Below are positions 1 through 64,000 of a DNA stretch of 64,000 nucleotides, in pieces. The DNA is from an uncultured Solirubrobacterales bacterium. Its GTDB lineage: Bacteria > Actinomycetota > Thermoleophilia > Solirubrobacterales > 70-9. Position 1 is the stretch's first letter, and each line of letters begins with the position of its first letter. The position numbers and the translations under genes were made by a program. Below the pieces are notes generated by a model. It did no database searches. It saw nothing but the letters and a program-made list of their open reading frames with translations, and was not told where the DNA came from. The stretch spans positions 3,098 to 67,097 of the forward strand of contig CAWINX010000003.1 of assembly GCA_963837585.1 (NCBI GenBank), in the 5' to 3' direction.

Positions 1-2012
1 TCGAGCAGCGGTCCTCCAAGCCGGAAGACGTCGCCGCGCTGGGGCAGCGGGAAGGTCTGGTCGCAGGAGTCGGGGTCGTCGAGGGTCCAGCCGCTGCAGC
101 CGACAAAGCGTTTGCCCGATTTTTTGGCGCGGATGATGCGCAGCATGTGGGGCGAGCCGTCGTCCTTCTTGCGCCCCGCCTCCTCGCAGACCTTGCAGGG
201 GCCGAGGATGCGGTCCTGGTCCATCCCTTTCCAGACGACTTTCGCCAGGTCCTCTTTGCTCTCCTCGATCTCCCCCCAGGTCTTGTGGAGGAGGTCGCGG
301 CTCTCGCCGACGACGGCGCCCTTGGTCGCATCGCCGGCGGCGATCCGGTCCATCTCGGCCTCGAGCTGGGCGGTCATCTCCGGCGTCGCCATCGCCGGCA
401 CGTAGTTCTTGAAGGCCTCATAGAGGGCGATCCCGGTCTCGGAGGGGATCGGCGGGTTGCCGTAGACGTAGCCGCGGTCGAAGAGCTTCTGGATGATGTC
501 GGCGCGGGTGGCCTTGGTGCCGAGGCCGCGCTCCTCCATCATCTCGATCAGTTTGGCCTGGGAGATCCGCGAGGGCGGCTGGGTCTCCTTGTCGACGATC
601 CAGGGCTCGCCGTCCAGGTCAAGGCTTTGCCCCTCCGCCAGCGCCGGGATCTCCTCGTCGGAGGAGCGGGCGTAGGTGTAGATGCCGGCGTAGCCGGGGT
701 CGACGACGACCGAGCCGCGCACGAAGTAGGTCTGATCGCCCGCCTCGATTTCGGCGCGGGTGGACTCGGTGATCATCGGCGGGCTGAAGGTGGCGAGGAA
801 GCGCCGCACGACCAGCTCGTAGACGCGGCGCTTGGGGCCCTCGAGGGCGCCGGGGTGGATCGCCTGGGTCGGGTAGATCGGCGGGTGGTCGGTCGTCTCT
901 TTTTTGCCGCGGGTCGGGGTCAGCTCGCCGTCGAGCAGGCCGGAGGCGGCGGAGAACTCTTTGATCCGGACCAGCGAGGAGACCAGCTCGCGAACCGGCA
1001 GCGAGGACGGGTAGACCGTGTTGTCGGTGCGCGGGTAGGAGATGAAGCCGTCCATATAAAGGTCCTCGGCGATCCGCATCGCCGAGGCGGGGGTGATGCC
1101 GAGGCGGCTGGAGGCGTCGGTGCTGAAGGCGGTCGTGTTGTAGGGGGTCGGCGGGCGGCGGGTGTTCTTCCGCGCGGTCACCGATTTGACCGTGCCGGGG
1201 CCGGAGGTGCCGGCCAGGGCCGCGTCGACCTCGGCGCGCTCCCAGAATTTGTCGACGGTGTGGTGAGCCTCGAACGCCCCGTCGGGGTGCTGGAACTTGG
1301 CGAACAGCTCCCAGAAGGGTTTGGCGACGTGGGCGCGGCGCTCCATCTCACGCTCGACGATCAGCCCCAGGGTGGGGCTCTGGACGCGGCCGACCGAGAG
1401 GAAGTTGGAGCCGAAGCGGCGGGTGGCGAGGGAGACGGCGCGGGTCAGCGTCGCCCCCCAGAGCAGGTCGATGTCCTGGCGGGCGGCGCCGGCGTTGGCG
1501 AGCGGGTAGGAGAGCTCGTCGAGCTCGGAGAAGGCGCGCTCGATCTCCTCCTTGGTGAGGGCGGAGTAGCGGGCGCGCTGGATCTTCAGGGTGCCGTCGC
1601 TGGTCCCCTCGCGGGAGCCGAGCGCCGGGTTGGCGTCGAGCATCTCCTCGAGCGCCTCGAGGCCGATCAGCTCGCCCTCGCGGTCGAAGTCGGTCGCGAT
1701 CACCAGCTCGTCGGCCTCTTTGGCGACCTTTTTGATCGCCTTGACGACGTTTTTGTCGGTCGGCTCCTTGATCAGCTCGGCGTCGATCAGGTCGTGCAGG
1801 TCGGTCTTCTGCCAGTTCGAGTAGCCCTCGGGGAAGGCGGGGCCGAGCACGTGGCCCTTGAGGCCGATGGTCATGTGATCCCCGTCGGCGTCGGTCCACG
1901 TGTAGTAGGGGACTTTGAAGGTTTTGTCGCTGGCCGGGCCGCCGTTGGCGGCGCCGAGGATCTCGGCGATCTTCTTGGCGCTGTTGTTCTTCTCGGTGAC
2001 GATCAGCCGCAT
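1..2012 (-). CDS. topA: Type IA DNA topoisomerase (archaeal TopA / Topo III-like); 3' end cut by window edge
   Basis: Absent from the ORF track because it runs off the left edge. My translation of the minus strand from the ATG at 2012..2010 gives MRLIVTEKNNSAKKIAEILG (Toprim), FDREGELIG, GFISYPRTDNTVYP (active-site Tyr region) and a C-terminal CKVCEEAG...FVGCSGW zinc ribbon. Plus-strand ORF 147..2093 is its antisense shadow. Confidence 0.85.
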   Translation of the reverse strand, partial: MRLIVTEKNNSAKKIAEILGAANGGPASDKTFKVPYYTWTDADGDHMTIGLKGHVLGPAFPEGYSNWQKTDLHDLIDAELIKEPTDKNVVKAIKKVAKEADELVIATDFDREGELIGLEALEEMLDANPALGSREGTSDGTLKIQRARYSALTKEEIERAFSELDELSYPLANAGAARQDIDLLWGATLTRAVSLATRRFGSNFLSVGRVQSPTLGLIVEREMERRAHVAKPFWELFAKFQHPDGAFEAHHTVDKFWERAEVDAALAGTSGPGTVKSVTARKNTRRPPTPYNTTAFSTDASSRLGITPASAMRIAEDLYMDGFISYPRTDNTVYPSSLPVRELVSSLVRIKEFSAASGLLDGELTPTRGKKETTDHPPIYPTQAIHPGALEGPKRRVYELVVRRFLATFSPPMITESTRAEIEAGDQTYFVRGSVVVDPGYAGIYTYARSSDEEIPALAEGQSLDLDGEPWIVDKETQPPSRISQAKLIEMMEERGLGTKATRADIIQKLFDRGYVYGNPPIPSETGIALYEAFKNYVPAMATPEMTAQLEAEMDRIAAGDATKGAVVGESRDLLHKTWGEIEESKEDLAKVVWKGMDQDRILGPCKVCEEAGRKKDDGSPHMLRIIRAKKSGKRFVGCSGWTLDDPDSCDQTFPLPQRGDVFRLGGPLL

Positions 2013-2089
2013 GGGGCGGCGAGGGTAGCAGGGGCGCGCGGCGGCCCCTCCCGCCTCGCGCGCGCCGATCCCCCTAGGATCGGCGGCCG

Positions 2090-3020
2090 ATGAAGAGCTT
2101 GGTGACAGGCGGCGCGGGGTTTATCGGCTCGAACTTGGTCGATGCCCTGCTGGCCCGCGGCGACGAGGTGGCGGTGGTCGACGACCTCTCGACCGGGCGG
2201 CTGGAAAACCTCGACGGAGCGCTCGCCGCCGGCGCGACGCTGGCCGAGCTCGACATCCGCGACGGGCGCGGCGCTGAGCGAGCTGGCGGCAGAGGCGCGG
2301 CCCGACGTCGTCTTCCACCTGGCGGCGCAGATCGACGTCCGCAAGTCGATCGCCGATCCGGCCTTCGACGCCTCGATCAATGTCGGCGGCACCGCCAACG
2401 TGCTGGAGGCGGCGCGGGGCGCGGGCGCGCGGCGCGTCGTCTTCGTCTCCACCGGGGGGGCGATCTACGGCGAGGGCGAGGGACAGGAGCTGCCGCTCGG
2501 CGAGGGCGCCCCGGTCGAGCCGCTCTCCGCCTACGGGCAGAGCAAGTTCGCCGCCGAGGGATACCTGGCGCTCTACGAGCGCCTCTACGGCCTCTCCAGC
2601 GTCAGCCTGCGACTCGGCAACGTCTACGGGCCGCGCCAGGACCCGCTCGGCGAAGCGGGGGTGATCGCGATCTTCTGCGGCAAGCTGCGCGCCGGCGAGC
2701 GGCCGACCGTGTTCGGCGACGGCCGCCAGACCCGCGACTACATATATGTGGGGGACGTGGTCGCCGCGGCGCTGGCCGCTTCGGGGTCGGAGGCGAGCGG
2801 GCCGATCAACATCGGCACGGGACGCGAGACCGACGTGTTGGAGCTGGCCCGACAGCTCGGCGAGCTGGAGGGCGTCGAGTTCGAGCCCGAGCTCGCCCCC
2901 GCCCGCACCGGCGAGGTGCAGCGGATCGCGATCGACCCGGGGCGCGCCGAGCGCGAGCTGGGCTGGCGCGCCGCGGTCGGCCTCGAAGAGGGCCTGCGGC
3001 TGACGCTCGCGTCGCTCTGA
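2090..3020 (+). CDS. NAD-dependent epimerase/dehydratase (UDP-glucose 4-epimerase-like); apparent frameshift near 2262-2272
   Basis: The N-terminus [36 protein letters not shown] (Rossmann GxxGxxG) lies in the frame of ORF 2090..3037. The remainder ([19 protein letters not shown] = Yxxx[12 protein letters not shown]) lies in ORF 2142..3020. The frames join at DIRDG|AALSEL. Confidence 0.8.
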
Positions 3021-3070
3021 CGCTCAGGTCGCTCTGACGCTCAGGTCGCTTTGACGCTCTGACGCTCGCG
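3000..3070. repeat. 17-bp tandem repeat CTGACGCTCAGGTCGCT, about 4 units, spanning the epimerase stop codon
   Basis: Read directly: units at 3000-3016, 3017-3033 and 3034-3050 (the last two identical), then partial units to 3070. The stop TGA at 3018-3020 lies inside unit 2. Confidence 0.85.
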
Positions 3071-3088
3071 GGGGGTGGTCGTCCCGCC

Positions 3089-3307
3089 CCGGTGTAACGC
3101 GTAAGTGGGGAAATAGCCCACCTACGCGTTACACCGTGGGTGAGGGCGGTCTGATCCCTTCTCGGTGTAACGCGTAAGTGGGCTGAGAGGCCGCCAACGC
3201 GTTGCACCGAGGGTGGAGAGTCGATCGTCAGTCCGGTGTAACGCGTGATCGTCAGCCCGGTGTAACGCGTAAGTGGGCTGAGAGGCCGCCAACGCGTTGC
3301 ACCGAGG
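3089..3307. repeat. Cluster of REP-like palindromic elements (core GGTGTAACGCGTAAGTGGG ... CCCACCTACGCGTTACACC)
   Basis: Hairpin copies at 3089-3136, 3162-3210 and 3257-3305, plus a half copy at 3233-3246. The 3163-3212 and 3258-3307 segments are identical. The cluster is intergenic. Small ORFs here (LTRYT / RCNA peptides) are repeat artefacts. Confidence 0.85.
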
Positions 3308-3419
3308 CAGGGGCGGCCCGCCCTCTAACCTTCCGGTCATGCCCGCCCAGGCCTATGCCGGCAAGGAGTGCGTCTGCCAACTGCGCAAGGGGATCTGCGA
3401 CCAGTCCTGCGTGCGCGAC

Positions 3420-4086
3420 ATGCTGGAGACGCCCTTCTACATCGCCTGCCTGAAGTTGAAGGGGCGGCGCTGCCTGGTGGTCGGGGGCGGCGACATCGGC
3501 CTGGAGAAGGTCGAGGGGCTGCTCGCCTGCGACGGCGAGGTGACGCTGATCGCGCCGACCGCCCACCCGGCGCTTGAGGAGCTGGCCGCCGAGGGCTCGA
3601 TCCAGTGGGAGAAGCGCCCCTACGAGGGGGCGGCCGACCTCGAGGGCATCTTCATGGTCGATCGCCGCGACCGACGACACCGAGGTCAACATCGGCGTCT
3701 ACGACGACGCCGAGCGGCGGGCGATGCTGGTCAACGTCGTCGACGTCCCCCCTCTGTGCAACTTCATCCTGCCGGCGATCGTGCGCAGCGGCCCGTTGGC
3801 GATCGCGATCTCGACCGCCGGCGCCTCCCCCGCGCTGGCGAAGCGGATGAAGCGCGAGGTCGCCGAGCTGTTCGGCGAGGAGTACGCGCGGCTGGCGGTC
3901 GTCCTCAACGACGCCCGCGGCTGGGCGAAGGGGACGCTGCCGACCTACCAGGACCGCAAGGAGTTCTTCGAGGGGATCGTCAACGGCGACCCCGACCCGG
4001 TCGAGCTGCTCCGCGAGGGCCGCGAGGTCGAAGTCCTGGCGCTGATCGAGGCCGCCAAAGAGCGCGCCGCGGCGGCGCTGGCCTAG
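3420..4086 (+). CDS. Siroheme synthase N-domain type protein (precorrin-2 dehydrogenase / sirohydrochlorin ferrochelatase, SirC/Met8-like); apparent frameshift near 3655-3662
   Basis: [35 protein letters not shown] (NAD-binding GGGxxG) is in ORF 3297..4184. It continues as [41 protein letters not shown]...[14 protein letters not shown] in ORF 3574..4086. Confidence 0.75.
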
Positions 4087-4110
4087 GGCCGGGCTTCAGC
4101 CGGCCCGTCG

Positions 4111-4635
4111 TCAGCCCGCGTCGCAGGCTGAGCTGCGGACCCGATCAAGCGCCTCGCGCAGGTCGTTGGCCTGGGCGACGCTGAGCTTGGCGGCGAAGGT
4201 GACCTCCAGCTCGGCGACCACGACCGGGCGCATCTCGGCGAGCAGCTCGCGACCGGGGGGCGTCAGCGTCGCGTAGCTGACCCGGCGGTCCGTCTCGCAG
4301 AAGGTTCGTTCCAGCAGGCCGGCCTTGACCAGGCGATCGACAAGCTTGGTGAGGCCGCCGCGGGTGATCACCATCGCCTCGGCGAGGTCCCCCATCTTCA
4401 TCCGTTGATCGGGCTCCTCGGCGATGGTGGCGAGCACCTCATACCAGGGCAGCGGCGGGAAGTCGGCGGTGGACAGCGCCTCCTGAAGGCGCTGGACGAT
4501 CGCCGCGTGCGTACGCGTCAGCGCGCCCCAGGCGTCGCCGTGGGCGGCGCGCGACGCCGTGCCTCCCCCGGAAGCCCGCTTTGCTCTCCCGCCGTCGCGG
4601 GAAGTCGGCTCCGCCGTTGTCGCCTGCTCGCTCAC
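4111..4635 (-). CDS. MarR-family transcriptional regulator
   Basis: Intact 174-aa ORF. The winged-HTH region [53 protein letters not shown] is typical of MarR. It is divergent from the yceI-like gene. Confidence 0.8.
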
Positions 4636-4658
4636 TCCTCAGATGATCGCAGATATTC

Positions 4659-4735
4659 GTTGTTCAGGCAATAGTTGTCCTAGAAAGCTTTTCCTGCTAA
4701 TCTTTTTCTTCGTCAACTATTTACCAGGCAACAAC
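4659..4735. promoter_or_regulatory. AT-rich divergent promoter region with long-range inverted repeat (candidate MarR operator)
   Basis: GTTGTTCAGGCAATAGTTG (4659-4677) and CAACTATTTACCAGGCAACAAC (4714-4735) are near reverse complements. They sit between the marR start (4635) and the yceI-like start (4754). This is the most AT-rich stretch in the area. Confidence 0.45.
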
Positions 4736-4753
4736 TTATGAAGGGAGACAGCA

Positions 4754-5308
4754 ATGAGCACGCAAACGATCCAACGGGAAGTTCCAGTCGGGGCATACGC
4801 GGTCGACCCGGTCCACTCCTCGATCGGCTTCGCGATCACCCACAACGGGGTCTCGACCTTCCGCAGTGGCTTCGGCTCCTACGAGGCGCGGCTGACCGGC
4901 GGCGATGCGCCGCGGCTCGAGGGCTCGGTGGACGTCGCCAGCGTCGAGATCAACGAGGAGCAGCTGAAGGGCCACCTCCTCTCCCCCGACTTCTTCGACG
5001 CGGAGCGCCACCCGCAACTGCGCTTCGGCTCCACCGAGCTGGAGGTTGGCGAGGACGGCGCGGTGCGCCTGCGCGGGGAGCTGGAGATCAAGGGCAAGAC
5101 CCACGAGGTGGAGGCAAGCGGCAGGTTCGCGCAGATCGGCGCCGATCTCGGCGGCGGCGCCCGGGTCGGCCTTTCGCTGGAGGCGGCGATCGACCGTCGC
5201 AGTTTCGGGATCGACTGGAACACCGAGCTGCCGAGCGGCGGCGAGGTGCTCGACTACGAGGTGAGCATCACGGTCGAGCTGGAGCTGGTCGCGGAAGGGA
5301 GCGCCTGA
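4754..5308 (+). CDS. YceI-like polyisoprenoid-binding protein
   Basis: Intact 184-aa ORF containing YAVDPVHSSIGFAITHNGVSTFRSGF ... FFDAERHPQLRF ... LEIKGKTHEV, the typical YceI family pattern. Confidence 0.8.
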   Translation: MSTQTIQREVPVGAYAVDPVHSSIGFAITHNGVSTFRSGFGSYEARLTGGDAPRLEGSVDVASVEINEEQLKGHLLSPDFFDAERHPQLRFGSTELEVGEDGAVRLRGELEIKGKTHEVEASGRFAQIGADLGGGARVGLSLEAAIDRRSFGIDWNTELPSGGEVLDYEVSITVELELVAEGSA

Positions 5309-5310
5309 CC

Positions 5311-5874
5311 GTGCGGGTCCTGGGCATCTCCGGGAGCCTGCGCCGAGACTCGCTGAACGACGCCCTCTTGCGGGCAGCCGCCGAGCGGCTGTCCGCCGGG
5401 GCGGAGCTGGTGACGTTCGACCGGCTGGGAGAGGTGCCTCCCTTCAGCGAGGACTCCGAGGCGGGGCCGGTCCCGGAGGCGGTGGAAGAGCTGCGCGAGG
5501 CGATCCGCGCCGCCGACGCGGTGCTGGTCGCCACCCCGGAGTACAACCACTCCCTCCCGGGCCAGCTGAAGAACGCGCTCGACTGGGCCTCGCGCCCGGC
5601 CGGGCAGAGCGCCCTGATCGGCAAGCCGGCGGCGGTGGTCGGCGCCTCAAAGGGCATGTTCGGCGCGGTCTGGGCTCAGGCCGAGCTGCGCAAGGTGCTG
5701 GCGGCGATGGGCGGCCGCGTGGTCGAGACGGAGCTGCCGGTCGCGGGGGCGCACGAGCTGCTCGACGGCGACCGCCTGGAGTTGGGCAACGAGCAATCCG
5801 AGCGGCTCGAGGAGATCCTCGCCGAGCTGCTCGCCGCGGCGGAAGCAGAGGTCGGCCTGGCGGTAGCGGCCTGA
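5311..5874 (+). CDS. NADPH-dependent FMN reductase family protein
   Basis: GTG start at 5311 within ORF 4738..5874. VRVLGISGSLRRDSLNDALL ... VLVATPEYNHSLPGQLKNALDW matches the flavodoxin-like NAD(P)H:FMN reductase pattern. Confidence 0.8.
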   Translation: MRVLGISGSLRRDSLNDALLRAAAERLSAGAELVTFDRLGEVPPFSEDSEAGPVPEAVEELREAIRAADAVLVATPEYNHSLPGQLKNALDWASRPAGQSALIGKPAAVVGASKGMFGAVWAQAELRKVLAAMGGRVVETELPVAGAHELLDGDRLELGNEQSERLEEILAELLAAAEAEVGLAVAA

Positions 5875-5998
5875 GCCCTCCGGGGCCGGGAGTGCGGGCC
5901 TAGATGAGTGATTCCACGACCGCGTGTGACTGGGGGCGCGCGTGGCCAAGCAGGTCAAGGACGCAGGGCGCAGCCTTTGGCGATGGGGACCATCGCCT

Positions 5999-6119
5999 CG
6001 GTGTAACGCGTAGGTGGGCAAATAGCCCTCTTATGCGTTGCACCGGCAAGGAAGACTTGGGATGTCATCAGCGGTGTAACGCGTAGGTGGGCAAATAGAC
6101 CACCTACGCGTTACACCGG
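5999..6119. repeat. Two more copies of the GGTGTAACGCGT REP-like palindromic element
   Basis: Copies at 5999-6046 and 6072-6119 (CGGTGTAACGCGTAGGTGGGCAAATAGACCACCTACGCGTTACACCG). Same family as 3089-3307. Intergenic. Confidence 0.85.
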
Positions 6120-6206
6120 CGGCGGGTGCTCCGCTGGTTGATTTCAGGTGGTTGCGGACAGCCGCGAGGAGGCGGCGGTCAGGAAGTGCGAGATCACGAT
6201 GACTGG

Positions 6207-6226
6207 GGCGGTTCCGCGGAACCGCC
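6207..6226 (-). terminator. Perfect 20-nt palindrome GGCGGTTCCGCGGAACCGCC downstream of the hemolysin III gene
   Basis: Read directly. It lies about 27 nt past the stop of the minus-strand gene ending at 6253. No clear U-tract. The same core recurs at 41805-41834. Confidence 0.35.
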
Positions 6227-6252
6227 GGCGTGGTTGCCCGTGGAATCAATCG

Positions 6253-6957
6253 TCAGCCGGCGGGCAGGGCGAAGAAGGCGATCGCGGCGAAGTGGGCGGC
6301 GGCGGCGGCGATGACCAGGGCGTGGAAGACCTCGTGGTAGCCGAAGACGCGCGGGTTGGGATTGGGGCGCTGGGTCGCGTAGACGACCGCGCCCGCCGTG
6401 TAGAGGAGTCCGCCGGCGGCGACGAGCAGCGTCCCGGCCACTCCCATGTCGTTCCACAGCTCCGGGAAGGCGACGGCGGCGACCCAGCCCAGCGACATAT
6501 ATATGAGCGCCGCGACCCATTTGGGGTGGTCGATCCAGACCATCTCGACCGCGGCGCCGGCAATCGCCCCGATCCAGACGACGACCAGGATGGCGGCGGC
6601 CAGCGACCCGTTCAGCACCAGCAGCGCGAAGGGCGTGTAGGTGCCGGCGATCAGGAAGAAGATCATCGAGTGGTCCAGCCGGCGCATCCAGCGGCGCACA
6701 TCCGGCCGGCGCCAGTTGACCCGGTGATAGAGGGCGCTGGTGCCGAGCAGGGCGGAGAGGCTGGCCGCATAGATCGCCACCGCGAGCGTCGCCTTCGGCG
6801 TCTTGGCGGCGACGATCAGGCCGGCGCCGAGGAAGAGTGAGACGACGAAGGCCCACTGGTGGGAGACGCCGCGCAGCTTCGGCTTGACCGCGGCAATCGC
6901 GTCGCTTGCAACTTCCTTTGCAGATTCCGCCCTCTCGGCGGCCCTCGCCCGCAGCAT
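6253..6957 (-). CDS. Hemolysin III / PAQR-family channel protein
   Basis: Intact 234-aa ORF, multi-pass membrane protein, with LRGVSHQWAF..., LYHRVNW, DHSMIFFLIAGTYTPF and HEVFHALV motifs typical of the family. Confidence 0.8.
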   Translation of the reverse strand: MLRARAAERAESAKEVASDAIAAVKPKLRGVSHQWAFVVSLFLGAGLIVAAKTPKATLAVAIYAASLSALLGTSALYHRVNWRRPDVRRWMRRLDHSMIFFLIAGTYTPFALLVLNGSLAAAILVVVWIGAIAGAAVEMVWIDHPKWVAALIYMSLGWVAAVAFPELWNDMGVAGTLLVAAGGLLYTAGAVVYATQRPNPNPRVFGYHEVFHALVIAAAAAHFAAIAFFALPAG

Positions 6958-7088
6958 CGCCTTGTCACCATAGTGGGTGAGGCCGCGAAATCTGCGGCGT
7001 TTGCGGATTCGGCGGCGACAAAGTCTGTCCGACTCGATGACGATCCTGGGCAGCTCCCCCTGAAAGTCGCTGCGAGAGGAGAAGTTCG

Positions 7089-10000
7089 ATGTCCAAGACC
7101 GCCACCAGCTCCCCCCAGACCGGTCTGCAGGGCCTCTCGATAGAGCGGCGATTTAGCCGCGAAGGGACCCATCCCTTCGACGAGGTCGAGTGGGAGACCC
7201 GCGATGCGGTGATCGGCAACCCCGAGAGCCCGGCCTTCGAGCAGCGCGGGGTCGAGTTCCCGGTGGACTGGTCCCAGAACGCGACCAACATCGTCGCCCA
7301 GAAGTACTTCCGCGGCCAGCTCGGCTCGCCCGAGCGCGAGTCCTCGGTCAAACAGATGATCGGCCGGGTCGCGGGGACGATCTCGAACTGGGGGCGCGAG
7401 GGCGGCTACTTCGCCTCGCCCGAGGACGCCGACGCCTTCGAGGCCGAGCTGGCCTCGATCCTGCTCAACCAGAAGGCGGCCTTCAACTCGCCGGTCTGGT
7501 TCAACGTCGGCTTCGAGGAGACGCCGCAGTGCTCGGCCTGCCAGCCGTATCACGCGCTTGTCTCGACGCCCGAGGGCATGGTCCCGATCGGCGAGATGGT
7601 CGAGGGGGAGCAGATCGGCCGCGAGGTGTACGACGCGCGCGGCGTGACGCGAGTCGTCGCCGTCAAGGCCAACGGCCGCAAGCCGGTGATGCGGGTGCGG
7701 CTGCGCAACGGCGGCTTCGTCGAAGCCACGCCGGATCACGTCGTCAAGGCCGTCGCAGAGCGCCGCACCGAGCCACAGTGGCTGCGCGTCGACCAGCTCG
7801 CGCCGGGGATGCGGCTGCACCTGCACCCGCACCGGGCCAAGGTCGCCGACCGGACCCTAGTCGCGGCGGGCGGGCCCGCCTCGACGGAGCTTGACGGCAC
7901 CGACTACCTGGAGGCCCTCGACGAGACGACGCGCGTCGACCGCGCCGAGGCGGCGCTTGCCGGCTGGCTGCAGGCCGACGGCTTCGTCGGCCAGTACCAG
8001 GGCGGGACGAACAGCTCGCTGACGCATCGAGTTCCAGGTCGCGAACGACGAGGAGTACGCCTGGGTGATGGAGAACCTCGACATCGCTCTGCCCGACGTG
8101 CACCGCAAGGTGCGGGTGGCCGACACGCAGGAGGTCGAGGTGCGGCGGATCCGCCTCTACGGCGAGGTGCTTCGCGACTTCGTGGAGCGCTGGGAGCTCT
8201 CCCCGCGTGGGACGGAGATCCGCGTTCCCTCCCGGCTGTGGACGGCCACCCACGAGGAGATCTGCGCCTACCTGCGCAGCGTGTTCCAGGCGGACGGCTA
8301 CATGACCGTGCAGCGCAAGCACGACTACGAGAACGCCCGGATCGGCTTCGCCGTGATCGGCGAGCGGTGGACGGAGGACGTCCAGATGCTCCTCAACTCG
8401 GTCGGGATCTACTCCCGCCGCACCCGGAAGCACGAGAAGCGAGCGGATCGGCACGACATGCACGAGCTTTCGATCAACATCGGCTCGGAGCGAGCTCGCT
8501 TCGCGGAGCTGATCGGGTTCGTCGGCGAGGACAAGCAGCGCCGCCTGCTCGAGTCGCTGGAGCTGCGCAACCCGAAGCTCTGCCCGGACCTGCGCGAGGA
8601 GGAGATCGTCGCGATCGAGGAGCTCGGCGAGCAGGAGGTCTACGACATCCAGACCGAGTCGGGCGAGTACCTGAGCAACAACATCGCGGTCCACAACTGC
8701 TTCATCCTCAGCGTCGAGGACAACATGGACTCGATCCTCGACTGGAACACCAAAGAGGGCAAGATCTTCCGCGGCGGCTCCGGCTCGGGGATCAACCTCT
8801 CCAACATCCGCGGCTCGATGGAGCCGCTGAAGAAGGGCGGCACGGCGAGCGGCCCGGTCAGCTTCATGCGCGGCGCCGACTCCTGGGCGGGGACGATCAA
8901 GTCGGGCGGCAAGACGCGCCGCGCCGCGAAGATGGTCGTGCTCGACGTCGACCACCCGGACGTCGAGCACTTCATCTGGTGCAAGGCCAAAGAGGAGGAG
9001 AAGGCGGGGGCGCTGCGCGACGCCGGCTTCGACATGTCGATCGACGGCGAGGGCTTCACCTCGATCCAGTACCAGAACGCCAACAACTCGGTGCGGGTGA
9101 CCGACGAGTTCATGGAGGCGGTCGAGGCCGGCGGCGAGTGGGACCTGACCGCGCGGACCACCGGCGAGGCGGTGAAGACGCTCGACGCGCGCGACCTGAT
9201 GAACCAGATCTCCGACGCCGCCTGGCGCTGCGCCGATCCCGGCGTCCAGTACGACACGACGATCAACCGCTGGCACACCTGCCCGGAGTCGGGGCGGATC
9301 AACGCCTCCAACCCGTGCTCCGAGTACATGCACGTCGACGACTCGGCCTGCAACCTCGCCTCGATCAACCTGATGAAGTTCCGCCGCAAGGACGGCTCCT
9401 TCGACGCCGCGGAGTTCGAGCACGCGGTCGACATCGTCTTCCTCGCCCAGGAGATCGTGGTCGGCTGCTCCAGCTACCCGACCGAGGAGATCGGCGTCAA
9501 CGCCAACGCCTTCCGCCAGCTCGGGCTCGGCTACGCCAACCTCGGCGCGCTGCTGATGTCCGACGGCCTGCCGTATGACTCCGACGAGGGGCGCAACGTG
9601 GCGGCGGCGATCACCGCGCTGATGACCGGGCGCGCCTACCGCCAGTCGGCGTTGATCGCGGCCGGGGCGACCGGGCCCTACGCCGAGTACGAGCGCAACC
9701 GCGAGGCCCACAACGGGGTGATGCGGATGCACCGCGACGCCTCCCATGACATCGACTCGACCGGGATCAAGGGCGACCTGCTGGAGGCGGCGCAGCGCTC
9801 CTGGGACGAGGCGGTCGAGCTGGGCGAGGAGCACGGCTATCGCAACGCGCAGGCGACGGTGCTGGCGCCGACCGGGACGATCAGCTTCCTGATGGACTGC
9901 GACACGACCGGGATCGAGCCCGACTTCTCCCTGGTCAAGTTCAAGGAGCTGGTCGGCGGCGGGCAGATGACGATCGTCAACCGCTCGGTGCCGCTGGCGC

Positions 10001-20541: not shown

Positions 20542-21192
20542 TTATACAGTGCCGCCGGCGCCGAGGTAGCTGAAGCGCACGGCGAGGGCGACCGCCTCGG
20601 TGCGGGTGTCGACCTCGAGCTTGGCGATCGCGTTGCGCACGTGGGTGTGGACGGTCGCCGGGCTGAGCGAGAGGCGGTCGGCGATCTCTTTGACTCGCAG
20701 CCCCTCGGCCAGCAGCTCGAGGATCTGGCGCTCACGCGGGGAGAGGTCGAGCAGTTTCTCCACCTCGGAGGGGCGGCCGCCGGCGAAATCGCCGCCGAGG
20801 AAGGTCCCTCCCCCGGTCACCGCTTTGACGGCTTTGGCGATGTCCTCGGCGGGGGCGGACTTGAGCACGTAGCCGGAGGCGCCGGCCCGCAGCGCCAGCG
20901 CCAGCAGATCGGGCTGGGCGTGGGCGGTGAAGATGATCACTTTGGTGCGCGGCCGGGCCTTCAGCACCTCCTTGGTGGCCTCGATGCCGTCGCGCTTGGG
21001 CAGCTCGACGTCGATGATCAGCACGTCGGGCTCCAGCTCCTTGACGACGTCGACGACGTCGCGCCCGTCGGAGGCCTCGCCGACGATCTCGAGGACGCTC
21101 GAATCGGCCATCCGCGACTTGATCGCTTCGCGGACGATCTCGTGGTCGTCGCAGAGGACGACGCGCTTGGCCTCCCGGACCGCGGTGCTCAT
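20542..21192 (-). CDS. NarL/FixJ (LuxR-type) response regulator
   Basis: Intact 216-aa ORF. It has a receiver domain (VVLCDDHEIVRE...VLIIDVELPKRDGIEA...TAH) followed by a LuxR HTH (LSPRERQILELLAEGLRVKEIADRLSLSPATVHTHVRNAIAKL). Confidence 0.9.
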   Translation of the reverse strand: MSTAVREAKRVVLCDDHEIVREAIKSRMADSSVLEIVGEASDGRDVVDVVKELEPDVLIIDVELPKRDGIEATKEVLKARPRTKVIIFTAHAQPDLLALALRAGASGYVLKSAPAEDIAKAVKAVTGGGTFLGGDFAGGRPSEVEKLLDLSPRERQILELLAEGLRVKEIADRLSLSPATVHTHVRNAIAKLEVDTRTEAVALAVRFSYLGAGGTV

Positions 21193-21229
21193 GACAACTT
21201 TTCGTTATGGATGCTCACTCGTTCCCTGC

Positions 21230-22501
21230 TCACTGTGCCTGAATTCTTTCAGGCGAGCCGTATCTATGCAAAGTATTAGGTAGCGTGAAACTACCGTCCC
21301 GTTCCTGGCGGTTCTCGATCAGCGCGATGATCGTGCGTCCCACGGCCACCGCCGTCCCGTTCAGCGTGTGCACCGCCTGCGGCGATTCGCCCTCGGCCGG
21401 CCGGTACCTACAGCCGAGCCGGCGCGCCTGGTAGTCGGTCGTGTTGGAGCAGGAGGTCAGCTCGCGGTAGCGGTCCTGGCTGGGAATCCACGCCTCGCAG
21501 TCGTACTTCTTGGCGGCGGGGGCGCCGAGGTCGCCGGCGGCGACGTTGACGACTCGGTAGGGAATCTCCAGCTCGGCGAGGATCCGCTCCTCGATCGCGA
21601 GCAGGCGCTCGTGCTCGGCCGCCGACTCGCCCGGCTCGACGAACGAGAACATCTCGACCTTGTCGAACTGGTGGACGCGGAAGATGCCGCGGGTGTCGCG
21701 GCCGGCGGCGCCGGCCTCACGGCGAAAGCAGCTGGAGAAGCCCGCGTAGCGCAGCGGCAGCGCGCCGGGGTCGAGGATCTGGTCGGCGTGCAGGGAGGCG
21801 AGCGCGACCTCGGAGGTGCCGACCAGGAAGAGCTCGTCCTTGGGGATCTCGTAGATCTGGTCGCGGTCGCCGGGCAGGAAGCCGGTCCCGTAGAGGGCCT
21901 CCTCGCGGACCAGGACCGGCGGCACCACCGGCTCGTGCCCCTCGGCGCGGACCAGCTCGAGGGCGAAGCGGACCAGGGCCAGCTCGAGCAGGACGAGGTC
22001 GCCCTTCAGGTAGGCGAAGCGGGAGCCGGAGAGCCTCGCCCCCGCCTCCATGTCGATCAGGCCCAGCTCGGTGCCGATCTCGAGGTGGTCGCGCGGCTCG
22101 AAGTCGAACTCGGGGCGCTCGCCGACCTCGCGGAGGACGACCGCGTCCTCCTCGGTCATCCCGTCGGGGGAGTCGGGGTCGGGCAGGTTGGGCAGGCCGG
22201 CGGCGAGCCGCTCGAGGTCGGCGTCGACCCCCTCCAACTCCGCCTTGCCGGACTCGATCTTCTCCTTCAGCCCCTGGACCTCGGCCATCAGCTCGGCGGC
22301 ATCCTCACCCGCCTGCTTGGCCTCGCCGATCTTCTTGGAGAGGGTCTTGCGCTCGGCCTGGGCGGTCTCGACCGCGGGCAGCAGCTCACGGCGGCGGGCG
22401 TCGAGAGCGAGCAGCTCGTCGACCTGCTCGGCCGCGCCGCGCCGCGCCAGCGCCGCCTTGACCCGCTCGGGGTCGGAGCGGATCAGCTTCAGGTCAAGCA
22501 T
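21230..22501 (-). CDS. serS: Seryl-tRNA synthetase
   Basis: Intact 423-aa ORF. MLDLKLIRSDPERVKAAL starts the N-terminal coiled coil. Class II motifs are present (FRREAGAAGRDTRGIFRVHQFDKVE; GTAVAVGRTIIALIEN). Confidence 0.95.
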   Translation of the reverse strand: MLDLKLIRSDPERVKAALARRGAAEQVDELLALDARRRELLPAVETAQAERKTLSKKIGEAKQAGEDAAELMAEVQGLKEKIESGKAELEGVDADLERLAAGLPNLPDPDSPDGMTEEDAVVLREVGERPEFDFEPRDHLEIGTELGLIDMEAGARLSGSRFAYLKGDLVLLELALVRFALELVRAEGHEPVVPPVLVREEALYGTGFLPGDRDQIYEIPKDELFLVGTSEVALASLHADQILDPGALPLRYAGFSSCFRREAGAAGRDTRGIFRVHQFDKVEMFSFVEPGESAAEHERLLAIEERILAELEIPYRVVNVAAGDLGAPAAKKYDCEAWIPSQDRYRELTSCSNTTDYQARRLGCRYRPAEGESPQAVHTLNGTAVAVGRTIIALIENRQERDGSFTLPNTLHRYGSPERIQAQ

Positions 22502-22513
22502 GGTCCGGGCGCG

Positions 22514-22912
22514 CTAAGGAGAGGTTTCGCCGGGACGCGGAGATGTCTGCGCATCGTCGCCCGCGTACTTTGCGACGAAGTGCGCGACAGCCTCGGCCTC
22601 GCGGCCAACCACGATGTTCTGGGGCATGATCGCCCCGGAGAAGCCGCCGTTTTGGACCGCGAAGAGAGCGTCGTCATAGGTCTCGGTTCGCTGGTCGAGG
22701 TTCGGCCCCTGCGTGCGCTGGCCGCGATTGCCGGTTCCCTGGGTGCCGGCGGCGCTGAGCGAGTGGCAGCCGGAGCAGTGGGTGGCGAAGAGGACCGCCC
22801 CGTTGTAGTTCGAGCTGTCCTTGGAGACCGAGATCCCCTGCTCGCCAAAGCCACAGGCCGCGAGCCCGAAAGCCGCGGCGACGGCCAGAACTGTTGCTAG
22901 GGCTGGGCGCAC
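22514..22912 (-). CDS. Class I c-type cytochrome, probable lipoprotein
   Basis: Intact 132-aa ORF with a lipobox (FGLAACG), the haem site CSGCH and a distal Met region (GAIMPQN). Confidence 0.8.
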   Translation of the reverse strand: MRPALATVLAVAAAFGLAACGFGEQGISVSKDSSNYNGAVLFATHCSGCHSLSAAGTQGTGNRGQRTQGPNLDQRTETYDDALFAVQNGGFSGAIMPQNIVVGREAEAVAHFVAKYAGDDAQTSPRPGETSP

Positions 22913-22927
22913 GCGGCGCGCATCATA

Positions 22928-23422
22928 TTGTCTGGACCTGCCATGAGTCCCCCCGACCCCGCCCGCTTCCGCGCCGCGATGGGGATGCTGCCGACCGGCG
23001 TCACCGTCGTCACCGCAACCGGCCCCGATGGACCGGCCGGCGCGACGGCCAACGCGGTCAGCTCACTTTCGATCGAACCGATGCTGATGCTGGCCTGTCT
23101 GGACCGCGGCTCGCGCACCCTGCTCGCCGTCCAGGCGGCGAACCGCTTCGGCGTCAGCGTCCTGCACGCGGGCCAGGAGGGAGTCGCGCGCGCCTTCGCC
23201 ACCAAGGCCCCGGTCGCCGACAAGTGGGAGGGCGTCGAGTGGAGCGAGCGCGACGGTGTGCCGGCAATTGACGACGCCCTCGTCTGGGTCGCCTGCGAGC
23301 TGCGCGACGTGATCGCCGGCGGCGACCACGTGATCGTCACCGGCGAGGTGACCGGGCTGGAGAGCGGCGAGGGCGAGCCGCTGGTCTTCCACGGCGGCCG
23401 CTACCTACCCCTCTCCGATTGA
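22928..23422 (+). CDS. Flavin reductase (FMN-binding split-barrel) family protein
   Basis: Intact 164-aa ORF containing FRAAMGMLPTGVTVVTATGPDGPAGATANAVSSLSIEPMLMLACL ... GDHVIVTGEV. Confidence 0.85.
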   Translation: MSGPAMSPPDPARFRAAMGMLPTGVTVVTATGPDGPAGATANAVSSLSIEPMLMLACLDRGSRTLLAVQAANRFGVSVLHAGQEGVARAFATKAPVADKWEGVEWSERDGVPAIDDALVWVACELRDVIAGGDHVIVTGEVTGLESGEGEPLVFHGGRYLPLSD

Positions 23423-23748
23423 CGATGGACGGGCCGAGCACACGCTGGAGCCTCAAAGGCCGCAACGACGAGGGCGACGAAGTCTGGCTGATCCGCGGCA
23501 TCTCCCAGAAGCTCTACCGCTGCCCGGGCTGCCACGGCGAGATCGAGATCGGCAGCGACCACGTGATCGTCCAGTACGTCCGCCGCCTCGGTGGCACCGA
23601 CCACCACCACTGGCACCGCCGCTGCGCCGAGGAGCTGCTGATTCCTCAACTGATCGGCGCCCAGCGCGTCCCCGCCGGCGAGTCCTCGCGCTCGAAGCTG
23701 GAGGCACGCGGGCGGCTGAAGTCAGGACAAAGACAACGCCGTCGCTGA
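23419..23748 (+). CDS. Small CPxC...HxxC zinc-ribbon-like protein, function unknown
   Basis: 109-aa ORF with YRCPGCHGEIEIGSDHVIVQYVRRLGGTDHHHWHRRC and a basic tail. Its pattern makes it a paralogue of ORF 41846..42151. Confidence 0.5.
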   Translation: MTMDGPSTRWSLKGRNDEGDEVWLIRGISQKLYRCPGCHGEIEIGSDHVIVQYVRRLGGTDHHHWHRRCAEELLIPQLIGAQRVPAGESSRSKLEARGRLKSGQRQRRR

Positions 23749-23776
23749 GGCGCTCCGGGGCTGCCACAATCGAACC

Positions 23777-24232
23777 GTGACCGAACGCTTTCAGAAGCCG
23801 GGCTGGTTCACCAAGAATGTGTTCAACCGGATCGTCGCCTGGCTGACCCGGCAGGGAGTCAGCGTCGCCGGCTCGCGCGTGCTGGAGGTGCGGGGACGCA
23901 AGAGCGGCGAGCCGCGCCGCACGCCGGTCAACCTGCTCAGCTTCGAGGGCGGCCGTTACCTGGTCGCGCCGCGGGGCCACACCCAGTGGGTTCGCAATCT
24001 GCGCGCCAGTGGCCGGGGCAGGCTGCTGCTGGGCCGGCGGGCGGAGGATTTCGTCGCCGCCGAGGTCCCGGAGGAGGAGCGCCCGGAGCTGCTGCGCGCC
24101 TACCTGAAGAAGTGGAAGTGGGAGGTCGGCGCCTTCTTCGGCGGGGTCGGCCCGGAGGCGCCGGACTCCGAGCTGCGCCGGATCGCGCCCGACCACCCCG
24201 CTTTCCGGATCTCCCCGGCGCCCGGTCCCTGA
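23777..24232 (+). CDS. Deazaflavin (F420)-dependent nitroreductase family protein (DDN-like)
   Basis: 151-aa ORF. NRIVAWLTRQGVSVAGSRVLEVRGRKSGEPRRTPVNLLSFEGGRYLVAPRGHTQWVRNLRA is typical of the PF04075 family. Confidence 0.75.
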   Translation: MTERFQKPGWFTKNVFNRIVAWLTRQGVSVAGSRVLEVRGRKSGEPRRTPVNLLSFEGGRYLVAPRGHTQWVRNLRASGRGRLLLGRRAEDFVAAEVPEEERPELLRAYLKKWKWEVGAFFGGVGPEAPDSELRRIAPDHPAFRISPAPGP

Positions 24233-24266
24233 GAGCCCGATCCCTGAGATACCCTCGCGGCCGGCG

Positions 24267-24695
24267 ATGGAAGCGACCACCGCACCACGCGAGACCTGGA
24301 CCTTTGCCCAGTGGGGCATCGTCGTCCTCGCCGTCGTCAACCTCGCCTGGGCGCTGGCCGGCTTCATCGCCGAGCCGAGCTTCCACTTCGGCGACGGGGC
24401 GCCGACGCAGCGCGTCCTCGGCGTCGACTTCAACGGCGTCCACGCCCTCTCCGGCCTGCTGCTCTTCGGCCCCGCCTTCTACTTCGCGCTGCGGCCGCGC
24501 TGGGCGTTCCTCTACGCCGTCTACGTCTCCGCCGCGCTGATCGTCACCGGCATCTGGGCAGCGCTCAGCACCAGCCCGGCGGGGGTCTTCGCCTTCCCCA
24601 ACAACGACGCCGACGCGCTCCTGCACCTCAGCACGGGCGCCCTGTTTGGCATCGTCGCGGTAATCCAGTTCGCCCAGGACCGCGGCAGCGCCTAG
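24267..24695 (+). CDS. DUF4383-like small membrane protein
   Basis: 142-aa ORF with four hydrophobic segments and the motifs NGVHALSGLL and NDADALLHL. Confidence 0.5.
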   Translation: MEATTAPRETWTFAQWGIVVLAVVNLAWALAGFIAEPSFHFGDGAPTQRVLGVDFNGVHALSGLLLFGPAFYFALRPRWAFLYAVYVSAALIVTGIWAALSTSPAGVFAFPNNDADALLHLSTGALFGIVAVIQFAQDRGSA

Positions 24696-24730
24696 CCAGA
24701 GGTCGCGAGCCCCGCTGTACCATCTGGGCG

Positions 24731-24913
24731 ATGGCGCGGAGCGAAACGAAAACTCAGAACCTGCCGAATAGCAGGGACATCGGTGACTTCGACCGCGCGG
24801 CCGATCTGCGCCGGGAGGCCGACTTGGCGCTGCCGATGAGCGAGCGCTTGGCCCGCGTGCATGCCCTCTGCAAGCAGATGAGCGCCATCAAGGGCGCCGC
24901 CCGGGCGCGTTGA
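24731..24913 (+). CDS. Hypothetical small protein (60 aa)
   Basis: ATG within ORF 24311..24913 (MARSETKTQNLPNSRDIGDFDRAADLRREADLALPMSERLARVHALCKQMSAIKGAARAR). I see no recognisable family. Coding status is uncertain. Confidence 0.3.
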   Translation: MARSETKTQNLPNSRDIGDFDRAADLRREADLALPMSERLARVHALCKQMSAIKGAARAR

Positions 24914-25128
24914 GCCGGGAGCGTTTGAGTTTCCTGGCGCTCTCAAGTCCCGAAATCGGTTAGAGAGCGCCGACGAAAATAGGCGCGAGATCGGGGAGGG
25001 CGATGACCAAGCGGGACGGCAACGACACGGCTTCCGCGTAGCGGAGCTACGCGGAACGTCGGGGAGGGGTCGTATCCGCGCAGTGTCATTCGACCTCATC
25101 CGAGCCGCGACTATTTTTGGAGGGGCTC

Positions 25129-25563
25129 TCAAAAGTGGCCGCTGGTCCCGGCGGCGCGTAGGGCCAGGAAGAAGATCACGCCGCAGCTGACGGCCATGAT
25201 CCCCATCTCGCGGCGGACGATCGCGAGGGCGAGGGACTGTTGTTGCTCGACCGGCAGGGCCTCGAGGTCGGTGTCGCCGATCTCGCGCTGGGCGGCGCCG
25301 ACCCGGGCGCTCTCGGCGAGCAGGGAGACGAGGAGCGGGAGGATCCCGTAGAGGTAGTGGAGGTTGCTCGCGGGCTTGTGGCCGGTGAAGACGAGCAGGC
25401 CGCCGAGCATCACCTGGATGAAGACGGCGGTCTGGGCGGCGCGCAGCAGGTACCAGAAGCGAATCGAGGGACGGTCGCGGTACCAGGCGATCCCCCCGAC
25501 CGCTCCCGCGACGAGGTTGAGCAGCAGAACCGCCATGCCCATGACGAGGTGGACCTCGGCCAT
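25129..25563 (-). CDS. Hypothetical integral membrane protein
   Basis: ATG at 25563 within ORF 25129..25722 (MAEVHLVMGMAVLLLNLVAGAVGGIAWY...). It has four predicted TM segments. Confidence 0.55.
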   Translation of the reverse strand: MAEVHLVMGMAVLLLNLVAGAVGGIAWYRDRPSIRFWYLLRAAQTAVFIQVMLGGLLVFTGHKPASNLHYLYGILPLLVSLLAESARVGAAQREIGDTDLEALPVEQQQSLALAIVRREMGIMAVSCGVIFFLALRAAGTSGHF

Positions 25564-25724
25564 TTCTATATCCGCCCTAAAGGATCGGGATTCCGCTTCC
25601 TGATGCGGAAAATCACTATGTAGCAATGTGTCACAAGGTGGGTGTATAACAGCGGCTGCGCACGCCGGGATGGCGGGCGGCGGCAGGTGCCCCGCTCGAC
25701 GCCCGTGCGGCGACGGAGACACCT

Positions 25725-26102
25725 GTGCTGAAGAGCTACCTACCGATCCTCGTATTCGCCTTCCTCGGCCTCGCGGTCGGGAGTGCCTTCGCGATGCTCA
25801 ACCACCTGATCGGGCCGAAGCGCCCGAAGCGCGCCACCGCGGCGACGCGGCGCCAGAGCGATCCGTACGAGTCCGGCATCCCGGTCGAGCCGGCCAAGGA
25901 CTTCCGCTTCGGAATCAGCTTCTACCTCGTCGCGATGCTGTTCATCCTCTTCGACATCGAGGTCGTCTTCCTCTACCCGGTCGGGGTGATCCTGAAGGGA
26001 GCCGACAGCGTCTTCGTGCTGGGCGAGCTGATCACCTTCGTCGTCCTGCTGCTCGTCGCCTTCGTCTATGTCTGGCGCAAAGGAGCCCTGAATTGGAAAT
26101 AG
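25725..26102 (+). CDS. nuoA: NADH-quinone oxidoreductase subunit A
   Basis: Intact 125-aa ORF with a GTG start. DPYESGIP...[21 protein letters not shown]. First gene of the nuo operon. Confidence 0.9.
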
Positions 26103-26146
26103 AGCGCCAGACGCTGCGGGTCAAGCAGGCTCGCGCCCGCGACATG

Positions 26147-26763
26147 CTGCGCGGCGACCTCGAGGGCGAGGAGCTGGAGCGCTACGTCGAGGAGAAGGTC
26201 GTGATGACCACCTTCGAGCAGATGCTCAACTGGTCGCGGGCCAACTCGATTTCCCGCTGACCTTCGGCCTCGCCTGCTGCGCAATCGAGGGGATACCGAT
26301 GTCGGCCGTCACCGCCCGCTACGACATCGCCCGCTTCGGCGCCGAGGCCGGGCGCGCCTCGCCGCGCCAGGCCGACCTGATCATTCTCTCGGGCCGAGTC
26401 TCGATCAAGATGGCGCCGGTCATCCGCCGCCTCTACGACCAGATGCTGGAGCCGAAATGGGCGATCTCGATGGGCGCCTGCTCCTCCAGCGGCGGCATGT
26501 TCTCCAACTACGCGGTGGTCCAGGGCGCGGACAAGTTCATGCCGATCGACGTGCATATCCCCGGCTGCCCGCCGCGGCCGGAGGCGGTCCTCTACGGCTT
26601 CACCAAGCTGCAGAAAAAGATCATGGGCAACCCGGACCAGGGCTGGCGGCAGCGCTACGACGCCGCCGGCACCGAGGAGTGGGCGCGCGGCGGCCCCGCG
26701 AGCACGCCGAGCCCCGAGGCCGCCGAGGCCTACGCGGCGGCGCGGGAGTTGATCCGTGCCTGA
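26147..26763 (+). CDS. nuoB: NADH-quinone oxidoreductase subunit B; apparent frameshift near 26248-26256
   Basis: The N-terminus (...[17 protein letters not shown]) is in the ORF 25628..26260 frame. It is followed by [12 protein letters not shown]...[11 protein letters not shown]...[11 protein letters not shown] (Fe-S cluster N2 cysteines) in ORF 26299..26763. The start is uncertain (TTG 26093 is also possible). Confidence 0.85.
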
Positions 26764-27274
26764 CGCTCCCGGGCTCGAGCTGATCCGCGGGGAGATCGAG
26801 CAGGACCACCCCGGCGCGGTTCTCGACACCAGCTTCGACCGCGATTGCGCGGCGCTGGTCGTCGACCCGGCGCAGATCCTCGCGGTGCTGAGCTGGCTGC
26901 GCGAGGCGCCGGGCCAGAGCTACACGTTCCTCTCCTCGCTGCACGCCGCCGACTACCTGCCGGCCGAGCCCCGCTTCGCGGTGCATTACGAGCTGCTCAA
27001 TCGCGACCGGGTCGAGCGCCTACGGGTCAAGGCGATGCTCGCCGACCCCGGCCCCGACGCCCTGCCGGAGATCGACTCCTGCGTCGAGCTGTTCCCGACC
27101 GCCGAGTTTCAGGAGCGCGAGGCCTACGACTTCTTTGGGATCGTCTTCAAGGGCCACCCCGACCTCACCCGCATCCTGCTGCCCGAGGACTACGTGGGAT
27201 GGCCGCAGCGGCGCGACTTCCCGATCGGCGGCGAGCCGGTGACCTTCACCTACAACGAGGGCGCCCGTGGCTGA
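26756..27274 (+). CDS. nuoC: NADH-quinone oxidoreductase subunit C
   Basis: Intact 172-aa ORF containing [34 protein letters not shown]. Confidence 0.9.
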
Positions 27275-27282
27275 GGCGACGC

Positions 27283-28465
27283 ATGACCGGCGACCGCACG
27301 ACCGAGTTGATGACGGTCAACATCGGGCCCGCACCACCCGGCGACGCACGGGGTGCTGCGGCTGGTCGTCGACCTCGAGGGCGAGGTCGTCCGCGACCTC
27401 AAGCCGGTGATCGGCTACGTCCATACCGGGATCGAGAAGTCCTGCGAGGACAAGAGCTACTGGAAGGTCATCCCCTTCGTCGAGCGGATGGACTACGTCT
27501 CCTACTTCTTCCAGATGGAGGCCTTCTGCGGCGCGGTCGAGCGGCTGGTCGAGCTGGAGATCCCCGAGCGCGCCAAGTACCTGCGGGTGATCTTCCTCGA
27601 GCTGAACCGGATCCACTCCCACCTGGTCTGGCTGGGGACGACCGCGCTCGACCTCGGCGCGATCTCGATGCTCTGGTACTGCTTCCGCGAGCGCGACCGA
27701 ATCCTCGACCTCTTCGAGATGGCGGCCGGACAGCGGATGCACACCCGCTATTTCCAGGTCGGCGGCGTGATCGAGGACATCCCGCTCGGCTTCGAGGCGA
27801 AGCTGCGCGAGTTCATCGAGGAGATGCCGAAGCGGGTCGGCCAGTACCAGGACCTGCTCGACCGCAACGAGATCTTCCTCTCGCGGACCAAGGGCGTCGG
27901 CGTCGTGCCCCGCGAGCGGCTGCTGGAGCTGGGCGTGACCGGGCCGCTGCTGCGCGCCGCCGGCGAGCCCTGGGACCTGCGCAAGGCCTTCGACTACCTC
28001 GCCTACCCCGACTTCGACTTCAAGATCCCGGTCGGCACGGTCGGCGACGGCTACGACCGCTACCGGGTGCGCCTCGCCGAGATGGTCGAGTCGACGCGGA
28101 TCGTCGAGCAGGCGCTCGACGGGCTGCCCGAGGGGCCGCACATCGCCGACGACCGCAAGTACGTGCTGCCGCCGCGCTCGGAGCTGTCGACCTCGATGGA
28201 GTCGCTGATCCACCACTTCAAGCTGGTCACCGAGGGCTTCCGGGTCGGCCCCGGCGAGATCTACTACGCGATCGAGAGCCCCCGCGGCGAGCTCGGCTGC
28301 TTCGTCCTCGCCGACGGCTCGGCGAAGCCCGCCCGCGTCCACTTCCGCGACCCCTCCTTCGTCAACCTGCAGGCCTTCAAGGACATGTCGGTGGGCGGCT
28401 ACGTCGCCGACATGATCGCCAGCCTCGGGATGCTCGACCCGATCCTCGGAGGCGTCGACCGATGA
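27283..28465 (+). CDS. nuoD: NADH-quinone oxidoreductase subunit D; apparent frameshift near 27325-27338
   Basis: MTGDRTTELMTVNIGP is in the ORF 26845 frame. It continues as HPATHGVLRLVVDLEGEVV...GYVHTGIEK...to the end in ORF 27353..28465. Confidence 0.9.
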
Positions 28466-29079
28466 ATCGCCTGCCGATCGACCAGGCGCTGACCGAGGGC
28501 CGCGTCCCCGACCGCGCCCCGGAGGGGGTCCCCGAGCTGCACGAGGTCGACTGCCCGCCCGAGCTGCGCGAGCGGATCGAGGAGCTGATGGGCCGCTACC
28601 CGGACCGCAAATCGGCCTCGATCCCGGCGCTGTGGGCGGTCCAGCGGCTCTACGGGTGGTGCACGCCGGAGGGGATCCGCCAGGCGGCTGCGGTGATGCG
28701 GGTGACGCCCGCCTACCTGGAGTCGGTCGCCAGCTTCTACGACCTCCTGCACACCGAGCCGGTCGGCAGCCACAAAGTCGCCGTCTGCACCAACATCAGT
28801 TGCTGGATGCGGGGTGGCGACGAGCTGCTCGACGCCTTCCGCGCCGCCGCCGAGGGCGACGAGGACGTCTTCGTCACCGGCTTCGAGTGCCTCGGGGCCT
28901 GCGACATCGCGCCGATGGTCTCGATCGACGAGCGCTACTTCGGACCGCTGGAGGCCGCCGAGGCGGCGACGGCGATCGAGCAGCTGCGCGGCGGACAGGA
29001 CGTGCTGCCGGAGAAGGCGCTGGCCAAGCGCCCGCTGGCGGGCGACAGCCCGGCCGCGGCGGGAGGCCCCGATGCCTGA
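28462..29079 (+). CDS. nuoE: NADH-quinone oxidoreductase subunit E
   Basis: ATG at 28462, in an ATGA overlap with the nuoD stop. SASIPALWAVQRLYGW...VCTNISCWMRGGDEL...CLGACDIAPMV (2Fe-2S cysteines). It lies within the frame of ORF 26845..29079. Confidence 0.9.
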   Translation: MNRLPIDQALTEGRVPDRAPEGVPELHEVDCPPELRERIEELMGRYPDRKSASIPALWAVQRLYGWCTPEGIRQAAAVMRVTPAYLESVASFYDLLHTEPVGSHKVAVCTNISCWMRGGDELLDAFRAAAEGDEDVFVTGFECLGACDIAPMVSIDERYFGPLEAAEAATAIEQLRGGQDVLPEKALAKRPLAGDSPAAAGGPDA

Positions 29080-30347
29080 GACGCGCGTCCTGCTCAAGAA
29101 CGCCGAGGACCCGGAGCTGCGCACCCTCGCCGGCTACAAGCGCTACGGCGGCTACGCGACCCTCGAGAAGGCCTACCGCGAGATGGAGGCCGACGAGGTG
29201 CTCAAGGAGCTCGAGGACTCGGGCCTGCGCGGCCGCGGCGGCGCCGGCTTCTCGATGGGCAAAAAGGCCTCCTTCCTGCCGCGCGGCGGAGAGATGAACA
29301 AGTACCTCTGCTGCAACGCCGACGAGTCCGAGCCCGGCGCCTTCAAGGACCGCGAGCTGATGCAGCGCAACCCCCACCAGCTGATCGAGGGGATCGCGAT
29401 CGCGGCGATCGCGGCGGGCGCCGGCCACGCCTTCATCTTCATCCGCGGCGAGTACGACCTCCAGGCCGACATCCTCGACGCCGCGGTCGCCGAGGCCTAT
29501 GAGGCCGGCTACCTCGGCGAGAACATCCTCGGCAGCCGGCGCAGCCTCGAGCTGGTCGTCCACCGCGGCGCCGGCGCCTACATCTGCGGCGAGGAGACGG
29601 CGCTGCTCGACGCGCTCGAGGGCAAGCGCGGCAACCCGCGCCTCAAGCCTCCCTTCCCGGCGGTGCAGGGGCTCTACGGCGGGCCGACCCTGATCAACAA
29701 CGTCGAGACGCTCTCCAACGTGCCGGGGATCGTCGCCAACGGGGCCGAGTGGTTCCGCGGCTTCGGCACCGAGCAGTCGCCGGGGACCAAGGTCGTCTCG
29801 ATCTCCGGCGGCGTGCGGCGCCCCGGAAACTACGAGGTCGAGCTGGGCGTGCCGACCCGCGAGCTGATCTACGACCTCGCCGGCGGCCCCGAGGAGGGCC
29901 ACGAGGTGAAGGCCTTCTATCCCGGCGGCTCCTCCTCCCCGGTCCTCACCGCCGACGGGCTCGACCTCCCCTACAGCTTCGAGGCGATGGCCGAGGCGGG
30001 CTCGATGCTCGGCTCGGGCTCGATCATCGTCGCCGACGACCGCGTCTCGATCCCCCACATGGCGCTGCGCACGGCGCGCTTCTACCACCACGAGTCCTGC
30101 GGCAAGTGCACCCCCTGTCGCGAGGGGACGAACTGGACGGTGAAGATGCTGGAGCGGGTGGTGCGAGGCGAGGCGACGCCGATGGACCTCGACATCATCA
30201 GCTCGGTCCAGGAGAACATCATCGGGCCACTGCCTCTGCGTGCTGGGCGACTCGATGGCGATGCCGGTCAGCGCCATGGTGCGGAAATTCCGCGACGAGT
30301 TCGAAGCTGTGATCGCCGCCGGCCAGGCCGAGGCGGTGGCGGCGTGA
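29072..30347 (+). CDS. nuoF: NADH-quinone oxidoreductase subunit F; apparent +1 insertion near 30225-30230
   Basis: MPETRVLLKN...GLRGRGGAGFSMGKK (FMN site)...ESCGKCTPCREGT are in the ORF 28814 frame. The C-terminal CLCVLGDSMAMPVSAMVRKFRDEFEAVIAAGQ is shifted by one base (GGGCCACTGC). The stop forms a GTGA overlap with nuoG. Confidence 0.9.
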
Positions 30348-31262
30348 GCGGCAAAGAGATCACCCTGATCATCGACGGGCGCGAGGTCGACCGCGACCGA
30401 GGGCGAGATGCTCCACGACGCGGCCAAGCGAGGCGACGTCGAGATCCCGGTCTTCTGTTACGAGCCGAAGCTGGGCGAGCCGGTCGGCGCCTGCCGGATG
30501 TGCCTGGTCGAGATCGAGGGGATGCCGAAACTGCAGACCTCCTGCTCGACCCCGGTCCGCGACGGGATGGTCGTCCACACCCGCACCGACCAGGTCAAAG
30601 GCGCGCAGAGCGCCGTGGTCGAGTTCCTGCTCGTCAACCACCCGCTCGACTGCCCCGTCTGCGACAAGGGCGGCGAGTGCCCGCTGCAGGACATCTCGAT
30701 GGGCTGGGGCCCCGGCAAAAGCCGCTTCACCGACCAAAAGCGCCACTTCCAGAAGCCGATCGAGCTCTCGCCGCTGATCGCGATCGACCGCGAGCGCTGC
30801 ATCCTCTGCTACCGCTGCGTGCGCTTCAGCCAGGAGGTCGCCGAGGACGAGCAGCTGCAGCTGCTGGAGCGCGGCGACCGCTCCTTCGTCGGCACCTTCG
30901 ACGACCGCCCCTACATCGCCCCCTTCCACGGCAACATCACCGAGCTCTGCCCGGTCGGGGCGCTGACCTCCTACACCTACCGCTTCCGCGCCCGGCCCTG
31001 GGACATCGAGCAGGCCGGCTCGGTCTGCACGCTCTGCCCGAGCCAGTGCAACGTCAGCTTCACGGTCCGCGACGAGCAGGTGAAACGGGTGCTGGGACGC
31101 GACAACGCCGAGGTCGACGACGGCTGGCTCTGCGACCGCGGCCGCTACGGCTTCGAGATGTTCGCGTCCGAGGAGCGAATCGACGGGCCGCGCCTCAAGG
31201 GCGGCGCGCGCGACCGACTGGGAGACGGCGCTCGCCAAGGCGGCCGAGGGCCTACGCGATTA

Positions 31263-31296
31263 CGAAGTTGACCCTGCTATAGGGAGGTCAACTTCG
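31263..31296. repeat. 34-bp palindrome (11-13-bp arms, AT-rich core) inside nuoG
   Basis: CGAAGTTGACC-ctgctataggga-GGTCAACTTCG, read directly. It is read through in frame (DYEVDPAIGRSTSK) and is locally AT-richer than the gene. Confidence 0.7.
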
Positions 31297-31704
31297 AAAT
31301 CGTCGAAGAGTGGCGTCGCGGCGATCGTCGGCGACGCCTCCAACGAGGAGGGCTACCTGGTCCAGAAGCTGATGCGCGAGGCGCTCGGCTCGCCCCACGT
31401 CGAGTCGCGGGCGGCGGGCGGCCCGAGCCGCGAGGACCTCGTCCGCCTCTCCCAGCCCGAGATCTCGGCGAAGGTCCGCGACATCGACGACGCCGACGCG
31501 ATCCTCGTCCTCGGCACCGATCCGCTGCACAGCAGCCCGATCCTCGACCTCCGCATCCGCAAGGCGATCCGCCGCAACGGCGCCCGCCTCGCGGTGGCCA
31601 CCGAACGCCCGACGGCGCTCGACGGCGGCGCCGAAGCGGTGGCCCGCTACGCCCCGGGCGGCGCCGGCGCCTTCCTCGCCGAACTAGCGGCGGTGCTGGC
31701 CACT

Positions 31705-31808
31705 GCCGGGGCCCCCTCCTCACTCGCAACTCGTCGAAGTGACGCCGAGGGGCTGTCGCCCGAAGCTCAGTCCTCCTCCCGCGCAAAACGTTCGGAGGGG
31801 GCCCCGGC
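31705..31808. repeat. 104-nt element with perfect 15-bp terminal inverted repeats, in frame inside nuoG (copy 1)
   Basis: GCCGGGGCCCCCTCC ... GGAGGGGGCCCCGGC. It translates without a stop as GAPSSLATRRSDAEGLSPEAQSSSRAKRSEGAP between conserved NuoG blocks. Near-identical to the copy at 32571-32674. Confidence 0.85.
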
Positions 31809-32038
31809 AGTGGCCGACATGCTCCGCAGCGCCGAACGCGTCGTCGTCGTCTGGGGCGAGCGGATCGGGCGCGAGCAGGCGCCGTCGCGGCCCTGCTCGA
31901 CGTGGCGGCGGCACTGAACATCGCCGACACCGACGGCTCCGGCCTCCTGGAGATCCCCGACGCCACCAACGCTCGCGGCCTGCGCGAGGTCGGCTGCCTC
32001 CCCGACGCCGGCCCGGGCCTGACCGAGCCGAGTGCACG

Positions 32039-32081
32039 GTTGATCTCCCATACGGAGGAGAACCATGCACTCGTCGGAAAT
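32039..32081. repeat. 43-nt imperfect hairpin inside nuoG, coincident with a frame change
   Basis: GAGTGCACGGTT ... AACCATGCACTC (11/12 complementary arms). NuoG switches from frame 0 to frame 2 across it. Confidence 0.55.
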
Positions 32082-32570
32082 CGACGGAGGAGATCCGCGC
32101 CGCGCTGGAGTCGGGCGAGCTGAAGTCAGTCGTGCTCTTCGGAGTGGACCCGCTCCGCGACTTCCCGGACACCGAGGCCTGGAAGCGCGCCCTCCAGGCC
32201 GCCGACCACGTCGATCTGCCTTCTCGATGTTCGAGAACGCCACGACCGCCATCGCCGACGTCGTCCTCCCGCTGGAAACCCACGCCGAAAAAGACGGCAC
32301 GGTCACGCACCCGGACGGCCGCCTCCAGCGCGTCCGCCCCAGCGCCTCCCGCCCAGGCGACATCCGCCCGAACGTCCAAGTCCTCGCCGACCTCTCGTCG
32401 CTTCTCGGCCACGACACCGGCATCCACTCCCAGCCCTCGGCCTTCGCCGCACTCACGGACGACGTCGCTTTCTACGCCGGCATCGACGGACTCGGACATC
32501 GGCGGCCGCGGGCATCCGCTGGCAGGACGGTCCCTCGGCCTCGAAACTGCCCACCTTGGGCGAGGAGGGC

Positions 32571-32674
32571 GCCGGTACCCCCTCCTCACTCGCAACTCGT
32601 CGAAGCGACGTCGAAGTGCTGTCGCCCGAAGCTCAGTCCTCCTCCCGCGCAAAACGTTCGGAGGGGGTACCGGC
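32571..32674. repeat. 104-nt element with perfect 15-bp terminal inverted repeats, in frame inside nuoG (copy 2)
   Basis: GCCGGTACCCCCTCC ... GGAGGGGGTACCGGC. It translates as GTPSSLATRRSDVEVLSPEAQSSSRAKRSEGVP within ORF 32556..32993. Confidence 0.85.
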
Positions 32675-32989
32675 GCCCTCGCTCAAGCTCGGCACGTACA
32701 GAGACCTGTGGGCCGGGCCCGATCACCGAACTGAACCCACCGCTGAGATTCCTGACGCCCCAGCAACGAGTCGAGCTGTCACCGGCCGACGCCGAACGGT
32801 TGGAGCTGCGAAGCGGCGACGAGGTCAGCTGTGGCCCAAAACGGCGTCCAGCGTGCGCGCCAAGGTCGCGATCAAGGAGCGAGTGAGCGAAGGGGTTTGC
32901 TTCTTGGTCGAAGGGACAGCGACCGAGGGCAACGCAAATGCACTGCTGAACGGTGGGCCGGTCGAGGTGCAGATCAGCAAGGAGCTTGC

Positions 32990-33988
32990 GTGATCCCGAT
33001 CGCCGACCCGAGCTACGCCGAGGCGACCTGGGTGATGATCGTCAAGTCGCTGGTGATCTTCGGCGTGATCTTCGGGATCCTGCCGCTGATGACGGTCCTG
33101 GAGCGCAAGCTGATCGGCCGCTTCCAGCATCGTTACGGCCCCAACCGGGTCGGCCCGTTCGGCATCCTGCAGCCGCTTGCCGACGTCGGCAAGCTGCTCG
33201 GCAAGCAGGCGTTCCGGCCCGCCAACGCGGTGCCGATCCTGTTCATCCTCGGCCCGCTGCTGCCGGTCTTCTCCGGGGTGCTGGCGCTGGCGATCATCCC
33301 CTGGGGCAACGTCCAGGACGGCGTCGGGCTCTACGGGATCGACGTGCCGATCGGCATCCTCTACTTCTTCGCGGTCGGCTCGATCGCCTTCTACGGGCTG
33401 GTCCTCGGCGGCTGGGGCTCGGGCTCGAAATACAGCTTCCTCGGCGCGATGCGCTCGGCCGCGCAGCTGATCTCCTACGAGGTCTCGATGGGGCTGGCGC
33501 TGCTCGGCGTGGTGATGATGAGCGGCTCGCTCTCGCTGGTCAACGTGGTCGAGGCGCAGGGACAGATCTGGTTCATCATTCCCCAGTTCGTCGGCTTCCT
33601 GATCTTCATGATCGCCGGCTTCGCCGAGACCAACCGCGCCCCGTTCGACCTGCCGGAGGCCGACGCCGAGTTGGTCCAGGGCTTCATGACCGAGTACGGA
33701 GGAATGCGCTTCGGCAGCTTCCTGCTGGTCGAGTACATGGAGATCATCGTCGTCTCCGGGATCGCCGCGGCGATGTTCCTCGGCGGCTGGATGGGGCCGG
33801 GCCCGGGCTGGCTGGACCCGATCTGGATGCTGGCGAAGATGCTCTGCCTCGTCCTCGTCTTCATCTGGGTGCGGGCGACCGTGCCGCGGCTGCGCTACGA
33901 CCAGCTGATGAGCCTCGGCTGGAAAGTGCTGCTGCCGCTGGCGACCCTCAACGTCCTGGTCACGGCCGTGCTGGTGGTGGTGACGTGA
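32990..33988 (+). CDS. nuoH: NADH-quinone oxidoreductase subunit H
   Basis: GTG at 32990 in a GTGA overlap with nuoG. Intact. ERKLIGRFQHRYGPNRVGPFGILQPLAD...FAETNRAPFDLPEADAELV. Confidence 0.92.
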   Translation: MIPIADPSYAEATWVMIVKSLVIFGVIFGILPLMTVLERKLIGRFQHRYGPNRVGPFGILQPLADVGKLLGKQAFRPANAVPILFILGPLLPVFSGVLALAIIPWGNVQDGVGLYGIDVPIGILYFFAVGSIAFYGLVLGGWGSGSKYSFLGAMRSAAQLISYEVSMGLALLGVVMMSGSLSLVNVVEAQGQIWFIIPQFVGFLIFMIAGFAETNRAPFDLPEADAELVQGFMTEYGGMRFGSFLLVEYMEIIVVSGIAAAMFLGGWMGPGPGWLDPIWMLAKMLCLVLVFIWVRATVPRLRYDQLMSLGWKVLLPLATLNVLVTAVLVVVT

Positions 33989-34530
33989 GCGAAGAGTTCC
34001 CCTACCTGAAGGACCTCGAGGTGATCGAGGTGCAGCGCGGGCCCGAGCCGGGCGGCCCCGGCGGCGCCTGGCGCTCCTTCCGCGAGACGCTGCGCGGGCT
34101 GAAGACGACGATGGCGCGGCTGATCGAGGGGCCGCTGACGATCCAGTACCCCGAGGAGAAGACCCCGGTCTACCCGCGCTTCCGCGGCCGCCACAAACTC
34201 CACAAGTTCGAGGACACGGGGCTGGAGAAGTGCGTCGGCTGCTCGCTCTGCGCCGCCGCCTGCCCGGCCGATTGCATTCGCGTCGTCGCCGCCGAGAACA
34301 TCCCGGGCGACCGCGTCTCGGCCGGCGAGCGCTACGCCGCGGTCTATGAGATCAACCTCTCGCGCTGCATCTTCTGCGGCTACTGCGAGCTGGCCTGCCC
34401 GTTCGACGCGATCACGATGGGCCACGACTACGAGATGGCCGACTACGACCGCGACGACCTGATCTTCACCAAGGAGATGCTGCTCGCCGAGTCGCTCGAG
34501 CGGGCGCCGCTGAAAGCGGAGGGCGAGTAG
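33985..34530 (+). CDS. nuoI: NADH-quinone oxidoreductase subunit I
   Basis: GTG at 33985 (GTGA overlap). Two 4Fe-4S motifs, [12 protein letters not shown] and [12 protein letters not shown]. Confidence 0.92.
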
Positions 34531-35094
34531 TGGAGGCGGTGCTCTTCTTCCTGGCGGCGATCGGCGCCCTCGGCGGCGCGATCGGCGTGGTCGCGCTGCG
34601 CAACCCCTTCTACAGCGTGCTGGCGCTGATCGTCCACCTCTTCTCCCTCGCCGTCCTCTTCCTGCTGCTGACCGCGGCCTTCGTCGCCGCCGCGCAGGTG
34701 GTCGTCTACGCGGGGGCGGTGATGGTCCTCTACGTCTTCGTCGTCGCCTACGTCGGGGGCGACGAGGAGTCGGCCTGGGAGCCGATCCCCGGCCAGCAGT
34801 TCCTGGCGCCGCTGCTCGGCGTCGCCGTCTTCGTCGAGCTCTCCGTAGCCGTCCTCGCCTCCTCCCTGCTGGCGCTCGGCCACGACGGCCCACACGTCGG
34901 CCCCGGCTTCGGCAACCCCGCCGCGATCGGACGCCTGCTCCTAGAACGATTCCTGGTGCCCTTCGAGGCTTCTTCGATCCTGCTGCTCCTGGCGGCAGTG
35001 GGCGCTGTGGTGCTCGCCGGACGCCGCGACTCGTCGGGGGGGTCGCAGGGGGGTCCTCCGAACACTCAAGCGAGGCTCCTGCCGAGCGTTCTGA
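34530..35094 (+). CDS. nuoJ: NADH-quinone oxidoreductase subunit J (3' end uncertain; as sequenced it is fused in frame to nuoK)
   Basis: ORF 34530..35432 reads through from NuoJ ([33 protein letters not shown]...) into NuoK with no stop. A 1-nt change in the G7 run at 35036-35042 would terminate NuoJ at TGA 35092-35094. Confidence 0.8.
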
Positions 35095-35112
35095 GGAGCC
35101 CCTGCGACCCCC
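35038..35112. repeat. 75-nt GC-rich palindromic element at the nuoJ/nuoK junction
   Basis: GGGGGTCGCAGGGGGGTCCTC ... GAGGAGCCCCTGCGACCCCC. The interior CCTCCGAAC... resembles the reverse complement of the nuoG 104-nt element end. Confidence 0.7.
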
Positions 35113-35132
35113 GTCCCCGTCGGAGGTGCGTC

Positions 35133-35432
35133 ATGAGCATCGAGTGGTACATCGTCCTCTCCTCGCTGCTGTTCACAGTAGGCGCGGTAGGGGTCCTGAT
35201 CAGGCGCAGCCCGGTCGTGATCCTGCTCTGCCTCGAGCTGATGCTGAACGCCGGCAACCTGGCGCTGGTCGCCTTCAGCCGCATGGTCGGCAACCAGCAG
35301 GGGCAGGTCTTCGCCCTGGTGGTGATGGTCGTCGCCGCCTGTGAGGTGGTCGTCGGCCTCGGCCTGATCGTCGCGATCTTCCGCCGCAAGATCCCCCTCA
35401 ACGTCGACGACCTGCGGGAGCTGCGCGGATGA
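35133..35432 (+). CDS. nuoK: NADH-quinone oxidoreductase subunit K
   Basis: ATG at 35133, preceded by [53 protein letters not shown]... Confidence 0.9.
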
Positions 35433-37438
35433 GCGCCACAACCTGGGCCTGGCTGGTCCTGCTCTTCCCGCTGCTCGGCTCGATCGCGATCGCGCTCGGC
35501 TTCCGGACGATCCCGACCCGCGCCGCCGGGATCATCGGCACCGTCGCGATCGCCGCCGCCTTCGCCTGCGGGATCGGCGCCCTGCTCAGCCTGCTCGGCG
35601 AGTCGCCCGACGCCCGCCACCACGCCTCCTCGCTGTGGGACTACGCGAGCGCCGCCGGGCTCGACATCAAGCTCGGCATCTTCGTCGACCCGCTCTCGGT
35701 CTTCATGGTCCTCGTCGTCACCGGCGTCTCGACCCTGATCCACCTCTACTCGTTCGGCTACATGCAATCCGACGAGGGCTACCACCGCTTCTTCAGCTAC
35801 CTCAACTTCTTCGTCTTCTCGATGCTGCTGCTGGTCCTCGCCGGCAACTTCGTCCTGCTGATCGTCGGCTGGGCCTTCGTCGGCTTCGCCTCCTACGCGC
35901 TGATCAGCTTCTGGTACCGGCGCACCACCGCGACCCGCGCCGGGATGAAGGCCTTCGTGATCAACGTGGTCGGCGACATCGGCCTCGTCCTCGCCGCCCT
36001 GCTGATCTTCCGCGAGCTGGGGACCTTCGACTACCAGGCGGTCTTCGCCAAGGCGCCCCACGTCCTCCACACCAACGGCTGGACGGCGACCGCGATCTGC
36101 CTGCTGCTGCTGGTCGGCGCCTTCGCCAAGTCGGCGCAGCTGCCGCTGCACACCTGGCTGCCGGACGCGATGGAGGGCCCGACCCCGGTCTCCTCGCTGA
36201 TCCACGCGGCGACGATGGTCACCGCCGGCGTCTACCTGATCGCCCGCACCCACGTCCTCTTCCTGCTCGCCCCGACCGCCGCCGACATCGCCGCCTTCAT
36301 CGGGCTGGCGACGCTGCTGGTCGCCGGGACGATCGCGCTGGTGATGACCGACCTGAAGCGGGCGATCGCCTACTCGACGATGAGCCAGATCGGCTACATG
36401 GTGGTCGGCGTCTCGATCGGCGCCTACAGCGCCGGGATGTTCCACCTGATGACCCACGCCTTCTTCAAGGCGCTGCTGTTCATGGCGGCCGGCTCGATCA
36501 TCGCCGGGATGGCGAACGAGCAGAACATCGACAAGATGAGCGGCTTCGGCAAGGCGATGCGCTTCACCTCGATCACGATGCTCTGCGGAGGGCTGGCGCT
36601 GGCCGCCTTCCCCGGCACCTCGGGCTTCTTCTCCAAGGACGAGATCCTCGCCTACGCGACCGCGCGCGGAGGCATGTACCTGACCTTCACCGTGCTCGGC
36701 TACGTCGGCGCGCTGCTGACCGCGATCTACACCTTCCGGCTGATCTTCCGCGTCCTCCCCGGGGTGCCGTGCAAGGAGGCGCAGGAGCTGATCGACACCG
36801 GCCACATAGCCCACGAGGCCCCGTTCAACCCGGCGACCGGCGAGGCCGAGGACACCGAGGTCGGCTTCCCCGGCGCCGAGCACCACATCGCCGAGCAATC
36901 GGCGCCGATGCGGATCGCGATGGGCGTGCTCGCCTTCCTGGCGCTGTTCGCCGGCTTCGTCCAGGTGCCGGGGGTCGACGAGACGATCACCAAGTTCCTC
37001 GACCCGGTCTTCGCCGACTCGCCGCTGGCGACGATCGTGCCCTCGGTCTCCGCCTCCTGGGCCGGGCTGGCGATCGGCGCCGCCATCTCCGTAGCCGGGA
37101 TCGCGATCGCCTACTGGGTCTACGTGCTGCGGCCGGGGACCTCGGCGGCGCTGATCCGTCGCCTCGGGCCGCTGCACACCTTCCTCGTCAACAAGTGGTA
37201 CTTCGACGAGGCGATCGACATCCTCGTCGTCCGCCCCGCCCTGGCGATCGGCCGCTTCGCCAACCGGACCTTCGAGCGGGTCGTCGTCGACGGGCTCGTC
37301 AGCGGCACCGAGGACGTCGTCGGGGGTGGCGGCCGCCTCGTCCGGATCGTGCAGAGCGGCTACCTGCGCGGCTACGCGCTGCTGCTGGTCGCCGGCTTCG
37401 CCGGGCTCGCCCTCTACTTCTTGCTGGCGAGCTCATGA
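35429..37438 (+). CDS. nuoL: NADH-quinone oxidoreductase subunit L
   Basis: Intact 669-aa ORF with an ATGA overlap with nuoK. The antiporter-like subunit pattern is present (WEGVGLASYLLI-type region [14 protein letters not shown]; [12 protein letters not shown]). Confidence 0.92.
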
Positions 37439-38938
37439 CCAACCTGCTGCTCTGGACACCGCTCGCCTTCGGCCTCCTCGGCTTCATGCTGCCGAAGCGC
37501 TCCGCCGGCTGGTGGGCGACGGCCGGGGCCCTGGTCACCCTCGGCCTGGCGATCGCGATGCTGGTCGGCTTCGACTCCGGCGCCAAGGGCCTGCAGGACA
37601 CCGTCGACGTGCGCTGGATCCCCGGCCTCGGCGTCGACTACAGCCTCGGCGTCGACGGGCTCAACGTCTTCCTGATCCTGCTGACCGCGGTGCTGTGGGC
37701 CGGCGCCACCGCCTTCGCCGCCTTCCGCGAGCAGGAGCGCCCCCACCTCTTCTTCCTGATGATGGCGCTGGGCGAGACCGCGACCCTGGGCTCCTTCCTC
37801 GCCCAGGACCTGCTCCTCTTCGTCCTCTTCTTCGACCTGATGCTGGTCCCGTTCTACTTCCTCTTCGGCGCCTGGGGGACCGACCGCGAGGACGGCCCGA
37901 GCGCCGCGGCGGCGACCCTGAAGATGATCGTCTACACGCTGATCGGCTCGCTGCTGATGCTGGTCGCGGCGATCGCCACGGCGATCCTCTCCGCCCACGG
38001 CGGCAACATCAGCTTCTCGATCGAGCACCTCGCCCAGCACCCGCTCGGCGTCGGCAGCCAGCGCTGGATCTTCTGGTTCTTCGCCGCCGCCTTCCTGGTC
38101 AAGATGCCCGCCTTCCTCCTGCACGGCTGGATGCCCGACGCCTACCGCGCCGCGCCGCTGCCGGCGCTGGCGGTCTTCTCCGGCGTGCTCGCCAAGGTCG
38201 GCGCCTACGGCTTCCTGCGGATCGTCCTGCCGCTCTTCCCGGCCGCGACGATCCAGTTCCAGGAGGTGCTGCTGGTGATCGCCCTGGCCTCGATCCTCTA
38301 CGGCTCGGTGATGGCCTTCACCCAGACCAACGTGCGACTGATCGCCGGCTACTCCTCGGTCGCCCAGCTCGGCTTCATCACCGCGGGGATCTTCGCCCTG
38401 CGCGCCGACGGCGCCGACGGGGCGGTCCTGCAGATGGTCAACCACGGCCTCGTGGTGGCGCCGATCTTCATCGTCGTCGCGATCCTCGCCGAGCGCTCCG
38501 GCAGCGAGGACCTGCGTGAGATGGGCGGGATGGCGATGCGGGCCCCGGTGCTGGCGGCGCTCTTTTTGATCGTCACCCTGGCGACCCTGGCGATGCCCGG
38601 GTCGGCCAACTTCATCGGCGAGTTCTACATCCTCAACGGCCTCTTCCAGGCGAAGATCGTCTTCGCCTTCATCGCGATCAGCGGCGTCGCGATGTCGGCC
38701 TACTACGCGCTGCGCCTCTACCAGCGCACGATGCACAACCGCAAGCCGGAGGGGCTGGCCTCGCGTGAGATCGGCTGGCGCGACGGCATCGTCCTCGCCC
38801 CGCTGGTCCTCTGCATCATCGGCCTCGCCCTCTACCCGCAGCTGATCCTGAAGCGGACCGACAAGGTCGGTCCAGGCGCAGGTCTCCGCCGTGCAGAAGC
38901 CCGACACCCCGTCCGCGCACCTCGCCACGACCCGATGA
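37435..38938 (+). CDS. nuoM: NADH-quinone oxidoreductase subunit M; apparent frameshift near 38861-38870 removes its stop
   Basis: [17 protein letters not shown]... lies within ORF 35635..40437. After ...LILKRTD, a shifted frame gives SVQAQVSAVQKPDTPSAHLATTR followed by TGA in an ATGA overlap with the nuoN start. As sequenced, M and N form one ORF. Confidence 0.88.
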
Positions 38939-40437
38939 ACTTCCACGCCCCCCACCTCGACTACGCCGGGCTCTCGCCCGTGATCGCCCTCACCGCGGGG
39001 ATCTGCGTGGTGCTGTTGACCGCGGTCTTCGAGCGGACCAAGCGGATGGCGCCCTGGCTGACCCTGGCGGTCCTGGCGGTGACGGCGGCGCGACTGATCA
39101 TCCAGTGGAACGACCCGACCGACCTGGTTTCGGGAGCCCTGCGAATCGACGGCCTGGCGATCACGATCTCCCTGCTCGCGGTCCTCGCCGCCGCATTCAC
39201 GGTCCTGCTCTCGATCCGCGAGCCGGCCGCCGAGGAGGCGGGACTGGGCGAATACCACGTCCTGCTACTCGGCTCGGTGCTGGGGATGACGCTGCTCGCC
39301 CAGGCGCAGAACCTGGTCAGCGCCTTCGTCGCGATCGAGACCCTCTCGATCCCCCTCTACATCCTCTGCGCGACCAACCTGCGCCGCGAGCGCTCGCTCG
39401 AGTCGGGGCTGAAGTACCTCGTCGTCGGCTCGCTCGGCTCGGCGACGCTGCTCTACGGGATGGCCTTCCTCTACGGAGGCTCGGGCTCGACCGACTTCGC
39501 CGGCATCGCCGCCGGAATCAGCCAGAAGGGCATCCTCGGCGACCCGCTCGTCCTGGTCGGGATCGCGATGGCCGCGGTCGGCCTCGCCTTCAAGACCTCG
39601 ATAGCCCCCTTTCACCAGTGGACGCCGGATGTCTACGAGGGCGCCCCCACCCCGATCACCAGCTTCATGGCGGTGGCGACCAAGGCGGCGGCCTTCGCCC
39701 TCTTCGTCCGCTTCTTCGATGTCGCCCTGGCGCCGCAGGCAAGCGACTGGCAGCCGGCGCTTGCGGTCCTCGCCGCCACCTCGATCGTTGTCGGCAACGT
39801 CGGCGCGCTCGGCCAGCGCTCGCTGAAGCGGATGCTCGGCTACTCGGGTGTCGCCCAGGCCGGCTACATCCTCGGCGGCCTGGTCGTCGCCAGCCAGTCG
39901 GGAGTGGACGCCCTCGTCTTCTACCTCGCCGCCTACACGGCGATGAACCTCGCCGCCTTCGCGGTGATCGTCGCCCGCGAGCGAGAGACCGCCTACGGCG
40001 ACGACATCCGCGCCGTCGAGGGACTCGGTCGCGAGCGCCCGCACCTGGCCTGGCCGCTGACCATCTCGATGCTCGGCCTGGCGGGGATGCCGGCGACCGC
40101 GGGCTTCATCGGCAAGCTCTACCTGATCGAGGCGCTGGTCCAGGGCGACTACACCTGGCTGGCCGTCTTCATCGCGGTCGGCACGATGATCTCCCTCGCC
40201 TACTACCTGCCGGTGATCGCGGCGATGTGGATGCGCCCCGGCGAAGAGGAGTCGGCGACGGCCATGCCGGCGATCGCCGGCGCCGCCCCGGAGGCCGACC
40301 CGATCGACCCCGAGGCGGGCGACCGCATCTACCTCACCGGCCCCGCCCTGCTCGCCGCCGCCGCGGTGATCTTCTTCGGCATCCTGCCCCAGCCGCTCGT
40401 CGACTTCGCCCAGCACGCGGGCTCCGCGCTCTTCTGA
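38935..40437 (+). CDS. nuoN: NADH-quinone oxidoreductase subunit N
   Basis: MNFHAPHLDYAGLSPVIALTAG... to the end of ORF 35635..40437. It contains the typical NuoN block KTSIAPFHQWTPDVYEGAPTPITSFMA. Confidence 0.9.
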   Translation: MNFHAPHLDYAGLSPVIALTAGICVVLLTAVFERTKRMAPWLTLAVLAVTAARLIIQWNDPTDLVSGALRIDGLAITISLLAVLAAAFTVLLSIREPAAEEAGLGEYHVLLLGSVLGMTLLAQAQNLVSAFVAIETLSIPLYILCATNLRRERSLESGLKYLVVGSLGSATLLYGMAFLYGGSGSTDFAGIAAGISQKGILGDPLVLVGIAMAAVGLAFKTSIAPFHQWTPDVYEGAPTPITSFMAVATKAAAFALFVRFFDVALAPQASDWQPALAVLAATSIVVGNVGALGQRSLKRMLGYSGVAQAGYILGGLVVASQSGVDALVFYLAAYTAMNLAAFAVIVARERETAYGDDIRAVEGLGRERPHLAWPLTISMLGLAGMPATAGFIGKLYLIEALVQGDYTWLAVFIAVGTMISLAYYLPVIAAMWMRPGEEESATAMPAIAGAAPEADPIDPEAGDRIYLTGPALLAAAAVIFFGILPQPLVDFAQHAGSALF

Positions 40438-40518
40438 GCCGTGGGCAGCGTCCTCGGTCGCTCGCGTGCAGAGCACGCCACGCTCCCAGCGTCGATCCGC
40501 AAGCTGAAGAGGCCGCGG

Positions 40519-41442
40519 ATGGGTGTAGTCCTCACAGCCGCGGCGATCGTCATCGCCGTCTCGGTCGGGGTCTGGTCCGAGCGTCGCTGGCCGCTGGGCG
40601 CGGCTCGCGCCGCCCGGCGCTCGCTGTTGCTGCTGCTCTACGTGCTTCTGCCGCCGGTGATCTTCTTCAACATCGCCGCCAGCTCGATCGACCTCAGCCA
40701 CGGAGTCGGCCTGCTGCTCGGGATCGTCGCCTCCTCGCTCGGCGCCCTGTTCGCCGGCTGGGTGGCGAGTCGCCTGCTGCGGCTGCCCCGCTTCCAGGTC
40801 GGCGCCGTCGTCTGCTGCGTGCTCAGCGTCAACACGGGCTACCTCGGCTACCCGCTTGCGGTGGCGCTGCTCGGCCGCGACCAGCTCTCGACCGCCGTTC
40901 TCTATGACGTGCTGGTCACCGGCCCGTGCCTGCTGCTCGGCGCGTTTGCGGTCGGGGCGGCGTTCGGGACCAAAGCGGGCGAGGGCCCGCGCGAGCGGGT
41001 GCGCGCGTTCTTCACCCGCAACCCGCCCCTCTACGCCGCGATCGCCGGCCTGCTGGCGCCGAAGGCGCTGGCCCCCACGATCCTGGTCGACATGTCGCAG
41101 GCGCTGATCGTCGCGATCCTGCCGATCGGCTTCTTCGCCGTCGGCGCCACCCTGGCGGAGAACGCCGAGCACGGCGAGCTACCGATGCCGCCGCCTCTAA
41201 CCCGGCCGGTGATGTTGGCGGTCGCCACCCGCCTTGCCGTCGTCCCCGCCCTATTGATGCTCCTCGCCGCCCCGCTGATCGAGTTGCCCGCCGCCTATCG
41301 CCTGCTCTCGGCGATGCCGTCGGGCCTCAACTCCCTCGTCATCGCCCACGCCTACGGCCTCGACATGGAGATCACCGCCGAGGCGGTCACCTGGTCGACC
41401 GCGATCGTGATCGCCGCCGCACTCGCCTCGCTGCTCTTCTGA
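40519..41442 (+). CDS. AEC (auxin efflux carrier) family transporter
   Basis: ORF 40441..41442, with a likely ATG at 40519 (MGVVLTAAAIVIAVSV). It has about 9-10 TM segments and the motifs NTGYLGYPL and PSGLNSLVIA. Confidence 0.7.
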   Translation: MGVVLTAAAIVIAVSVGVWSERRWPLGAARAARRSLLLLLYVLLPPVIFFNIAASSIDLSHGVGLLLGIVASSLGALFAGWVASRLLRLPRFQVGAVVCCVLSVNTGYLGYPLAVALLGRDQLSTAVLYDVLVTGPCLLLGAFAVGAAFGTKAGEGPRERVRAFFTRNPPLYAAIAGLLAPKALAPTILVDMSQALIVAILPIGFFAVGATLAENAEHGELPMPPPLTRPVMLAVATRLAVVPALLMLLAAPLIELPAAYRLLSAMPSGLNSLVIAHAYGLDMEITAEAVTWSTAIVIAAALASLLF

Positions 41443-41461
41443 GGAAACGTATGCTGGCCCG

Positions 41462-41849
41462 ATGCTCCACCACGTCTCGATCGAGGTCGAGCCTGGCGAC
41501 GTCGAGGGCGCTATTGAGTTCTGGGAGCTGCTCGGCTTCCAGCGGATCGAAGCGCCCGCCGAGCTCGGCGGTTACGTCACCTGGCTGGAGCGGGCCGGGA
41601 CCCAGATCCACCTGATCCACGCCGAGGGGGCGACCGTGCCGCCGCTCGGCCACCCGGCGGTCGTCGTCGAGGACTTCGAGGCGACCTTCGCCGCTCTCGA
41701 CGCCGCCGGCTTACGAGCCGGAGCGCCACCGCGAGCTGTGGGGCGAGGCACGCGCCTTCGCGACGATGCCCGGCGGTCAGAAGGTCGAGCTGATGGCCGC
41801 TCCGCCCAAGGCGGTTCCGCGGAACCGCCTTGGGCCGGGAGCTAGATGA
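41462..41849 (+). CDS. Glyoxalase/VOC-family protein; apparent frameshift near 41708-41714
   Basis: MLHHVSIEVEPGDVEGAIEFWELLGFQRI...GHPAVVVEDFEATFAALDAAG is in ORF 41462..41845. It then shifts to YEPERHRELWGEARAFATMPGGQKVELMAAPP. The stop overlaps the next ATG. Confidence 0.7.
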
Positions 41850-42151
41850 GCGAAACCCAGCCCCGCTGGTGGTCGATGCGACGAGCGCAGAACCGCAAGC
41901 CGGCCACCTACCGCTGCCCATTCTGCGGCGACTATCTGCCGGCGCTCAGCGAGCACACCCTGATCGCCCCCGAGGGCGATACCAATCGGCGGCGCCACGC
42001 CCACACCGCCTGCGTGCTGGCCGCCCGCCGCGCCGGGCGGCTGCCGACCCGAGAAGAATGGCTGCAAAGCCGGCCGCGCCCTCCCTCTGCCTGGCGGCGC
42101 CTGTGGGCAAGGATCGGCTGGGGCCCCGGCTCTGGGCAGGGTGGCCATTAG
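41846..42151 (+). CDS. Small CPxC...HxxC zinc-ribbon-like protein, function unknown
   Basis: 101-aa ORF with YRCPFCGDYLPALSEHTLIAPEGDTNRRRHAHTAC. It shares this pattern with ORF 23419..23748. Confidence 0.5.
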   Translation: MSETQPRWWSMRRAQNRKPATYRCPFCGDYLPALSEHTLIAPEGDTNRRRHAHTACVLAARRAGRLPTREEWLQSRPRPPSAWRRLWARIGWGPGSGQGGH

Positions 42152-42582
42152 GCGCTCGGACGGCTACCGCCGCTGTCGGGCAGAGGAATGACAGCGAGAT
42201 CGAGAGCGCGGGCGGTGGTGGCGAGAGCGAGGTCGGAGGTAGCGATCTCGTCGTTGGCCGCAGCCGAAGCAAGAAGAAGACAATCCGCAAGCGACAGATC
42301 GGCGTCATTGCGGTTGTAGTGGGCGCCGCGCAACTCCCCCGCCTGCCAGGCGATCCGGTTTTCGACTGCAAGGACCCCCAACGAAGCCGCTATCAACGGC
42401 TCCAGCTGATCGACGACCTCCCCCGGCTTGACTTTGGCTCGACGGATCAGCCGATCGACGACCTCGGCAAGACATGGCGCCGGGGTCGCGCACTCACCGC
42501 TCCGCAGGAGCGCGGCAACCTCGCCCTCGGCCGGCTCGCCTCGCAATAAGGCAATGAGCGCATTTGCGTCCAGCAGGATCAA
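42148..42582 (-). CDS. vapC: PIN-domain toxin VapC
   Basis: TTG start at 42582 in a TTGA overlap with the vapB stop. LILLDANALIALLRGEP...LSLADCLLLASAAANDEIATSD carries the acidic PIN residues. Confidence 0.8.
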   Translation of the reverse strand: MILLDANALIALLRGEPAEGEVAALLRSGECATPAPCLAEVVDRLIRRAKVKPGEVVDQLEPLIAASLGVLAVENRIAWQAGELRGAHYNRNDADLSLADCLLLASAAANDEIATSDLALATTARALDLAVIPLPDSGGSRPSA

Positions 42583-42842
42583 GCCGGATCCGGGCCGAAC
42601 TTCCGCTCCTCCGCCCTCCGCTCCTCTTCGCGGTCGAGACGGCGCATCTCGTCTGCTGAGGGACCCGGGTAATCCTTGAATGCGCCTCGGGCGGCCTCGA
42701 TCGGGTCCTCCGGAGAGGGGCGAAGGATCAGGTGATCGCCGCGGTCGTCGGCAACGACCATTCGTGTCTTCCAGCGATTGCGCACGGTTGCCGGGACCGA
42801 GACCTGGCCCCCCGCTGAAATCTTGAGACGCTTCATGATCAT
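42579..42842 (-). CDS. vapB: AbrB/SpoVT-type antitoxin VapB
   Basis: 87-aa ORF. MKRLKISAGGQVSVPATVRNRWKTRMVVADDRGDHLILRP forms a swapped-hairpin beta-barrel fold pattern. Confidence 0.8.
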   Translation of the reverse strand: MIMKRLKISAGGQVSVPATVRNRWKTRMVVADDRGDHLILRPSPEDPIEAARGAFKDYPGPSADEMRRLDREEERRAEERKFGPDPA

Positions 42843-42851
42843 GAGAATAGC

Positions 42852-44007
42852 TCATGAATCTTCCTGGAGGGGTTTAAGTCGCATGCCGTCGACGTAGCTG
42901 CGGCCCGGAGTGTCGTGGCAGGCGTGGTCGCCCGGCTGAGGCGCGTAGGCGAGGGCGATGCAGGCGCCCATCGCGCGCTGGCCGTAGGCGTTTGGGTGCA
43001 GGGACTCGCGGGTGGATCCCTGGCTGAAGCCGAGGCGACGAAACCACTCTGCCGTGCGCGGGTTGGGGCCGGCCGCGCCGACGCGGACGGCGCGGCGGTC
43101 GCAGAGCTGGTGGCCGTCGAAGGCGTGCTGTAGGTCAAGGTATTCGGCGCCCTCGCGATGGGCGGAAGCCCTCATCGCGGCGTCGATCGCCGGGGTCGCG
43201 CGGCGCCTCGCCCAATCGGCGTCGGCATTCCAGAGCGGGCAGCCCCCCTCGGTGAGGCGGCTCCAGCCGTCCTCGGGATAGCGGAAGCGGGCGCCCGGCG
43301 GAAAGGGAGACGCGTAGCCGACTACCACCAGGCGGTAGTCCGAGCGCCGGTAGCCGGCGGCCGCCATCGCCGCGCGGATATTCCGCAGCGCTCCGCGCAG
43401 GCCGGCCGCCATCGCCGGCAGGGCGGACTCGATCTCGGCCTCTGCGCCTCGCCGGCAGAGGCGCGGGCGGTCCGGGGAGCTGCGCGCCCAGTCGAGGGCG
43501 CAGTCGGCGACCAGCCCGCCGAAGCCGACGTCGTTGGCGCCGGCGGTCAGGACGATCATCCGCACGTCGGCGCGGCGCGCCACCCGCGCCAGCTGATCGG
43601 CTTGTGGCGCCTCGCCGAAGTGCGATCGCCCTCCCGACGAGGCCCGCCGAACGTTCTCCAGCTTCGCCCCCGAGCAGGCGAGGTTGACCTTGGCGGTGAC
43701 CGCGACAGGCGCGCTGCGGATCGGCGCCACGTCGGAGCGGTGGCAGTCGTTGTCCTCGGAGGCGCCGTAGACGCGATGCGGGTCATACCGGCACCCCCAC
43801 CCGTCGCAATCGAAGGCGGCGCGGTCGGTCCCCGAGCGCGTCCCCAACGGATCTGTCCCGTTGCCCATCCAGCGGCCTCCCTCACCGGAGATGAAGCTGT
43901 CGCCGATCGAGACGATCGCGCCGACCGGCGAGCCGGGAGCTCGCCGTTGCCGGCCGCGCGCCGACCGCCAAGCCGATCGCCAAGGCAACCGCGATTACCA
44001 CCTTCAT
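42852..44007 (-). CDS. Secreted SGNH/GDSL hydrolase (lipase/esterase); apparent frameshift near 43935-43965
   Basis: The signal peptide MKVVIAVALAIGLAVGA is in ORF 43882..44100. The mature domain, with block I (VSIGDSFISGEG) and a C-terminal DGHQLC...SLHPN block V, is in ORF 42852..43988. Confidence 0.75.
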
Positions 44008-44168
44008 GAACCCATCGCTGTCCCACGCGTCGGCGCCTTCATCGCCCCAGGAAAGACGGCCGGCCCCGGCCCGAGTCAAGGCAATCGCGGAAGTTGTCAC
44101 GCGGCGACACGCAAATGGCGCACTTTTGCCCCGGCCGCCCCGTCGGACCGCCCGGCTAGGATCGCCCG

Positions 44169-45797
44169 ATGCGCTACCCGGTCGAGCAATTCACCCCCGA
44201 AGAGCAGGAGCTCCTCGCCCCTCACTTCACCAACCTCGACCGCCCCGTCTTCGCCCTCGTCAACTTGCCCGAGACCGTCAAGGGGGCGCTTTTTGCCCGC
44301 TATTCGCGGTATTCGGGGACCGTGCGCCGCCTCTACCTGGAGGAGTTCGCCGCCGACGTCGCGCCCGGCGAGCGGCCCTTCGACGGCGCCGAGGGCGAGC
44401 GCGCCGCAAAGCTCTACGAGCGCGTCTTCCTCGGCTACGGCGACGACTCGATCGCCCAGGTCGGCGGCGCCCACATCGCCTGCGAGTGGGTCTCCAACGT
44501 GCTGACCAAGGTGCTGCAGCGCGGCCGCCTCGCCGCCTACCTCGAGCAGTCGACCCGCTACATCCCCTACGACAAGCCGCTTCCCGACGGCGGCTACCGC
44601 TTCTATCGCGACGAGGAGCTCGGCCCCCAATTCGCCGCCGCGATGGACGAGCTGTTCTCGATCTACTCGCGCTCGCTGGAGCGGGTCGAGGCGTGGGCGG
44701 CGGAGCGCTGGCCGCGCGGCGAGGAGCCGGAGGGGCCCTGGCAACGCTCGATCCGCGCCAAGGCGCTCGACCTGCTGCGCGGCCTGCTGCCCGCGGCGAC
44801 GCTCAGCCACGTCGGCATCTATGCCTCCGGCCAGGCCTACGAGCAGATGCTGCTGCGGCTGATGGCCTCGCCGCTGCCCGAGGCCCGCGAGTACGGCGGG
44901 ATGATCCTGCGCGAGCTGCAGCAGGTGATGCCGAGCTTCGTCTCGCGAGTCGATCGGCCCGATCGCGGCGGCGAGTGGGTCTCCTACCTGGAGCAGCGCC
45001 GCGAGGCGACCGAGCGCTGGGTCTCGCGGCTCGGCCTCGACCGCCGCGGCGCCGGCGACGACACCCCCTCGGTCGAGCTCGTCCACGTCGACGGGACCGA
45101 GGAGGACCTGCTCGCCTCCTGCCTGTTCGAGTCGGCGGCGACGCCGGAGACCGAGATCCGCGCCCGGCTCGACGTGCTCGACCGCGAGGAGCGCGCCGCG
45201 CTGCTGGGCGAGATGGTGGGAGGCCGCGCCAACCGCCGCCACCGCCCCGGCCGCGGCTTCGAGGCGCTGCGCTACCGCTTCGAGATCGTCTCCGACTACG
45301 GCGGCTTCCGCGACCTCCAGCGCCACCGGATGCTGACCTGCCAGTGGCAGCGGCTGGGGCCCGACCTCGGGGCCGGCGTTCCGGACGAGGTGCGCGAGGC
45401 GGGGGTCGGCGATGAGTTCGAGCGTGCTCTGGAAATCTCCCGCGGCGAGTACGAGCGCCTGGTCGACGCCGGGATGGGCGATGCGGCCCCCTACGCCCTC
45501 TGCCTCGCCTACCGGATCCGCTACGTGCTCGACCTCAACGCGCGCGAGGCGATGCACCTGATCGAGCTGCGCTCCGGGCGCGAGGGTCACCCGACCTACC
45601 GCGCCGTCGCCCAGGCGATGCACGAGCGGATCGCCGCGATCCACCCGGCGGTCGCGGCGGCGATGACCTACGTCGACAACTCGCAGGAGCCTCGCCTGGA
45701 GCGAATCCTCAGTGAGATCCGCACCCAGCGCAAGCGCGCCCAGGCAGCGACGGGTGGGGCGACAGAGGCCCCCCCGGGCCTCAACCCGCTCGGCTGA
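44169..45797 (+). CDS. Long ThyX-like (FAD-dependent thymidylate synthase family) protein
   Basis: Intact 542-aa ORF with the ThyX signature region GGFRDLQRHRMLT and a second degenerate ThyX-like half in the N-terminus (ALFARYSRYSG). Confidence 0.7.
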   Translation: MRYPVEQFTPEEQELLAPHFTNLDRPVFALVNLPETVKGALFARYSRYSGTVRRLYLEEFAADVAPGERPFDGAEGERAAKLYERVFLGYGDDSIAQVGGAHIACEWVSNVLTKVLQRGRLAAYLEQSTRYIPYDKPLPDGGYRFYRDEELGPQFAAAMDELFSIYSRSLERVEAWAAERWPRGEEPEGPWQRSIRAKALDLLRGLLPAATLSHVGIYASGQAYEQMLLRLMASPLPEAREYGGMILRELQQVMPSFVSRVDRPDRGGEWVSYLEQRREATERWVSRLGLDRRGAGDDTPSVELVHVDGTEEDLLASCLFESAATPETEIRARLDVLDREERAALLGEMVGGRANRRHRPGRGFEALRYRFEIVSDYGGFRDLQRHRMLTCQWQRLGPDLGAGVPDEVREAGVGDEFERALEISRGEYERLVDAGMGDAAPYALCLAYRIRYVLDLNAREAMHLIELRSGREGHPTYRAVAQAMHERIAAIHPAVAAAMTYVDNSQEPRLERILSEIRTQRKRAQAATGGATEAPPGLNPLG

Positions 45798-45805
45798 GCG
45801 TCAAC

Positions 45806-46744
45806 CTAGTCGCGCTGCTTGCGCTTGCGGCGCTCGGTCGACTCGGGGTCGGCTCCGTTGCCGCCCTCCGGCGGGTCCTCCCCACCGGCTTCCAGCGCCT
45901 CCGCGGCCCGCTCTCCCGGCGTCGGCCAGGGAATCGCCTCGCCCGCCGCCCAGGCCGGTGGGCGCCCACGAGGCAGCCAGCCTGCGGCGAGCAGGCCGAA
46001 GTAGAGGAACCAGATCAGCGTGAACTGGATCAGCAGCAGCAGCGCCGCGACGCCGAGCGCGATGCCCAGCGATCCCCAGAAGCGGGTCAAGAGGCCGGTG
46101 CGCATGCCCCAGAGGGCGGTGTAGCCAAGTGCAAAGGCGAGGCCGAGCCGTCCGGCCAACCCGAATCCAGTCGCCAAGCCCTGGGCAGACGCTCCCTTGA
46201 CGGCATTCTTGGCCCTGTCGTCGGCGACCTTCGTCGTCGCACATTGCGACAGGGCACCAGCGCCAGCGCCGTACTTGTCCTTGAACGATGCGGCACCGCC
46301 ACTTTGGCGATCGGCGCGGCACTCCGCGGTTGCCTTCTCGATCGTCAGGTTGGTTGTCGCTCGACCGGCGGCAAAGTCAGAGGCCGCATTGTTTGTCGCC
46401 ACCGCATTGAGCACCGAAGCCGTGGCCAAGAAAAGAGGCGCGGCGATGACGAGCCCGATCAGCTGGCCTCGAACTCTGACGCTGCGCGCCTGGGCCGCGC
46501 GGAACAGGTAGACGAACGGCGCCACCATGAGCATCAGGCCGAGCGCCTGGAGGATGCTGGAAAGCGTGATGTCGGAGCTGTGCGCGTATGCCGACCTGAG
46601 GATCTCCGCGTCTCCGTCGCCGTTGATCGCGTTGATCAGAACCGCGGACACGATGATCAGAACGACCGTCGCCAGCGAGGCGATCGCGGTGGGGATCGCC
46701 CAGCGCCGCTCACGCTCCAGGACCTCCGCCACACTCAGCCTCAC
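45806..46744 (-). CDS. Hypothetical integral membrane protein
   Basis: Intact 312-aa ORF with several TM helices, a Cys-containing extracytoplasmic loop and an acidic/basic C-terminal tail. I did not recognise a family. Confidence 0.5.
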   Translation of the reverse strand: MRLSVAEVLERERRWAIPTAIASLATVVLIIVSAVLINAINGDGDAEILRSAYAHSSDITLSSILQALGLMLMVAPFVYLFRAAQARSVRVRGQLIGLVIAAPLFLATASVLNAVATNNAASDFAAGRATTNLTIEKATAECRADRQSGGAASFKDKYGAGAGALSQCATTKVADDRAKNAVKGASAQGLATGFGLAGRLGLAFALGYTALWGMRTGLLTRFWGSLGIALGVAALLLLIQFTLIWFLYFGLLAAGWLPRGRPPAWAAGEAIPWPTPGERAAEALEAGGEDPPEGGNGADPESTERRKRKQRD

Positions 46745-46750
46745 GTTCGC

Positions 46751-47198
46751 CTAGCCCCGCTCGTGGAAGTAGAACTGCGGCAGCGCGCCCTCGATGACCT
46801 CCTGGGTCATCTTCTGCGCCACCTCGAGATTGCCGGTCCGCACCGCGATGTCATCGAGGGTGACGATCCCGGCGAGGCGCTCCCCGTCGACGACGGGTAG
46901 CCGTCGCACCCGGTGCTGGACCATCAGCGCCGCCGCCTCGTCGAGCTCCATCTCCGGCTCGCCTGCGACGAGCGGACGGGAGGCATGCTCTCCAACCGGC
47001 GACTCGGCGCTCGCCTCGGCGGCGAAAACCCGCAGCGCCAGGTCGCGATCGGTGACCATCGCCACCGGCGAGCCCGACGGGGTCGACGAGCACCACCGAG
47101 CCTACCCGGTGGTCGCGCATCAGTCGGGCCACCGCGACGGCGCTCTCCTCCGGGGAGGCGGTGACGACGCCCTCGGTCATGATCTCGCTGAGTCGCAC
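46751..47198 (-). CDS. CBS-pair domain protein; apparent frameshift near 47075-47085
   Basis: VRLSEIMTEGVVTASPEESAVAVARLMRDHRVGSVVLVDP is in the frame of ORF 46851..47438. It continues as VAMVTDRDLALRV...MVQHRVRRLPVVDGERLAGIVTLDDI in ORF 46751..47065. Confidence 0.75.
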
Positions 47199-47217
47199 GG
47201 CGCGTACGCTACATCCG

Positions 47218-47838
47218 ATGAGCGAAGCGCAGCGCACCCCCGTGGTCCCGCTCGAAGCCGGAGCGGGACCGGAGAACCCCCCGTGCCCCGCCTGCGGCGA
47301 GCCGCTGTTCGGCTGGATCGCGGCGCGGCCGGGCCTGCGCGGCGCGGTCAGCCGCTGTGAGAGTTGCGGGCTGGGCGTGGTCGGCGGCCCCGCCACGCCA
47401 GAAGACGCCCTCGGAGAACTGGACCACCCGGGGGGCATTGAAATTTTGAATCGGGCCAGCTTTTCCGCCTCGCTCGGGGGCGCCGGTTGGGCCGGATTGG
47501 AGCCCGACTCCCGCTACCTGTTCACGGTGGAGGCGGCGCGACGGCTCGTCGCCTCGCGCGACCAGGTAGTGAAAAGCGCTCGCTGGGCGCCCGGGGCCGG
47601 CATCGCGACGATGTGGCAGACGCTCCTCAACAGCGTCACCTTCGGGCGCAATGTCGCGCTCGACGCGCTCGGCAAGCGCAGCGCCGTGAAGGCCGGAGAA
47701 CGCTGGCAACGGAGGATCGACGGGCTGATCAGCGTCGTGCTGGCGATCCCGGCGATGGTCTTGGCGCTGCCGCTGGAGCTGGCCGGCGCCGCGCTGCGAC
47801 GCGGCAGCGCTCTCAAGTTGCGCCTGCAGCTGCTCTGA
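47218..47838 (+). CDS. Hypothetical protein with N-terminal CxxC...CxxC zinc ribbon and C-terminal TM segment
   Basis: ATG at 47218 within ORF 47161..47838 (CPACGEPLFG...CESCGLG). Confidence 0.45.
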   Translation: MSEAQRTPVVPLEAGAGPENPPCPACGEPLFGWIAARPGLRGAVSRCESCGLGVVGGPATPEDALGELDHPGGIEILNRASFSASLGGAGWAGLEPDSRYLFTVEAARRLVASRDQVVKSARWAPGAGIATMWQTLLNSVTFGRNVALDALGKRSAVKAGERWQRRIDGLISVVLAIPAMVLALPLELAGAALRRGSALKLRLQLL

Positions 47839-48108
47839 TCAGGAGAGGCCCTCGCGCGCTTCGCGCACGAGGGTGACGGCCTCGGGGAAGAGGACGCGGA
47901 TCGCGTCGCGAACCTGCATCGCCTGCTCGTCGGGGCTGCCGCTCAGCTCAAGCTGGGCGACGGAGGCGACGGTCATCTCGACCGCCAGCTTGATCGCGTT
48001 GTCGGCCCAGGCGACGCGCTGCGAGGACTGCATCTGCTCGGACAGCTCTTCCATGCGAGCGCGGAACTCGTCCGGGTCGCCGAAGAGGTTGAAGGGGCTT
48101 CCTTCCAT
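47839..48108 (-). CDS. Hypothetical small acidic protein (89 aa)
   Basis: ATG at 48108 within ORF 47839..48450 (MEGSPFNLFGDPDEFRARMEELSEQMQSSQRVAWADNAIKLAVEM...). Confidence 0.4.
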   Translation of the reverse strand: MEGSPFNLFGDPDEFRARMEELSEQMQSSQRVAWADNAIKLAVEMTVASVAQLELSGSPDEQAMQVRDAIRVLFPEAVTLVREAREGLS

Positions 48109-48200
48109 CACCGGACATGTAAGCAGAAGGCCGACGATTCGATGCAAAGTCTTGACTCTCTGCGCGCCCCAGGCGCGCCTTCGCCTCCTAGCCTCGGCCG

Positions 48201-48860
48201 ATGCGACACGTCGGACAGCGCGAGCGCGGATCGGCAAGCGTCGAGCAGGCCGGACTGGCGGCGCTGATCGCGCTGGTCCTGGTGGCCGCAATCGCGGCAA
48301 TCGCGGCCGGCGGGAAGGTCGACGCCGGCCGCGCGCTCGCCGGGGCGATCGGCAAGCGACTGGCCTGCGCGCCGCGCCTCCCCGACGCCTGCCGGCACCA
48401 CCCGCTGGTCCCCGCCTACGGCTGGCCGCTCGCCCGCCTTGCGAGAGCAATGGCCCCCGCCCCGACGTCCGTGCCCGGACCTTCCGGCCTTGACCTGGTC
48501 CCGGTCGACTTCCGCCGCTGCCGCCGCGAGAGCTGCGCCGTCGCGGCCGGGCCTCACCTGACCACAGCCGGCCGCCGCACCACGGCGTTCACCCAACTCG
48601 TCGATCGACGCTCCACATTCGGCTGGGTCGCGATCGTCTACTGGCTCTACCGCCCGACGATCGGCTGGGAGAAGGTCGAACGACGTGCCACCCAGGCGCA
48701 GGTCGAAGCGGCAAGCGCCACCCGCGTCCTACTCAAAGACGACCCCGCCCTCGTCCCCCTGGAGACCCTGCCCGGTCACGACCACTACGACTTCCCCGCC
48801 GGCGAGCGTCCACCGTGGCAGGGACACGTCCACGCCCGCTATCCCGGTTGGTCGAGCTGA
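48201..48860 (+). CDS. Hypothetical protein with TadE/pseudopilin-like N-terminus
   Basis: 219-aa ORF. RERGSASVEQAGLAALIALVLVAAIAAIAAG resembles a Flp/Tad-type class III signal plus hydrophobic helix. Confidence 0.4.
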   Translation: MRHVGQRERGSASVEQAGLAALIALVLVAAIAAIAAGGKVDAGRALAGAIGKRLACAPRLPDACRHHPLVPAYGWPLARLARAMAPAPTSVPGPSGLDLVPVDFRRCRRESCAVAAGPHLTTAGRRTTAFTQLVDRRSTFGWVAIVYWLYRPTIGWEKVERRATQAQVEAASATRVLLKDDPALVPLETLPGHDHYDFPAGERPPWQGHVHARYPGWSS

Positions 48861-48863
48861 GGC

Positions 48864-49868
48864 TCAGCGGGCGCCGGCCGCAGAAGCGCGCGGCTTGGCT
48901 TTTCCGTCGCGGTCGGCGTCCTCCTGGGCTTGTCGGATCAGGCCTCGCCAGTCGGTGGTCCGGAAGACGAGCAGGATGGCGCTGAAGCCGAGCACCACCG
49001 ACCAGGCGGCCATCGCAATCTGGGTGCCTACGGAGAAGGAGAGAACGGCCGAGCGGGACGGCCCGCTGAGCGTCGCCACCAACAGCGCCTGCTGGGCGCC
49101 GGCGCCGCCCGGGGTGAAGGGGATGATCGTCGAGATCGCCTGAACGCTCATCACCAGCATCACGTTGGCGACCGAGCCGCCGATCCCGAACGCCTTGAGG
49201 AAAAACCAGAAGGCACCGAAGCGGCAGAGCCAGCCGACCCCCTGCCAGGCGGCGACCTCGCGCAGGTAGCGGCGCGGCATGGTGAGGATGACCAACCCCT
49301 GTTTGACCCGGTCCCAGAAGCGGCGGACGTGGTGGGCGAGGTAGTAGATGCCGATCGCGATCGCCACGAGGAGCACCCCGGTGACGATCAGGAACGTCTG
49401 CGGGTGCCTCGCCCAGAAGGAGATCTCGAAGGCCGGCAGATGCGGGAGCTGGGGCAGGGAAGGCAGCAGCCCCTGGGCGATCGCGTAGGTGAAGACGAGC
49501 AGGCCCGCCACCGTGTCGAAAACCGACTGCACGAGGAAGGACGAGGTGACCGCCGGATACGAGGAGCCGGGAATCTGTCGTTTGGCCAGGAAGACTTTGG
49601 TGACGTCGCCGACGTGCGCCGGGACGATCGCGTTGATTCCCGCCCCGGCCAGGTAGGCGGCGCCCAGCTGCAGGAAGGAGATGCGCCGGGTCGGGTAGGC
49701 GGCGCGCAGCACGTTGCGCCAGGCCCAGGCGCGCGACAGCTGCATCGCCAGCAGGAAGCCGAGGGCGATCGCGAAGGGCGTCCAGTGGATGTCGGAGAGG
49801 TGCTCGAAAAACGCCCGCGCGCCGTTCATGAACCCGTTGAAGCTGGAGGCGAGATCGGCGAGCGGCAT
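48864..49868 (-). CDS. Lysylphosphatidylglycerol-synthase-TM-region-like (UPF0104, flippase-like) membrane protein
   Basis: Intact 334-aa ORF with about 8 TM helices. PGGAGAQQALLV is the motif typical of this family. Confidence 0.55.
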   Translation of the reverse strand: MPLADLASSFNGFMNGARAFFEHLSDIHWTPFAIALGFLLAMQLSRAWAWRNVLRAAYPTRRISFLQLGAAYLAGAGINAIVPAHVGDVTKVFLAKRQIPGSSYPAVTSSFLVQSVFDTVAGLLVFTYAIAQGLLPSLPQLPHLPAFEISFWARHPQTFLIVTGVLLVAIAIGIYYLAHHVRRFWDRVKQGLVILTMPRRYLREVAAWQGVGWLCRFGAFWFFLKAFGIGGSVANVMLVMSVQAISTIIPFTPGGAGAQQALLVATLSGPSRSAVLSFSVGTQIAMAAWSVVLGFSAILLVFRTTDWRGLIRQAQEDADRDGKAKPRASAAGAR

Positions 49869-49889
49869 CGAAGCTAGACTAGCCCGCTC

Positions 49890-50879
49890 GTGTCAGAGGC
49901 CGAGACCACCCAGACCCCGCTCGCGACGCCCCGCGACCCCGCCGACGAGGCAATGTGCGAGCGCGCCCGCGAGCGCTACACCGCCGATCGCAAGAGCCGC
50001 TTCCGCCGCCGGCGCAAACGCCACGCCGAGCTGCCCAACCTGATCATCATCGGCGGGCTGAAGTGCGGGACGACCAGCATCCACCACTACCTCGGCCTGC
50101 ACCCGGAGATCCAGATGTCGAAGCCGAAGGAGCTGAACTTCTTCGTCGAGGAGCTGAACTGGGACCTCGGGCTGGACTGGTACGCGAGTCGATTCGACGG
50201 CCGCTTCAAGGTGCGCGGCGAGTCCTCCCCCCACTACACGAACCTGCCCCGCTTCGAAGGGGTCGCGCAGCGAATCCACGAGCACTGTCCCGACGCCCGC
50301 CTCCTCTACATGGTCCGCGACCCGATCAAGCGGATCCTCTCCCACTGGGTCCACGCGACCGGCGCCGGCTATGAGACCGGCGAGCTGGTCCCGGTCCTCT
50401 CCAACCCCGACTCCTCCTACATGAACCGCTCGAAGTACTGGATGCAGCTGCAGCCCTATCTGGAGCTGTTCGACCGCTCCCAGATCGAGGTGATCACCCA
50501 GGAGGAGCTGCAGGCCGAGCGCGAGGAGACGATGCGCAAGGCCTTCCGCTTCGCCGGCGTCGACGAGGACTTCACCTCCGAGCAGTTCGACCGCGAGTGG
50601 GAGAAGTCGAGCGCCAAGCAGGGCGACAAATACCAGTTCATGGAGAAGCTGATCAAACTGCCGGGCTTCCGCTCCTTCGACCGCAACTTCGACCGCCTGC
50701 CCGAGTCGATGCGCTGGATCGTCGAGAAGGTCGTCCACGACCCCGAGAAGCCGCCGGCGCCGAAGCCGAAGCTGCCCGACGACCTCTTCGAGACGGTCCG
50801 AGGTCGCTTCGGCGAAGACGTCGCCGCGCTGCAGCGCTTCGCCGGTCGCGAGTTCGCCGGCTGGCACGACTACTCCTAG
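49890..50879 (+). CDS. Sulfotransferase family protein
   Basis: Intact 329-aa ORF. It has a 5'-PSB loop (PNLIIIGGLKCGTTSIHHYL) and a 3'-PB region (YMVRDPIKRILSHW). Confidence 0.8.
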   Translation: MSEAETTQTPLATPRDPADEAMCERARERYTADRKSRFRRRRKRHAELPNLIIIGGLKCGTTSIHHYLGLHPEIQMSKPKELNFFVEELNWDLGLDWYASRFDGRFKVRGESSPHYTNLPRFEGVAQRIHEHCPDARLLYMVRDPIKRILSHWVHATGAGYETGELVPVLSNPDSSYMNRSKYWMQLQPYLELFDRSQIEVITQEELQAEREETMRKAFRFAGVDEDFTSEQFDREWEKSSAKQGDKYQFMEKLIKLPGFRSFDRNFDRLPESMRWIVEKVVHDPEKPPAPKPKLPDDLFETVRGRFGEDVAALQRFAGREFAGWHDYS

Positions 50880-50903
50880 CCTGCCGGGCTAGGCTGGCCG
50901 CTG

Positions 50904-51467
50904 ATGCGGCGGCTGACCCCGAATCCAGGCGACACCACAATCGAAGAGCAGCTCGACTCCTACCGGCCCCGGGAGGAAGCGCGTGAGGATCGTCCCTTCG
51001 TCGCGATGAACTTCGCCGCCACGGTCGACGGCCGCGCCTCGATCGGCGGGGTCTCCGGGCCGATCGGCTCGGCGACCGACACGGCGATGCTGGTCGGGCT
51101 GCGGACCCGCTTCGACGCGGTGATGATCGGCGCCGGGACGATGCGGGCCGAGCGCTACAGCGGGCTCGAGAAGCGGCTCGTCGTGGTCGAGAGCGGGCCG
51201 GACGGCCGGGCCGACCTGCCGGCCCTCCTGCGCTCGCTTCGCGAGGAGGGCGTCCGGGCGCTGCTCTGCGAGGGCGGCCCGACCCTGTACGGCGCCCTCC
51301 AGGCGGCGGGACTGGTCGACGAGCTCTTCCTGACGATCGCGCCGAAGCTGGTCGGCGGCGAGGCGCCGCGCATCCTCGAAGGCACCCTGCCGGAGACCGC
51401 CGAGCTGGAGCTCGCCTGGCTGCTGGAAGAGCAGGGCGAGCTGTTCGCGCGCTACAGCCACCGCTGA
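50904..51467 (+). CDS. RibD C-terminal domain / dihydrofolate-reductase-like reductase
   Basis: 187-aa ORF containing FVAMNFAATVDGRASIGG...ALLCEGGPTLYGALQAAGLVDELFLTIAPKLVGG. Confidence 0.75.
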   Translation: MRRLTPNPGDTTIEEQLDSYRPREEAREDRPFVAMNFAATVDGRASIGGVSGPIGSATDTAMLVGLRTRFDAVMIGAGTMRAERYSGLEKRLVVVESGPDGRADLPALLRSLREEGVRALLCEGGPTLYGALQAAGLVDELFLTIAPKLVGGEAPRILEGTLPETAELELAWLLEEQGELFARYSHR

Positions 51468-51507
51468 GCTAGCGTTCGCGGCGCCCAGCCCCGAGGAGAG
51501 GACGTCG

Positions 51508-52770
51508 ATGGACTTCAAGCCCAGCCCCCAGGTCGAGACCCTGCGCGAGCGGATCCTCGACTTCATGGACGCGCAGATCTACCCGCAGGAGCGGGAGATC
51601 ATGGAGGGGCTCGACGCCGAGGTCGCGACGGGCGTTCCCTACCCGAAGATCCTGGTCGAGATCCGCGAGCGCGCCAAGTCGGAGGGGCTCTGGAACCTCT
51701 TCATGCCCGACGAGCGCTACGGCCCGGGCCTGACCAACTGGGAGTACGGGCTGCTCTGCGAGGAGATGGGCCGCAGCCCGGCCGCCGCGCCGATGGCTTT
51801 CAACTGTGCGGCGCCGGACACCGGCAACATGGAGATCCTCGCCGAGCACGGCACCGACGAGCAGAGGGAGCGCTGGCTGGAGCCGCTGCTGGACGGGAAG
51901 ATCCGCAGCTGCTTCTCGATGACCGAGCCGGATGTGTCGGGCTCGGACCCGACCCTGCTGCAGGCGCGGGCCGTGCGCGACGGCGACGACTGGGTGATCA
52001 ACGGCCACAAGTGGTTCACCTCGGGCGCGGTCGGCGCCGACCTGGCGATCGCGATGGTCGTCACCGACCCCGACGCCCACCCCTACGCGCGCGCCTCGAT
52101 GATCTGCGTGCCGACCGACAACCCCGGCTTCAACCTGGTGCGGCCGATCTCGGTGATGGGACACGACAAGGGTCCCGGCCACTGCGAGATCCGCTACGAG
52201 GACTGCCGCGTCCCGGCGGCCAACCTGCTCGGCGGCGAGGGGCAGGGCTTCGTCGTCGCCCAGGACCGGCTCGGCCCGGGGCGCATCCACCACTGCATGC
52301 GGGCGATCGGCACCGCGGAGCGGGCGCTGGAGATGATGTGCCGCCGCGCCAACGAGCGCCACGCCTTCGGCGGCCCGCTGGGCGAGAAGCAGTTCGTCCA
52401 GGAGGCGATCGCCGCCTCGCGGATGGAGATCGACCAGGCCCGCCTGCTGACCCTCTACGCCGCCTGGAAGATGGACACCGAGGGCAAGCGCGCCGCCCGC
52501 CAGTCGATCTCGGCGATCAAGGTCGTCGCCGCCAACATCGTCATGGACGTGCTCGACCGGGCGATCCAGGTCCACGGCAGCCTCGGGATGACCGACGACA
52601 CCCCGCTCGCCGCCCTCTGGCGCTTCAGCCGCATGCTGCGCCTCGCCGACGGCCCCGACGAGGTCCACAAGATGGTCCTCGCCCGCCGCGAGCTGAACCG
52701 CTGGGCGAAGCGCGCCGAGGCGGAGACAGCCGGTGAGCTGACCTCAAAGCACGCCCCGCGCCAAATCTAG
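51508..52770 (+). CDS. Acyl-CoA dehydrogenase
   Basis: Intact 420-aa ORF containing CFSMTEPDVSGSDPT, WVINGHKWFTSGA and QVHGSLGMTDDTPLAALWR. Its last 11 codons are repeated at 54215-54247. Confidence 0.9.
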   Translation: MDFKPSPQVETLRERILDFMDAQIYPQEREIMEGLDAEVATGVPYPKILVEIRERAKSEGLWNLFMPDERYGPGLTNWEYGLLCEEMGRSPAAAPMAFNCAAPDTGNMEILAEHGTDEQRERWLEPLLDGKIRSCFSMTEPDVSGSDPTLLQARAVRDGDDWVINGHKWFTSGAVGADLAIAMVVTDPDAHPYARASMICVPTDNPGFNLVRPISVMGHDKGPGHCEIRYEDCRVPAANLLGGEGQGFVVAQDRLGPGRIHHCMRAIGTAERALEMMCRRANERHAFGGPLGEKQFVQEAIAASRMEIDQARLLTLYAAWKMDTEGKRAARQSISAIKVVAANIVMDVLDRAIQVHGSLGMTDDTPLAALWRFSRMLRLADGPDEVHKMVLARRELNRWAKRAEAETAGELTSKHAPRQI

Positions 52771-52775
52771 GTTGA

Positions 52776-52791
52776 TTATCAGATTTGATAA
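52776..52791. promoter_or_regulatory. AT-rich inverted repeat TTATCA-gatt-TGATAA upstream of the TA-like cassette
   Basis: Read directly in the 30-nt AT-rich gap between the ACAD stop (52770) and the GTG at 52801. Candidate operator. Confidence 0.35.
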
Positions 52792-52800
52792 TTTGCAGTT

Positions 52801-53403
52801 GTGGAGCGCCTTAGCCCGCAGCTCTCTGCCGTCTTGGAATCGGAGTCGCGCGACCATGACCATGTCGTCGCCGACCTGGCTGATCGCTTCGAGATGGTTC
52901 TCGAGGCAGTCGAGAACGACGCAGGCTGGGCAACCAACAGGGTCACTCCCGGGAAGGTGATCCTCGGAAACTTGGACGGGATCGAGGCGGGGGTCCGCCA
53001 GATGATCCGCAAGATCCCGCTGGAGGTCACGACGGTCACCCTCCCATCAGGGAGCGAGGTCACCGTTCCGACGGAAGAAGAGACTCTCCGCATCAAGGCG
53101 TTCCTGGTCGTGCGACGCAACCAGACTCGCGACTACCTGGATCTCGCCGCGCTGTCCGAGCACCTCGGCTTCGACCACGCCGGCGGCGTCCTGGCGCGGA
53201 TCGACGACTACTACGCCGACCAGCACGGAGAGGGCGACGGGATCGCATCGCAACTCGTCCGCCAACTCTCCGACCCCCAACCGGCGGACCGGTCGGTGAT
53301 CGACCAACTCTCCTCCTACCGGCGCCTGCGCAAACGCTGGAGCGATTGGAACGCCGTGACCGAGGTTCTGGGAGATGTCGCCGCACGGATGGTGACGCCA
53401 TGA
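52801..53403 (+). CDS. Hypothetical protein resembling the C-terminal part of AbiEii-type nucleotidyltransferase toxins
   Basis: 200-aa ORF. ETLRIKAFLVVRRNQTRDYLDLAALSEHLG resembles the AbiEii helical region. I could not find an N-terminal GSx-D NTase motif. Its stop overlaps the next ATG (ATGA). Confidence 0.4.
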   Translation: MERLSPQLSAVLESESRDHDHVVADLADRFEMVLEAVENDAGWATNRVTPGKVILGNLDGIEAGVRQMIRKIPLEVTTVTLPSGSEVTVPTEEETLRIKAFLVVRRNQTRDYLDLAALSEHLGFDHAGGVLARIDDYYADQHGEGDGIASQLVRQLSDPQPADRSVIDQLSSYRRLRKRWSDWNAVTEVLGDVAARMVTP

Positions 53404-53955
53404 GCACGCTCGCCTTTCGCAACGTCGACGCTTCGCCGGACGACCCGGTTTCCGAGTGGCCGCTGGAGGCGATCCAAACCGCGCTCGAACGTGGTGGCCT
53501 CTCGCACTGGCGGCGGCTGGGGGAGGCGATCCAAGCCGAGCCGTGGGGCCCGGTCGCGCGCCGGGTCGAAGAGGTGCTCACCTACAGCAGGCCCTACGGT
53601 GTCGCGCCGGCAATGGAGCGAACGATCACGCGGGCGCGCAAGGCAGCCGAAGCATCGGAGCGCAAGGCGGTAGCGGCCGAGGTCGACGACCTCGTACGGG
53701 CATCGGGCCTCTCCCGAGCCGAGTTCGCCTCCCGCATCGGCACCTCGGCCTCCCGCCTTTCCACCTACGCCACGGGCAAGGTCACCCCTTCAGCGGCGCT
53801 GTTGACGCGAATGCGCCGAACTACGGGACGTCGAGAAAGCCGGCCGAGCGCTGCTTGCCATGCCGCCTCCCCCCGGCGAGGGCCCGGAGCCCGATTGGGA
53901 AGAGCAGAAGCGCGAGATGCTCGACGCCCCGGCGCGCAAGTGGCCCGGCGCGTGA
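53400..53955 (+). CDS. Protein with C-terminal XRE-type HTH (putative antitoxin/regulator); apparent frameshift near 53808-53815
   Basis: MSTLAFRNVDASPDDPVSEWPLEAIQTALERGGLSHWRRL...SGLSRAEFASRIGTSASRLSTYATGKVTPSAALLTR is in ORF 53346..53999. It then shifts to AELRDVEKAGRALLAMPPPPGEGPEPDWEEQKREMLDAPARKWPGA. The stop forms a GTGA overlap with the PIN remnant. Confidence 0.6.
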
Positions 53956-54190
53956 GGCCGCTTCCTCTACGACACCTCGATCTTCATCTACGCCCTTGAG
54001 GGAGAACATCCCTACAGGGAGCCCTGTCGCGAGATCGATGCGCAGGGCCCGTGACGCCGTCTTCGCCGCCCTCGCGCTCAATCGCGGAATTGACGCCATC
54101 CTCGCCACAGACCGCGCCTTCGACGGAATCGAAGGCCTGGAGCGAATCGACCCGGCGGACGAGCAGACAGTCTCCACCTTGATCGGCTGA
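53952..54190 (+). pseudogene. Degenerate PIN-domain (VapC-like) remnant
   Basis: The N-terminal LYDTSIFIYALEGEHPYREPCREI (one frame) and the C-terminal AVFAALALNRGIDAILATDRAFDGIEGLERIDP (ORF 53456..54190 frame) total about 80 aa. This is too short for a PIN domain, and it has at least two frame breaks. Confidence 0.6.
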
Positions 54191-54252
54191 CGCAACTGAA
54201 GGCAAGGCAGGGGTTTGACTTCGAAGCACGCCCCGCGGACAGTCTGAACATG

Positions 54253-54286
54253 CCAGAGGGGGCGGCCAATTGGCCGCCCCCTCTGG
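54253..54286. terminator. Perfect 34-nt palindrome between convergent genes
   Basis: CCAGAGGGGGCGGCCAA|TTGGCCGCCCCCTCTGG, read directly. No strong U-tract. Confidence 0.45.
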
Positions 54287-54315
54287 CAATAACGCCGTCC
54301 TGAGCTTGAGCCTGC

Positions 54316-55033
54316 CTAGCCGACGGCCGTGCCGATCACATCCAGCTCGGCGCCGGTGGCGGTTACACCGCTGCCGGAGCTGCAGCTGCCACCCGCCAAA
54401 TAGACCGAGAAGGTGTGATTTGTGGCCGAGATGGGCGCGATGCTCGACATCGGAGCCGCAGGAGGCGTGAAGGGTCCGAAGTCCACACGCCTCGTCACCT
54501 CACCCGAGCCTTTGTCGATCAGGTAACCGTATCCGACGATCTCCGGCGGAGCCGGCGAGCCGGGGTTCGCCGCGTCCTTGAGCAAGTAGGCCAGCGCCGA
54601 CCGCGGCTGCACGCAGCCGGCGTCGAACTTGACGTCGAACGCCGCCAGATACTGGTCGTCACGACCAGTCGGTTGAGTGTAGGTCGCGTTGTTGAACGGA
54701 TAGACCTGGCCTCCGGTGAACGGAACCGAGGAGTTGCCCCGCAACTTCTCGACCAACTGGGAAAACACGGTGGTCGGAGCGTTGATCTTGGCGCCGGTGA
54801 CTGCCTTGTTCTTGATCTTCGCGGTGGTGATCGCGTTTCTCTTGATCTTCGCGGTGGTGATCGCGTTCCGCTTGATCTTGGCCGTGGTCACCGCGTTCTT
54901 CTTCAGCTGCTTGGTGCCGACGCTGTTCTTGCCGAGGCCGGCCGCAATCGCGGTCGCGCCGCCGAGGACGAGGAACACAGCGAGGGACGACATCACGTTC
55001 GCGATACGTGAGTCGCTTGCGAATCTGCTTCAC
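54316..55033 (-). CDS. Secreted protein with N-terminal 10-aa tandem repeats (KNAVTTAKIK x4); apparent 1-nt insertion near 55002-55006
   Basis: MKQIRKRLTY is in ORF 54659..55033. It is followed by VMSSLAVFLVLGGATAIAAGLGKNSVGTKQLKKNAVTTAKIKRNAITTAKIKRNAITTAKIKNKAVTGAKI in ORF 54316..54996. The 30-bp DNA repeats lie at about 54790-54910. Confidence 0.65.
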
Positions 55034-55163
55034 GAGAACTCCTTCGGTTGGGAAACGAGAATGGCGCCGAGTGGACGAGAGGCGATCCCCTACTCAATTT
55101 CGCCGATCGGCTGCACCCTCGCAGGTTCGCCGATCCGCGTGCAAGCGGAGGCGGACGGGCGGC

Positions 55164-56216
55164 TCAGCCGCGGCGCTCGGCCTCGTCGGCCGCCTCGGCG
55201 AGGCGCTCGACCAGGCGCGCAAACGCCTGGATTCCCGGGTCGACCTCGCCGTACTGGCCGGCCGCGTAGCGCGCGTAGACGCCCTCGAGGATGATCGCCA
55301 GCTTCCAGTAGCCGAGGGCGACGAAGAAGTCGAGCTCGGAGAGGTCGCGGCCGGAGCGCTCCGCGTAGCGGGCCTTCAGCTCCTCGCGGGTCGGGAAGCC
55401 CGGCGCCAGGTTGGCGGGCTGGCCGAGCGCGATCGTCTCCTCGCCGCGCTCGGGCCAGTAGACCATCAGCAGGCCGACGTCGGCGAGCGGGTCGCCGAGC
55501 GTGCAGAGCTCCCAGTCGACCACCGCGGCGACCTCGCCGCTCGGCGCCAGGATCATGTTGTCGAGCCGGTAGTCGCCGTGGACGATCGTCGCCGGGCCCT
55601 GTTCGGGGATGCGGGCGGCGAGTCGCTCGTGCACCTCGTCGACCGCCGCCAGCTCGCGGGTCTTCGACTTCTCCCACTGCCCGTGCCAACGGTGCAGCTG
55701 GCGAGCGACGTAGTCCTCCTTGCGGCCGAGGTCGCCGAGGCCAACCGCGTCGGGGTCGACCGCATGGATCGCGACCAGGGTGTCGGCGACGCGCTCGCCG
55801 ATCGCCCGCCGGTCGGCCTCGTCGGGGAAGGCATCGGCCTCGGCAAGCCCGCGCAGGATCGGCCCCTCGACGAACTCCATCGCGTAGAAGGGAGCGCCGT
55901 TGACGCTCTCGTCCTCGCAGAGCCCGACCACCGGAGCGACGGGCACCTCGGTGCCCCCCAGCGCCGAGACGACCTTGTATTCGCGCCCCATGTCGTGGGC
56001 GGAGCCGAGTCGCTTGCCCAGCGGCGGCCGGCGCAGCGCCCAGCGGCGGCCGGCGGCGTCGGTCACCCCGTAGGTGAGGTTCGAGTGGCCGCCGGCGATC
56101 CGCTCGAAGGAGAGGGGCAGAGCGACCTCGGGGACGTGCTCGGCGAACCACCCCTCGACCCCCGCCCGGTCGATCCCCTCCGGGGCGTCGGCGGTGCGTG
56201 TAGCCTCGTCCTCCAT
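55164..56216 (-). CDS. Aminoglycoside-phosphotransferase-fold kinase (APH/ACAD10-11-associated type)
   Basis: ATG at 56216 within ORF 55164..57158. GGHSNLTYGV, IVHGDYRLDNMIL (catalytic loop) and VVDWELCTLGDPLAD. Confidence 0.85.
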   Translation of the reverse strand: MEDEATRTADAPEGIDRAGVEGWFAEHVPEVALPLSFERIAGGHSNLTYGVTDAAGRRWALRRPPLGKRLGSAHDMGREYKVVSALGGTEVPVAPVVGLCEDESVNGAPFYAMEFVEGPILRGLAEADAFPDEADRRAIGERVADTLVAIHAVDPDAVGLGDLGRKEDYVARQLHRWHGQWEKSKTRELAAVDEVHERLAARIPEQGPATIVHGDYRLDNMILAPSGEVAAVVDWELCTLGDPLADVGLLMVYWPERGEETIALGQPANLAPGFPTREELKARYAERSGRDLSELDFFVALGYWKLAIILEGVYARYAAGQYGEVDPGIQAFARLVERLAEAADEAERRG

Positions 56217-56246
56217 AGTGGCGCAAGCATATTCAGGGGCCCTCGC

Positions 56247-57485
56247 TTGAGCCCATCGCTGGCCAACCGGCTGCGCATCGGGTTCGCGATCGCCTTCGCC
56301 CTGTTGGCCGCGATGGCCGTGATCGGCGTCGGCCGTTTCATCCAGCAGCGCCAGGACTTCGAGAACGCGATCGCCCGCTCCTACCAGGTGGAGATGGCGG
56401 CTCAGGTTCGGCTGGCCCGCGGCGTCAGGCCCCGGGCGGCCCGCGCGACGATCGCCGCCCAGCACGTCCGCCGCCAGCAGCTCAACGACAGCATCTCCGG
56501 CGACACCCGCGACACCGCGCTGCTGGTCGCCGCCGGCCTGATCGCCGGCCTGACCGGCGCCCTGCTGCTGTTCAGCGGCCTGATCGCCTCGATGCGCCGT
56601 CCGCTCGAGGAGCTGGTCGACGCGGCCGGCCGGCTCGCCGGCGGCGACCGCTCGGCCCGGGTCGAGGTCGGCGGCCTTTCGGAGACGGCGACCCTGGGCG
56701 CCGCCTTCAACGAGATGGCCGACGAGCTGGAGCGCGAGGCGGGCAAACGCGACGAGCTCGACCGGATCAAAGACGAATTCGTGCTGACCGCCTCCCATGA
56801 GCTGCGCAGTCCCCTCACCTCGGTGCAGGGCTTCGCCGAGCTGTTGATGCTGGAGCGCGAGAAGCTCAGCCCCAAGCAGGCCGAGACGGTCGAGATCATC
56901 CTCGACAACTCGCGCCATCTGGTCCGCCTCCTCAACGACCTGCTCGACCTGGCGCGCAGCGACGCCGGGCGGCTCGCGATCAAGCCGGTGCCGACCGAGG
57001 TCGGGCCGCTCGTCGAGGACGCGATCCGCACGATGCGCGCCCAGACCGAGTCCTCGGGACAAGCCCTGGAGGCGGAGATCGAGCCGGACCTGCCGCGGAT
57101 CGCCGCCGAGCCGGACCGGATTCGCCAAGTACTGGTGAATTTGCTTACCAATGCGCATGAGTACTGCCCCGAGGGGGCGTCGATTCGAGTGACAGCCGCG
57201 CGCGCCGGTGCTGAAGTGGAGATTGCCGTGATCGACGACGGACCCGGAATCCCCCCAGAGCAGATGGAGCGCATCTTCGACCGCTTCACCCGCGGTGACG
57301 CCGGGCTGACCCAGCGGGTCGGCGGCACCGGCCTCGGCCTGGCGATCTCAAAGTCCCTGGTCGAACTGCACGGCGGGACGATCGCCGCCGAGGACACGCC
57401 GGGCGGCGGCGCCACCTTCCGGGTCAACCTCCCGGTCGCGGTCGCCGGCGAGAGCCTCAGCCCCACCGGAGCGCAGAGCCGATGA
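56247..57485 (+). CDS. Sensor histidine kinase (TM-HAMP-HisKA-HATPase_c)
   Basis: C-terminal about 412 aa of ORF 55008..57485, with a TTG start at 56247 (uncertain). H-box FVLTASHELRSPLTSVQGF, N-box LLTNAHEY and G-boxes DDGPGIP and GTGLGLAISKSLVELHGG. Confidence 0.85.
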   Translation: MSPSLANRLRIGFAIAFALLAAMAVIGVGRFIQQRQDFENAIARSYQVEMAAQVRLARGVRPRAARATIAAQHVRRQQLNDSISGDTRDTALLVAAGLIAGLTGALLLFSGLIASMRRPLEELVDAAGRLAGGDRSARVEVGGLSETATLGAAFNEMADELEREAGKRDELDRIKDEFVLTASHELRSPLTSVQGFAELLMLEREKLSPKQAETVEIILDNSRHLVRLLNDLLDLARSDAGRLAIKPVPTEVGPLVEDAIRTMRAQTESSGQALEAEIEPDLPRIAAEPDRIRQVLVNLLTNAHEYCPEGASIRVTAARAGAEVEIAVIDDGPGIPPEQMERIFDRFTRGDAGLTQRVGGTGLGLAISKSLVELHGGTIAAEDTPGGGATFRVNLPVAVAGESLSPTGAQSR

Positions 57486-57853
57486 CGCCGCGAGTGCTGA
57501 TCGCCGACGACTCCGAGACGATCCTGCTGCTGATGCGGACGAGGCTGGAGATGGCGGGCTACGACGTGGAGACCGCGATCGACGGCGAAGAGGTGATGGA
57601 GGCGGTCCACCGCAGGGGGCCCGACAGCGGCCCCGACATCCTCCTGCTCGACGCGATGATGCCCCGCAAGTCCGGCATCGACGCCCTGCGAGAGCTGCGC
57701 GCCGAGGGAGTCGACACCCCCGCTCTGATCGTCAGCGCCCACCAGGACGGCGAGGACGCCGCCGCCCCCACCGACCTTGAGGTGAGTGGCTACGTGGCCA
57801 AGCCGATCGACTTCGAGGCGCTGCTGGCGAGCATCGAAGAGCTGACTCGGTAG
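57482..57853 (+). CDS. Single-domain (CheY-like) response regulator
   Basis: Intact 123-aa ORF with an ATGA overlap with the kinase. VLIADDSETILLLM...LLLDAMMPRKSGIDAL...VAKPIDFEAL. Confidence 0.9.
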   Translation: MTPRVLIADDSETILLLMRTRLEMAGYDVETAIDGEEVMEAVHRRGPDSGPDILLLDAMMPRKSGIDALRELRAEGVDTPALIVSAHQDGEDAAAPTDLEVSGYVAKPIDFEALLASIEELTR

Positions 57854-57947
57854 GGACGGCGGGCATCCCCCTCGTCTGACAAAACGCCGCCCTTATAGGG
57901 GCGGCGTTTTTGAGTATCCGCCAGCCGAGGGGGATGCCCGCCGTCCC
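57853..57947. repeat. 95-nt nested hairpin with a perfect 22-bp outer stem enclosing the terminator hairpin
   Basis: GGGACGGCGGGCATCCCCCTCG (57853-57874) and CGAGGGGGATGCCCGCCGTCCC (57926-57947) are exact reverse complements. The hairpin starts at the last base of the response-regulator stop codon. Confidence 0.85.
57881..57911. terminator. Bidirectional rho-independent terminator
   Basis: AAAACGCCGCCC-ttat-AGGGGCGGCGTTTTT has a GC-rich perfect stem flanked by an A-run and a T-run. It lies between convergent genes (RR on plus, large HTH protein on minus). Confidence 0.75.
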
Positions 57948-58017
57948 ATCAACAGAGCGCCGAGGGCTCGCGAACAGCTTCTCCCAGCGAGTGAGATGTG
58001 TCGGCCTTGAGCGTGTT

Positions 58018-61000
58018 TCAGGGACGCATGTGTTCGTCACCGATATCTGCGCGATCTAATTCGACAAACGCCAAACGTGCGTTTCGAACCCAATCCTTGA
58101 GACGTGCCTCGTCGATTGTGCCATCATCGCGACTGCCAGGGAGCCCTCTCCAGTGGTTCAGTACCCACCAGGCATGTTGAGCAAGTGCCTCGTCGTGTTT
58201 GCCCAGCTGCCGGCGTGGTTGCATTCTTGCCGCGATAAACCCGTGATACCAGATCAACAAAAATGCCAGGATCGTTAGCCAGTAGGGAATAGAGCGCCCG
58301 AGGACGACGACGACTGTGTTCCAAGAGACGGAAGAAAGCAAACTCGTAACGAGCGAGTTTGTCTGCTGAGTACTTTTTAGTTTCAAGGAAGTCGAGCAAG
58401 ACTCCGATTTCATAGCCCGGAGACTGCGAGGGCGCATCGTCCTGATCTGAAACCAGCGCGGCATCGAGAACCTGCTCGACTAGCTCGATCTCGATGGCCG
58501 CAGGTTTTTCCTTCGTTCCATGAAGGACTGCCGTCAGCATGTCAACGGCTGACCAGGGACGATCGTGACGAAGTAGCTCCTGAGTCGCGTACTCGGCATC
58601 TTGCTCCTTTACGCGCCAGGGGTTCATGGACGACCAGTAGGCATCCGAAAGGTCCGGCTCCTGTCCTCTGATGGCGTCCCATAGCTCACGGGTTGCCGGG
58701 GCGGCCAGCGCCAAGGCATTACGCCGCCTGAGACTTTTTGCCTCGGGCCGTTCCATAATTTCAAGCAGCCAGGGAACCCCGTGCTCGCTGAGTTTGCGTG
58801 AAGCCCAACCCTGAGCAACGTTGCTAAGTGCGGCTTTGTTTGAATCGAGCCACCCCATTAGGTTCCCGGTCAGTTCGTCAGGAGCCACCTCGCCGACAAC
58901 CCAACCCAGCTGGTTCGGTGCGGTACTTCGTTCGGCTAACGCCTGCAAGCCATCAAGGGAGGCAGAATCGAGCGTTTCCTTGACGGCCTGGACGCGCAAT
59001 TCAGCTAGCTTCTGGTCATATCCGTCGTCATTCAGGTCCACATCTGGAAGGTCTGGGTGCCAGTCGAACAGGTAGCCGAAGCGAGCAACGTCGGATTTTG
59101 GCTCAAGTTGATCGGCGATGGCTTGCATGCGCGACAATGGTTGCTCGCCCATTGACCAGTCAGCGGATGGGAACTTGCGATGGCGCGCGATCTCTCGATC
59201 AATTCGCTCCCATAGCTCGAGTCGATCTGCGGGCGTAAAGGCTGCTGAATCGACAAACTGTTCCAGGGACTCAAGCAAACGCTCACGCTCGGCAGGTGGC
59301 AGGGGTCCGAAGAACTCGCTGAGCTTTGCCCAGCGTTGGGAGTCGGTACCGGCTAGTTGGATTGCTAGTCCAACGAGCTGGCTAATGAATCCAACCCAGT
59401 CGGCCGCCAAGACGTTACGGTTTTCCGGCTTCCAATCGTGGAACTTTGGTGAGGAAGGCGGAGACGCAATGGCATGGTTGCTTGGCCAAAGCTCAAGTAC
59501 CAACTCCCATGCAACTTCCGGTTGCTGGCTGCCGATTTGCTCAAGCGCCTGAACCTTGGCGTCCATTGAGGCTGATGTATGTCGAATCCAACCCACCAGC
59601 ACGGACGCCAGGCTCGCCAAGGGGCGGTTAGAGAGTTGGCCTCCGGGATCAATTGCGGAAAGCCTTGCTAGAGCGCGCGTGGCATCGAATAGGTAGTCTG
59701 GCGACCAGCAAAGAACCTCAAGTGCCCACAACAGCCCGGTATGCGGCGATGAACTGAATAGCGCCGAGGTCTGCTCACCGTCTTGAAAGGTAATTCTCAG
59801 TACCGGTTGGTCACGATCTAGATCAACATGGACAGCATCCAGAAACTCCTCAGGTGCGGCCTCCGCAAGAAGTCGGAGCTCCTCTGAGAGAGAGCACCAA
59901 GTCCGTCCGCTCGAATCATCATTTGCACGGCTGAGAATCTCCCGCACAGCGCGGCGTGCGTGGTCGACACCACTCGCCCCGTCTGCGAGCGTCGCAGCAC
60001 CGGAGGCTGACCCGAGCAGCGCAATCCCTTGAGCCATTCCCTGTCGTAGGACCGACGAATGCTTGCGGACCGCGCCTCGCAGGCTGGCCATCGGTCGATG
60101 ATTCGGCTCCAGTTCGAGCTTCGGGTCTGCTTCCAGCAGAACCTCGGTGACTGCTTCGTACCACCGGGCCAGATCGGTAGCGGTTAGGGCGTCTCGAAGG
60201 AGGAGGAAGGCCTCGTCGGCCGACGTCAGGTGCCACTGCGAACCTGGATGGACAAAAGGTGGATCATCCATCGTCAGCCAATGCAGCAGGTCACGCTCAA
60301 TTGTGGGCCATGACTTGTCCACCACCCGACTCACGATGTCTAGGTCATTCTCGTTTGTCTCCCATGCTCCAACTAGCACGAGAGGCGCGAAGGTCGATGC
60401 GTCCGGAGGCTGCGACCACGCGGGGCGCGCGAAAGCCGGATCGCGTGCCAGCTTACGAATCAGAGACGGCATGCTTCGGCGCGCCTGGGCAGCCAGACGG
60501 TATGCGGCATCCGAGTCCGCGCCAGCGGCATCGAGAACGGACTCGAGCGCTTTCGTCGCAGCCTCTCTGTCTGGGCGCGGGAGGTTTATGTGCTCCCCCT
60601 GCACAACTTGCTCCCAGCGAAGCGGCACGACAACGTAATGTCCGTGTTCGATCGCAGAGGAGAAGTTAGCCCCGTCGAACATCGGCAAGAGCGTCATTCG
60701 CCCGGGTTGCACCACCACGCGATCCCAAACCTCTTCCGATGAGACAACGAGGGGCGGCTGAGGACTGTGGCCCTCTCGACCCATCATCTCGATCGTCGCG
60801 CAAACGAACGCTATGGCATCGTCGCGCCATGCCGCCTGGACAGCGACAACTTCGGGGTGTTCTCGAAGGAATTTTGCCAGCCGATCACTCTCGTACGTTC
60901 GCCCTGCAAGGAAGAGGCTCCCCGGAAGTTCGGGCTCAGTCCGGGCCTGGAAGCGCTGCCACCACTGCTCCAGCGTTTCGACATCTCGTGGCCGGCGCCC

Positions 61001-61297
61001 CAGTTGCTCCGAGATCCACTGATGTACGGCCGGTGTCTGTTGGAGCCAGCCCCGTAGCTGCGTGCGTCCAATCTCGGGGTCAATCGAGCCGCGTTCCTCG
61101 CCAAGCCCGGATGCCACGCGTCGCCTCGTTGGTCCGAAGCAAGCGCATCCGCAACGCAGGAACCGGGAACCGGGAACTCGCGCCGACTGGAGGATGCCCT
61201 CTCTCGCCCAGTTGCGAACCGTGTTCTCATGCACTCCTAGGCGTCGCGCGGTCTCGCGGACATTAAGGAAATCGCCGCCGGTTTCGTCTACAATCAT
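58018..61297 (-). CDS. Large (about 1,090 aa) protein with N-terminal MerR/excisionase-type HTH and an uncharacterised helical body; apparent frameshift near 58200-58240
   Basis: ORF 58124..61297 (1057 aa) starts MIVDETGGDFLNVRETARRLGVHENTVRNWAREGILQSARVPGSRFLR (HTH_17-like). The plausible C-terminus (...DEALAQHAWWVLNHWRGLPGSRDDGTIDEARLKDWVRNARLAFVELDRADIGDEHMRP) continues in ORF 58018..58464. I saw no Walker A, nuclease, SIR2 or TIR motif. GC is visibly lower than in the flanks. Confidence 0.7.
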
Positions 61298-61304
61298 GCT
61301 ATTA

Positions 61305-61312
61305 TGATATCA
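61305..61312. promoter_or_regulatory. TGATATCA palindrome in the AT-rich divergent intergenic region
   Basis: It lies in the 61-nt AT-rich gap between the large HTH gene start (61297) and ORF 61359. Candidate autoregulatory operator. Position-based only. Confidence 0.25.
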
Positions 61313-61358
61313 GAGAATGTGGACTTTGTGATAACCTTAGGGATATGGCGGTTGAACG

Positions 61359-61556
61359 ATGAGTTCCTCAAGCAAGGGCCTGGGCTTGCGCCGAGAAGAG
61401 CGTGAACTTTTCTTCTGGACTGCTCGTCAGGTGCTCAAGCTCGTTACCTGGACGGCTTTGACGATCTACTTCGTGCTGTCGCTGGTCCACGGAAAACCCG
61501 CCGGAATGCGCGAGCTGCTGGATTGCACCTCGCCGATCGTTGCGCTGTCTCGCTAG
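61359..61556 (+). CDS. Hypothetical 65-aa protein with one TM helix
   Basis: ORF MSSSSKGLGLRREERELFFWTARQVLKLVTWTALTIYFVLSLVHGKPAGMRELLDC..., divergent from the large HTH gene. The SD is weak and coding status is uncertain. Confidence 0.3.
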   Translation: MSSSSKGLGLRREERELFFWTARQVLKLVTWTALTIYFVLSLVHGKPAGMRELLDCTSPIVALSR

Positions 61557-61878
61557 GACTGGTCGAGCCGAGTCAGTCGCTCCTTGATCTCAGGGTTTCG
61601 AAAACTGACACATCAGGCCCCGCAGAATTCGAACCTGTGACCTGTTCGTAGACCGATCCGGGAATCGAGCCGCTTTCGACACAGCCAAGCGACATCTTTC
61701 TGAAGGCTCGTAACTTGCGGGACGGGTGCCCGTAACTCGGGCGCTTGTGGGGCCGGTCGGGGGTGTCATCCGGGTGCGGCGGTCTCTTTTTCGCACTGAT
61801 CGACTCAGCGAGAGACGTCCAACTTAAAGGCGAAAAAGGCAGCACTCGGAGGACACCCCCGACCGGCCCTTCAACCAC
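61557..61878 (-). other. Structured non-coding tract with degenerate tRNA-like T-loop motifs and a ~102-nt nested stem-loop
   Basis: The minus strand contains GGTTCGAAT (about 61627-61635) and CTCGATTCC (about 61659-61667), but neither sits in a foldable cloverleaf. At 61758-61859, GGGGGTGTC/GACACCCCC (9 bp) encloses CTTTTTCGC/GCGAAAAAG (9 bp). Confidence 0.4.
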
Positions 61879-63366
61879 TCAACTCTTGGCGATCTCCAGG
61901 CGGATCTCTTTGCCTTTGAGCTTGGTTCCGTCCAAGAACTCGACCGCGTGCTCGGCGCGGTCGGGGGCGACCTCGACGAAGGAGAAGCGGTGCAGGACTC
62001 GGACGTCGTGGATCGCCTCCTCGGGGATGACCGCCCCCTCGCGCAGCGCCCAGCGCAGGTCCTCTTCGGTGATTCCGCTGCGCTCGCCGCGGTTGACGAA
62101 GAGCTTGACGCTCTTGCTCTCCTCGCCATCGCTCTTGTCCTTGTCGCTTCCGCCCTCTTCGGCCTCTGTCGACTCGGAAGGCTTGGACCGCTCGGGGCGC
62201 TCGCGGCGGCGCGGGCGCGGGGCGTGCTCGAGGCGCTCCTCGGGGCTCTCCCACTCGCCGATCGACGTTTTCACGTCGCGCTCGATGCGGCCGATCTCGT
62301 CGCGCTGGGCCGGGGTGACGAGGGTGATCGCGCGGCCGGTGCGGCCGACCCGGCCGGTGCGGCCGATCCGGTGGACGTAGACCTCGGAGGAGTCGGGGAC
62401 GTCGAAGTTGATCACGTGGGTGACGTGCTCGATGTCGAGGCCGCGCGCGGCGATGTCGGTCGCCACCAGCAGCCGCACCCGGTGGTCCTTGAAGGCGATC
62501 ATCACCCCGTCGCGCGAGCCCTGGCTCATGTCGCCGTGCAGCGCCTTGACGTCGAGCCCTTTGTCCTTCAGCGTCTTCTCCAGGCGGGAGGCGCCGATCT
62601 TGGTGCGGGTGAAGATGATCGCCTGCTCGGGCTCCTCCACCTTCAGCAGCTCGACCAGCCGCGCCGCCTTGTCCTTTGCCGGGACCTCGATGAAAGCCTG
62701 GGCGATCGCGTCGACGGTGAGCTTTTTCGGGGTGATTTTGATCGTCACCGGGTCGTACATGTAGCCCTCGGCGAGCTTCTTGATCGGCGGCGGCATCGTC
62801 GCCGAGAAGAGCGCCGTCTGGCGGCCGCTCGGGCACATCCGCAGGATCTTCTCGACGTCCTCGATGAAGCCGAGGTCGAGCATCTCATCGGCCTCGTCGA
62901 GGACGATGTAGCGCGCCGCGGTGAGGACGAGGGAGCGGCGCGACATCAGGTCCATCATCCGCCCGACCGTGGCGACGACCACGTGGGCGCCGGCCCGCAG
63001 CTGTGCCTGCTGGGATTTGATCGGCGCGCCGCCGAAGACGGCGACGATCTCGACGTCGAGGTGCTCGGCGTAGGCGCGCAGCGCCTGGGTCACCTGGATG
63101 CAGAGCTCCCGGGTGGGGGTGAGGACGACCGCCTGCACCTCGTCGTTGTCGGGGTCGAGGTACTGGAGCAGCGGCAGGCCGAAGGCGGCCGTCTTGCCGG
63201 TGCCGGTCTGCGCCTGGCCGATCACGTCGTGGCCGCCGAGCAGCTCCGGGATCGCCTGCTCCTGGATCGGGGTCGGCTCGTTGAAGCCGAGCTCGTCGAT
63301 CGCCTGCTGAATGCCCGGCGAGAGGCCGAGGTCCTTGAAGGTAATGGCAGTCTCCTCGGGGCTCAT
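61879..63366 (-). CDS. DEAD-box ATP-dependent RNA helicase with DbpA-type C-terminal RNA-binding domain
   Basis: Intact 495-aa ORF with a Q motif (FKDLGLSPGIQQAIDELGFNEPTPIQ), AQTGTGKT, DEAD (VLDEADEM), SAT and HRIGRTGRVG. The C-terminus reads KLFVNRGERSGITEEDL... Confidence 0.92.
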   Translation of the reverse strand: MSPEETAITFKDLGLSPGIQQAIDELGFNEPTPIQEQAIPELLGGHDVIGQAQTGTGKTAAFGLPLLQYLDPDNDEVQAVVLTPTRELCIQVTQALRAYAEHLDVEIVAVFGGAPIKSQQAQLRAGAHVVVATVGRMMDLMSRRSLVLTAARYIVLDEADEMLDLGFIEDVEKILRMCPSGRQTALFSATMPPPIKKLAEGYMYDPVTIKITPKKLTVDAIAQAFIEVPAKDKAARLVELLKVEEPEQAIIFTRTKIGASRLEKTLKDKGLDVKALHGDMSQGSRDGVMIAFKDHRVRLLVATDIAARGLDIEHVTHVINFDVPDSSEVYVHRIGRTGRVGRTGRAITLVTPAQRDEIGRIERDVKTSIGEWESPEERLEHAPRPRRRERPERSKPSESTEAEEGGSDKDKSDGEESKSVKLFVNRGERSGITEEDLRWALREGAVIPEEAIHDVRVLHRFSFVEVAPDRAEHAVEFLDGTKLKGKEIRLEIAKS

Positions 63367-64000
63367 CGCGTCGGGTCCAGAAGTAGCTTGCCGCTGGTGC
63401 GGCGCTCGATCAGGTCGTGATGGGCCTGCGCCGCCTCGGTGAGCGGGTAGACGCCGCCGATCGTCACCTCGAGCTCACCGGCGGCGACCGCCCCGAGCAG
63501 CTCGCCGATCATCGGCGCGATCAGGTCGCGGCGGGCCAGCAGATGGGCGAGCCAGAAGCCGATGACCGACTTTGAGCCGCGCAGCAGGGCGGCGGTCGAG
63601 ACCTCGCGCTGCTCGCGCGAGGCGATCCCGAAGACGACCATCCGCCCCAGCGGGGCGAGGGCGGAGAACTCGGCATCGAAAGCGTCGCCGCCGCTCATGT
63701 GCAGGACGGCGTCGACCCGCTCGCCGTCGTTGGCCTCGAGAATCGCCGCCTTCAGGTCTGGAGAGCGGGAATCGACGGTGGCGTCGGCGCCGAGCCGCTC
63801 GACCAGCGCCCGCTTGTCCTCGCTGGAGGCCAGGCCGATCACCCTGGCGCCGGCCCGCTTGGCGAGCTGCACCGAGAGGCCGCCGGTGCCGCCGGCGGCG
63901 GCCTCGATCACGACCGTCTCGCCGGCCTCGAGGCGGGCGCAGCGCCCGACCAGCGCCATCGCGGTCAGCCCCTGCAGGAGCAGCGCCGCGGCCCGCTCGT
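63363..64000 (-). CDS. Zinc-type alcohol dehydrogenase/quinone oxidoreductase family protein; 5' end beyond the window
   Basis: The ORF 63363..63959 frame stays open to the window edge. GETVVIEAAAGGTGGLSVQLAKRAGARVIG (NADPH site AxxGxxG)...GKLLLDP. The stop overlaps the helicase ATG. Confidence 0.8.
   Translation of the reverse strand, partial: ERAAALLLQGLTAMALVGRCARLEAGETVVIEAAAGGTGGLSVQLAKRAGARVIGLASSEDKRALVERLGADATVDSRSPDLKAAILEANDGERVDAVLHMSGGDAFDAEFSALAPLGRMVVFGIASREQREVSTAALLRGSKSVIGFWLAHLLARRDLIAPMIGELLGAVAAGELEVTIGGVYPLTEAAQAHHDLIERRTSGKLLLDPTR

Follow-up and report, generated by a model that had tools for sequence, protein, structure and literature searches.

What is a long, perfect hairpin doing inside the coding sequence of a core respiratory gene? 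This question is raised by the window, the whole 64-kb stretch of DNA analysed here, in which nuoG carries two copies of a hairpin-forming repeat unit of about 118 bases overall. The sequence-only reading of this DNA had described them as inserted elements bounded by terminal inverted repeats. Our analysis suggests, with moderate confidence in the explanation as a whole, that both copies belong to a lineage-restricted hairpin family of about 105–130 nt in the Solirubrobacterales / Thermoleophilia.

The two hairpin copies and their host gene

The features in and near nuoG are listed in Table 1. The two copies share a tract of 104 nt (31705-31808 in copy 1 and 32571-32674 in copy 2) that is 92% identical, which bears out the earlier description of two near-identical 104-nt copies. 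Their inverted repeats had been given as perfect and 15 bp long; they are perfect, but actually longer, at 22 and 21 nt. The outermost 6–7 bp of the stem are unlike between copy 1 and copy 2, yet complementary inside each. The 28- and 29-nt end motifs each occurred exactly twice in the window, where 0 were expected from 100 shuffles. The predicted folding energy was −62 to −84 kcal/mol (z = −6.3 to −7.8 relative to shuffled sequence). The family HMM matched copy 1 at 31707-31806 (E = 1.3e-19) and copy 2 at 32573-32672 (E = 3.9e-22), and over the whole window it found these two nuoG copies only.

Table 1. Coordinates of the features in and near nuoG, numbered along the window.
Feature	Position	Strand	Details
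nuoG, host gene (NADH-quinone oxidoreductase subunit G)	30344..32993	+	about 10 indels relative to L001
Small unrelated palindrome in nuoG	31257..31302	+	17-nt arms, 94% complementary; encodes ...DYEVDPAIGRSTSKSS...; also in L001
Hairpin copy 1 (nuoG site 1)	31698..31815	+	22-bp perfect stem 31698-31719 / 31794-31815; 74-nt spacer
Invariant left core CCCCCTCC of copy 1	31712..31719	+	followed by conserved TCACTCG
Partner core GGAGGGGG of copy 1	31794-31801		preceded by CGCAAAACGTTC
Small unrelated palindrome in nuoG	32029..32073	+	20-nt arms, 80% complementary; inside a 38-nt insertion relative to L001
Hairpin copy 2 (nuoG site 2)	32565..32680	+	21-bp perfect stem 32565-32585 / 32660-32680; 74-nt spacer
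Palindromic insertion, nuoJ/nuoK junction	35038..35112	+	14-bp perfect arms 35038-35051 / 35099-35112

Both copies are free of stop codons in the local NuoG frame and read G(A/T)PSSLATRRSD(A/V)E(G/V)LSPEAQSSSRAKRSEG(A/V)P. The peptide of copy 1 is ATAGAPSSLATRRSDAEGLSPEAQSSSRAKRSEGAPAVA, preceded in NuoG by ...FLAELAAVLATA and followed by VADMLRSAERVVVVWGE. The peptide of copy 2 is EGAGTPSSLATRRSDVEVLSPEAQSSSRAKRSEGVPAPS, which stands between IRWQDG...LGEEGA and APSLKLGTYRDLW. The nuoG of the window is approximately 96% identical in nucleotide sequence to that of the closest relative (locus L001) in the 5′ half. Relative to L001 the gene has frame-breaking indels outside the two hairpin elements. 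Single-base indels are concentrated in nuoG, where their density is about ten times that of the surrounding DNA, and the nuo operon has roughly 15 indels altogether. The frame-breaking indels are probably assembly errors. Because the window's nuoG carries about ten of them, the 'in frame' status of the two copies is valid only locally: the claim of stop-free peptides that interrupt NuoG stands for the local frame, but nuoG itself is not one intact ORF.

The inserts were mapped on a NuoG model, as the sequence-only reading had proposed. In the AlphaFold model of P0003, they correspond to low-confidence coil at residues 458-486 and 734-806, flanked by helices and strands that are modelled with confidence; this model is poor overall (mean pLDDT 55), so the support for the loop placement is moderate. 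The NuoG of M. smegmatis (8e9g) aligns on either side of site 1 and not through it, and the alignment stops before site 2. With moderate support, the insert positions thus appear to fit the host fold as variable surface loops of NuoG. The small palindrome at 31257..31302 matches low-confidence coil 310-318 of the same model, and that at 32029..32073 matches low-confidence coil 543-577. Perfect inverted repeats with arms of ≥ 12 nt and loops of ≤ 100 nt number 17 in the window as a whole, where 1.9 would be expected. Its other REP-like arrays are adjoined by ORFs for an FMN reductase and for NAD-binding proteins.

Architecture and distribution of the hairpin family

The family was searched for with an exact 19-nt core pattern, 11 nt of which fall in the spacer. 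The pattern gave 87 matches at 79 loci, nearly all in Solirubrobacterales MAGs from independent projects and assemblers. The genome scan with this core found the family only in MAGs of the Solirubrobacterales/Thermoleophilia type, and viral contigs gave no match. Complete chromosomes had 1–3 exact 19-mer core matches each, a count limited to exact matches. The loci inspected were stretches of 8–22 kb each.

In the copies a variable, perfectly paired outer stem encloses the inner stem CCCCCTCC/GGAGGGGG, which is invariant. Next to it lies an asymmetric, conserved internal loop in which TC(A/T)CTCG faces CGCAAAACGTTC, and the interior of 20–70 nt is specific to the subfamily. Across 84 copies the core showed little or no variation, and TC(A/T)CTCG was conserved though it lies outside the search pattern. 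The element ends read ...GCCGGTA-CCCCCTCC / GGAGGGGG-TACCGGC.... Only the subterminal 8-bp core plus approximately CCGG is shared across copies; the outer 8–14 bp vary, covary and are partly site-specific. The length of the tract shared between copies also varies by genome and is 104 nt in the window. The G+C content of the element is approximately 70%. RNAalifold supported the outer stem alone, the subfamily interiors aligning too poorly for a test of an inner helix. A permissive Rfam scan of 31500-35300 returned only chance matches to miRNA-hairpin models (17–27 bits, against gathering thresholds of 50–97).

Of 86 copies placed in context, 62 were in nuoG, 7 at the nuoJ/nuoK junction, 13 directly after stop codons and 4 in linkers of other coding sequences; at least 66 were inside coding sequence. 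Site 1 of nuoG held 31 forward and 2 reverse copies, and site 2 held 10 forward and 19 reverse copies. The other in-frame hosts were the C-terminus of NuoJ and the linkers of an ABC ATPase, a membrane-anchored protein and an MprF-like protein. The encoded peptide has about 30–37 residues and is probably disordered; its sequence is set by the orientation of the element (...PSSL...AKRSEG... or ...PSERFA...SEEG...). Forward and reverse peptides were also used to search for further host proteins, with an uninformative yield of four candidates and one hit.

Most of the 120 closest NuoG homologues, from Solirubrobacterales MAGs, have the family at the same two loops. The insertions are not recent in this genome: most NuoG orthologues of the order have the element, inverted repeats included. 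The presence of the family varies from orthologue to orthologue; the element lies in both orientations and also occurs in other genes and intergenic DNA. Locus L001 lacks the site-1 copy, and its site-2 copy is inverted. Site 1 was free of the element in 10 loci, or nine distinct ones, as a single region of one genome is counted twice. No pre-existing palindromic target was seen by eye at the nine distinct empty site-1 alleles; the one exception was an 18-nt quasi-palindrome in L001. When the filled alleles of the window were compared with the empty alleles of L001 at site 1 and at the nuoJ/nuoK junction, exact insertion boundaries were not recoverable, because the flanks beside the hairpins are themselves rewritten. 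Relatives without the family at site 2 bear other perfect hairpins there, with arms of up to 27 nt, which are perfect within each genome and different between genomes.

The core-to-core length was 42, 87, 90 or 93 nt, a multiple of three in all 62 nuoG copies and in 7/7 copies at the nuoJ/nuoK junction. Copies in coding sequence in general were always of such a length. In the intergenic copies it was 86 to 93 nt and a multiple of three in only 5 of 13. This conservation of frame suggests that the genic element is transcribed and translated within the host protein.

The palindromic insertion at the nuoJ/nuoK junction of the window had been suggested to belong to the same family. It is a real insertion, missing in L001, and it joins nuoJ and nuoK as a single 300-aa ORF. 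It has in common with the nuoG family CTCCTCA...GTTCGGAGG and the general architecture only, and the family HMM did not match it. The element is at best a distant relative of the nuoG hairpins. Genuine family members were found at this junction in seven other loci.

Maintenance of the hairpin and competing explanations

The stem positions were paired in 90% of cases, against 44–57% in slid controls. Changes on both sides were found in 16 of 24 stem pairs, and the covariation score reached 0.41, whereas no control exceeded 0.13. In the protein alignment this covariation shows up as T<->V, S<->L, I<->M and P->S with G->E. The maintained entity is the nucleic acid and not the peptide, because paired arm changes alter the amino acids on both sides. 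G-U pairs were rare in the stems and mismatches were common. A further candidate analysis, in which A-C versus G-T stem mismatches were to show whether a single strand folds, as RNA or as single-stranded DNA, was dropped: the A-C excess of 60:15-18, counted on the element plus strand in any host orientation, reflected one recurrent arm haplotype and was traced to three positions, with 13 v 8 distinct combinations of position and type.

The spacer identity between genomes was 0.88, compared with 0.81 overall and 0.66 at third codon positions in the adjacent conserved nuoG stretch, and the spacer exceeded the nuoG third positions in 97% of 128 pairs; both comparisons are biased upward by the exact 19-mer requirement (11 nt of it in the spacer) and by the use of same-length-class pairs only. 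Such conservation above the host gene would not be predicted for a purely neutral remnant, and it suggests selection on the DNA or repeated refreshment. Pairs at different sites within one genome had a median identity of 0.75 (0.94 for the window's own pair), while same-site pairs across genomes had a median of 0.64. The subfamily type of site 1 also agrees with that of site 2 inside a genome. The copies in one genome are thus homogenised with each other, that is, they evolve in concert. Inversion of the spacer was seen between L004 and L029, in which the arms were 92% identical, the flanks 77% identical and the spacers 100% identical once one of them was inverted, compared with 56% without inversion. 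The same pattern was found for L065 and L029 (arms 94%, inverted spacer 92%) and for L004 and L072 (arms 96%, inverted spacer 90%).

We consider it fairly probable that the element is a hairpin repeat akin to the Rickettsia and REP palindromes, and that template switching or gene conversion keeps it perfect, homogenises its copies and flips it. The family recurs in a few slots, namely two NuoG loops, the nuoJ/nuoK junction, the first few bases past stop codons and the linkers of a few other proteins. Template switching is known to homogenise the arms of inverted repeats and to invert their spacers (PMC8604942, PMC7202029). The patterns of arm homogenisation, spacer inversion and variable exchange tracts point to such switching within the hairpin during replication, and gene conversion between copies may be a second source of these in-place dynamics. 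Its persistence as a unit at the DNA level, selfish or neutral, would follow from landing in, or surviving only in, tolerant loops and from keeping a length divisible by three. The label 'mobile' would refer to the distribution, because no mobilising enzyme, target-site duplication or fixed end was found. The low copy number (1–3 exact-core copies per chromosome) could equally fit a few conserved functional sites.

The nearest rival is a classical non-autonomous transposon, either a MITE or a RAYT-moved REPIN, with the transposase encoded elsewhere in the genome. It would move by cut-and-paste or by single-strand 'peel-and-paste', and the nuoG copies would be independent frame-preserving insertions. 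An inverted-ended repeat family at unrelated loci in both orientations is what such an element would leave, and its copies just past stop codons resemble those of REP elements (PMC3733652). The invariant subterminal core and the conserved internal-loop motifs could be the recognition site of an enzyme, and the spacer conservation also fits a recognition requirement. However, direct repeats of 2 nt at the hairpin boundaries (3/86) and of 3 nt (1/86) equalled the shifted control. The outer stem is variable, complementary and partly site-specific, and the tract lengths shared between copies differ by genome. None of the 79 loci has a longer copy whose ends enclose a gene, no RAYT was found beside the REP-like arrays of the window, and the copy number is low. 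Identical site-specific arms with a flipped spacer are explained more simply by inversion in place. A transposon with fixed ends, the 'TIR-bounded inserted element' of the first description, is not supported, as the outer stem is variable and neither a target-site duplication nor, in the loci covered, a transposase was seen; we regard this rival as fairly unlikely. A maintained DNA-level module, recognised by a dedicated hairpin-binding enzyme or recombination system of the Solirubrobacterales, is a doubtful alternative. It would accommodate the invariant core stem of Shine-Dalgarno/anti-Shine-Dalgarno type, the conserved asymmetric loop, the use of either orientation and a spacer that outconserves the coding sequence of complex I. 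If true, the hairpins would be no ordinary transposons and no passengers in decay but a persistent, vertically inherited 'replicator' that lives mostly in protein-coding loops and recodes its flanks to lengthen its own stem.

The element may also be read as a functional RNA hairpin of the nuo and other mRNAs, with the peptide as a tolerated by-product. Its role would be that of a barrier to RNase III or exonucleases, a stabiliser or processing site of the 14-gene transcript, or a translational pause site, and its core would pair Shine-Dalgarno-like GGAGG with anti-SD-like CCUCC. The element occupies the same three places of the nuo operon across the order, its fold is very stable with a strongly covarying stem, and its intergenic copies lie directly past stop codons, where stabilising hairpins are expected. 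A function of the stem only would be indifferent to the orientation of the spacer. Yet the spacer is conserved in both orientations relative to transcription, including the completely identical inverted copy, and this argues against a spacer-dependent RNA because such an RNA would lose its sequence when flipped. The near absence of G-U pairs where mismatches are common is more typical of symmetry at the DNA level. Several orthologues do without the element at a given site, relatives carry unrelated palindromes in the same loop, and Rfam gave no match, so that the RNA explanation seems improbable. An ancestral NuoG linker peptide conserved for protein function, whose palindromy and second copy arose from internal duplication, is very improbable. 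A similar peptide does occupy the same positions in most NuoG orthologues of the order, but these orthologues bear it together with inverted repeats, and not as the repeat-free ancestral sequence that the sequence-only reading had named as its possible refutation. The same DNA is found in intergenic regions and unrelated proteins, the peptide read from reverse copies at the same site is unrelated, substitutions in the arms change amino acids but leave base pairing intact, nucleotide identity exceeds that of the host third codon positions, and several orthologues are without the element. An artefact of assembly or sequencing, such as a fold-back chimera in an error-prone long-read assembly, would agree with the many single-base indels of the window relative to its closest relative and their excess in nuoG. 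Its probability is negligible, for dozens of MAGs, produced in separate studies and with different assemblers (k141 megahit, SPAdes NODE and long-read contigs), have the element at identical sites, and it is present among 120 database proteins.

Significance and comparison with known palindromic repeats

In-frame palindromic repeats have so far been studied mainly in Rickettsia, and a 2024 review treated their presence beyond this genus as still a conjecture (PMC10969869). The nuoG family is an independent system in free-living, high-G+C soil bacteria with many sequenced relatives. In dozens of genomes the orthologous slots are found in varied states: absent, forward, inverted, of a different subfamily or with another palindrome family. 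Several questions are therefore directly testable: how one sequence serves as nucleic-acid structure and protein, how template switching or gene conversion reshapes coding sequence, and whether such an element is selfish, neutral or used. The hairpins add 30–70 non-homologous residues to a core respiratory protein and may be linked to a local excess of apparent assembly errors. They will confuse the annotation, alignment and phylogeny of these MAGs. The sequence-only reading knew of no such element in high-GC Actinobacteria; in agreement with this, no description was found in the literature on Actinomycetota, Thermoleophilia and Solirubrobacterales.

The bacterial MITEs Correia/NEMIS, ERIC, RUP and BOX are small, inverted-repeat-bounded, non-coding elements that occur in transcripts and occasionally form in-frame fusions (PMC10969869). 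They have fixed terminal inverted repeats, target-site duplications and an origin from IS families, whereas none of these was found for the nuoG family in the copies and loci covered.

The REPs of the GTAG/CGTC superfamily lie mostly just downstream of ORFs (Di Nocera et al. 2013, PMC3733652). A minority are wholly inside ORFs and encode 20–80 aa, sometimes twice per gene, and in-frame palindromic repeats are thus known outside Rickettsia too; Actinobacteria are unmentioned in this survey (PMC3733652). The nuoG family has no terminal GTAG or CGTC tag, and its ends read GGTACC-CCCCTCC. It forms one long hairpin with a 74-nt spacer, whereas a REP is a unit of 20–40 bp or a REP dimer. Unlike for the intragenic REPs, no RAYT or REPtron was seen near the REP-like arrays of the window. 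REPINs consist of two inverted REPs and are extragenic (Bertels & Rainey 2011, PMC3116915; PMC3337134; bioRxiv 10.1101/2021.07.10.451892). They resemble the nuoG family as non-autonomous hairpins of about 100 nt that are vertically inherited and long-lived, with a conservation that suggests maintenance at the DNA level. REPINs typically number tens to hundreds of copies and are linked to a single-copy RAYT gene flanked by REPs, whereas the nuoG family has a low copy number by exact-core count and many of its copies are in coding sequence.

Long perfect inverted repeats were described in 2019 in the mitochondrial protein-coding genes of Nematomorpha, including complex I genes (PMC6649704). Paired arm substitutions in these palindromes change the protein and keep the repeat perfect, and template switching was proposed as the cause (PMC6649704). 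The nuoG family has the same marks, with perfect coding stems of 21–22 bp (up to 27 bp in relatives) and concerted substitutions, and it shows spacer inversion as well. The Nematomorpha repeats do not make up a dispersed family that shares a core and spacer, and both of their arms encode conserved protein regions; the nuoG hairpins, by comparison, are added sequence in variable loops, from families that also occur outside genes.

The elements RPE-1 to RPE-10 are palindromes of approximately 100–150 bp in Rickettsia (Ogata et al. 2000, 2002; summarised in PMC10969869 and PMC3733652). The likeness to RPEs seen in the sequence-only reading was well founded, for the variable loops of NuoG contain in-frame peptides that are read from a repeated palindromic element. 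Like the nuoG family, RPEs lie in frame in unrelated housekeeping genes, are read through at positions compatible with the fold, occur in non-coding DNA as well and have no known transposase. The nuoG family, with its G+C-rich sequence and its hosts among free-living soil Actinomycetota, is to be likened to RPEs by behaviour rather than counted among them. Its 1–3 exact-core copies per chromosome compare with 44 copies of RPE-1 in R. conorii. Unlike RPEs, it reuses the same few slots across an entire order in both orientations. Its stem, moreover, is long and perfect, covaries, and has an outer part that is site-specific. It also differs from RPEs in a spacer more conserved than the host gene and in copies that evolve in concert within each genome.

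Hairpin repeat copies in nuoG and the host operon

Both nuoG copies were found where the sequence-only reading had placed them, with 92% identity over 104 nt. Their 28- and 29-nt end motifs matched the window at the copies only, with no match expected by chance. The 15-bp terminal inverted repeats of that reading were present, but the actual perfect arms were longer. The outermost 6–7 bp of the stem were unlike between the copies (GGCCACT/AGTGGCC vs GAGGGC/GCCCTC), as were two core-adjacent bases, with compensation (GG/CC vs TA/TA). Folding of the hairpins on both strands gave −62 to −84 kcal/mol (z approximately −6 to −8), indicating very stable structures. The family HMM detected the two nuoG copies and no others across the 64-kb window, and no family in Rfam matched the element. 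Perfect inverted repeats with arms of ≥ 12 nt and loops of ≤ 100 nt numbered 17 in the whole window vs approximately 1.9 expected from shuffles.

Coordinates of repeats, genes and indels in the window (indels relative to the closest relative, L001; gene positions of indels mapped by coordinates onto L001 gene calls)
Feature	Position	Detail
REP-like hairpin arrays	3082–3311; 5999–6118	two intergenic regions
nuo operon	roughly 25–40.4 kb	
Single-base indel	24724	
Single-base indel	26251	nuoB
Single-base indel	27327	nuoD 5′ end
Single-base indel	30227	near nuoF 3′ end
nuoG	30344–32993	
Small palindrome in nuoG	31257–31302	
Copy 1 (site 1)	31705–31808	
Copy 1 arms	31698–31719 / 31794–31815	perfect, 22 nt; 74 nt enclosed
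Small palindrome in nuoG	32029–32073	
Copy 2 (site 2)	32571–32674	
Copy 2 arms	32565–32585 / 32660–32680	perfect, 21 nt; 74 nt enclosed
nuoJ + nuoK ORF	34530–35432	single ORF, 300 aa
nuoJ/nuoK insertion	~35034–35121	77 nt, palindromic
nuoJ/nuoK insertion arms	35038–35051 / 35099–35112	perfect, 14 bp
nuoM + nuoN open frame	35635–40437	1600 aa
Single-base indel	38863	near nuoM 3′ end
Single-base indel	40518	
Loop-less perfect palindrome	41804–41835	32 nt
Loop-less perfect palindrome	54251–54288	38 nt, TGCCAGAGGGGGCGGCCAA/TTGGCCGCCCCCTCTGGCA
Nested hairpin	57853–57947	outer arms perfect over 22 bp
Segment of lower G+C	58000–62000	57–61% vs ~70% elsewhere
ORF, minus strand	58124–61297	1057 aa
Long hairpin beside this ORF	61745–61874	36-nt arms, 86% complementary, 18 nt perfect

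The best NuoG homologues were 73–83% identical, and those with a named source were labelled Solirubrobacterales; the window comes from a Solirubrobacterales-type genome. The closest relative available, L001 (chromosome OY969702.1), shared approximately 96% nucleotide identity over the 5′ half of nuoG. Compared with L001, the window nuoG carried approximately 10 frame-breaking indels outside the elements, for the most part one-base insertions located outside homopolymers, at a density approximately 10 times greater inside nuoG than in its surroundings. Neighbouring genes also had single-base indels within or next to them. Decay of complex I may be an alternative reading of these indels. The indels in nuoG and its neighbours are probably assembly errors and not decay, because the nucleotide differences from L001 were mostly synonymous (11 amino acid differences per 277 aa at ~96% nucleotide identity). 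The term "in frame" is valid only locally, for each element and its own flanks.

Other parts of the operon also differed from L001. The palindromic nuoJ/nuoK insertion, which L001 lacks, moves the nuoJ stop and so joins nuoJ to the nuoK reading frame. In L001 these genes have a 4-nt overlap. The joint nuoM/nuoN frame apparently results from the 1-nt insertion at 38863, approximately 70 nt ahead of the nuoM stop. The two small palindromes of nuoG show no sequence relation to the 104-nt family. L001 shares the first, with a perfect 17-bp stem, and lacks the 38-nt insertion that contains the second. Both palindromes fall in low-confidence coil of the NuoG model.

Several other palindromes were observed in the window. 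The unit of the REP-like arrays is CGGTGTAACGCGTA(A/G)GTGGG...CCCACCTACGCGTTACACCG, with a 19-bp perfect stem and a 9-nt loop. The genes between the two arrays encode an NAD-binding protein and an FMN reductase, with no RAYT-like gene among them. A TAG stop codon immediately precedes the nested hairpin, whose outer arms (GGGACGGCGGGCATCCCCCTCG / CGAGGGGGATGCCCGCCGTCCC) show the same CCCCCTC/GAGGGGG motif and enclose a terminator-like hairpin (AAAACGCCGCCC-TTATAG-GGGCGGCGTTTT). The sole Pfam match of the 1057-aa ORF was an N-terminal HTH_17/MerR-like domain, and the surrounding segment of lower G+C may be an island of foreign or mobile DNA.

Distribution and architecture of the family

The pattern GCAAAACGTTCGGAGGGGG, an exact 19-mer, was scanned against 185,579 species, each represented by one genome, and gave 87 matches at 79 loci, with 1–3 matches per complete chromosome and none in viral contigs. 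All loci but two were labelled Solirubrobacterales, Conexibacteraceae, Thermoleophilia or unclassified Actinomycetes/Actinomycetota. The exceptions were a Chloroflexota-labelled MAG, in which the element has the same context at nuoG site 1, and a Polyangiaceae match that lacks the left arm and is probably due to chance.

Contexts were counted from 86 analysable copies, of which related ones are not phylogenetically independent, in 8–22-kb loci around the matches. The copies were located at nuoG site 1 (31 forward, 2 reverse), nuoG site 2 (10 forward, 19 reverse), the nuoJ/K junction (1 forward, 6 reverse), a few bases past a stop codon (13) and in linkers of other proteins (4). Among the post-stop copies, 8 of 13 lay downstream of an NlpC/P60-like gene whose product ends in ...RHPAGY. 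The other protein hosts were a fused double ABC ATPase, an MprF-like protein and membrane-anchored proteins with Pro/Ser-rich tails (two genomes). One locus (L044, 4480–4680) has a tandem pair of family copies in an intergenic region 3′ of a phosphofructokinase-like gene, with divergence in the upstream copy (GGGTCCCTCCTTACTCGCAACTCGTCGATTGGGAG...).

All copies share an invariant 8-bp inner stem, CCCCCTCC/GGAGGGGG. TC(A/T)CTCG is conserved after the left core in all copies, though it lies outside the search pattern, and CGCAAAACGTTC precedes the right core in all of them. The interior is subfamily-specific, with core-to-core lengths of 42, 86–87 and 89–93 nt. Beyond the core, the stem extends for a median of 14 further bp, which vary among copies yet remain complementary. 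When the arms alone of 84 distinct copies were aligned, 90% of cells were paired vs 44–57% in controls with the partner slid by 1–3 columns; the covariation score was 0.41 vs at most 0.13 in the controls. Changes on both sides occurred in 16 of 24 stem pairs, and G-U pairs were rare. Because both arms are coding, linked replacements appear in the protein alignment (T with V, S with L, I with M, DT with VS, and P→S with G→E). It is the nucleic-acid pairing that is kept, with the amino acids changing accordingly. The outer 8 stem nucleotides were 0.64 alike at the same site across genomes (0.71 at site 1, 0.82 at the RHPAGY site) and only 0.43–0.50 alike between different sites. No direct repeats flanked the hairpins.

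The local NuoG frame is open through both window copies, with the peptide read earlier and recognisable NuoG on either side. Core-to-core length was a multiple of three in 62/62 nuoG copies and 7/7 J/K copies; the post-stop copies (86–93 nt) showed this in only 5/13. We infer from these sequences that the element is translated within its host protein. P0003 is a homologue that carries both inserts; in its AlphaFold2 model, the C-terminal half was well predicted except for four low-confidence coils (310–318, 458–486, 543–577 and 734–806). These coils coincide with the four palindromic insert positions of nuoG, each between confident helices or strands; at a mean model pLDDT of 55, placement in coil, in line with the loop position considered earlier, has moderate support. 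M. smegmatis NuoG (8e9g) aligned on either side of site 1 and not through it, and the alignment stopped before site 2.

Site occupancy and DNA-level dynamics

The view of the element as an insertion private to the window genome had to be given up, since the same family occupies the same sites in most of 120 NuoG homologues. At site 1, most of these 120 best homologues have G(T/A)PSSL...AKRSEG(V/A)P in the protein alignment, and several, including the closest relative, P0001, lack the element. At the DNA level, 10 loci had an element-free site 1, of which 9 were distinct (two being the same region of one genome), and a typical empty allele was ...AAALGGAENVATPLAETLR... At the empty site of L001 (11330–11375 of that locus) there is an 18-nt quasi-palindrome, CCGGGGAGGCCTCTCCGG; the sequence before it, GCCGGCACC, is similar to the element's left arm. 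This site may be the remnant of a deleted copy.

Homologues fell into three groups at site 2: element forward, element reverse (PSERFAREE...RRVASEEG, the exact reverse complement) and unrelated sequences. The unrelated occupants are also perfect hairpins at the DNA level, so several palindrome families have site 2 as a hot spot. In one example, the 26-nt arms (GGCGCCCGGGGCGGGGTCCCCAAAAC / GTTTTGGGGACCCCGCCCCGGGCGCC) are perfect within each of 4 genomes, yet the genomes differ from one another.

The spacers exceed the host gene in conservation. Site-1 spacers of the same length class had a mean identity of 0.88 (approximately 0.82–0.88, still well over third positions, when corrected for the 11 bases fixed by the search pattern), vs 0.81 overall and 0.66 at third positions in the adjacent, highly conserved 90-codon stretch of nuoG. 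The spacer exceeded third positions in 97% of 128 pairs. Median identity was 0.75 between different sites of one genome and 0.64 at the same site in different genomes; within-genome pairs reached 0.94 in the window and 0.95 in locus L055. This likeness extended to nuoG vs nuoJ/K copies in opposite orientation, and the subfamily types of the two nuoG sites were concordant within genomes (e.g., subfamily C at both in 6/7 genomes with C at site 1). The tract common to the copies of one genome varied, with 104 nt in the window and another length in L055, as expected of conversion tracts and not of fixed transposon ends.

Two loci, L004 (forward, 5504–5628) and L029 (reverse, 4214–4338), had 92% identical arms and approximately 77% identical flanking nuoG. 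Their 77-nt spacer was 100% identical if inverted and 56% if not, which implies strong nucleotide-level constraint or recent exchange between the lineages. Two further pairs showed the same spacer inversion between unchanged arms.

Possible origin and comparison with known systems

The distribution of the repeat family, its orientation changes and its presence/absence polymorphism show that it behaves as its own evolutionary unit. Replication template switching and gene conversion would perfect the arms, flip the spacers and homogenise the copies. We infer that they fit the in-place behaviour of the hairpins because of the perfect arms with paired changes, the spacer flips, the homogenisation and the lack of target-site duplication and fixed ends. 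Template switching turns quasipalindromes into perfect ones (PMC7202029) and has been proposed for concertedly evolving coding palindromes in nematomorph mitochondria (PMC6649704). An RNA-level role that needs the stem alone may also apply; one in which the spacer sequence matters fits poorly with a spacer conserved in both orientations. New sites would perhaps be colonised via a candidate hairpin-recognising enzyme, a reasonable idea by analogy with RAYTs for REPINs (PMC3116915, PMC3337134).

Rickettsia is known to carry in-frame palindromic repeats (RPEs), and REPs occur inside genes at lower frequency in several Proteobacteria and Opitutus (PMC3733652, PMC10969869). In the literature on Actinomycetota or Thermoleophilia, we found no report of in-frame palindromic repeats. 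The family differs from MITEs, an identity rejected for lack of target-site duplication and fixed ends, and from GTAG/CGTC REPs, rejected for lack of the terminal tag. REPIN identity appears unlikely, as most of the 86 copies lie in coding sequence and the copy number by exact 19-mer count is low. The RPE-like tolerance inside proteins first proposed from the sequence was borne out by a family found at varied sites, in both orientations and with presence/absence polymorphism; the likeness to RPEs is one of behaviour, with no evident relation. Concerted arms are common to the family and the coding palindromes of nematomorphs. The family joins RPE-like behaviour with concerted arms of the nematomorph type.

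Follow-up and report, generated by a model that had tools for sequence, protein, structure and literature searches.

An acyl-CoA dehydrogenase (ACAD) gene in the window studied here, a 64 kb stretch of DNA analysed as a whole, is followed by a short insert of 1.5 kb and then by what looks like a second copy of its own 3' end. This raises the question of whether such a duplicated gene end marks a site-specific element, like the tRNA-targeting islands to which the first-pass annotation likened it, or was left by some other kind of recombination. Below, the locus in the window is termed WIN, and related ACAD-APH loci (APH, an APH-type kinase gene) carry L-numbers (L003, L053, etc.).

The ACAD gene (51508–52770, plus strand), defined by its open reading frame, Pfam matches (Acyl-CoA_dh_N/M/1) and a conservation profile, is intact and encodes 420 amino acids. 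Its last 33 nucleotides (copy 1, 52738–52770, plus strand; CTGACCTCAAAGCACGCCCCGCGCCAAATCTAG) read LTSKHAPRQI* and, as initially claimed, recur imperfectly at 54215–54247 (copy 2; TTGACTTCGAAGCACGCCCCGCGGACAGTCTGA), there reading LTSKHAPRTV*. The repeat search recovered a 22-nucleotide pair (52739–52760 and 54216–54237) identical at 20 of 22 positions (91%). A degenerate form of this core, sought across the whole 64 kb window at ≤3 mismatches, has exactly two matches, just the known copies, against 0.02 expected by chance, and none of 100 shuffles yielded ≥2 matches. The profile of relatives' ACAD 3' ends extends the orphan to 54211–54247 (plus strand); to the left of 54211, the WIN sequence has zero homology to this 217-column profile, and the in-frame TGA previously placed just before the second copy is indeed read at 54197–54199. 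The two WIN copies differ at 9 of 33 positions and have 8 of 10 residues in common, with perfect identity confined to 14 nucleotides and the arms diverged on both sides. The Acyl-CoA_dh_1 domain stops at residue 395 of 420, and the variable tail comprises 10–20 residues past the domain. The last ~65 nucleotides of the gene are hypervariable between species (54–75% identity) and are preceded by a −140 to −70 stretch that the conservation profile shows to be 92–98% identical between species; ACAD 1100–1200 is 87–98% identical to relatives.

The palindrome described after copy 2 is perfect, as stated, and only its extent needs revision, from 34 to 38 nucleotides (54251–54288, unstranded). Inverted-repeat search and folding give arms of 19 + 19 nucleotides with 100% complementarity, a fold of −47.3 kcal/mol (z = −8.0) and a single occurrence in the 64 kb window. 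Lacking a T-run, the palindrome goes uncalled by the simple promoter and terminator scan, which made zero calls at the locus. The sole Rfam match, to a miRNA, falls on the palindrome and was dismissed as meaningless. Hairpins of the same kind stand after the ACAD stop, or after an orphan end, in L003, L006, L011, L012, L021, L095, L100, L105, L108, L109 and L164. The palindrome is thus probably a bidirectional hairpin terminator that separates the former ACAD end from the gene converging on it. The latter, 'fam0' (54316–55033, minus strand), belongs to a lineage-specific family devoid of Pfam matches; it is usually convergent to ACAD and present in 1–5 tandem copies, and in WIN its N-terminal part is frame-shifted near 55000. 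Beyond it lies the APH-type kinase gene (55164–56216, minus strand; tblastn across loci, with Pfam APH matches on homologues), the conserved far flank of the region, while sulfotransferase and RibD_C genes lie upstream of ACAD.

In 50+ loci ACAD and APH lie side by side in convergent orientation, and across ~59 related loci from Solirubrobacterales the gap between them ranges from 77 nucleotides to >6 kb. It is empty in L023 and L025, holds only fam0 in most loci and elsewhere carries arrays of RHH/PIN, Phd/PIN, AbiEii-like/HTH or MNT/HepT modules in varying order. The cassette-free layout runs from the ACAD stop through a GC-rich hairpin to the stop of a convergent fam0 gene (L006, L095, L100, L105, L108, L109 and L164). 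The nearest relatives of the WIN ACAD have 91% protein identity and at most 93.4% nucleotide identity, and no entry on record is identical to the exact protein; the precise ...APRTV*-plus-palindrome site was not seen in any of these relatives, none of which is a strain of the same species. L053 also contains a group II intron RT-like open reading frame, recognised by eye only. L086 holds a pair of MNT/HepT copies with 99.4% identity, which were considered as a recent cassette transposition; this was rejected because their identity begins and stops inside coding sequences, making gene conversion likelier than insertion. Likewise, a AATCCCAGATTGYC-like inter-cassette motif proved to occur in one clade only, in the leaders that directly follow the ACAD stop, and to be absent from WIN; it is no general junction element.

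Orphan ACAD ends recur in this set: 12 of the ~59 related loci, from four ACAD clades, hold 13 orphan 3' fragments of 22, 31, 40, ~50, 55, 66, 73, 83, 94, 95, ~110–130, ~150 and 189 nucleotides. Their left ends differ, and three are truncated on the right as well. What comes after one and the same PIN cassette varies: a 95-nucleotide orphan in L053, a 37-nucleotide orphan in WIN, a mid-gene HTH fragment in L007, and a hairpin in both L005 and L076. The cargo between the repeats of L012 and L008 consists of ordinary fam0 genes, with no toxin-antitoxin modules. The orphan of L017 (94 nucleotides) has 6 differences from the present end and that of L003 (52–55 nucleotides) is ~93–94% identical to it, while the L053 orphan is nearer to other lineages' tails than to that of its own gene. 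Orphans are present in short-read and long-read assemblies alike (blastn E-values down to 1.6e-71); in 24 JGI short-read metagenome loci there were none, only short minus-strand noise matches, so their frequency is uneven between data sets. At more than 10 junctions the orphan begins 0–30 nucleotides from the stop of the last cassette gene, a tightness unexpected under random illegitimate end-points; the only account offered is that deletions may later have trimmed the junctions as far as genes under selection.

The codons that separate the two copies bear on the origin of the present end. Across six loci, 25 of the codon differences are synonymous and 13 non-synonymous (5/2 in WIN, 5/0 in L017). 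The synonymous share, 66%, compares with ~21% expected from random change and was equalled in 0 of 5000 simulations; under a rough model with one copy constrained and the other drifting, P = 0.001. Since the copies differ mostly at synonymous positions, and cassette-free relatives show the order of gene end, hairpin and next gene, the evidence supports the present ACAD end as a replacement with a separate evolutionary origin, which the incoming cassette DNA would have brought along. It equally supports copy 2 as the former ACAD end, still standing beside the gene's old hairpin. The earlier proposal that the insert brought its own gene end is in this respect supported.

The insert itself had been described as a three-gene toxin-antitoxin-like cassette. 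Its toxin-antitoxin nature stands, but it is no single unit: the WIN insert is a composite of two successive arrivals, an AbiEii-like/HTH module (cassette A) above an older RHH/PIN module (cassette B). The AT-rich operator-like sequence noted between the repeats (52771–52798, plus strand) is present, beginning right after the ACAD stop and ahead of the AbiEii-like gene, with inverted-repeat arms ATTATC (52775–52780) and GATAAT (52787–52792). The pattern ATTATC-N6-8-GATAAT also precedes homologous cassettes in L009, L029, L081, L086, L087 and L103, and an operator is its predicted function. The cassette A toxin gene (52801–53403, plus strand) encodes an AbiEii-like nucleotidyltransferase identified by alignment and by a Pfam AbiEii match (E=1.7e-3, 18.8 bits) that falls under the 22.5 cut-off; NCBI names its homologues AbiEii/AbiGii family. 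Alignment with 229-aa homologues shows an in-frame loss of 26 residues, among them the conserved ...LVGG(T/S)AAILYADHR segment, so the toxin is probably inactive. Its partner is not AbiEi but a downstream XRE-type HTH gene (53400–53999, plus strand; Pfam HTH_31/HTH_3), native as far as ~53825 (...RMRRTT), beyond which the frame runs out of register through the remains of cassette B. The AbiEii-like system had zero NCBIfam or PADLOC matches and its nucleotidyltransferase zero homologues in a phage collection, while a Pseudonocardia plasmid bears the same AbiEii-like and HTH pair. The closest cassette is that of L087 (85.5%), with the sister locus L053 at 74%; cassette kinship thus disagrees with ACAD kinship among the three loci.

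Cassette B survives in fragments. The C-terminal part of its RHH antitoxin (53824–53955, plus strand; ...AGRALLAMPPPPGEGPEPDWEEQKREMLDAPARKWPGA*) was recognised by translation and by alignment to intact genes in L005, L076, L053 and L026, of which the L005 homologue matches Pfam RHH. The right junction of cassette A falls inside this gene and has destroyed the antitoxin, which lacks its promoter and N-terminal (RHH) half, overwritten by the arrival of cassette A. The PIN (VapC-like) toxin remnant (53956–54190, plus strand), aligned to an intact homologue, has a ~200-nucleotide internal deletion near 54039–54048 (~66 residues) and a frame shift. The cassette B fragments in WIN have zero Pfam matches, whereas intact homologues do match PIN and RHH. 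With the PIN protein ~66 residues short and the antitoxin missing its RHH half, an intact type II VapBC system was ruled out for WIN. With deletions in both toxin genes, the insert amounts to a stack of addiction modules in decay. Comparable sequential overwriting or module remnants are seen in L003, L007 and L087.

Could a recombinase have placed these modules? The open reading frames between the WIN repeats are AbiEii-like, HTH and RHH/PIN remnants with no recombinase gene among them, confirming the earlier remark that the insert has no integrase. The cognate integrase that was then sought elsewhere did not emerge, either among the tested WIN open reading frames from 30 to 64 kb, which are housekeeping genes, or in the ~59 related arrays (0 with a recognised recombinase), and the 64 kb window contains no tRNA genes; an integrase could still be encoded elsewhere in the genome, outside these 64 kb. 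Phage 21 and e14 insert in icd and supply a substitute gene end, and ICESt1/ICESt3 and CIMEs integrate at the fda 3' end. The ACAD locus resembles them in that the gene end forms the direct repeat, a replacement that differs mainly synonymously serves as the functional copy and the orphan original lies downstream. By analogy with phage 21/e14 at icd and ICESt3 at fda, att-flanked, integrase-less CIME-type micro-elements or an eroded island, each supplying its own replacement end, might have been inserted at the ACAD tail by a tyrosine or serine recombinase encoded elsewhere. The existence of direct repeats, one of them the functional gene end, is compatible with this, as are the tight cassette ends at stop codons, a 14-nucleotide att-core-like stretch that WIN and L053 share at the same tail position between diverged arms (AAGCACGCC[C/G]...), and the finding that AbiEii-like homologues at least 81% identical adjoined ACAD in 3 of 3 look-ups, which suggests site specificity. 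However, the icd and fda elements encode or need a specific tyrosine recombinase and a fixed attachment core, and neither was found at ACAD. A fixed core was rejected, with orphans of 22–189 nucleotides whose boundaries differ even within one cassette type and are in some cases right-truncated; repeats around ordinary fam0 genes (L012, L008) point the same way. Moreover, the shared 'core' is the most conserved part of the tail (the K/R-H-A codons) in all species, and its identity therefore need not mark a crossover. A CIME with a cognate integrase-bearing element at the same site likewise finds no counterpart in the ~59 loci. Variable orphan ends, unrelated cargo and the lack of a recombinase argue against a site-specific integrating element, as does the composite insert against the comparison with tRNA-targeting islands, and we regard this explanation as unlikely. 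A bolder version, in which the ACAD tail of Solirubrobacterales is a dedicated docking site, an integron-like platform for integrase-less toxin-antitoxin micro-cassettes served by an unlinked or unrecognised recombinase, fits the tight borders at stops and the presence of AbiEii-like/HTH beside ACAD in every lineage look-up. Like integron arrays, the ACAD arrays are tandem, mostly co-oriented series of small cassettes, often toxin-antitoxin, downstream of a fixed point, with the intact module nearest to it and remnants distal in WIN and L003. Unlike integrons, they show no adjoining intI, and their inter-cassette pieces are only occasional ACAD-derived fragments. An integron was rejected, since the array has sulfotransferase and RibD_C genes upstream of ACAD and no adjacent intI, and since reading of the cassette junctions revealed neither a common element nor an attC-like one. 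We would give such a platform little credence.

The repeat might instead have arisen in place, if a staggered break or replication error copied the ACAD end during capture of foreign DNA, and the downstream copy then drifted, which amounts to a long target-site duplication. This would dispense with a donor bearing an ACAD end, and end-joining repair is common in Actinobacteria; moreover, the repeats of L017 and L003 resemble recent duplicates. Against it stand the bias of the differences to synonymous sites (66% versus 21% for drift), which holds at P = 0.001 even when the functional copy alone is constrained, the combination in WIN of 9 of 33 differing positions with 8 of 10 common residues, and the affinity of the L053 orphan for other lineages' tails over its own gene's. 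Local duplication is improbable as the source of the repeat. Chance similarity, or an assembly artefact in which strain variants were joined at the conserved 3' end of ACAD, has in its favour that the WIN repeat is short and that many of the related loci come from metagenome bins, including indel-prone long-read assemblies. Yet only 0.02 matches are expected, the orphan is placed exactly as the ACAD end of relatives, before the hairpin and the fam0 stop, and orphans recur in assemblies of both read types with E-values to 1.6e-71; an origin by chance or artefact is very hard to credit.

We consider it probable that the ACAD-APH gap is a lineage-wide recombination hotspot and that WIN preserves the footprint of 3'-end displacement, rather than a self-integrating element. 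The orphan and the relatives suggest an ancestral order of ACAD ending in ...LTSKHAPRTV*, hairpin and convergent fam0. DNA from a related member of the Solirubrobacterales, carrying an ACAD 3' portion followed by the RHH/PIN module, would then have arrived. On its left side this DNA would have recombined through homology within the strongly conserved 3' region of ACAD; on its right, a non-homologous join would have placed it within the resident gene tail or immediately ahead of it. ACAD would thereby have kept a complete, foreign end, with the old tail and hairpin stranded downstream. A second such event would have brought another ACAD end with the AbiEii-like/HTH module. The displacement would thus be anchored by homology, and the −140 to −70 segment, ahead of the variable last ~65 nucleotides, is the candidate anchor. 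Window-wise ACAD identity to relatives resolves no breakpoint, because the 3' region is uniformly conserved, and the related loci included no donor/recipient pair. Housekeeping recombination and end-joining would suffice as machinery, making a dedicated integrase unnecessary; the route could have been homology-facilitated illegitimate recombination or a RecA-mediated crossover with DNA already bearing an ACAD fragment.

A 3'-end displacement mechanism has been proposed for T6SS effector/immunity arrays (PMC5361080), and the same mechanism for rhs orphan 3' regions (Jackson et al. 2009, as cited in PMC5361080). The ACAD arrays share with those of rhs/CDI/T6SS an anchor gene (here ACAD) whose 5' part is constant and whose 3' end varies, and incoming modules that supply a new 3' end together with cargo. 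Old ends and modules are displaced downstream, where they persist as co-oriented orphans, and later arrivals leave earlier modules truncated; the mechanism proposed is likewise homology-facilitated illegitimate recombination, with its anchor in the conserved upstream portion. The ACAD locus differs in that the displaced end belongs to a metabolic enzyme and is a short, non-toxic tail, not a toxin domain, in that the cargo consists of self-contained toxin-antitoxin operons and not a cognate immunity gene, and in that there is no evident selection to diversify the ACAD end. Many hotspots have no mobile elements, and recombination is raised in their flanking core genes (PMC5635113); core defence hotspots, as presented in PMC10250203, offer a further comparison. 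At the ACAD locus the foreign-looking gene ends, and the disagreement between AbiEii-like cassette and ACAD kinship, may be indirect signs of such raised recombination. Like mobile-element-free hotspots, the ACAD-APH gap has the same core flanks across an order with rapid gene turnover, no integrase or transposase, and mostly toxin-antitoxin or defence-like cargo. Unlike a scarless double crossover at both flanks, about one-fifth of the ACAD loci retain a duplicated piece of flank, which implies one-sided or imprecise events.

Together, these observations extend the pattern of polymorphic-toxin loci to a housekeeping enzyme gene. Displacement of the ACAD end by toxin-antitoxin cassettes appears to have happened repeatedly in related soil bacteria and looks like ordinary recombination. 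For annotation, they counsel against taking a short duplicated gene end alone as evidence of an integrative element. In practice the locus has modest value, as a well-defined site for population-genomic study of recombination-driven gene gain. The movement of chromosomal toxin-antitoxin modules without transposases or integrases is poorly documented, and the ACAD locus keeps a natural series of its footprints in uncultured soil Actinomycetota, in which orphan ends, overwritten modules and crippled toxins point to homology-anchored displacement.

The ACAD ORF of the window (51508-52770) terminates in GELTSKHAPRQI and a stop, and a second copy of this gene end, encoding LTSKHAPRTV and a stop, lies at 54215-54247, preceded in frame by a TGA (54197-54199). 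A repeat search of the window matched a 22-nt core (52739-52760 versus 54216-54237) at 20 of 22 positions and found it nowhere else, the chance expectation being 0.02 matches; a profile derived from relatives' ACAD 3' ends aligned to 54211-54247, with no extension of the match beyond these limits. Adjoining the second copy is a palindrome (54251-54288) of 19 + 19 nt with perfect complementarity, which occurs once in the window, has a folding energy of -47.3 kcal/mol (z = -8) and, in a terminator scan, is devoid of a T-run. The repeated ACAD end and neighbouring palindrome recognized by the first-pass annotation are thus borne out; the intervening DNA, described there as a single three-gene cassette, instead resolves into a cassette A atop the remains of an older cassette B.

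Immediately 3' of the ACAD stop is an AT-rich inverted repeat, ATTATC-N6-GATAAT (52775-52792), also found 5' of homologous modules in relatives. Cassette A comprises an AbiEii-like gene (52801-53403; a weak Pfam match with E = 1.7e-3, under the cut-off), which lacks in frame 26 residues of its 229-residue homologues, the conserved GG(T/S)A segment among them, and a gene for an XRE-type HTH protein (53400-53999; Pfam). Similarity of this HTH ORF to relatives stops at ~53825 (...RMRRTT), the remainder being read out of frame. A different frame there encodes the C-terminal half alone of a ribbon-helix-helix (RHH) antitoxin (about 53824-53955), ending in LLAMPPPPGEGPEPDWEEQKREMLDAPARKWPGA and a stop, and is followed by a PIN toxin gene (53956-54190) that has lost ~200 nt internally and is frame-shifted; the intact RHH/PIN pairs of relatives match Pfam RHH and PIN. 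Since the HTH homology gives way at this point to half an antitoxin and a toxin remnant, cassette A was evidently laid over the left half of cassette B. Judging from the sequence, both toxin genes of the insert, AbiEii-like and PIN, are predicted to be crippled.

The AbiEii-like and HTH pair is also present, remote from any ACAD gene, as a two-gene module of 61% identity on the actinobacterial megaplasmid pBCI1-2 of Pseudonocardia (NZ_CP012185.1, 479847-480942). Unlike in classical AbiEi/AbiEii systems, the toxin-like gene precedes the HTH gene; this reversed order suggests a distinct, unstudied type of module.

The window is similar to Solirubrobacterales metagenome-assembled genomes, with its closest ACAD relatives at 91% protein identity and at most 93.4% nucleotide identity. 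Throughout the order, ACAD lies next to, and convergent with, an APH-type kinase gene. The distance between them is about 80-100 nt for distant relatives and likewise for two related loci, L023 and L025; it ranges from 0.7 kb to over 6 kb in the clade with an ACAD terminating in (K/R)H.(P/A/R)R.. before the stop. Most loci have this gap occupied solely by 1-5 tandem minus-strand copies of a lineage-specific family, fam0, convergent to ACAD; a minority carry toxin-antitoxin modules immediately 3' of the ACAD stop, variable in order and number and including AbiEii-like/HTH, RHH/PIN, Phd/PIN, MNT/HepT and other types. At the cassette-free loci L006, L095, L100, L105, L108, L109 and L164, the ACAD stop leads to a GC-rich hairpin and then to the fam0 stop, and the second, orphan end in the window has the same downstream order. 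In the window, fam0 is represented by one copy (54316-54996, or 54316-55033 at its widest; - strand) whose N-terminal part is frame-shifted near 55000, by genuine mutation or through a sequencing indel. The family (~200-290 aa; e.g., L006 7325-9752, L012 7324-10520 and L017 8220-12198) is typified by an N-terminus K(Q)IRKRLTYANVMSSIAVFLVLGG and repeated KQLKKNAVT-like motifs, with zero matches in Pfam, NCBIfam or PADLOC.

In one clade, the leader that separates the first cassette from the ACAD stop bears 1-3 copies of a ~19-nt motif (AATCCCAGATTGYC...-like; L081 3960, L086 2740, 2762 and 2784, L003 3521), with similar sequences just 3' of the ACAD stop in L029, L007 and L014. In about 1 Mb of locus sequence searched with the patterns used, the motif turned up almost nowhere else, and it is not present in the window. 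The array of L053 includes a 469-aa ORF (10876-12285, - strand) whose N-terminal sequence resembles, by eye, the start of a group II intron reverse transcriptase/maturase. Elsewhere in the window, a stretch of low GC (58000-62000; 57-61% vs ~70% elsewhere) looks like a separate foreign insertion; it contains a 1061-aa ORF (58124-61309, - strand), flanked by response-regulator and DEAD-box helicase genes, in which nothing is recognisable apart from an excisionase/MerR-type HTH at the N-terminus (HTH_17, E=1.4e-6).

A second ACAD 3' fragment downstream of the gene was found in 12 of the ~59 close loci, belonging to four ACAD clades and differing in the cargo between the repeats, and in none of 24 JGI loci. 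These orphans span 22-37 nt in the window, 40 nt in L024, 55 nt in L003, 66 nt in L008, 73 nt in L012, 83 nt in L026, 94 nt in L017, about 95 nt in L053, about 110-130 nt in L007 (without the last ~24 nt), about 150 nt in L011 (with indels) and 189 nt in L087, while L086 has two fragments of 31 and about 50 nt, each truncated on the right. The same RHH/PIN cassette is followed on the right by an orphan in L053 (95 nt) and in the window (37 nt), by a hairpin in L005 and L076 and by a mid-gene HTH fragment in L007. In L012 and L008 the bracketed cargo includes fam0 genes of the ordinary kind rather than toxin-antitoxin modules, and newer modules truncate older ones in the window, L003, L007 and L087. 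In the orphans of L003, L008, L011, L024, L026 and L087, the stop or the reading frame has since been lost, as expected of relics. The L087 pair of 189 nt (3724-3912 versus 8329-8517) is a mosaic: the right 48 nt of the orphan, from a part that is hypervariable among species, match the functional end at every position, and the left 140 nt show 18 mismatches to the gene, some in conserved DEVHKM codons, suggesting that the two copies have exchanged sequence by gene conversion or repeated crossover. In L086, two MNT/HepT modules of one array (2897-3898 vs 5273-6273) are 99.4% identical over 1002 nt, with the identity beginning and ending within coding sequences and a different ACAD fragment 3' of each copy; such a pattern resembles gene conversion of one paralogous cassette by the other.

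The first-pass annotation had likened the insert to a tRNA-targeting island, integrating into the 3' end of a gene and bringing a replacement gene end. The latter idea is supported by how the ends diverged. The two copies in the window differ at 9 of 33 nt and share LTSKHAPR, with 5 synonymous codon changes (stop-to-stop counted) and 2 non-synonymous ones; all five changes in L017 are synonymous. Across six ungapped pairs there are 25 synonymous versus 13 non-synonymous changes, a synonymous share reached in none of 5000 simulations (random change being ~21% synonymous) and having P = 0.001 under a rough model with constraint on the functional copy alone. This bias argues against a simple local duplication of the ACAD end and implies that the two ends diverged mostly while each was a real gene end, in different genomes. 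Site-specific integration, on the other hand, is not upheld. We found no tRNA gene in the window and no recombinase gene in its insert, in any related array or among those window ORFs that were tested between 30 and 64 kb; moreover, a fixed attachment site does not fit with orphans that vary in length and boundaries, with non-mobile cargo at some loci or with resident modules being overwritten.

We propose that DNA from a relative, carrying the 3' portion of ACAD and whatever lay downstream of it, would enter by a homology-based crossover in ACAD on the left, where positions -140 to -70 are 92-98% identical across species, and by non-homologous joining at an arbitrary point on the right. A right joint inside the resident ACAD tail would leave an orphan, one inside a resident cassette would truncate that cassette, and one further downstream would leave no scar. 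Such steps correspond to homology-facilitated illegitimate recombination, a mechanism put forward for T6SS effector/immunity arrays in a paper that also cites it for rhs ‘C-terminal displacement’ (PMC5361080). A possible RecA-mediated variant, a crossover between the gene and DNA already bearing a fragment of ACAD, would also account for the mosaic orphan of L087. We retain as an unlikely rival a recombinase acting in trans to move cassettes at the ACAD tail. At more than 10 junctions the orphan starts 0-30 nt from the stop codon of the last cassette gene, unlike random end-points, though later deletional trimming bounded by selected genes could produce such starts. In both the window and L053, moreover, the gene end and its orphan have 14 identical nt, at the same position of the tail, between diverged arms, reminiscent of an att core, but across all species this is also where the tail is best conserved. 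Finally, AbiEii-like homologues at least 81% identical adjoined ACAD in all three look-ups, which could reflect either site specificity or a long stay at this locus, with exchange taking place via the flanks. That the ACAD end hides a dedicated cassette-docking system has a still slimmer chance.

The duplicated gene end of the window is thus real and well explained. It operates like the 3'-end displacement arrays and lies outside that family, as what has been displaced here is no toxin domain; it differs from an integrase-borne island in two defining respects, the recombinase and the fixed core. In the features tested, the ACAD-APH gap conforms to a mobile-element-free hotspot between core genes. 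This picture agrees with the finding that many transfer hotspots are without mobile elements and show raised recombination in the flanking core genes (PMC5635113).

Follow-up and report, generated by a model that had tools for sequence, protein, structure and literature searches.

The Avs proteins are anti-phage pattern-recognition receptors, and among them PD-lambda-4 is the system also named Avs8. Its large protein, Avs8A (E. coli ECOR30, RCP47953.1; PD-Lambda-4_A in PADLOC), joins an Mrr nuclease to a P-loop STAND module and senses the HK97-fold capsid protein. HHpred places the NTPase of PD-lambda-4A at aa 224-392, and in KpAvs8 the Walker motifs are degenerate. The Avs1-4 (AVAST) STAND receptors also combine a nuclease effector, an NBD-HD-WHD module and a repeat sensor. 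The locus described here lies in a 64 kb stretch of DNA, referred to throughout as the window. Our reading, to which we give a probability of roughly six in ten, is that it holds a horizontally acquired, decayed copy of an Avs8-like putative defence gene.

The family and its likeness to Avs receptors

The main ORF of the locus (58124..61297, minus strand) encodes a protein of 1057 aa, the same as P0001. It has more than 386 homologues, of which the best 120 listed are nearly all 1,320-1,335 aa long, and it belongs to a family of 3,371 clusters at E<=1e-30. Intact members measure about 1,255-1,335 aa and are built in one order, with an optional and varying HTH, a conserved nuclease-like domain, a STAND-like module lacking Walker A, and a long alpha-solenoid. 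The commonest form carries no HTH at all, measures about 1,255-1,265 aa and starts at profile position ~76-80; other members begin with HTHs of the HTH_17 (window), HigA/XRE, LexA, TetR, Crp, ArsR or further types. Sequence searches of Pfam, NCBIfam and PDB with family members matched the HTH alone, and the nuclease and STAND assignments are drawn from predicted topology and motif position, not from a significant profile or domain-level structural match. AF2 models (pLDDT 84.5 and 86.0) show an alpha-beta-beta-beta-alpha-beta-alpha-beta arrangement at residues 104-222, then, up to about residue 500, an alpha/beta region followed by a bundle of helices and a winged helix with a beta-hairpin, the remainder forming a solenoid.

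From these models we infer that aa ~97-214 form a PD-(D/E)xK/Mrr-like nuclease domain, the candidate effector. Like the PD-(D/E)xK fold, it has a predicted alpha-beta-beta-beta-alpha-beta core and conserves a glutamate in helix 1, an aspartate at the start of strand 2, a glutamate at the end of strand 3 and a lysine. Unlike that fold, it places the lysine in the following helix (E-x9-K) with no ExK triplet, it is matched by no Pfam or PDB profile, and it is missing from the window copy. Across 36 homologues, in which D133, E152 and K162 are invariant, and across 149 diverse representatives, the segment shows high conservation. The region after it looks, from topology and motif position, like a STAND-like NBD-helical-winged-helix module with Walker motifs degenerate across the family, a Walker A being present at the position of the 'laGR' motif in none of the 149 diverse sequences. 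The ~800-aa alpha-solenoid would be the sensor, and the HTH probably autoregulates its own gene. Like CapH-/HigA-type regulators and the MADS MAD1 HTH, the family HTHs match the PADLOC capH, HTH_VI and mad1 models and NCBIfam HigA, as would suit a toxic defence gene whose HTH regulates its own expression; unlike them, the family HTH is covalently fused to a putative receptor and exchangeable between clades.

Against the PADLOC PD-Lambda-4_A model (1283 positions), locus L088 scored E = 1e-7 and L090 E = 9e-5; the model was matched by 7 of 36 diverse family members, and also by P0275 and P0237. The matches fall into two separate regions, both collinear (137-181 to 150-193; 535-671 to 561-695), they are local at 9.6-28 bits in more distant members, and the NTPase of PD-lambda-4A is collinear with the STAND-like position in the family. 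The likeness to Avs8 extends to a single large polypeptide, the matching proteins being of the same length as the model (1,255-1,265 aa in HTH-less members), to a predicted N-terminal nuclease, STAND module and long helical sensor in the same order, to the degenerate Walker motifs of KpAvs8, and to genes carried on mobile islands, prophages and plasmids. Several features set the family apart. The similarity is weak and confined to distant members, and neither the window protein nor its actinobacterial homologues match PD-Lambda-4_A at E<=1; the whole family examined lacks Walker A; many members bear an N-terminal HTH; and the phylum here is Actinomycetota. No Avs8B-like partner of ~250 aa was seen, a sub-clade having a divergent 65-aa membrane ORF, and the window copy is entirely without the nuclease domain. 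Compared through the PD-Lambda-4_A profile, the family looks ATPase-dead and distantly related to the Avs8/PD-lambda-4 anti-phage sensors.

No profile gave the protein a confident assignment beyond the HTH, and Foldseek on the AF2 models returned HEAT/ARM solenoids at TM-scores of 0.1-0.3. Avs4 was among these matches, the model of P0033 aligning to 8dgf_B over 1,456 columns (E = 7e-6, rank third), but the TM-score is just 0.15-0.17 and the other top matches are generic HEAT/ARM solenoids. Unlike Avs1-4, with which it shows no match at the sequence level, the family has no functional P-loop.

The genomic contexts make a defence role for the family plausible. Its neighbours include a DISARM-like set with NERD, an OLD-type nuclease, CHAT, Mrr/PemK, GmrSD/HNH, integrases and relaxases. 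Distant members lie in settings of DISARM-like, OLD or CHAT genes, in prophages and on plasmids, one relative adjoins prophage terminase genes, and many copies lie on plasmids, 32 of 64 of these being conjugative. The defence role suggested by the sequence-only reading is therefore plausible for the family, given these neighbours and the weak Avs8A matches; the window copy is most probably non-functional.

A low-GC insert and its edges

The segment 57948-61744 has a GC content of 59.0%, against 69.9% in the rest of the window (z = -9.2), and a tetranucleotide distance of z = 17.9; the drop from flanks of about 70% GC, first remarked by eye, is therefore real in windowed statistics. In 500-nt windows from 58000 to 61750 the GC content is 55-64%, while neighbouring windows reach 63-74%, and in 2-kb windows the segment is the lowest of the whole 64 kb. 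The GC3 of the big ORF is 0.615, compared with 0.95 for the helicase, 0.93 for the response regulator (RR) and 0.91 for the histidine kinase (HK). The gene order QOR-helicase followed by convergent RR-HK is kept in nine related Solirubrobacterales genomes. The big gene is absent from the RR/helicase junction in all nine; the gap between the RR and helicase stop codons is only 15-51 nt in four of them, and the others hold different cargo there. Because the flanks are kept in nine relatives, the gene is found there in none and four gaps are so short, we place the insertion at a junction whose content differs from relative to relative. The ORF list holds no integrase or transposase within the segment, as had been noted. 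Composition and synteny together indicate that the low-GC segment arrived as an insert by horizontal transfer, in agreement with the earlier proposal of a foreign module. The foreign DNA would extend from about 57854 to 61878, between the convergent RR and DEAD-box helicase genes, and its cargo would be a two-gene module, consisting of a small membrane-protein gene and a divergently transcribed copy of the large family.

Both edges of the inserted tract carry long hairpins. At the left edge, directly 3' of the RR stop codon, a nested hairpin (57853..57947) has 26-nt arms, 96% complementary, enclosing an inner 15-nt hairpin and followed by a T-run; the boundary originally proposed here holds. 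Similar nested hairpins occupy this junction in relatives L015 and L016. It is followed by an 80-nt spacer (57948..58027) that lies past the 3' breakpoint of the big gene and shares no homology with the intact relative. At the right edge, directly after the helicase stop codon, lies a second hairpin (61745..61874) with 36-nt arms, 86% complementary; Rfam matches on it were rejected as spurious and merely hairpin-shaped. The arm sequence of each hairpin occurs once in the window. Between this hairpin and the small gene, a 182-nt unique spacer (61563..61744) matched none of the compared loci in blastn, and neither a gene nor a tRNA or RNA family was detected in it. The decayed tRNA-like T-loops once taken as this boundary were not recovered, ARAGORN finding no tRNA anywhere in the window and Rfam at E<=10 none in 61540-61900.

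The N-terminal MerR/excisionase-type HTH of the window protein is recognised by Pfam HTH_17 (PF12728) at aa 10-45 (61163..61270, minus strand) with 28.9 bits at a cut-off of 27, and the same stretch of homologues matches the PADLOC mad1 HTH and the NCBIfam excisionase and BldC HTH models. For the window protein and its close homologues alike, Pfam, NCBIfam and PADLOC add no further domain, consistent with the original observation that no catalytic or NTPase motif is visible in this copy. Upstream lies a 61-nt divergent promoter region (61298..61358) with a TATCAT -10-like element and a conserved motif, ACAAAGTCCACAT, at 61316-61330 on the minus strand; in the aligned upstream regions of six loci this motif reads ACAAAGTC(C/A)ACAAT. 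The palindrome TGATATCA (61305-61312), earlier singled out in this gap, is not conserved in five related loci, and the other motif takes its place as the conserved element. On the plus strand, 61359..61556 encodes a single-pass membrane protein of 65 aa with one hydrophobic span at aa 25-43 (Kyte-Doolittle 1.89), as predicted. Homologues stand in the same position in L007 (86%), L004-L006 (66%), L002 (34%), L115 and L132; the ORF is present in only 5 of 85 loci examined, and its dN/dS is 0.20-0.39. By these comparisons it is a real gene, an accessory confined to a sub-clade.

Lesions of the large gene

The region 58018..61297, at first taken for a single minus-strand gene, consists of two ORFs, the 1057-aa frame and 58018..58464, which form one gene only if a frameshift at 58221 is assumed. 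Lesions were defined by alignment to P0002 and to P0123 (1332 aa; locus L007), which is 90% identical to the window protein over aa 215-1159. The second ORF (minus strand) carries the C-terminal part of the big gene out of frame: in tblastn, P0002 and P0123 match it in the other frame, and the match stops at ...ADIGDEHM; its homologous coding part is only 58027-58230, matching aa 1157-1221 of the intact relative. At 58221 the window reads AAGAATGCAACC and L007 AAGAATG-AACC, a 1-nt insertion (+1) outside any homopolymer. It could be a sequencing error, the source contig probably coming from a long-read metagenome assembly. Homology to L007 breaks off at window position 58028 (L007 10833) while the L007 gene continues to 11161, so this copy lacks the final ~110 codons found in the family; on the other side homology ends at 61562, just beyond the stop codon of the 65-aa ORF.

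At the N-terminal end, window 61562-61055 aligns with L007 6899-7417 and 61052-58028 with L007 7810-10833. The junction at 61052..61055 (minus strand) marks an internal deletion of ~390 nt, by which the copy has lost aa ~97-214 relative to the intact protein, exactly the conserved nuclease-like domain. Other relatives at >90% identity retain this segment, and neither it nor the lost C-terminal codons occur elsewhere in the window. Directly after the HTH, a scrambled linker (61055..61160, minus strand) carries several small, mutually compensating indels relative to L007 (-13, +2, -1, +3, -2, -1), in-frame overall, which alter ~20 codons and give LRCGCACFGPTRRRVAS where relatives have LRFDARDVERLLRKRGDVIAP. 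Because the nuclease-like domain, the frame and the last ~110 codons are lost and the codons after the HTH are scrambled, the copy appears most probably to be a recently inactivated remnant and no working defence gene. The lack of catalytic-looking motifs follows from the deletion of the nuclease-like domain here and the degenerate NTPase-like module family-wide. The dN/dS between the window copy and L007 is 0.138, slightly raised over 0.09 for an intact-intact pair; the rise counts towards decay, and the mainly purifying value would mean that inactivation is recent or that the truncated protein keeps some function.

Other readings and a proposed role

The truncated product may be made and functional as an effector-less HTH and sensor, for example as a repressor of the small membrane gene, a decoy or a dominant-negative sensor. 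Its promoter region, conserved upstream motif, start codon and HTH are intact, the 1,057-codon frame has stayed open despite six small indels, the low dN/dS against the intact relative agrees with it, and the small membrane ORF is intact and under purifying selection. We consider it unlikely, since lesions of four independent classes have built up, the copy has lost both its most conserved N-terminal domain and the invariant ~110 aa at the C-terminus, and the deleted architecture was seen in no other family member; a recently inactivated gene would also be expected to keep an open frame by chance for a while.

A further reading, also unlikely, concerns the family itself, which would comprise transcriptional regulators or proteins for mobile-element maintenance or control, an HTH with a protein-binding solenoid, and no immune sensors. 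Recurrent N-terminal HTHs of many kinds favour it, as do the integrases and TrwC relaxases frequent among neighbours and the many plasmid-borne, often conjugative copies, by which island association would reflect mobile-element carriage; regulators such as MalT and AfsR exist among STAND proteins. Yet the commonest form is HTH-less, the conserved core starts with the nuclease-like domain and its invariant acidic and lysine residues, among described families only Avs8A shows similarity, and several neighbours are dedicated defence genes (DISARM-like, OLD, CHAT, GmrSD, Mrr).

We consider it quite unlikely that the living organism carries an intact gene and that the lesions are artefacts of long-read metagenome assembly or collapsed strain mixtures. 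In favour of this, the closest genomes are 'MFD' MAGs from long reads, ENA sequences in the same 90% cluster break up into ORFs of 80-773 aa, as indel errors predict, and the frameshift is one base only; but a 392-nt deletion, a six-indel in-frame cluster and a clean 3' breakpoint into unrelated sequence are atypical of base-calling errors, the inserted base is outside any homopolymer, and the flanking native genes are open throughout with GC3 >0.9. An intact novel HTH-fused defence or abortive-infection protein of ~1,090 aa with an unrecognisable catalytic domain, as the sequence-only reading had it, accords with the motif-free copy and the island context and is very improbable, already contradicted by the P0123/L007 comparison: deletions relative to the 1,320-1,335-aa homologues explain its length and motif content, its frame requires repair, and the repaired gene is a truncated, internally deleted gene of ~1,330 aa.

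Under the preferred reading of a decayed Avs8-like gene, intact members would have the architecture of the Avs receptors, with Avs8 as the closest described relative. By analogy with Avs, the solenoid would bind a conserved phage protein, and the bound receptor would then oligomerise and unleash its nuclease. The locus would then be what is left of a probable defence gene in decay, and the family is more interesting than the locus itself.

A foreign insert at a variable junction

The low-GC segment lying between the response regulator and histidine kinase genes (RR-HK) and the DEAD-box helicase gene is a horizontally acquired genomic island. Its 500-nt windows (58000-61750) contain 55-64% GC against 63-74% in the adjacent windows, and in 2-kb windows the lowest GC of the entire 64 kb is found here. 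The stretch 57948-61744 averages 59.0% GC against 69.9% in the rest of the window (z = -9.2 among 217 equal-size windows), with a tetranucleotide distance of z = 17.9. At third codon positions, GC is 0.615 in the large open reading frame (ORF) of the island, as against 0.95 in the helicase, 0.93 in the RR and 0.91 in the HK. The compositional dip seen in the sequence-only reading is thus strong, and the acquired module that it proposed is borne out by this deviation together with the relatives of the locus. The helicase scan assigned the window to Solirubrobacterales, and nine relatives (helicase identity 77-87%) keep the same gene order, with QOR (the gene beside the helicase) and the helicase, the convergent RR-HK, and then an APH-like gene. 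The large gene is absent from the RR/helicase junction in all nine. From the helicase stop codon to that of the RR, four of them have 15-51 nt, two have 134-464 nt with hairpins (nested hairpins in loci L015 and L016), and three have 0.8-2.3 kb with unrelated cargo: XRE-HTH and NTase-like ORFs (L014), an ISL3-like transposase (L011) or an RTX-like repeat protein (L017). The window has 4,025 nt. Compared across L008-L018, this junction emerges as a small, well-delimited hot spot for insertions among Solirubrobacterales. Homology to L007, the locus of the intact comparator, spans exactly the small ORF and the large gene, with limits at 61562 and 58028.

The nested hairpin already named as one boundary (57853-57947) is present, with 26-nt arms that are 96% complementary. 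The other boundary had been described as a tract with decayed tRNA-like T-loops; no tRNA or tRNA fragment was detected at 61563-61880 by ARAGORN or by Rfam, whose scans included a permissive one over 361 nt, and a tRNA or att remnant there was rejected. The tract ends instead in a second long hairpin (61745-61874, 36-nt arms), whose shape accounts for Rfam matches to 'mir-4484', 'DUF3800-IV' and 'SRP' far under the gathering scores. The ORF listing of the island contains no integrase or transposase, as had been noted, and the insert is bordered by no detected att site or direct repeats, just by the two unrelated hairpins. Long nested hairpins of this kind (26-36-nt arms) may represent a REP/MITE-like hairpin family in these genomes. 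A nested hairpin like that of the window also occurs at the RR/helicase junction of L015, and the left hairpin has 74% similarity to another site in that locus (L015 coordinates for the two, 9464-9610 and 348-416). By tblastx, 61660-61755 on the minus strand shares a 32-aa stretch (50-53%) with frames rich in Arg that L008, L010 and L018 carry some 1-1.5 kb upstream of QOR; this similarity is probably compositional.

Outside the island, a 226-aa minus-strand ORF (54316-54996) with tandem 'KNAITTAKIKR'-type repeats near its N-terminus lies within a mildly low-GC patch (62-65%, ~54250-55250). Two very long antisense ORFs overlap at 55008-57485 (plus strand) and 55164-57158 (minus strand). The 5' part of the latter is an APH/phosphotransferase-like gene conserved in relatives, which probably places the true HK start well downstream of 55008.

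Lesions in the large gene

A single gene had been read at 58018..61297. A 1057-aa ORF is indeed present (58124..61297, minus strand), but the span holds two ORFs in different frames, the second being 58018..58464. More than 386 homologues of the 1057-aa product were found, and nearly all of the best 120 listed are 1,320-1,335 aa long and come from Actinomycetota MAGs. Two intact proteins of 1,332 aa belong to its 90%-identity cluster, and one of them (P0123) is encoded on L007. Window positions 61562-61055 align with L007 6899-7417, and 61052-58028 with L007 7810-10833. Compared with L007, the window copy has an internal deletion of ~390 nt, corresponding to aa ~97-214, and has lost the final 328 nt of the gene. 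After the helix-turn-helix (HTH), six mutually cancelling small indels scramble about 20 codons, and one extra C at 58221, where there is no homopolymer, causes a +1 frameshift. The missing parts were sought throughout the window and are not present; other relatives more than 90% identical retain the deleted segment. Such disabling lesions against a 90%-identical intact homologue are those of a pseudogene, and judged from these alignments a probable defence gene survives here only as a decaying remnant within a small foreign insert. By a rough measure, dN/dS is 0.138 between the window copy and L007 and 0.09 for an intact-intact pair, compatible with recent inactivation.

Could the lesions be an artefact of assembly? 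The single-base frameshift at 58221 could be an error, given that the source contig is probably derived from long-read metagenome data; the ~390-nt deletion and the 3' truncation are unlikely to be sequencing errors. A copy on an ENA contig of 4,679 nt (P0124, P0125, P0127) is 99% identical to window aa 630-777 and is broken up into three or more short ORFs, which could reflect further decay or long-read indel errors. A residual regulatory or decoy function of the truncated product was also considered. The N-terminal MerR/excisionase-type HTH recognized at first sight is indeed kept at aa 10-45 (Pfam HTH_17, PF12728; 28.9 bits, gathering cut-off 27; 30-37 bits in homologues), and the window copy would be inactive, having neither the nuclease-like domain nor the conserved C-terminus. 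As for the intact novel enzyme of the sequence-only reading, the comparison with the 1,332-aa gene of L007 dismisses it, and the absence of recognizable catalytic motifs follows from the copy being broken.

The divergent 65-aa ORF with a single transmembrane span was correctly seen, with one hydrophobic stretch at aa 25-43. Homologues lie divergently at the corresponding place in L007 (86%), L004-L006 (66%), L002 (34%), L115 and L132, with dN/dS of 0.20-0.39; it is a real gene and an accessory of a sub-clade. It is the single recurrent neighbour of the family gene, found at 5 of 85 loci, a frequency at which a role as universal partner was rejected. The 61-nt intergenic region between it and the large gene contains ACAAAGTCCACAAT and conserves ACAAAGTC(C/A)ACAAT. 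The TGATATCA palindrome pointed out in this AT-rich gap exists in the window; it is not conserved across related loci and was rejected as an operator.

Architecture and breadth of the intact family

In an alignment of 36 homologues, the family is conserved from end to end (mean column identity 61%), including the segment missing from the window copy. This segment reads 'FPELVRRLL...GWDG...FEFGVG..PK.KA..DY.KR...FVF.TPRRW', with D133, E152 and K162 invariant. Two AF2 models of family members (pLDDT 84.5 and 86.0) give a predicted domain order of HTH, a domain at aa 104-222, an alpha/beta domain (252-385), a helical bundle (389-450), a helix-plus-beta-hairpin region (452-498, to ~aa 500) and an alpha-solenoid of ~800 aa. 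The domain at aa 104-222 is modelled as alpha-beta-beta-beta-alpha-beta-alpha-beta, a PD-(D/E)xK topology; aa ~97-214 of intact relatives are thus predicted to form a nuclease-like fold with conserved D/E/K residues and without a profile match. From ~aa 500 to the end, the models are all-helical with pLDDT mostly above 85, which describes a putative sensor of the HEAT/ARM/TPR-like alpha-solenoid type. Foldseek returned CAND1, FANCI, importins and SF3B1 (probability 0.98-1.0), which are generic solenoid matches of low TM-score; Avs4 (8dgf_B) ranked third against the PDB, also at low TM-score, and was the sole specific match.

Across 149 diverse representatives, the alpha/beta domain carries the motif order 'laGR ... 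V.a.S..EA.AF ... vv....aW ... l.LiP', which sits at the GR motif, Walker A, Walker B and sensor positions of a STAND NTPase. The AF2 secondary-structure order would be compatible with an NBD, a helical domain, a winged-helix and then a repeat sensor. A Walker A (GxxxxGK[ST]) is missing from all 149 at the aligned position, where the consensus is 'V.a.S..EA.AF' and the window copy has AVQAAWRDDAIAFV. By motif alignment, the NTPase-like module of the family appears degenerate, with Walker A absent.

The core of the family matches nothing by sequence in Pfam, NCBIfam or the PDB. Against Pfam, NCBIfam and PADLOC, close homologues matched by their HTH alone, as did alignments A1 and A6, of 36 sequences, when used as profiles against the PDB, and distant members gave HTH variants and nothing else with Pfam and NCBIfam; the profile search suggested for the protein thus returned no domain but the HTH. 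A profile search of 1.84 billion representatives gave 3,371 clusters at E<=1e-30. HTH-less proteins of ~1,255-1,265 aa are the commonest form, and other members begin with HigA/XRE, HTH_31, LexA, TetR, Crp or ArsR HTHs, or with TPRs. In two proteobacterial/prophage members, L088 (9698-13774) and L090 (9929-14065), HTH_17 is replaced by a HigA-antitoxin-type HTH above the cut-off of TIGR02607; in L090 a separate HTH_17 protein is encoded divergently upstream.

Defence neighbourhoods and probable distant relation to Avs8

That family members are non-defence regulators was considered as a less likely alternative. The plasmid copies in Rhizobium, Ensifer, Cupriavidus, Shewanella, Arthrobacter and Adhaeribacter are annotated only as HTH regulators or hypothetical proteins. 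The neighbourhoods of family members include GmrSD/HNH genes with an EcoRI methylase and a TrwC relaxase; an integrase with TrwC; Mrr_cat, PemK and an integrase; an LRR-Roc-COR protein; CHAT and AAA_21 genes; and an OLD-TOPRIM ATPase with an IS110 element. In L182 (1-19993), the family gene is flanked to one side by NERD and PLD and to the other by genes for an Eco57I-type methylase, an SNF2 helicase and a DEAD/MZB (DUF1998) helicase, the whole forming a DISARM-like defence cluster. Full-length relatives (27-28% identity) occur on IMG/VR contigs, one directly upstream of the terminase small and large subunit genes and one adjoining a D12 methylase. GenBank phage genomes gave one partial match, so the family is uncommon among phage genes. 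In L001, a YaaC gene is encoded divergently next to P0013; a YaaC-like partner was rejected, as it has no trace in the window and is not recurrent. The sole Mrr_cat gene among the compared loci (L003) is N-terminally truncated. On a Buttiauxella plasmid (L101, NZ_CP033075.1, 2567-7667), an enterobacterial member is cut to 922 aa and has a gene for a group II intron reverse transcriptase immediately upstream; it, too, looks disrupted.

Avs8 is the present name of PD-lambda-4, a system with described anti-phage activity. Its Avs8A protein combines an Mrr nuclease with a P-loop STAND module; HK97-fold major capsid proteins, which Avs8 binds via a TPR-like sensor, activate it, and Avs8B is its uncharacterised partner. 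KpAvs8 has degenerate Walker motifs, and the original PD-lambda-4 paper placed the NTPase at aa 224-392 by HHpred. Against the PADLOC model PD-Lambda-4_A (PDLC03991/03990, 1283 positions), the window protein, P0002, P0013 and P0040 gave no match at E<=1, hitting HTH models only. Weak, local matches came from 7 of 36 diverse family members. Among the distant relatives, L088 aa 632-741 matched positions 562-663 (27.9 bits, E = 1e-7), P0237 aa 535-671 matched 561-695, the HTH-less P0275 aa 137-181 matched 150-193 (21.2 bits, E = 1e-5), and L090 scored 18.4 bits (E = 9e-5). These matches fall at two separate positions, both collinear, and such weak profile similarity indicates relatedness rather than membership. 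The NTPase at aa 224-392 of PD-lambda-4A is collinear with the degenerate module of the family, and its Mrr-type nuclease would correspond to the segment (aa ~97-214) deleted in the window copy. In contrast to Avs8, the neighbourhoods of the window and of the loci inspected have no co-directional Avs8B-like partner of ~250 aa. The family is a probable distant relative of Avs8 with a matching architecture, membership not being established. The earlier guess at a defence or mobile-element function is plausible for the family, which is Avs8-like and has defence neighbours, but not for the window copy, a broken remnant.

In intact members, the solenoid would bind a phage protein, this binding would lead to oligomerisation, and oligomerisation would activate the nuclease, as in Avs receptors; the HTH may autoregulate the gene. 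A further, more novel reading is tentative, and we give it roughly one chance in four. It holds that these proteins form a distinct, uncurated Avs-like class of pattern-recognition nucleases (over 3,000 clusters at 50% identity, with no Pfam or NCBIfam model) that works without NTP hydrolysis and often carries an exchangeable HTH with which to regulate itself; that the Actinomycetota branch, sometimes with the 65-aa membrane protein, senses a phage component other than the capsid trigger of Avs8; and that the window copy is a natural effector-less derivative. If true, the window copy would show how such receptors are disarmed.

The large gene merits annotation as a pseudogene remnant in a small foreign insert, not as a new enzyme. 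The family is the more interesting lead than the locus, being large, uncurated and Avs8-like, with a dead ATPase and exchangeable HTHs. Its members, of ~1,300 aa, are labelled merely 'helix-turn-helix domain-containing' or 'hypothetical' in Actinomycetota, Pseudomonadota, Bacteroidota, plasmids and prophages, and appear to be ATPase-dead relatives of the capsid-sensing Avs8 receptors. If confirmed, this would widen STAND-type innate immunity to take in many soil actinobacteria, provide a natural test of whether such receptors work without nucleotide hydrolysis, and add HTH fusion as a recurring theme, the self-regulation of a toxic receptor.
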